Shown here piece by piece: positions 1 through 22,359 of a stretch of DNA of 22,359 bases (its first letter is position 1; each line of letters begins with the position of its first letter). The DNA is taken from the NCBI GenBank assembly GCA_038128265.1, contig JAYPJE010000062.1, positions 1 to 22,359 on the forward strand, read 5' to 3'. The DNA comes from Gemmatimonadota bacterium (GTDB taxonomy: Bacteria > Latescibacterota > UBA2968 > UBA8231). A model generated the notes under the pieces. That model searched no databases, had not been told where the DNA came from, and saw nothing but the letters and a program-made list of their open reading frames with translations. The position numbers were made by a program, and so were the translations under genes.

Positions 1-1
1 C

Positions 2-39
2 CGACTGCCCTATTTTTTGGGCGGGCGTCTTTTTTATTT
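2..39 (+). terminator. Probable intrinsic terminator of an upstream gene (left arm probably clipped by the window edge)
   Basis: CTGCCC (5-10) pairs with GGGCGG (19-24, one G-U pair), with extra pairs 2-3/26-27, followed by TTTTTTATTT (30-39). Confidence 0.6.
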
Positions 40-77
40 CCCTCCCGGCGGATTCGCTTTTGCATTTTTCGTAAAAC

Positions 78-106
78 TTGACAATGGATAAATACCGCAG
101 TAAGAT
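78..106 (+). promoter_or_regulatory. Sigma70-type promoter for the EF-G paralog
   Basis: TTGACA (78-83, perfect -35), 17-nt spacer, TAAGAT (101-106). SD AAGGAG at 157-162 precedes ATG 171. Confidence 0.8.
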
Positions 107-170
107 AACCGTCCCTTCGCGATTGTATCCATGCGTTTGAAGCTCTTTCTCCGGGAAAGGAGTTTCCATT

Positions 171-2237
171 ATGGCTTATACCAGTGATAAGATCCGCAAT
201 ATTGCGCTGTGTGGACATAGCGGTGCTGGCAAGACGGCTCTGTCGGAGGCATTTGCCTTCAATATGGGTCTCGTCAACCGCTTGGGACGGGTCGAAGATG
301 GAACAACGCTGTCCGATTACGATAGTGGCGAAATTGAACGGCAAATATCGTTGAAGATATCCCTCATAAATGGTCAGTGGCAGGATTGGAACTTCAACTT
401 GATGGATACGCCGGGATACGCGGACTTTATTCCAGAAGCGCAGGCCGCAATGCGCGTAGCCGATGGTTCTGTTTCGGTGATTGACGCGACGACGGGTGCC
501 GAAATTGGCACGGAGCGCACGTGGAATTTTGCCGTTCAGTACCGCTTGCCGCGCCTGCTGTTTATCAATAAAGCCGATCGCTTCGAAGGCGATGCTGAAG
601 AGTTAGTAGAATCTCTGAGAGAGCGTTTTGGCCGCGAAGTGGTGGCATTGCAGATGCCGGTAAATCTCGGCGAAGGATTTAGTCAGATTATCGATATTGT
701 GGGAATGAAGCTGTATACCTACGCCGATGGCAAAGGGGCAGAAAGCGATATACCAGCGGACTGGCAAGACGCTGCTGCGGGTTTGCACGAACAGCTCGTA
801 GAGTCGGTGGCTGAAACCGACGAAGAGCTGATGGAAAAGTATTTTAGCGAGGGCGAGTTGAGTCGCGACGAGTTGGTCGCCGGATTAGGCAAAGCCGTCA
901 GGCAGCAAAATCTATTTCCCACATTTTTTGGCGATGCCTACAACAATGTGGGTGTCGACCTATTGATGCAGGGGATTGCCGACTACTTCCCATCGCCCTT
1001 AGAAGCGCCCGGCCTCGCCTACCAACGCGACGATGGCGAAGCGGTAGAAATGGCCACCGACGGTCCATTGGCCGCGCTGGTGTTTAAAACGCTCGTCGAG
1101 CAACACGTGGGTGAATTGAGCCTAGTGCGGCTTTTTGCAGGAACGATGAAACACGGCGACGAAGTGCAGAATAGCAGCAGAAATCTCAATGAGCGCATTG
1201 GGCAGGTCTACCACCTATGTGGCAATAAACGCACGGAAATAGAGCATGCGCAGATGGGCGATATCATCGCCCTGGTCAAGCTGAAAGACACGCATACGGG
1301 CAATACCCTGTGCGCCAAGGGGAGCGGCGTGCACATGCCCGGCATTGAGTATCCCGAACCGCTGATTCGCGTTGCGATCAGCGCCAAGGACAAAGGCGGG
1401 GAAGATCGCATGGCGACGGGTTTCGCCCAACTGCACGAAGAAGATCCCAGCTTTATCATGCGCTTTGACGGTGAAATTCGCCAATCGCTCCTACAGGCAC
1501 AGGGCGAATTGCACTTGGAAACCATCGTCAAACGCCTGCGCGAGCGATTCGGGGTAGAAGTGGATATGGAACCGCCGCGCATTCCCTACCGAGAGACCAT
1601 CCGCGGCCATGCCGATGGCAATTACAGACACAAAAAACAGTCAGGCGGCCGCGGCCAGTTTGGCGAAGTCGCGCTCAACATAAGCGCGCGGGAACGCGGC
1701 GAGGGCTTTGGATTCGAGAGCAAAGTCGTCGGCGGCAACATTCCCAGTAACTTTATTCCGGCCATAGAGAAGGGAATTGTAGAGACGCTAGAAGTGGGCC
1801 CCGTGGCCGGCTACAACGTCATAGACGTTGGCGTTACGGTGTTAGACGGCAAGTATCACGCCGTCGACTCTGATGAAGTATCGTTTAAAATTGCGGGTTC
1901 CAACGCGTTTAAAGATGCCTTTCTAAAGGCCAAGCCCATTTTGTTGGAGCCGATTTATAGCTTGGAAATTACGGTGCCCGAAGAGTATATGGGCGATGTA
2001 ATGGGCGATCTTTCGTCGCGCCGCGGTCGCATAAGCGGAATGGATGCGGACGGGCATTTTCAGGTTATTCACGCCGAAGCGCCGCTGGCCGAGATCGATC
2101 GCTACGCTACCAACCTGCGTTCTATGACGCACGGCAAGGGATTCCACACGCAGAAATTTGAGCGATATGAAGACGTTCCCGGCGATATTATGGCCAAGGT
2201 GGTAGAAGCGTCCAAGAAGGAAAAGGAAGCGGCCTAG
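171..2237 (+). CDS. fusA: Elongation factor G paralog (EF-G2/EF-G II type), 688 aa
   Basis: IRNIALCGHSGAGKT (G1), DTPGYADF (G3), NKAD (G4), EEDPSF, GELHLE, PYRETI, HKKQSGGRGQFG, YHAVDS, LLEPI and MGDVMGDLSSRRG cover all five EF-G domains. It is stand-alone (not in an rpsL-rpsG-fusA-tuf operon) and has divergent G motifs. Confidence 0.93.
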   Translation: MAYTSDKIRNIALCGHSGAGKTALSEAFAFNMGLVNRLGRVEDGTTLSDYDSGEIERQISLKISLINGQWQDWNFNLMDTPGYADFIPEAQAAMRVADGSVSVIDATTGAEIGTERTWNFAVQYRLPRLLFINKADRFEGDAEELVESLRERFGREVVALQMPVNLGEGFSQIIDIVGMKLYTYADGKGAESDIPADWQDAAAGLHEQLVESVAETDEELMEKYFSEGELSRDELVAGLGKAVRQQNLFPTFFGDAYNNVGVDLLMQGIADYFPSPLEAPGLAYQRDDGEAVEMATDGPLAALVFKTLVEQHVGELSLVRLFAGTMKHGDEVQNSSRNLNERIGQVYHLCGNKRTEIEHAQMGDIIALVKLKDTHTGNTLCAKGSGVHMPGIEYPEPLIRVAISAKDKGGEDRMATGFAQLHEEDPSFIMRFDGEIRQSLLQAQGELHLETIVKRLRERFGVEVDMEPPRIPYRETIRGHADGNYRHKKQSGGRGQFGEVALNISARERGEGFGFESKVVGGNIPSNFIPAIEKGIVETLEVGPVAGYNVIDVGVTVLDGKYHAVDSDEVSFKIAGSNAFKDAFLKAKPILLEPIYSLEITVPEEYMGDVMGDLSSRRGRISGMDADGHFQVIHAEAPLAEIDRYATNLRSMTHGKGFHTQKFERYEDVPGDIMAKVVEASKKEKEAA

Positions 2238-2269
2238 CGCGGTGATGGCATATCTTTTCGCCTGTAATT

Positions 2270-2308
2270 AGGAGTGGTTGTCGACAGAACAACCACTCCT
2301 TTTGCTTT
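2270..2308 (+). terminator. Intrinsic terminator after the EF-G paralog
   Basis: Perfect 12-bp inverted repeat AGGAGTGGTTGT (2270-2281)/ACAACCACTCCT (2289-2300), 7-nt loop, then TTTGCTTT. Confidence 0.85.
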
Positions 2309-2410
2309 GTGCCTAAGCGCATATAGCTATTTGATTTTTCTATTGTTTTAACTTTTCTTTGAATACGGATTCACGCAAAATAACGGTACGTTCTGCCCAA
2401 GGAGCTTCCT

Positions 2411-3172
2411 ATGTCTGGCCACTCCAAATGGAGTACCATCAAGCGCAAAAAGGGTGCTAATGACGCCAAGCGCGGCAAGATTTTTACGAAGATTATTCGC
2501 GAAATAACGGTGGCTGCGCGCGATGGGGGCGGGGACGAAAATGCCAATGTGCGCCTGCGCACTGCGATACAAAATGCCAAGGCGGCCAATATGCCGCTGA
2601 CGACGATTGAGCGCGCCGTCAAGCGCGGCACAGGCGAAGAGGAAGGCGCGGTGTACGAGGAGGGTCTTTTTGAAGGCTATGGGCCCGGTGGCGTAGCCGT
2701 CATCGTCGAGACGCTGACCGACAACCGCAACCGCACCGTATCGGAAGTGCGCCACGCCTTCACCAAGTACAACGGCAACCTTGGTGAGAGCGGTTCGGTG
2801 GCGTGGATGTTTGAACAGAAGGGCGTGCTGGAGGTGGCAAAAGAGCGCATCGGCGAAGACGATTTGCTAATGGCCGTTATGGACGCTGGTGCCGAAGATA
2901 TTCAGGATGGCGACGAAATACACGAAGTCGTTGCGCCCGTAACTGATTTTGAAGCGGTGAAGAAGGCGCTGGAAGAGGGTGGAATCGAGTTTGGACAGGC
3001 TTCGCTGGCGTGGATGCCCAAAAGCGAGAACGTCCTCGAAGTGCAGGGAGACCAGGCCGAAAAAATAATTCGCCTGCTCGAGGCATTGGAAGATCTAGAC
3101 GACGTGCAAAAGGTGTATTCAAACTTCGATCTCCAGGAAGATGCGCTGCAGCAGCTAATGGCGCAGGCCTGA
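2411..3172 (+). CDS. yebC: YebC/PmpR family protein, 253 aa
   Basis: MSGHSKWSTIKRKKGANDAKRGKIFTK, EGYGPGGVA, TDNRNRT and LEDLDDVQKVYSN. SD AAGGAG at 2399-2404. Classic position upstream of ruvCAB. Confidence 0.97.
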   Translation: MSGHSKWSTIKRKKGANDAKRGKIFTKIIREITVAARDGGGDENANVRLRTAIQNAKAANMPLTTIERAVKRGTGEEEGAVYEEGLFEGYGPGGVAVIVETLTDNRNRTVSEVRHAFTKYNGNLGESGSVAWMFEQKGVLEVAKERIGEDDLLMAVMDAGAEDIQDGDEIHEVVAPVTDFEAVKKALEEGGIEFGQASLAWMPKSENVLEVQGDQAEKIIRLLEALEDLDDVQKVYSNFDLQEDALQQLMAQA

Positions 3173-3197
3173 TGGGGGCGTCGCACTGCTGGCGTGA

Positions 3198-3749
3198 GTG
3201 CGCTCTGTGCTAGTCGTTGGCGTCGACCCCAGCAGCACGAGCACGGGGTACGGGGTGATCGAGTACGACAGGCGCCAATGCCGGTACATAGACTGTGGCT
3301 GCATTCGTCCCAAGACGGGGCTCGCCTTTGAAGATCGCCTGGTCTTCATATACGATCGAATGCGGGAAGTGCTGAGCGAGTTTGCTCCACAAGAAGCGGC
3401 CATCGAAAGCACGTTTTTTGGCAAGGACGCCGACGCCGCAGCCAAACTCGGACAGGCGCGCGGGGTGCTGCTGCTGGCCCTGCGGCAGGCGGATTTGCCC
3501 GTCGAACACTATACGCCCGCATCGGTTAAGAAGTCGGTGGCGGGCAACGGTCGGGCCAGCAAAGAGCGGGTCCAATTTATGGTAGCGCGCCTGTTGGGAT
3601 TGCGCGAGCTGCCAGCGCCGCTCGATGCATCGGACGCGTTGGCCATTGCCCTTTGTCATCTGCGCCGTCCCGACGTGGCTTTGCAGGGCATGCAAAAGGC
3701 GCGTCGGCCCGAAGTCGAAGCGCTTCTCAAACGCGTAGTGCGTCGCTAA
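3198..3749 (+). CDS. ruvC: Holliday junction resolvase RuvC (GTG start at 3198 or 3207)
   Basis: VVGVDPSSTSTGYGVI, AIESTFF, LGQARGV, YTPASVKKSVAGNGRASKERV and DASDALAIALCH contain the catalytic D/E/D/D residues. Confidence 0.96.
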   Translation: MRSVLVVGVDPSSTSTGYGVIEYDRRQCRYIDCGCIRPKTGLAFEDRLVFIYDRMREVLSEFAPQEAAIESTFFGKDADAAAKLGQARGVLLLALRQADLPVEHYTPASVKKSVAGNGRASKERVQFMVARLLGLRELPAPLDASDALAIALCHLRRPDVALQGMQKARRPEVEALLKRVVRR

Positions 3750-3773
3750 TACACGCGTGAGTTCTCGTTGAAT

Positions 3774-4367
3774 ATGATTTCCTATTTGCGCGGAAAACTG
3801 GCTTTTAAGGCACCCATGCAAGCCGTTATTGATGTGGGTGGTGTCGGCTATGGTGTGTCGATCTCATTGGTCACATACGACCAGCTGCCCCCATTAGAGG
3901 GCGACGTGCGCCTCTTCACGCATATGCACGTGCGCGAGGATCGCATGGAACTCTTCGCCTTTGCCGACGAAAACGAGCGCGCGGTATTTGAGATGCTCAT
4001 CGGCGTATCGGGCATAGGGCCCAGCTTGGCATTGACCGTGCTGTCTGGAATGTCGCTGCGCGATTTGCAAGAGGCCATTGCCAACGAACGCGTGAGCGAG
4101 TTGACTAGCATAAAGGGCATAGGCAAGCGCACGGCAGAGCGCTTGGTGCTCGATCTGCGCGACAAGATCAGCGTGGATGCGCCGGCGGCGGGCGGTGCCG
4201 AAGGAGGCGCCACTGGCACAGCTACGAGTGAAGAAGCCGCCATGGCGCTTATGGCGCTGGGCATGTCCCCTTCCGAAGCGCGCCAGGCCGTGCGCAAAGC
4301 AACCGAACGTCACGGTGGCGATTTAACCGTGCAGCAGTTGATTAAGTTTGCCCTCAAGGAGCGCTAG
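3774..4367 (+). CDS. ruvA: Holliday junction branch migration protein RuvA, 197 aa from ATG 3774
   Basis: MISYLRGKL, VIDVGGVGYGV, HVRED, HhH motifs LIGVSGIGP and IKGIGKRTAERLVLDL, and a C-terminal domain III (ALMALG). Confidence 0.96.
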   Translation: MISYLRGKLAFKAPMQAVIDVGGVGYGVSISLVTYDQLPPLEGDVRLFTHMHVREDRMELFAFADENERAVFEMLIGVSGIGPSLALTVLSGMSLRDLQEAIANERVSELTSIKGIGKRTAERLVLDLRDKISVDAPAAGGAEGGATGTATSEEAAMALMALGMSPSEARQAVRKATERHGGDLTVQQLIKFALKER

Positions 4368-4384
4368 CGGCGCATGCTATTGCC

Positions 4385-5413
4385 ATGGTAGATCGCCCGA
4401 TTGATCCCGGAGCCGACGGCGAGGATCGAGAGTTTGATACGACGCTGCGCCCGACATCTCTCAAGGAGATGCTGGGGCAAGAAAAGACCAAGAAGCAGCT
4501 GCGCATCGCCATTGAAGCGGCCAAACAGCGATCCGAGGCCATGGACCACGTGCTGCTGCACGGACCGCCCGGCCTTGGCAAGACCACGCTGGCCCACGTC
4601 GTAGCGCGCGAACTGGGCGTCGATATCCACGAAACATCTGGTCCCCTGCTCGACCGACCAACTGACTTGGCCGGCGTGCTGACCGCGTTGGGCCCCAGAG
4701 ATGTGCTGTTTATAGACGAAGTGCACAGGGTCAACCGCGTCGTAGAAGAATACCTCTACTCGGCAATGGAGGACTATAAAATCGACATCATGATCGACCA
4801 GGGGCCAGCGGCTCGTTCGGTTAGCGTGCCGCTCGAACCGTTTACGTTGATTGGCGCAACGACGCGGCAGGGGCTGCTCACTTCGCCGATGCGCGCGCGC
4901 TTTGGCATATCGGCCCACCTGGACTATTACGCGGTGGAAGAACTGGCGCAGATTGTCAGCCGCGACGCCCATCTGCTCGGTTTTTCGCTTGATGAAGAGG
5001 GGGCGTTAGAAGTTGCGCGTCGCTCGCGCGGTACAGCGCGCATTGCCAAGCGCTGGCTGCGCCGCGCGCGCGACTATGCTCAGGTAGAAGGTTCGGGTGT
5101 CGTAGATGCTCATATCGTCGAAGAGGCGTTGAGCGTGCACAACGTCGATCGAGTTGGTCTCGACGAGATGGATTTGAGCCTGCTGCGAGCCATTATTGAG
5201 AAATTCAACGGCGGTCCAGTGGGATTGAGTAATCTGGCGGCGGTGATTGGCGAAGAGGAAGAGACGCTTGAAGAAGTCGTCGAGCCATACCTAATAAAAG
5301 AGGGCTTTGTCAAACGGACGCCCCGCGGGCGCGTGGTTATGCCGCGCGCCTATCAGCACCTGGGCATGGAGGTGCCGAACACATCGGAAAATGGTCAGCT
5401 GGGTCTACTTTGA
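4385..5413 (+). CDS. ruvB: Holliday junction branch migration ATPase RuvB, 342 aa
   Basis: LRP, DHVLLHGPPGLGKTTLA (Walker A), LFIDEVHR (Walker B), FTLIGATTR, EPYLIKEGFVKRTPRGR. Confidence 0.98.
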   Translation: MVDRPIDPGADGEDREFDTTLRPTSLKEMLGQEKTKKQLRIAIEAAKQRSEAMDHVLLHGPPGLGKTTLAHVVARELGVDIHETSGPLLDRPTDLAGVLTALGPRDVLFIDEVHRVNRVVEEYLYSAMEDYKIDIMIDQGPAARSVSVPLEPFTLIGATTRQGLLTSPMRARFGISAHLDYYAVEELAQIVSRDAHLLGFSLDEEGALEVARRSRGTARIAKRWLRRARDYAQVEGSGVVDAHIVEEALSVHNVDRVGLDEMDLSLLRAIIEKFNGGPVGLSNLAAVIGEEEETLEEVVEPYLIKEGFVKRTPRGRVVMPRAYQHLGMEVPNTSENGQLGLL

Positions 5414-6093
5414 TACTCGGGATCGACACGTCGACGCAGGTGGGTAGCGTCGCTCTGGTAGCGCGTGAGCGCGTGGTGGTCAGCCGCTATTTTGATATCG
5501 GCTTGCAGCATTCGCAGCAGCTCTTTGCGGAAATAGAGCACGCCTGTGGTATGGCCGGTTGCTCTGTTGCAGACCTTGCGGCCATCGGCGTCACCTCCGG
5601 CCCCGGATCGTTTACGGGCGTTCGCATCGGCCTGGCCGCGGCCAAGGGCCTGTGTCTTGTCGACGACAAGCCGCTCGTGGCGGTTTCGACGCTGGCGGCA
5701 CTGGCGGCCGGCTTGCCCTGTGTTGCCGATCCGGTGTGCGCGCTGCTCGATGCGCGTAAAGAGCAGGTCTATGCGGGTTTGTACGATAATTCCGGCGGCT
5801 TGCCCGTTGAGTTGGCAGCTCCTCGGGCGGTTGATCCAAGCGTGTTGGTCGCCGAACGGGCGGGCCAGCGCACGCTCTACATCGGCGATGGGGCCGACGC
5901 CTACTCGGCCTTAATTGATGCCACTCCCGAGGCTCGTCGCGTGCCGTTTCACTGTGCCCGGCCACATGCGGCGGCAGTGGGCGCGCTCGCCTGGGAGCTG
6001 TTCGAGCGGGGTGAAGTAGCGGATCTGGATGCGATCGAGCCCGACTATTTGCGCGCGCCCGATGCAGCTATTTCCACAAAAAAGCCGCTTTGA
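5410..6093 (+). CDS. tsaB: tRNA threonylcarbamoyladenosine biosynthesis protein TsaB, 227 aa
   Basis: ILGIDTST, HSQQL, GPGSFTGVRIG, DARKEQVY, EPDYLR. The TTG start overlaps the ruvB stop (TTGA). Confidence 0.95.
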   Translation: MILGIDTSTQVGSVALVARERVVVSRYFDIGLQHSQQLFAEIEHACGMAGCSVADLAAIGVTSGPGSFTGVRIGLAAAKGLCLVDDKPLVAVSTLAALAAGLPCVADPVCALLDARKEQVYAGLYDNSGGLPVELAAPRAVDPSVLVAERAGQRTLYIGDGADAYSALIDATPEARRVPFHCARPHAAAVGALAWELFERGEVADLDAIEPDYLRAPDAAISTKKPL

Positions 6094-6109
6094 GCTAGGG
6101 CATCGACCG

Positions 6110-6559
6110 GTGCAATCGGCGTGGTCGTTTGTTCATCTCCAATGCTCCCATTTAGCCGCCGTCAGCGGGGTCGAGTGCGACTCGTTTGCCCAGCCTTGGC
6201 CCGTTGACCACTTTCGCGCGGTGCTGTCCGATGAGCATGCTCTGTGCATGGGCGTCGTCGCTCGGGACGCGTTGGTGGCCTATGCCCTCGGCCATGTAGA
6301 AGACCGCAGCTTTCACCTAGCGAGTATGGCTGTCGCGCCGACCAGTCGTCGCTGCGGCATAGGTGAAGCCCTGCTGCGCTACGCGCTAGGCGAAGCGGCA
6401 CGACGCGGATGTGCAACGTGCACCTTGGAAGTGCGCGCCGGCAATGCGGCGGCGTTGGCGCTGTATCGGAAGCTAGGGTTTGCACAGCGAAAAAGGATGG
6501 AACGCTACTACGACGAGCCGCGCGAGGATGGACTTGAACTCGCGCTGTGTCTGGCGTAG
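6110..6559 (+). CDS. rimI: RimI-type GNAT acetyltransferase (start uncertain; GTG 6110 preferred over the ORF-track start 6029)
   Basis: E..SFAQPW, MAVAPTSRRCGIGEALL (acetyl-CoA motif A), LEVRAGNAAALALYRKLGF, RYYDEPREDG. Lies directly after tsaB, a common arrangement. Confidence 0.85.
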   Translation: MQSAWSFVHLQCSHLAAVSGVECDSFAQPWPVDHFRAVLSDEHALCMGVVARDALVAYALGHVEDRSFHLASMAVAPTSRRCGIGEALLRYALGEAARRGCATCTLEVRAGNAAALALYRKLGFAQRKRMERYYDEPREDGLELALCLA

Positions 6560-6564
6560 AATTG

Positions 6565-6593
6565 TTGTCAATATTGTCTTAATTTATTATGCT
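6565..6593 (+). promoter_or_regulatory. Sigma70-type internal promoter upstream of the ABC ATPase
   Basis: TTGTCA (6565-6570), 17 nt, TATGCT (6588-6593) in an AT-rich intergenic patch. A purine-rich SD (GGGAGAGG) precedes ATG 6647. Confidence 0.65.
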
Positions 6594-6646
6594 CTTCTGG
6601 GCAAAATAGACGCGTATTTCACACTAACGGAAGCGGGAGAGGCGCG

Positions 6647-7750
6647 ATGGCCGAGGTCATTCTCAAAAGTGTGCGCAAAGTATACGATAAAGATGTCGTG
6701 GCGGTGGACGGTGCGGACATCGAGATCAAAGACAAGGAATTCGTCGTCCTCGTTGGTCCTTCGGGCTGCGGAAAGTCCACGACGCTGCGCATGATCGCCG
6801 GTTTAGAGGAAATAAGCGCGGGCGAAATTTACATAGACGGCACGCTGGTCAACGATATACCGCCGAAAGATCGCGATATCGCCATGGTCTTCCAAAACTA
6901 CGCGCTCTATCCGCATATGACGGTGTACCAGAATATGGCTTTCGGACTTAAGCTGCGGAAATATCCCAAGGACGAGATCGATGCGCGCGTCCAGGAAGCA
7001 GCCGATATCCTCGGCATCCAAGAACTGCTCGAGCGCAAGCCCAAGGCCCTGTCGGGCGGTCAGCGCCAGCGCGTGGCCGTCGGGCGCGCCATCGTGCGCA
7101 AGCCCAAGGTCTTTCTCTTTGACGAGCCGCTGTCCAATCTCGATGCCAAACTGCGCGTCCAGATGCGCGCTGAGATCAGCAAGCTGCACACGCGGCTCGA
7201 GGCCACGATGATTTACGTGACGCACGACCAGACCGAAGCCATGACGATGGGGGACCGCATCGTCGTTATGAAAGACGGCAAAATTCAGCAGATCGATGCA
7301 CCGCTCAGCCTGTATAACGAGCCGGTTAATCAGTTTGTAGCCGGCTTTATCGGCAGTCCTTCAATGAACTTTATTCGCGGTAAACTGGTGGCCAACGGCA
7401 GTGGATTGGTATTTGATGAAGGGCACCTCAAGATCGCTCTTCCCGCCAGCTACACCGACAAATTGAACGGCCATGCGGATCGGGAGGTCATCATGGGGAT
7501 TCGCCCCGAAGATATTCACGACCCCGACACGATGGCGCGCGACGTTGATACGGTGGAAATAGAGGCCAAAGTCGAGGTCGTTGAACCGATGGGCAACGAA
7601 GTCTTCCTCAATCTGACAACGGGCAAGTCCGCTTTTGTTGCGCGCATAGATCCGCGCCATATGCCGGAGGTTGAGCAGACGGTAAAACTGGCGGTAGAAG
7701 TCGACAAGGCGCATTTCTTCGACTTGGACGACGAGACAAGTCTGGTTTAA
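6647..7750 (+). CDS. Carbohydrate (CUT1) ABC transporter ATP-binding subunit, MalK/UgpC/MsmX family, 367 aa
   Basis: GPSGCGKST (Walker A), MVFQNYALYPHMTV (Q-loop), LSGGQRQRVA (signature), FLFDEPLSNLDAKLR (Walker B/D-loop), YVTHDQ, FVAGFIGSPSMN, and C-terminal TOBE/OB domains (GIRPED, VEVVEPMG). Confidence 0.95.
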   Translation: MAEVILKSVRKVYDKDVVAVDGADIEIKDKEFVVLVGPSGCGKSTTLRMIAGLEEISAGEIYIDGTLVNDIPPKDRDIAMVFQNYALYPHMTVYQNMAFGLKLRKYPKDEIDARVQEAADILGIQELLERKPKALSGGQRQRVAVGRAIVRKPKVFLFDEPLSNLDAKLRVQMRAEISKLHTRLEATMIYVTHDQTEAMTMGDRIVVMKDGKIQQIDAPLSLYNEPVNQFVAGFIGSPSMNFIRGKLVANGSGLVFDEGHLKIALPASYTDKLNGHADREVIMGIRPEDIHDPDTMARDVDTVEIEAKVEVVEPMGNEVFLNLTTGKSAFVARIDPRHMPEVEQTVKLAVEVDKAHFFDLDDETSLV

Positions 7751-7804
7751 GTCCGTCTACTGACCCGCCAAAGGGCAGTGCGGCATTGAGAAGGGGTTAG
7801 TCCT

Positions 7805-8875
7805 TTGGCGTTTGAATCGGTCGTCGGTCAAGAGCGCGCTCGGGCGATTGCCGAGGCGTGGCTTCGCTCGGGGCGCATTCCTCATGCCATACTGCTGTGT
7901 GGCCCCGAGGGTGTGGGCAAGCGCCAATTTGCCCTGGCCCTAGCCGGTGCGCTGCTCTGCGCAGAGCAGCGCATGCTCGCCTGCGGTGCGTGTCCGTCGT
8001 GCCGCCAGATGGCAGGCGGCTCCCACCCCGACCTCCATTTTCTTTTGCCTCTGCGTGCCAAGCGCGGGCGCAAATCACTCGATCCGCAAGAAATACGCGC
8101 GGCGGCGCAAGACTATCTGAGCGGAGGTGAGCTCGGAGGGCAGACCAATATCGCCATAGAGCAGCTGCGCCAGATGCAGCGCGATATGAGCTATGCGCCT
8201 AGCGCGGGCGGACGCAAAGTCGCGGTGATCTTTGCCGCCGAGCGCATGCACCCGGCCGGCGCCAATTCGCTGCTGAAAATTCTAGAAGAACCCCTGGCTG
8301 ATTCTCTTTTGATACTGGTGTCATCGGCGCCCGAACGCATGCTGCCAACGGTTCTGTCGCGCTGTCAGCGTCTGGCTCTGCGCCCCCTGAGTGCGCAGGT
8401 CGTGCGCGCTGAGCTAGAGGCCATGCGCGTGACCGGCCCAGCGTTGGAGCTGGGGGTGCGCTTGGGAGGGGGCAGCGTGCAGCGGGCCCGCGCTGCGGCA
8501 ACGGGCGCATGGGATGAAACCCGCGATCGAGTGGAGCAGTTTATCGAGGCCGGACTGCGCTGTGAGGATGCGGTATACTGGGACACGGTGGAAGAGCTGG
8601 CGGGCGACCGACCGCTGCAAGACCAGTTTTTGGAACTATGTGCGCTGTATCTGCGCGACGTTTTTCTATTGCACCACGCGCGGGACGGAGCGGGTACCAT
8701 GGTCGATCGCAGCGCGTACTGTGCACGGGTGGGAAACGCGCTGGACGGCGACTCTATCGAACGCGCCATGTTGGAGATCGATCGCGCCGCTGAAGCAATG
8801 GAGCGCAATGCGAGTCTTCAACTGGTGCTCAGCGATCTGTGGCGCTGTTTGCGACGCGCCGGCCGCGCTGCCTAA
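7805..8875 (+). CDS. holB: DNA polymerase III delta' subunit, 356 aa (TTG start)
   Basis: VVGQE, HAILLCGPEGVGK, Zn module LLC..ACGACPSC, HPDLH, ANSLLKILEEP, LPTVLSRCQ (SRC motif). Confidence 0.9.
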   Translation: MAFESVVGQERARAIAEAWLRSGRIPHAILLCGPEGVGKRQFALALAGALLCAEQRMLACGACPSCRQMAGGSHPDLHFLLPLRAKRGRKSLDPQEIRAAAQDYLSGGELGGQTNIAIEQLRQMQRDMSYAPSAGGRKVAVIFAAERMHPAGANSLLKILEEPLADSLLILVSSAPERMLPTVLSRCQRLALRPLSAQVVRAELEAMRVTGPALELGVRLGGGSVQRARAAATGAWDETRDRVEQFIEAGLRCEDAVYWDTVEELAGDRPLQDQFLELCALYLRDVFLLHHARDGAGTMVDRSAYCARVGNALDGDSIERAMLEIDRAAEAMERNASLQLVLSDLWRCLRRAGRAA

Positions 8876-9709
8876 ATGGCTTTCAGCGGCGGAGGACATC
8901 GAGCGCGCAAGCGCTTTGGACAGCACTTTTTAGTTGATCGCAGCGCCGTCGATCGAATTATTGGCTTTGTCGAGCCCGCGCCGGGTGATAAGGTGGTCGA
9001 AGTCGGTCCCGGCCGCGGTGCACTGACGCGCAAATTGTTGAGTAAACTGGGCCGGCTTACAGCGGTGGAGATCGACAGGGACCTCGCCGCCATGATGCGA
9101 GAAGCATTTTCCGACAGCTCATTCGAGCTAGTAGAAGCGGATATCTTGCAGTTGGATTGGGGCGATATGGCGGCGGATGGAGAGCGCCAAAAGCTCTTTG
9201 TCGTTGGCAACCTGCCCTATAACATAACGGCGCCGTTTCTTTTTAAGGCGCTGCTGGAAGTTGACCACCTGCGCACGGCCGTGCTCATGTTGCAGCGCGA
9301 AGTTGCGCGCAGACTGGTCGCCAGACCCGGTAACAAAGAATATGGACAAATTACTGTTATGCTGGCGATGCGCGCTGAGATCCAGTTGCTGATGGACGTA
9401 GAGCGCCGCTCCTTCCGGCCAGTGCCCGGCGTCGACTCATCTGTAATCCGCATTGACTTTTTTGAGCAGCCGCGCTTTGCCGTGCGCGACGAGCAGTGCT
9501 TTGCAACAGTGGTTCGCACGGCATTTAGTCAGCGGCGCAAGATGTTGCGCAATACGCTGCGCGGCCTCGCTTCTGCCGGCGGTCGCGACACGCTGCCGGC
9601 CATAGAGTCCGAATCGGGTATCGATCTGACGCGCCGCCCCGAGCAGCTCGGCGCGGAGGAATTCGCGCGTTTGAGCGATGCATTTTCGGCGATGCGGGAT
9701 GAGCCATAG
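8876..9709 (+). CDS. rsmA: 16S rRNA m6(2)A1518/1519 dimethyltransferase RsmA/KsgA, 277 aa
   Basis: RKRFGQHFL, VEVGPGRGALT (SAM motif), VEIDRDL, VGNLPYNIT, MLQREVARRL, FRPVPGVDS, AFSQRRKMLRN. Confidence 0.97.
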   Translation: MAFSGGGHRARKRFGQHFLVDRSAVDRIIGFVEPAPGDKVVEVGPGRGALTRKLLSKLGRLTAVEIDRDLAAMMREAFSDSSFELVEADILQLDWGDMAADGERQKLFVVGNLPYNITAPFLFKALLEVDHLRTAVLMLQREVARRLVARPGNKEYGQITVMLAMRAEIQLLMDVERRSFRPVPGVDSSVIRIDFFEQPRFAVRDEQCFATVVRTAFSQRRKMLRNTLRGLASAGGRDTLPAIESESGIDLTRRPEQLGAEEFARLSDAFSAMRDEP

Positions 9710-9711
9710 CA

Positions 9712-11682
9712 ATGGGCCGCATCGCATGGCTTATTCTTCTCGCCTTCTCCTACGGCGTCGAGGCGCAGCAAAAGTACAGCCTCAACTTCAATCGCTCTAG
9801 CACGCGCACAAAGTGGAGCCACCGCCTGCCCAGCTGGCAGTACAAGGTGCCCGTGCGCCTAGCCGCTACAGGCGATTCTACCTCCCAGCTCAGCATTTCT
9901 ACTTCGGCCAGTTTGAGCTTTACGCTCGACGAGCGCAACGACCGCAAAACTTGGCAGGACAATGCCTCTCTTGGCTCGACGGTTAACTACCCCGTCTTGG
10001 GACCCAAGGCAACGATTGGCATCGGTGCCAATATGTCGCTGCGAAGCTCCACGCTGCAAAAGCAGAAGCTGCGCAACCAGACGTTTAACTTCCGCTTTCA
10101 GTACAAGCCAATTGACAAAGGGCGCTTTGACGATCTGTCGATTAGCGTGACGCCGGGGCTCATAACAAAGACGCGCGACAGTCGCGCCAATCTGGATAGC
10201 ACCATTGAGGAGACTGGAATTCAGTACAACGCCTCGCTACGCGTGTCGCCCGAAATCAAATTGGCCGGAAAAAAGCTGGGTAACTCGCTGTCGTTTAGCA
10301 AGCGCGATAATACGCTAAAAAACAACAAAGATCGCAGCGAGAGCTTTAGCAGCAGTGCCAATTACACGCTGCCCGGCGGCGTTCGCACGAGCTTTAGCTT
10401 TTCCGAGTCTCGCTCCGAGGTCGGTATCACGCGCTCCGTCGTTGGTGAGAGTGAAGTCGACGGGGTCGTGCGCCGCGACACGAGCGTGGCGGCGGAAATT
10501 TCGCAGAGTCGCAACACGGGCTTCAGTTCGAATATCGATTTCGACGTAGGCCGCTTTAAGGTGCGCAGCAGCGCCTCGTACGGGCAAAACCAGCGCACCA
10601 ACACGGCCAGTGCCGAACAGGATCCAGGCAATCGCTACTTTGGCACGGATAGGGAGAGCCGCAGTTGGAACTGGCAATCGGAGGTTTCGGGTAAATTAGT
10701 CGAACCCGTCCTATGGAATTCCAAACTGCGCTTTGAGTCGAGTGATCAGCGCAATCTGGCTGTGCGCGTGCTCGACGTAGGACGCTGTGCCAGCCACTTT
10801 GTTCGGTCGTCGGACGGAACGTGTCGCGATCCCAGCTCTGATTTGGACAACGGCCGACTGTTTCTCAATACCTCGCTCACGTGGACGCTGACGGAAAAGC
10901 ACTCGCTCAAGCTGTCGACCTGGGCCGACATAAAGCGCGCGGAGAACCCGGGCGCACCCGAACAAAATCGCGATACCTATAGCAATAGCTTCACCCTGCG
11001 CTACGATGGATCTCTGGCCGACGATGCGCGCGTCAATATCGAAATACGCAACTCCTTTTTACACCGCATTAACATGGCGGCGACGCGTTCGGGAGACAAC
11101 TCGCGCAATCGCGATATCGTGCTCGATATCGGCAGTAGCTACCAGCGCTTGGGGATTAGCATATCGCATAATTTCAGCATTTCGGCCAAGCGGACAATTT
11201 TTGACTTTGATCGCGAACTCAATCGAACCACCTCATCGCGCAAGAGCAATATTCGGCGCGGTTGGAGTATGAATCACACGGCAAACCGCAAGATACTGGC
11301 CAATTTGCGCCTGAACGGGCGCTACTCGTACTCGGCGGATGATTTCGGCACGTTGGTCGTAGAGAACGGGGCGCAAATCGTCGAAGAGGACAACAATCGT
11401 CACAGCGTTGGCGTTGGGCTGTCGTACTCGCCCATTCAGGCGTTGTCTCTTACGACGTCCTATAACTTTTTGCTGGACCGCCGCTGGGATCACGAATATG
11501 CGGGAGGGCAAGAAGCGCGCGTGCAGGACACTGGGCGCCGCAATAGAAACCGCTCGCTTAGCTTTAACGTTAGCTACTCGCCGACAAACAACCCCAACCA
11601 ACTGTCGCTGCGCGCGAGCCGCTCGCGGCAGCGCAGCGGCACATTCGACACATTTAACGTTACATACTCGCGAACTTTATAG
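9712..11682 (+). CDS. Hypothetical secreted protein, probable outer-membrane beta-barrel, 656 aa
   Basis: Signal peptide MGRIAWLILLAFSYGVEA|QQ. S/T/N/R-rich with many alternating amphipathic strands (LSISTSASLSFTL, FNFRFQY, FTLRYDG, VGVGLSYSP, LSFNVSYSP). Ends in a beta-signal-like FNVTYSRTL. Starts 2 nt after the rsmA stop. Confidence 0.65.
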   Translation: MGRIAWLILLAFSYGVEAQQKYSLNFNRSSTRTKWSHRLPSWQYKVPVRLAATGDSTSQLSISTSASLSFTLDERNDRKTWQDNASLGSTVNYPVLGPKATIGIGANMSLRSSTLQKQKLRNQTFNFRFQYKPIDKGRFDDLSISVTPGLITKTRDSRANLDSTIEETGIQYNASLRVSPEIKLAGKKLGNSLSFSKRDNTLKNNKDRSESFSSSANYTLPGGVRTSFSFSESRSEVGITRSVVGESEVDGVVRRDTSVAAEISQSRNTGFSSNIDFDVGRFKVRSSASYGQNQRTNTASAEQDPGNRYFGTDRESRSWNWQSEVSGKLVEPVLWNSKLRFESSDQRNLAVRVLDVGRCASHFVRSSDGTCRDPSSDLDNGRLFLNTSLTWTLTEKHSLKLSTWADIKRAENPGAPEQNRDTYSNSFTLRYDGSLADDARVNIEIRNSFLHRINMAATRSGDNSRNRDIVLDIGSSYQRLGISISHNFSISAKRTIFDFDRELNRTTSSRKSNIRRGWSMNHTANRKILANLRLNGRYSYSADDFGTLVVENGAQIVEEDNNRHSVGVGLSYSPIQALSLTTSYNFLLDRRWDHEYAGGQEARVQDTGRRNRNRSLSFNVSYSPTNNPNQLSLRASRSRQRSGTFDTFNVTYSRTL

Positions 11683-11738
11683 TACATTATCCACCTTGTC
11701 TTATGCGCGTATGACGCACGTAAAGGAGATATGTCTTC

Positions 11739-12662
11739 ATGCCCCCCATGCCCAAATCTGAAAAAATATGGTACAACGGCGAGTTGCTCGATTGGGACCA
11801 AGCCCACGTGCATGTGCTATCGCATGTGGTCCACTATGGCTCGAGCGTGTTCGAGGGGATTCGCTGCTATAACACCGATAAGGGCCCTGCTGTTTTTCGC
11901 CTTAAAGAGCACGTGGATAGGCTTTTTGACTCGGCGAAGATTTACCGGATGGAAATACCCTACAGCCGCGAGGAAGTATCGGAGGCGATCCTCGAAACGA
12001 TTCGCGTCAACGGCCTCAATGCTTGCTATATCCGTCCCGTTGTTTTTCGCGGCTACGGTTCGCTCGGTGTCGATCCCACGACCTGTCCGGTCGAGACGGT
12101 TATTGCCGTTTGGGAATGGGGCCAGTACTTGGGCGAAGAGGCGTTGAGAAAAGGCGTATCGGTGTGTACCTCCTCGTGGAACCGCGTGGCGCCGAATACC
12201 CTGCCCTTTTTGGCTAAGGCCGGCGGCAATTACCTCAATTCGCAGTTGGTGCGCATGGAAGCAAACGCAAACGGCTACGACGAGGGCATCGTATTGGGCA
12301 CTGATGGGCTGGTAAGCGAAGGCAGCGGCGAAAACATTTTCGTCGTGCGCGGAGATGTCATATATACGCCTGCTTCGCACTACGCCATTCTCACCGGCAT
12401 CACGCGCGACACAGCCATCGCGTTGGCGCACGATGCTGGCGTACGCGTCGAGGAGCGCGGGATTCCACGCGAGCTTCTCTACATTGCCGACGAGGTGTTT
12501 TTTACCGGAACGGCTGCAGAGATAACGCCGATTCGCCAGATCGATAAAATACAAATTGGCGCAGGAGAACGCGGCCCCGTAACGGAAAAGCTCCAAGGGC
12601 TGTTTTTTGATATTCTGCACGCCAAAGTAGAAGACCGCCATCATTGGCTGACTTTTGTCTGA
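11739..12662 (+). CDS. ilvE: Branched-chain amino acid aminotransferase (fold-type IV PLP enzyme), 307 aa
   Basis: [47 protein letters not shown] (PLP lysine), [35 protein letters not shown] at 11722-11728. Confidence 0.97.
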
Positions 12663-12685
12663 TGGATTTGCCAAGGAGATTGGAT

Positions 12686-14518
12686 ATGCGCACTGCCAGA
12701 ACGATTAGCACGCTACTCGTTGCGCTGGTTGCAACGGTTCATGCACAAGAGGATGGGGCCTGGAGTGCCGTGCAAAATATTCTCATGAATACGCAGGATA
12801 TCGTCGTACTCGACGGCACGGAGAAGGCGCCGCTGCGCCATACCGGTGAGGGCGATCCACAGTATGGCGATTGGATGGTGCGCCACATGCTGTCCGATCC
12901 GCAGAGCTTCAATCCGTATACGTCGAGCGATGCCGGCGCTTCCACCGTGATGCAGTATATCTTTGACACGCTGCTCTATGCCGAGAACGAGCCGCCCTAC
13001 GAGCTCAAGGGCAAAGTCGCTAAGAGCTATCCGCAGATTTCCGAAGACAAGCTGTCCTACACGTTTGAGCTGAGAGAGGATGTGTCTTTTTCCGATGGGC
13101 AACCGCTAACGGCCGAGGATGTGCTGTTCAGTATGAAAGTCATCCAGAATCCGCGCGTCTTGGCACCGCATATGCGCAACTACTATTCAGCGGTCAAAAA
13201 TGTCGTTAAGGATAGTGAGCGGTCGATTACGTTCGTGTGCGACGAGCCCTATTTCCGCAACGACCTTTCGCTCGGTGCCTTCGAAATTTTGCCCAAGCAT
13301 TTTTACGATCCGGAAGGATTGCTGGATCCCGTTGATATCGCCTCACTCATCGACGGTTCGTGGGAGACCGGTCCGCACAAAGAGCGCATCGAACGTTTTG
13401 CCGAACAGTTTAATCAGGATTTCAATCGCAAAATCATGGGCTCGGGTCCGTATAGAGTCGACGACATTGAGCGCGATATTGTCACACAGCAAAAAGTCGT
13501 TCTGACGCGCAATGCCGATTATTGGGGAAATGGGTATGAGGACTTGCTGGCATCGGGCTATGTCGACAAGATGGTTTTTAAGATCATCAACAATACCGAT
13601 GCGGCCTTTATCGAGCTGACCAACGGCAACTTAGACTATCATGCGCTGCGACCGCTCGAGTTTAAGGAGAAGAGCTGGTCCGCCGATTTCAACAAACGCT
13701 TTCTCAAAGGGGTTCAATACGGGGGTGGGTATACGTACCTGGGTTGGAATAACGCCCATCCTATTTTCGCAGATCGGCGCGTGCGCCAGGCCATGACGCA
13801 TTTGACCGATCGCCAGAGTATGGTGGAAAATCTGCTTTTTGGCCTGGCCGAAACGGTTGAGGGGCCTATCAGCAATTTCCGTCCGGAGTACAACCATGAA
13901 CTGCAGCCGTACGGCTACGACTACGAGCGCGCGCTCGACCTGCTCGATGAGGCCGGGTGGGGCGACGCCGATGACGACGGCATTCTCGACAAAGAGATCG
14001 ACGGTGAGAAGGTGGATTTTCGCTTTGAACTGCTCATCAATTCCGGCAACCAGATCCGCAAGGATATTGCCCTGACCCTGCAGAGCGAGTTGGCCGATGT
14101 AGGCATCGATTGCCAGGTGCGCGAGCTCGACTGGTCTATTTTTTTGCAGCGCGTTAAGAGCAAAGACTTCGCTGCGATGGTGCTCGGCTGGAGCAGCGGC
14201 GCAAAATTTGCCCCCGATGTGTACCAGATCTGGCACTCGTCGCAGGCCGAAGACCAGGGCTCGAATGCGATCAGTTTTATACACGCTGAAGCCGATAGCC
14301 TATTAGAGTCCTACAGGCGCGAGTTCGATATGGACAAGCGCATCGCGCTGTACAAGCGCTTTCAAGAAATAGTGTACGAAGAACAGCCTTACACCTTTCT
14401 ATGGAAGTCGCGCGTAGCACAGGCCTATAGCCGCCGTTTTGCCGGGGTGAACTGGTATCCTGCTGGTGCTGAATTGGCCGAATGGTGGGTCGATCAGGAC
14501 GATCGTATCTACCGCTAA
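12686..14518 (+). CDS. Family-5 (OppA/AppA/DppA-like) ABC solute-binding protein, 610 aa from ATG 12686
   Basis: SD AAGGAG before ATG 12686. Signal peptide MRTARTISTLLVALVATVHA|QED with no lipobox. Motifs DPQSFNP, YTFELREDVSFSDGQPLTAEDVLFS, MGSGPY, FADRRVRQAM, ALDLLDEAGW, YQIWHSSQ, LYKRFQEIVYEEQPYTFL. Confidence 0.92.
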   Translation: MRTARTISTLLVALVATVHAQEDGAWSAVQNILMNTQDIVVLDGTEKAPLRHTGEGDPQYGDWMVRHMLSDPQSFNPYTSSDAGASTVMQYIFDTLLYAENEPPYELKGKVAKSYPQISEDKLSYTFELREDVSFSDGQPLTAEDVLFSMKVIQNPRVLAPHMRNYYSAVKNVVKDSERSITFVCDEPYFRNDLSLGAFEILPKHFYDPEGLLDPVDIASLIDGSWETGPHKERIERFAEQFNQDFNRKIMGSGPYRVDDIERDIVTQQKVVLTRNADYWGNGYEDLLASGYVDKMVFKIINNTDAAFIELTNGNLDYHALRPLEFKEKSWSADFNKRFLKGVQYGGGYTYLGWNNAHPIFADRRVRQAMTHLTDRQSMVENLLFGLAETVEGPISNFRPEYNHELQPYGYDYERALDLLDEAGWGDADDDGILDKEIDGEKVDFRFELLINSGNQIRKDIALTLQSELADVGIDCQVRELDWSIFLQRVKSKDFAAMVLGWSSGAKFAPDVYQIWHSSQAEDQGSNAISFIHAEADSLLESYRREFDMDKRIALYKRFQEIVYEEQPYTFLWKSRVAQAYSRRFAGVNWYPAGAELAEWWVDQDDRIYR

Positions 14519-14528
14519 AAACGATTCG

Positions 14529-14963
14529 GTGCACGGGGCATATGCAGCGGATGGACCACTCTCTTGGACGGTACATCCGCTGGTGCAGGAAAGGGCGGGC
14601 AAGACGTTGGCCTTGGTCGGCACGGTGGGCGCGACGTGCTGTGCCGTCGCGCTTAGCTTTGGGCACATTGGGTACGGCATCCTGTCGCTGTGCATACTCG
14701 TCGGTTCACTGGCGAGCTATTTTTTCCCGTCGCATTACACGCTCGACGGCGCTGGCATTTCTCGCGCGCTGCTAGGGCGGCGGAGCGCTCGATCGTGGTC
14801 CGAGTTCCGGCGCGTGGATATGCGCGACAACGGACTCTTTCTCAGCACATTCGCACGTCCCAGTCGCCTCGACTCATTTCGCGGCGTATTTCTTCCATTT
14901 CACAAAAACCGCGATCAAGTCGTATATTACGTCCAACGCCATGTCGATAATAGAGCACATTAG
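14529..14963 (+). CDS. Hypothetical membrane protein, about 144 aa (two TM helices plus a beta-rich, possibly PH-like C-terminal domain); GTG start inferred
   Basis: Hydrophobic pair TLALVGTVGATCCAVALSFG / IGYGILSLCILVGSLASYFF, then PSHYTLDGAGI..RSWSEFRRV..GLFLSTF..LDSFRGVFLPF. Starts 10 nt after the SBP stop and overlaps the next gene. Confidence 0.7.
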   Translation: MHGAYAADGPLSWTVHPLVQERAGKTLALVGTVGATCCAVALSFGHIGYGILSLCILVGSLASYFFPSHYTLDGAGISRALLGRRSARSWSEFRRVDMRDNGLFLSTFARPSRLDSFRGVFLPFHKNRDQVVYYVQRHVDNRAH

Positions 14964-15282
14964 AGCACAGTGGCAGCACGCCTTTGCCATCGCCAACTCG
15001 GGTGAGGCATGGGACGATGCCGACCGGGAACTGGTCGACAAATTGGCCTCGTTTATCGTGCGGCGTGGTTTGAGCGTGCCGGCGGTTATGGTCCTCGAAT
15101 CGAGCCGCCCCATCAACTTTCTCGGCAGCCAGCTGCTCGCCTTTCTCGAGCCCTTTGCCACGCTGGTTTTTTCACGGGTAGAATACGCGCGTTTTGTGCG
15201 CCTGCTGGAGCAGCGCGATAGCGTCGATCTCATTATGGACGCCATCGCGAAATCGGAAAGCGAAACAAACGCACATGGATAA
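14941..15282 (+). CDS. Small helical hypothetical protein, 113 aa
   Basis: Overlaps both neighbours (23 nt and 8 nt). Protein-like amphipathic sequence LVDKLASFIVRRGLSVPAVMVLESSRPINFLGSQLLAFLEPF..YARFVRLLEQRDSVDLIMDAI. Confidence 0.75.
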   Translation: MSIIEHIRAQWQHAFAIANSGEAWDDADRELVDKLASFIVRRGLSVPAVMVLESSRPINFLGSQLLAFLEPFATLVFSRVEYARFVRLLEQRDSVDLIMDAIAKSESETNAHG

Positions 15283-17068
15283 AATTGACGTAGTCATCGC
15301 GACGGACTGCGGCAGCACGACGACCAAGGCCATTCTAATAGAGAAAAAGGCCGACGGGTACCATCAGACGTTTCGCGGTGAGGCGCCCACCACGGTAGAA
15401 GCGCCTTTCGAAGACGTGACGCGCGGCGTGCTCAATGCCATACAGGAGGTAGAGGAGCTCTCCGGCCGGCAGATTCTCGACGGTGAACGCATTATCACGC
15501 CAGCGGACGGGCAGCGCGGTGTCGACATATACATCTCTACTAGCAGTGCCGGTGGCGGACTGCAAATGGTCGTTTCGGGCGTCGTCAAGTCGATGACGGG
15601 TGACAGCGCGCAGCGCTGTGCGCTGGGGGCCGGTGCCATCGTTATGGACGTGCTGGCGGCCAACGACGGCCGGCGGCCACATCAGAAAATTGAGCGCATT
15701 CGCCAGCTCCGTCCCGACATGGTGCTGCTGGCCGGTGGCACCGACGGCGGTACGGTAAGCCACGTAGTCGAACTGGCAGAATACGTTGGCGCTGCCGATC
15801 CCAAGCCGCGCTTTGGCAGCGGCTTTAAGCTGCCGGTCATTTACGGTGGCAATACGGAAGCGCGTGCAGAAGTCGAAGCCGTGCTGGGCGAGAAGACGGC
15901 ATTGACCCTGACGGAGAATATTCGCCCCATATTGGAGCGGGAGAATTTGGGGCCTGCGCGTCAGGTTATTCACGACCTGTTCTTGGAACACGTAATGGCG
16001 CAGGCGCCGGGCTATAGAAAGCTGATGGACTGGACCGGTGCGCCGATTATGCCGACGCCGGGCGCGGTCGGCGAGATCATGCAGACGATTGCTCGCCAGA
16101 TGGGGATCAACGTGGTAGGCGTCGATATCGGCGGTGCGACTACAGACGTATTCAGCGTGTTCTCCGAGGTGTTCAACCGCACGGTCAGCGCTAACTTGGG
16201 TATGTCCTACAGTATCTCCAACGTCTTGGCCGAAGCGGGACTGGAACAGATTCTGCGCTGGGTGCCCTTCCAAATCGAAGAGGCCGACCTGCGCGATCGC
16301 ATCAAGAACAAGATGATTCGCCCCACGACGATCCCGCAGCTTTTACAAGAGTTACAGGTCGAACAGGCCATCGCACGCGAGGCGCTGCGCCTGGCTTTTG
16401 TCCAGCACCGCGAATTGGCCGTTGGGCTCAAAGGCGTGCAAACCGAACGCACGCTCTCAGATGTGTTTGACCAGAACGACGAGGCGGATAGTCTGGTGCA
16501 GATGATGGATCTCGACCTCCTCGTTGGCAGCGGCGGCGTCCTGTCGCACGCGCCGCGGCGCGCGCAGTCGGCGGCTATGCTCATCGATGCATTCCAACCC
16601 GAGGGCGTAACGCGCTTGGCCGTAGACAGCATTTTTATGATGCCGCATTTGGGCGTGCTGTCCACGGTAAACGAAGAGGCGGCAACGGAGGTGTTTGAGC
16701 GGGACTGCCTAATATACTTAGGCACTTGCGTTGCTCCTAAGGGATCCGGCAAGGCGGGCGAAACGTGTCTCAACTTCTCTGTTGACCTGCCCGCCGGGCG
16801 GCGCGAAGGGGCGCTGTGCGTTGGCGAATTGCACCTGCTCGAATTGAGTGCCGACGAGGAAGTTGAACTCGTGCTCACGCCCGCGCGCGACTGGGACGTT
16901 GGCGGCGGTCCCGGACAGGAGGTACGCACGGCCGTGCGCGGGGGCGTCGTCGGCCTCATCATAGACGGTCGGGGGCGGCCCATCCAAATTGCCGAGTCGG
17001 AAGGGGAACGCCTGGCGCAAATTGCAGGCTGGCATCGCACGATGAACCTCTACGGCGGAGAGCGATAA
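15275..17068 (+). CDS. GlmL/MutL (glutamate mutase L)-like ASKHA-superfamily ATPase, 597 aa from ATG 15275
   Basis: Phosphate-1 IATDCGSTTTKA, APTTVE, STSSAGGGLQM, CALGAGA, PDMVLLAGGTDGG, IYGGN, MPTPGAV, phosphate-2 VGVDIGGATTDVFS, RTVSANLGM and adenosine-type LLVGSGGVLSH are the recognisable GlmL family motifs. Confidence 0.88.
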   Translation: MDKIDVVIATDCGSTTTKAILIEKKADGYHQTFRGEAPTTVEAPFEDVTRGVLNAIQEVEELSGRQILDGERIITPADGQRGVDIYISTSSAGGGLQMVVSGVVKSMTGDSAQRCALGAGAIVMDVLAANDGRRPHQKIERIRQLRPDMVLLAGGTDGGTVSHVVELAEYVGAADPKPRFGSGFKLPVIYGGNTEARAEVEAVLGEKTALTLTENIRPILERENLGPARQVIHDLFLEHVMAQAPGYRKLMDWTGAPIMPTPGAVGEIMQTIARQMGINVVGVDIGGATTDVFSVFSEVFNRTVSANLGMSYSISNVLAEAGLEQILRWVPFQIEEADLRDRIKNKMIRPTTIPQLLQELQVEQAIAREALRLAFVQHRELAVGLKGVQTERTLSDVFDQNDEADSLVQMMDLDLLVGSGGVLSHAPRRAQSAAMLIDAFQPEGVTRLAVDSIFMMPHLGVLSTVNEEAATEVFERDCLIYLGTCVAPKGSGKAGETCLNFSVDLPAGRREGALCVGELHLLELSADEEVELVLTPARDWDVGGGPGQEVRTAVRGGVVGLIIDGRGRPIQIAESEGERLAQIAGWHRTMNLYGGER

Positions 17069-18189
17069 TGGCTCACGCCTATACACCGGGTCTGCGCGTC
17101 ACGCCGTATGCGGTCGTGCGCAAGGATCGAAAGCTGCCTCTCCAGGGACAGGTTGTCGTAGCTCTGGGCGATGTGGTGCGTCGCGACCAAGTGGTCGCAC
17201 GGACCGACCTGCCCGGCGACGTAGTGGCGCTCAACCTGGTAAACCGGTTGGGATGTGCGCCGGCCGAAGTGCCGCGGTATATGCTGCACAAAGAGGGCGA
17301 GATGGTGCGCGAGGGCGAGCCGCTGGCCGAGACGCAGCCGTTTATCAAGTGGTTTAAAACTACGGTCAATGCGCCCGCTACAGGGGTGGTCGAGAGCGTG
17401 TCTGCGGTTACGGGCCAGGTCATATTGCGCAAAGAGCCCCGTCCAGTAGAGGTGTTGGCCTATGTGGATGGTCAGGTCGTCGAGATCTTTGAGAGTGAAG
17501 GCGTCAGCGTTGAGACGCGCGGTGCCTACATGCAGGGCATATTCGGCGTCGGCGGTGAGTGCTGGGGGCCCCTGCATGTGGCGGTCGGGTCGCCGGAGGA
17601 GTTATTGACGGAACTGGGCGCAGAATGCGCCGGCAAGATCGTCGTCGTGGGCAGCTTGATTACGCAAGACCTGATTGAGCGCGCGCGAGAGATGGGTGTG
17701 ATTGGACTGGTCGGCGGCGGTCTGCGCGACCAGGATTTGCGCGCGCTATTGGGCTATGATCTCGGCGTGGCGATTACCGGCGACGAAGATATTGGGCTCA
17801 CGGTGGTTGTGACGGAGGGTTTTGGCGAGATCGCCATCGCCCATAAGACATTCGATATCCTGAAGGCATGCGAGGGCAAGGAGACGTCGATTTCGGGTGC
17901 GACCCAGATTCGCGCTGGCGTGCTGCGCCCGGAGATTATCGTGCCCGATGTGGAGGGAGACCAACGTCGATCCGAAGCCGACGGAGGGGGTAAGCAGGGG
18001 ATGGATATTGGTGATCTGCTGCGCGTTATCCGCGTGCCGTATTTCGGGCGCATTGGCCGCGTTAGCGCGCTGCCGGCCGAGCTCCAAGAGGTTGAATCCG
18101 GCGCGCTTGTGCGCGTGCTTGAAGTCGAGTTTGAAGGCGGTGAGAAGGTCGTCGTGCCGCGTGCCAACGTCGAGATGATTGAAGAATGA
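17068..18189 (+). CDS. Soluble hypothetical protein, 373 aa (barrel-sandwich-hybrid motifs, alpha/beta domain, C-terminal KOW/SH3-like domain)
   Basis: TAATG coupling to the glmL-like stop. Hybrid half-motifs VVVALGDVVRRDQVVA, MLHKEGEMVREGEPLA, VNAPATGVVESV, VLAYVDGQVVEI. GKIVVVG..ERAREMGVIGLVGGG. C-terminal IGDLLRVIRVPYFGRIGRV..VEFEGGEKVVVPRANVE. Confidence 0.85.
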   Translation: MAHAYTPGLRVTPYAVVRKDRKLPLQGQVVVALGDVVRRDQVVARTDLPGDVVALNLVNRLGCAPAEVPRYMLHKEGEMVREGEPLAETQPFIKWFKTTVNAPATGVVESVSAVTGQVILRKEPRPVEVLAYVDGQVVEIFESEGVSVETRGAYMQGIFGVGGECWGPLHVAVGSPEELLTELGAECAGKIVVVGSLITQDLIERAREMGVIGLVGGGLRDQDLRALLGYDLGVAITGDEDIGLTVVVTEGFGEIAIAHKTFDILKACEGKETSISGATQIRAGVLRPEIIVPDVEGDQRRSEADGGGKQGMDIGDLLRVIRVPYFGRIGRVSALPAELQEVESGALVRVLEVEFEGGEKVVVPRANVEMIEE

Positions 18190-18196
18190 GGACCTT

Positions 18197-19414
18197 ATGC
18201 TGAACAAGGCACTGCTGTGGGCGATTGCACTTGCCGCGCTATCCTCTGTTGCAGCCGAAGGCCAGGCCCAACTGCCGCCCATCGAGGGCTTTGAGGCGTT
18301 TGATACCCCCAGCGATGCCGGGGGCAGCATCACGTTGATATGGCCTCGGATTGCCGATGCGCCGGCGGGTTCGACCTATCGGGCGTTTATTGCCGCAAAG
18401 CGCGAAGGGCCGTACTACTTGGCGGCTGAGACTGCTAGCGATGCCAGTCTACAGTCTGAAGATCCGGGGGCTTTTGGCTACGGCGACGAAGCGAAAGAGG
18501 CCCACTTTTTGCGGATTTCTCAGTATGAAACGGACGGTGGCACGATATCGCTGGAAAACGACGCGACCTATCACGTGCGGTTGGAACTGCACCACGGCAA
18601 GGTCTCGACGCGCACGGCAGTGATTACTGCTTCGGCCGAGGGCAACTACTTTAACTGGGAAAAGCTCAACAACGCTGCGCTGGGTTTGCTGCTGTCGGTG
18701 CTTATTATTGGCTACATCAGCCTAGCGCGTCGGCGTGCCCTGTACATCCGCCGGATTGGCGGGTTGGAGGCGCTCGACGAGGCGTTGGGACGCGCAACGG
18801 AAATGGGCAAGCCGGTGCTCTTTATACACGGCCTGCGCGATATGAGCCAAATTTCGACGATTGCCGCCGTTAATATTCTCGGGCGCGTGGCTCGGCGTAC
18901 CGCCGAATACGATACGGCTCTGCGCGTGGTTGCGCCCGATCCCGTCGTGATGTCCGTTAGCCAGGAAACGGTGCAGGCCTCGTACTTTGAGGCTGGTCGC
19001 CCCGACGCGTTTAATCCCGATCACGTATTTGTCGCCGGCACCGAGCAGTTTAGCTATGCGGCGGCTACGGAGGGCATCATGGTGCGCGAGCGGCCGGCCG
19101 CCCACATAATGATGGGGTATTTCTACGCCGAATCGCTGCTGTTGGCCGAGACGGGTTCGACGACGGGGGCGATTCAAATCGCCGGCACGGACGCCTTCAC
19201 GCAATTGCCGTTCTTCGTGACGACCTGCGACTATACGCTGCTCGGCGAAGAGCTCTATGCAGCCAGCGCCTACCTGTCGCGCGAACCCAAACTGCTGGGG
19301 AGTTTAAAGGGACAGGACGCGGGCAAAGCGATTCTAATCGCCGTCATTGTCTTGGGCTCGCTGTTGGCGACACTCGATATTCCGTTTCTCACTCACTTGT
19401 TTACCCCGCATTGA
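18197..19414 (+). CDS. Membrane protein, 405 aa: signal peptide, FN3-like extracytoplasmic domain, TM helix, DUF6754-like alpha/beta domain, C-terminal TM helix
   Basis: GAGGA before ATG 18197. Signal MLNKALLWAIALAALSSVAA|EG. AFDTPSDAGGSITLIW..TYRAF..LENDATYHVRL has an FN3-like W/Y/L..Y pattern. TM AALGLLLSVLIIGYISL. IRRIGGLEALDEALGRATEMGKPVLF..QLPFFVTTCDYTLLGEELYAASAYL is recognised from memory as DUF6754. Confidence 0.8.
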   Translation: MLNKALLWAIALAALSSVAAEGQAQLPPIEGFEAFDTPSDAGGSITLIWPRIADAPAGSTYRAFIAAKREGPYYLAAETASDASLQSEDPGAFGYGDEAKEAHFLRISQYETDGGTISLENDATYHVRLELHHGKVSTRTAVITASAEGNYFNWEKLNNAALGLLLSVLIIGYISLARRRALYIRRIGGLEALDEALGRATEMGKPVLFIHGLRDMSQISTIAAVNILGRVARRTAEYDTALRVVAPDPVVMSVSQETVQASYFEAGRPDAFNPDHVFVAGTEQFSYAAATEGIMVRERPAAHIMMGYFYAESLLLAETGSTTGAIQIAGTDAFTQLPFFVTTCDYTLLGEELYAASAYLSREPKLLGSLKGQDAGKAILIAVIVLGSLLATLDIPFLTHLFTPH

Positions 19415-19424
19415 GGAGTGCGCG

Positions 19425-20093
19425 ATGATTTTTTTCAGCCGCATGCTGCCCGTAGTCGTCGCCTTCTGCTTTGGTATACTGGGTATTGGCATTTACTACG
19501 TGCCGCACGCAGCGGCGCAGAATCTGGAGCGCGAACTAGCCCTGTGGCTGCGCATCGTCTTTGCCTTCTCCTATTTGTTGGGTCTATACAGTCTGCTCAA
19601 CCTGCACTGGCAGCGCATTCGCCAGCGCGTTGCGGGGTGGGGATACAGCGTCGTCGTATACATCGGCTTTGGTCTTATGATGCTCTTTGTTGTTTACAAC
19701 GACGGTCAGGGCCCATTTACTGCCCAGGCTGAGGGGACGGCAGCCGAAAATGGCTATCAGTGGCTCTTTGAATACGTGCACGTAGCCTGCTCGTCGACCA
19801 TGTTTTCCATTCTCGCCTTTTTTATTGCCTCTGCGGCCTACCGCACGTTTCGCGCGCGCACGCCCGAGGCGGCCCTGCTGCTGGTAGCGGCGGTCGTGGT
19901 GATGCTGGGGCGCGTTCCCATCGGCGCCTATATATCCGAATTTGTTCCCGCGGCGGCGGACTGGCTGCTCAACGTACCCAACTTAGCGGCCAAGCGGGGC
20001 ATCTTGCTGGGCGTGTCGTTGGGCGCCATTGCCACTTCGCTGCGCATCATCTTCGGTATTGAGCGTTCCTATTTGGGAGGAGGCGAAGAATGA
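19425..20093 (+). CDS. Hypothetical polytopic membrane protein, 222 aa, about 6 TM
   Basis: SD GAGGAG (19413-19418) before ATG 19425. Six hydrophobic segments with basic loops QRIRQR and RTFRART. The stop overlaps the next start (ATGA). Confidence 0.85.
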   Translation: MIFFSRMLPVVVAFCFGILGIGIYYVPHAAAQNLERELALWLRIVFAFSYLLGLYSLLNLHWQRIRQRVAGWGYSVVVYIGFGLMMLFVVYNDGQGPFTAQAEGTAAENGYQWLFEYVHVACSSTMFSILAFFIASAAYRTFRARTPEAALLLVAAVVVMLGRVPIGAYISEFVPAAADWLLNVPNLAAKRGILLGVSLGAIATSLRIIFGIERSYLGGGEE

Positions 20094-20905
20094 TACAGTG
20101 GCTGATGAATATAGATCGGCGCATCATCTTTGTCTTTGTATTTGCTGGCGTTGCGCTGCCCCTCTTAGCCAATGTCTTTCTGCCGATAAAACCCACGCGC
20201 GATGTGGTGGCCGTCTACGAGCAGCTAGAGAAAGTGGCAGAAGAAAATGGCATCGTCTTGCTCAGTTTCTCGTACGGCGCCAGCACCGTGCCGGAGATGC
20301 AGCCCATGGCCAAGGCTATTCTGCGCCACTGCTTTAGCCGCGATATCAAGGTCGTCGCCGTTTGCCTGTGGCCCGAAGCGCCGGGCCTAGCCCAGCAAGC
20401 GCTCGAAGAGATCGGAGCGGAATTCGGCAAAACCTACGGCGAGGACTATGCATTTCTCGGCTATAAACCGGGCAATTTTAGCGTCGTGCTCAATATGGGG
20501 CAGGATTTCCACGATGCCTTTCCACAGGACAACTGGGGCACGCCCATCGAAGATGTGCCGCTGACGCGCGATCTGCGCACGCTGCGGGACTTCGACTTCG
20601 TATTCGATTTGGCCGCGGGCGACTCTATTGAGTTTTGGTGGATTCCCTATGGACAAGAGAAGTACGGCTTTCCCTTTGCCGGTGGGTGCACCGCCGTCAT
20701 GGCGCCCGATCTATTTCCCTTTTTGCAGTCGCGGCAAATGGTGGGACTTCTGGGTGGGTTGGCCGGTGCGGCGGAGTACGAAACGCTGGTTGGCAAGCAG
20801 GATAAGGCGACGGCTGGTATGAGTGCTCAGTCGATGGCCCACCTGATCATTGTCGCATTTATCGTTTTTGGCAATATGGCTTTTTTCCTCTCTCGCCGGC
20901 GCTAA
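20090..20905 (+). CDS. Hypothetical membrane protein, 271 aa: N-terminal TM, alpha/beta domain, C-terminal TM
   Basis: SD GGAGGAGG upstream and ATGA overlap. DRRIIFVFVFAGVALPLL (TM), then alternating beta/alpha elements (IVLLSFSYG, IKVVAVCLW, YAFLGYKPG, FVFDLAAG), then AHLIIVAFIVFGNMAFFLSRRR. Confidence 0.87.
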   Translation: MIQWLMNIDRRIIFVFVFAGVALPLLANVFLPIKPTRDVVAVYEQLEKVAEENGIVLLSFSYGASTVPEMQPMAKAILRHCFSRDIKVVAVCLWPEAPGLAQQALEEIGAEFGKTYGEDYAFLGYKPGNFSVVLNMGQDFHDAFPQDNWGTPIEDVPLTRDLRTLRDFDFVFDLAAGDSIEFWWIPYGQEKYGFPFAGGCTAVMAPDLFPFLQSRQMVGLLGGLAGAAEYETLVGKQDKATAGMSAQSMAHLIIVAFIVFGNMAFFLSRRR

Positions 20906-20928
20906 TACGCAGTCAGGGAGACTCTAAT

Positions 20929-21651
20929 TTGACGCGCGATACCTACGTATTTCTGGCTCTGGTACTGACCTTTGCCGTCGTGAATGGCGTGCTGCTGGCC
21001 AGCGGATCCCTCGCTGCCGACTGGAATAGTCTGGGAATCATGGTGGCTGCCGGTCTTACGCTGGCGCTCTATAGTTTCCTCTACAAGGACAATCCGCTGT
21101 TTAAAGCGGCCGAAAATATCTACGTCGGCGTAGCGGCGGCCTATGTTTTCGGCCAGTACTGGTATCAGACGATTTACGGTGAAATTTTTATTCGACTAAA
21201 AGCGCTGGGCGGGGAGGATAGCACGCAGGGCGATTGGTGGCTGCTGGCGCCAACGCTGCTGGGGCTGCTGATGCTGACGCGCTTCTCGCGGCGCTTTGGC
21301 TGGCTGAGCCGTTTTTCCTTTGCCTTCTTTGTCGGGCTGGGGGCCGGTCTGACGATACCGCGGACGATTTCCTCCTTTATCCTGGCCCAGGTTGAGCCGA
21401 CGCTGCAGCCGCTGAGCTGGAGCTTCGACGGCCTTAACTTGCTGATTATTTTGGTCGGCGTGGTTTCCGTGCTCGTGTATTTCTTCTTTTCTGTGGAGCA
21501 TTCGGGCGCCGTCGGCAAGGTGTCGCGCGTGGGTATATGGTTTCTCATGGTGTCGTTTGGCGCTTCGTTCGGCTATACGATTATGGCCAGGCTGTCCCTG
21601 CTGATCGGACGCGTCACATTCCTCTTAGACGATTGGCTTCACTTGATGTGA
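20929..21651 (+). CDS. Hypothetical polytopic membrane protein, 240 aa, about 7 TM (TTG start)
   Basis: GGGAG SD upstream of TTG 20929. Seven hydrophobic segments with basic loops KDNPLFK, RFSRRFGWLSR and GKVSR. Last gene before an AT-rich intergenic region. Confidence 0.85.
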   Translation: MTRDTYVFLALVLTFAVVNGVLLASGSLAADWNSLGIMVAAGLTLALYSFLYKDNPLFKAAENIYVGVAAAYVFGQYWYQTIYGEIFIRLKALGGEDSTQGDWWLLAPTLLGLLMLTRFSRRFGWLSRFSFAFFVGLGAGLTIPRTISSFILAQVEPTLQPLSWSFDGLNLLIILVGVVSVLVYFFFSVEHSGAVGKVSRVGIWFLMVSFGASFGYTIMARLSLLIGRVTFLLDDWLHLM

Positions 21652-21768
21652 GCGTCTTTTTATAGTGGGCTGATAAATTCTCCCGAAGCGCGTTAACAGA
21701 TGCAAAATGGGTGAGGTCCGTTTTTTTTTATTGAATTTTTTTTTAAATTTGGCATCTTCTACTGACTT

Positions 21769-21798
21769 TTGGTAAATGACCGGCATTAACAATAGAAT
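21769..21798 (+). promoter_or_regulatory. Candidate sigma70 promoter for the TonB-dependent-receptor-like gene
   Basis: TTGGTA (21769-21774), 18 nt, TAGAAT (21793-21798), with AT-rich T-tracts upstream (21721-21750). Confidence 0.45.
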
Positions 21799-22009
21799 AA
21801 GGAAACCGCTTTCTCTACTCACTCCATCAAACCAAACATCGTTTCACGTGGGCGATGTGACCGCAGTCTGAAGGGCATCTTCCCAGCGCGCATGCGCTGT
21901 GCGTGCGCGACGGAGAGAATCGTTCGATGATTGGGTCCGTGAGATGGATAATCTGCATATCAACAACTACCCGTGATCTACACTTACTCCTGTCAGAAAG
22001 GAGATTTGC

Positions 22010-22359
22010 ATGATTAAGCTCCAAGGGGTTTTACGCGTCTTGACGTCGCTTTGCATGCTTTGGGCGCTTTCAGCGGTACCCACCGCTGACGCGGCCAGCG
22101 CAGGCAAAATCGTCGGCGTTGTCACCGATGCGAATACGGGAGATCCGCTCCCGAATGCCAACGTGCAGCTCGTTGGTGCCGATATGGGAACGATCGCCGA
22201 CGAAGAGGGTCGTTTCGTCATCATCAACGTTCCCGCGGGCACCTATACGCTGCGCGCGACGTATATCGGTTATACGGCGCTGCAAATCCAGGATTTGCGC
22301 GTCGCTACGGGACTGACTTCGGAAGTTGGAGTGGCTATGACCTCTTCCGATATTCAGGT
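22010..22359 (+). CDS. N-terminus of a TonB-dependent-receptor-like / carboxypeptidase-regulatory-like-domain protein (truncated by the window end; absent from the ORF track)
   Basis: SD AAAGGAG then ATG 22010, open to the window end. Manual translation: MIKLQGVLRVLTSLCMLWALSAVPTADA|ASAGKIVGVVTDANTGDPLPNANVQLVGADMGTIADEEGRFVIINVPAGTYTLRATYIGYTALQIQDLRVATGLTSEVGVAMTSSDIQ, i.e. a signal peptide plus a CarboxypepD_reg-like domain. Confidence 0.85.
   Translation, partial: MIKLQGVLRVLTSLCMLWALSAVPTADAASAGKIVGVVTDANTGDPLPNANVQLVGADMGTIADEEGRFVIINVPAGTYTLRATYIGYTALQIQDLRVATGLTSEVGVAMTSSDIQ

Follow-up and report, generated by a model that had tools for sequence, protein, structure and literature searches.

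Within the 22,359-nucleotide window, the whole stretch of Latescibacterota DNA that was analysed, inspection of the open reading frames revealed a block of eight genes, here called A to H, which all run in one direction from position 14529 to 21651 on the plus strand. Their junctions are tight: A and B overlap by 23 nt, B and C by 8 nt and C and D by 1 nt (TAATG at 17066-17070), D and E are separated by 7 nt and E and F by 10 nt, F and G overlap by 4 nt (ATGA at 20090), and 23 nt lie between G and H. Eight packed, co-directional genes with these overlaps and gaps had been reported in a preliminary description of the window, and every junction was as given there. The G+C content is 0.593 across the block versus 0.349 at positions 21652-21800, and the gene for a binding protein ends 10 nt ahead of A. 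Promoter and terminator scans both gave results close to chance (10 versus 5.2 ± 2.2 and 12 versus 11.9 ± 4.2, respectively).

A motif scan of all eight products returned no match to Walker A, LSGGQ, CxxC, CxxCH or DxHxxG, in agreement with the earlier reading, which had seen no Walker A/ABC signature, Fe-S cysteines, CxxCH or DxHxxG. No Pfam family was found for A, B, G or H at an E-value of ≤0.1. Averaged hydropathy placed two membrane helices in the core of E, two in G, six in F and seven in H. With a PTS group translocator and its EII domains in mind, no PTS family was matched by any of the eight products or appeared among the hits listed for members of F and H.

Gene C (15275..17068, plus strand) encodes a 597-aa ASKHA (actin/Hsp70-fold) ATPase of the MutL/GlmL branch, the predicted motor of the system. 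It matches Pfam MutL (PF13941) with an E-value of 2e-128; the ASKHA fold and motifs span residues 7-478 and are followed by about 120 C-terminal residues beyond those of MutL/GlmL. The phosphate-1, phosphate-2 and connect motifs were present in 100 of 101 C homologs and the adenosine motif in 94 of 101. The GlmL-like ASKHA ATPase of the preliminary description thus has intact motifs, yet its scores stay below the NCBIfam cut-offs of the GlmL, Or-4 and TIGR01319 models (220/475, 206/600 and 156/204 bits). All 43 C members scanned also weakly matched Hydantoinase_A. The adjacent gene D (17068..18189, plus strand; 373 aa) combines a barrel-sandwich hybrid region with a probable swivelling beta/beta/alpha domain and a C-terminal KOW domain. 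For the window's copy, the Pfam matches to hybrid motifs were sub-threshold, while at an E-value of ≤1 the members matched RnfC_N (47/60), KOW (23/60) and PA (8/60). The assignment of the swivelling domain draws on weak matches to PA (best E-value 2.6e-4, in the 8 members mentioned) and RraA (E-value 0.065). His3 and Lys97 were conserved in 93% and 95% of the 60 members, among which there was no conserved Cys, nor any conserved His in the middle domain. C and D occur as natural fusions in 37 protein clusters, which account for 37 of the 38 long D homologs, and also at one further locus (L187), and we regard D as the fixed partner of C. A profile comparison between C and D gave no significant match, and the ESM Atlas returned only D's own family.

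The four genes that follow encode membrane proteins. E (18197..19414, plus strand; 405 aa) belongs to DUF6754 (PF20539, E-value 4e-113) and consists, in order, of a signal peptide-like start, a variable FN3-like outer domain, a helix, the six-stranded Rossmann-like DUF6754 domain, predicted to be cytoplasmic, and a second helix. Its structure model has a pLDDT of 89.9, the fn3 family was matched in one of four N-terminal regions scanned (E-value 0.006), and Cys197 of the core is invariant in 64 sequences. The best full-domain structural neighbours of E were a sirtuin (Z 11.5), transhydrogenase domain III (Z 9.7) and the CODH epsilon subunit (Z 9.2); the comparison with 1s7g gave Z 11.5 and an rmsd of 3.4 over 139 aligned residues, and the next entry scored 10.3. 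Foldseek with E yielded a single row at an E-value of ≤0.001, with a TM-score of 0.26. F (19425..20093, plus strand; 222 aa) is a six-helix membrane protein, the N-terminus of which is predicted to lie inside, with conserved Arg and Ser/Thr residues within or at the membrane; its only Pfam match was DUF2569 (E-value 0.05), and its profile found nothing better than an E-value of 2.3 among PDB sequences. G (20090..20905, plus strand; 271 aa), for which 5397 representatives exist at 50% identity, comprises a helix, a six-stranded Rossmann-like domain predicted to face outward and another helix. Seven polar residues on its outer side are near-invariant (E69, D119, D147, T201, Q216, Y230 and E231), and the ESM Atlas returned only hypothetical clusters. 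H (20929..21651, plus strand; 240 aa) has a six-helix core with the N-terminus predicted outside, preceded in the window's lineage by an extra N-terminal helix; Glu62 is invariant and Arg221 near-invariant, and its profile matched no PDB sequence.

Over the profiles of G, E, C, D, F and H, the best E-value in the PDB sequence searches was 0.057. No transporter fold appeared among the structural matches listed for the E and F-G models, an absence that does not amount to exclusion, and no channel family was consistently matched by F or H. The F-G model represents a natural fusion (P0272) that folded with a pTM of 0.76 and block-wise pLDDT values of 52-91 for F; since it comes from one contig and has no control, we do not take this fold as evidence of binding. 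Foldseek with this model gave no rows at an E-value of ≤0.001. The structure search for F took place within the F-G model only, with matches to G filling the lists. A G-H fusion, in a Planctomycetaceae protein found on nine contigs, retains the extra helix and thereby preserves the orientation. A D-E fusion (P0330) is a probable artefact, with a truncated E on a single contig. Large mixed alignments went wrong on fusion proteins, and a correctly aligned set of 60 rows was chosen by search.

The preliminary description had also suggested a pseudo-symmetric core, and here the picture is mixed. The models of E and G have the same element order, helix-Rossmann-helix, and the bias in K+R (4.0 after helix 1 of E; 3.1 before helix 1 and 2.1 after helix 2 of G) places the domain of E inside and that of G outside, with F and H in opposite orientations; the core would therefore be built of two opposed halves, E+F and G+H. 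At the level of sequence, neither the E/G nor the F/H profile comparison rose above reversed controls. When only the domains were aligned, E and G gave an E-value of 0.034 versus 0.061 and 0.13 for controls, in register over the first three strands. The two proteins have 11 of their top 50 structural neighbours in common, which shows little, since all are Rossmann folds of a generic kind with tied scores of Z 8-11. Inter-subunit covariation over 140 cassettes (effective number 70) gave top pairs that included impossible inside-outside ones, and the intra-chain pairs were noisy. Conservation is uneven among the subunits. In the 140 cassettes, 70 of 180 columns of E's domain were at least 90% conserved versus 25 of 213 in G's, and G was the most variable subunit among paralogs, with an identity of 0.37, compared with 0.53 for E, 0.44 for H and 0.43 for F (32 pairs, six genomes). 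Insertions lie near residue 100 of F, a predicted outside loop, in 38 of 41 long homologs, and near residues 110-145 or 235 of G in about 26 of 150 homologs listed, one being a CARDB domain; we note that insertions in these predicted outside loops agree with the K+R orientation.

Two small genes stand at the head of the block. A (14529..14963, plus strand; 144 aa) encodes two hydrophobic stretches and then a probable bacterial PH-type domain: bPH_6 (PF10756) was matched in 4 of 17 homologs (E-values 1.6e-4 to 0.02) and not in the window's copy. Its earlier description as a protein with two transmembrane helices holds for the two stretches seen by eye, but the scan resolved only one peak. A adjoins B in 61 places and also occurs at eight loci beyond Latescibacterota; we consider it an accessory and the least constant of the eight. 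B (14941..15282, plus strand; 113 aa) has a mildly hydrophobic middle and belongs to no known family, a Pfam search of 11 homologs returning no match at an E-value of ≤0.05. It lies ahead of C or between D and E (adjacencies: B-C 82, B-E 14, D-B 10).

The whole set is widely conserved. Among 50 GTDB loci found with G, 42 contained all eight genes in the same order; the other eight comprised three partial close loci, two of them at contig ends, and five distant ones with a partial set, counted for these five genomes within the fetched stretch only. Over 197 loci, selected through G, E, C or H and hence not independent, the adjacencies F-G and G-H were each seen 177 times, E-F 159, C-D 96 and D-E 93 times. 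E was present in 16 of 80 genomes and H in the same 16, and C occurred in 15 of these 16 and in none of the other 64. Of the genomes tested for D, 21 of the 22 with E had it and none of the 14 without E. The synteny and co-occurrence check proposed earlier thus revealed a conserved operon with a set shared across phyla, and the suggestion that DUF6754-centred clusters occur in diverse uncultured bacteria proved accurate. Within Latescibacterota the system is near-universal and single-copy (131/151), with clean absence from 14 genomes of three families, and a patchy presence (13/61 genomes) was also recorded; one further sample was again the window's own phylum and was left out of the counts. 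Domain profiles detected no paralogs in the window's own genome, no homolog was found on plasmids or viral contigs, and no RNA holder was among the matches listed.

Copy numbers divide the set in two, a feature that the preliminary description had missed: a single C-D pair stands beside many E-F-G-H cassettes. All 41 searched genomes of the phylum labelled Zixibacteria contained DUF6754, in 2-6 copies each, and genome G152 had eight DUF6754 matches. D was single-copy in all six Zixibacteria genomes tested that carry 4-6 copies of DUF6754, and a full C was found once each in G151, G152 and G154. The four-gene cassette therefore multiplies, up to about eight copies, while C-D stays single. One genome (G240) has a cassette, no D and no full C. 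The proposed link between C-D and E is based on gene order and co-occurrence.

Comparison with known systems bore out the earlier claim that the composition is unlike any characterised complex, as no such match was found; single features are nevertheless shared. The N-terminal hybrid region of D weakly matches RnfC_N and NQRA_N, and RnfA/E are an oppositely oriented membrane pair, as is predicted for F and H; unlike in Rnf/Nqr, there is no CxxC and no conserved Cys in D, an ATPase replaces the redox centres, and F and H matched no Rnf/Nqr membrane family. The sirtuin, transhydrogenase domain III and CODH epsilon entries, which we take to have the DHS-like NAD/FAD-binding fold, and RCK domains are the best neighbours of E and also occur among those of G, but identities are 8-12%, the scores are near those of unrelated Rossmann folds, and the domain here sits between two membrane helices. 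C shares the ASKHA fold, motifs and Pfam match with GlmL/MutL/Or-4 (PF13941; NF040745, NF040744, TIGR01319), but it forms a pair or a fusion with D and accompanies a membrane cassette instead of a mutase. One paper describes MutL/GlmL as a chaperone that reactivates glutamate mutase, citing work on the diol dehydratase factor (PMC4682846). In another, DdrAB/GdrAB are presented as an Hsp70-like ATPase with a swivelling domain that releases a tightly bound ligand by means of ATP (PMC7674605). C and D together would provide this pair of domain types, with D's swivelling domain weakly supported, but the partner here is a membrane complex, and the Pfam hits listed for the two proteins included no dehydratase-reactivase family. 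Group II ECF transporters, according to two further papers, have a single ATP-hydrolysing module common to several scattered membrane modules (PMC7755397, PMC4820897). The arrangement here, one motor module and many membrane modules per genome, is similar; unlike in ECF systems, whose motors are ABC ATPases, Walker A and LSGGQ are missing and the exchangeable unit is a set of four proteins whose soluble domains lie on either side of the membrane.

Our preferred reading, to which we give slightly less than even weight, is that A-H form a conserved two-module system that acts as an ATP-driven importer, consisting of the E-F-G-H cassette and the cytoplasmic C-D pair, with A and B as helpers. The inverted core, E+F opposed to G+H, would capture a solute through the variable outer domain of G together with F and H, and the highly conserved inner domain of E may be the docking site for C-D. 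This reactivase-like pair (ASKHA plus swivelling domain) would then use ATP to free the bound solute or to reset the core, and might move from cassette to cassette like the shared ECF module. To our knowledge, no characterised transporter is energised by an ASKHA ATPase, so the importer reading would add a new entry to the few ATP-driven solute mechanisms. That the system constitutes a new class of primary active transporter, with an actin/Hsp70-fold motor, a four-subunit inverted core and a shared reactivase-like C-D, is a somewhat more tentative proposal; if true, the B12-mutase reactivases (GlmL) would represent a small side branch within a far larger family of motors. We found no description of the system in the literature.

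Other accounts of the same genes are possible. ASKHA kinases and the A subunits of hydantoinase/oxoprolinase activate small molecules with ATP, and it is conceivable, though unlikely, that A-H are a transmembrane group-transfer machine comparable to the Dlt system or to PTS group translocation. A small molecule activated by C would then travel on D to E-F-G-H, which would deliver it to an acceptor outside, catalysis taking place in the domain of G. The Hydantoinase_A matches of C, the near-invariant polar residues of G, and His3 and Lys97 of D would fit, as would the PTS enzyme I gene that adjoins one Zixibacteria cassette (four loci). This neighbour is, however, limited to one lineage, the hybrid hairpin of D lacks what we take to be the biotin/lipoyl attachment motif and its middle domain a conserved His, no donor-making or acceptor gene recurs nearby, and the putative catalytic subunit is the most variable one. 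Distinctly unlikely, in our judgement, is a transmembrane receptor whose cassettes sense different outside ligands through G and the outer domains and signal via E to a C-D switch. Many cassettes per single C-D, variable outside decorations, the nucleotide-binding-like inner domain of E with its sirtuin, transhydrogenase and CODH epsilon neighbours, and the KOW domain that ends D would suit a receptor, but neither the set nor its recurring neighbours include an output domain, be it a kinase, a cyclase, a DNA-binding domain or another, and the twelve core helices that F and H contribute, in which conserved polar residues are buried, exceed what a receptor needs.

PilM, FtsA and MreB are ASKHA scaffolds or switches bound to inner-membrane partners, and C might play such a part in a machine for cell-envelope assembly or export, a role that we regard as still more improbable. 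The near-universal single copy in Latescibacterota, the presence in all 41 searched genomes of the Zixibacteria phylum and the FN3-like and CARDB domains outside speak for it; against it, C lies on the MutL/hydantoinase branch, with FtsA matched in 1 of 43 members (E-value 0.15), the patchy presence and the 14 absences argue against an essential role, and genes for pili, division or the wall do not recur in the neighbourhood. There is very little to commend an ion channel or ion transporter with RCK-like domains as its gate, as in Ktr or Trk: the RCK domains of TrkA, KtrA/C and MthK do figure in the ties (Z 8.7-9.8) for both E and G, but ties of this kind are generic, an RCK ring lies in the cytoplasm whereas the prediction for G's domain is outside, and F and H lack a consistent channel family match. 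We give least credence of all, as it is already largely refuted, to C being a genuine GlmL/MutL reactivase that serves a B12-dependent mutase, with the other genes unrelated or supplying B12. The Pfam MutL match and the database name 'glutamate mutase L' favour it, but C is below all three NCBIfam cut-offs and is tied to D and the cassette, no B12 mutase gene was found among recurring neighbours or 69 scanned neighbours, and the glutamate mutase E subunit (PF06368) had no match in the window's own genome, which is 84% complete.

With regard to the solute of the proposed importer, the flanking ilvE, binding protein and TonB-dependent receptor genes had been taken to indicate peptide or amino-acid uptake. 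This argument has weakened. The binding protein (12686..14518, plus strand; family 5, PF00496), a component of a peptide-type ABC importer outside the core set, has its own ABC permeases on contig C100 of the same genome, the three flanks are almost exclusive to the window's lineage, and a survey of recurrent neighbours found no substrate gene beside the cassettes. Peptides or amino-acid derivatives are hence a weakly supported guess. At four loci (L068, L069, L071 and L075), the permeases of this binding protein sit within the operon itself. With the 5397 representatives of G alone, which has no Pfam family, the system is a sizeable one that annotation has overlooked; it occurs in most Latescibacterota and in every Zixibacteria genome searched, lineages that are abundant, uncultured and little understood in their nutrition. 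Many of the proteins called 'glutamate mutase L' are members of it, so that a misannotation would be corrected. Since C-D fusions occur naturally and the cassettes are compact, it is amenable to heterologous expression and cryo-EM. Its single copy in nearly all Latescibacterota is compatible with housekeeping as much as with nutrient uptake.

Genes A–H occupy positions 14529–21651 on the forward strand of the window as eight open reading frames. Every gene junction of the preliminary description proved correct on re-checking, the AT-rich end of the block was seen as a fall in G+C from 0.593 to 0.349 at the boundary, and a motif scan confirmed that no Walker A, LSGGQ, CxxC, CxxCH or DxHxxG motif occurs in any product. 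In Pfam and NCBIfam profile scans, C, the ASKHA ATPase, matched Pfam MutL and the membrane protein E matched DUF6754; the hybrid-motif matches of D were all sub-threshold, and A, B, F, G and H had no family match of weight. All eight genes are present in one copy apiece in the source genome, and the nearest related loci have record titles naming Latescibacterota or Gemmatimonadetes.

The A–H membrane system is real, widespread and highly conserved, and it could be assigned to none of the families tested for membership. Synteny held: A–H were complete and in order in 42 of 50 GTDB loci, which had been retrieved with G. Sufficiently long metagenome contigs among the best 80 of 593 matches had the order B-C-D-E-F-G-H or C-D-B-E-F-G-H, and A was found upstream of B in other phyla as well. 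Across 197 loci, selected via the operon genes themselves and many of them kin, the adjacent pairs were F-G (177), G-H (177), E-F (159), C-D (96), D-E (93), B-C (82) and A-B (61). Of 151 genomes from the source phylum, 131 have DUF6754, against 0 of 14 control genomes; the domain was also present in 41/41 genomes of a phylum containing a Zixibacteria-titled genome and in 13/61 of a third phylum. ESM Atlas clusters of D and G extended this range to Planctomycetota, Chloroflexota and Fidelibacterota, with Bacillota as a more distant addition. The expected co-occurrence was also observed in a set of 80 genomes (16 E-negative genomes of the source phylum, 61 of the third phylum, and G151, G152 and G154), where H and E were found in the identical 16 genomes and C in 15 of these and none of the other 64; D turned up in 21 of the 22 genomes tested that have E, and in none of the 14 tested that lack it. 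All these genome counts include kin, hence are not independent, and are given without a statistic. G240 is the exception, its C being reduced to a short remnant adjoining E.

The system is apparently undescribed. Literature searches for DUF6754 and PF13941 found no paper, a passing mention being possible, mostly in subscription journals, and in supplementary tables outside the search. 'Glutamate mutase L' gave a single, apparently unrelated match, PF20539, TIGR01319, NF040745 and IPR006230 did not occur among the literature matches listed, and nothing was found under Latescibacteria, Zixibacteria and ASKHA terms.

The operon comprises two modules: C and D are one unit, since C–D fusions (many from Marinimicrobia, judged by source name) account for 37 of 38 long homologs of D, and E-F-G-H is the other. 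This membrane cassette was found solo, in tandem arrays and at up to about eight copies, while D and full-length C were single in the multi-copy genomes tested, except for a second, divergent C–D fusion in genome G152 (L187:8159-11005). That fusion lacks the tail of C and the KOW region of D, and no membrane cassette lies near it within the fetched 19 kb. G and H are fused on nine contigs, with one added helix that preserves the orientation of H, and F and G on a single contig; in certain genomes E is separated from F-G-H.

Several loci carry additional elements. G alone is tandemly duplicated (E-F-G-G-H), with diverged copies, at L066:6964-8606 and L067:6996-8638. Two Zixibacteria genomes have a gene of 255–261 aa without assigned function between C and D (L152:7356-8138, L155:6757-7521), a third has an 8xMP-like gene there (PF24838, below cut-off; L157:7433-7840), and a 167-aa gene without assigned family separates F and G at L171:9787-10287. 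Some homologs (P0308, P0212, P0311, L185:9382-12534) have large additions: acidic repeats in an outside loop of F, HEAT repeats inside G or joined to E, or ankyrin repeats joined to F.

The predicted structure of the E core consists of a helix, a six-stranded alpha/beta domain and a helix (pLDDT 89.9, pTM 0.83); G, within an F–G fusion model (pLDDT 82.9), has the same element order plus one insertion past strand 3. The structural neighbours of E and G are Rossmann-like folds; 11 of the top 50 rows are common to both, among them MT0777, RCK domains and transhydrogenase domain III. Over the whole domain, E comes closest to a sirtuin (Z 11.5, rmsd 3.4, 139 aligned). The scores of these neighbours lie near one another and assign no function. 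Alignment-averaged Lys+Arg bias predicts the E domain inside and the G domain outside, and the N-terminus of F inside and that of the H core outside, and large natural insertions map to loops predicted outside. Given these opposite orientations and insertion positions, the core would be built from two halves of opposed orientation; comparisons of sequence profiles gave no confirmation that E/G and F/H are homologous. Conservation is much stronger in the E domain, inside, than in the G domain, outside: paralog identity within one genome was 0.53 for E versus 0.37 for G, and over 140 cassettes 70/180 columns were conserved in the former domain versus 25/213 in the latter. This contrast fits a common dock inside and differing ligands outside.

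In C, the ASKHA motifs are retained in 94–100 of 101 homologs, and in D, which combines a hybrid region, a probable swivelling region and a KOW region, motifs are retained in 99–109 of 109. At residues 91–97 of D (window 17068-18189), the tip of the hybrid-motif hairpin lacks a biotin or lipoyl motif, having exposed aromatics and Lys97 (95% conserved) there instead, and may contact the membrane or a partner.

We favour an ATP-driven importer, tentatively and at somewhat less than even odds. G, together with F and H, would bind the solute outside, the opposed halves would provide alternating access, and C–D, docked on E, would spend ATP on releasing the solute or resetting the core. This motor step is proposed by analogy with the dehydratase reactivases, whose alpha subunit combines an Hsp70-like ATPase domain with a swivelling domain and frees bound cofactor (PMC7674605), and with MutL/GlmL, reported to act as a reactivating chaperone (PMC4682846); the sharing of one C–D motor between cassettes is likewise proposed by analogy, with ECF transporters (PMC7755397, PMC4820897).

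Among the alternatives, group transfer is unlikely, signalling rather less likely again, and envelope assembly improbable. An RCK-type ion channel we consider very improbable. True reactivation of a B12 mutase is the least credible reading. C had been called GlmL-like, and it is not a GlmL: its scores stay under the cut-offs of all three NCBIfam models, a search of the source genome (84% complete) yielded no glutamate mutase E subunit, and no mutase gene recurs near the operon loci.

For the favoured importer, the flanking genes, earlier read as pointing to peptide or amino-acid uptake, are a weak clue to the solute. The binding protein upstream of the operon (window 12686-14518) belongs to a separate, complete peptide-type ABC importer, whose permeases lie on another contig of the source genome (C100) and within the operon in L068, L069, L071 and L075. 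The flanks are also lineage-bound: ilvE, the binding protein and the TonB-dependent receptor occurred at 29, 32 and 24 of the 70 loci L002–L071. The 80 metagenome loci, many of them short, had 1, 2 and 0 occurrences, and the 46 loci from other phyla none. No neighbour function recurred across lineages among 69 neighbours scanned at 35 loci from other phyla. Peptides are still a possible solute, because a second lineage (L144) also has a peptide ABC system joined to the operon, its binding protein being 39% identical.

Other neighbours were noted. At four Zixibacteria loci (L154, L156, L160, L161), a short-E cassette lies immediately 3' of PTS enzyme I, confirmed by scan in L154, L160 and L161. 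In 25 metagenome loci, apparently of one lineage, H is followed by a 420-aa gene (L128:11970-13229 and 24 others), which we take to resemble AmmeMemoRadiSam protein B. Window positions 171–9709 presumably hold a housekeeping run (elongation factor G-like, YebC, RuvC, RuvA, RuvB, TsaB, RimI, HolB and KsgA) and what we assume to be a MalK-type ABC ATPase, its partners not nearby. The 656-aa protein at 9712-11682, which begins like a signal peptide and matches no Pfam family, is probably an outer-membrane barrel; 29 related loci conserve it upstream of ilvE.
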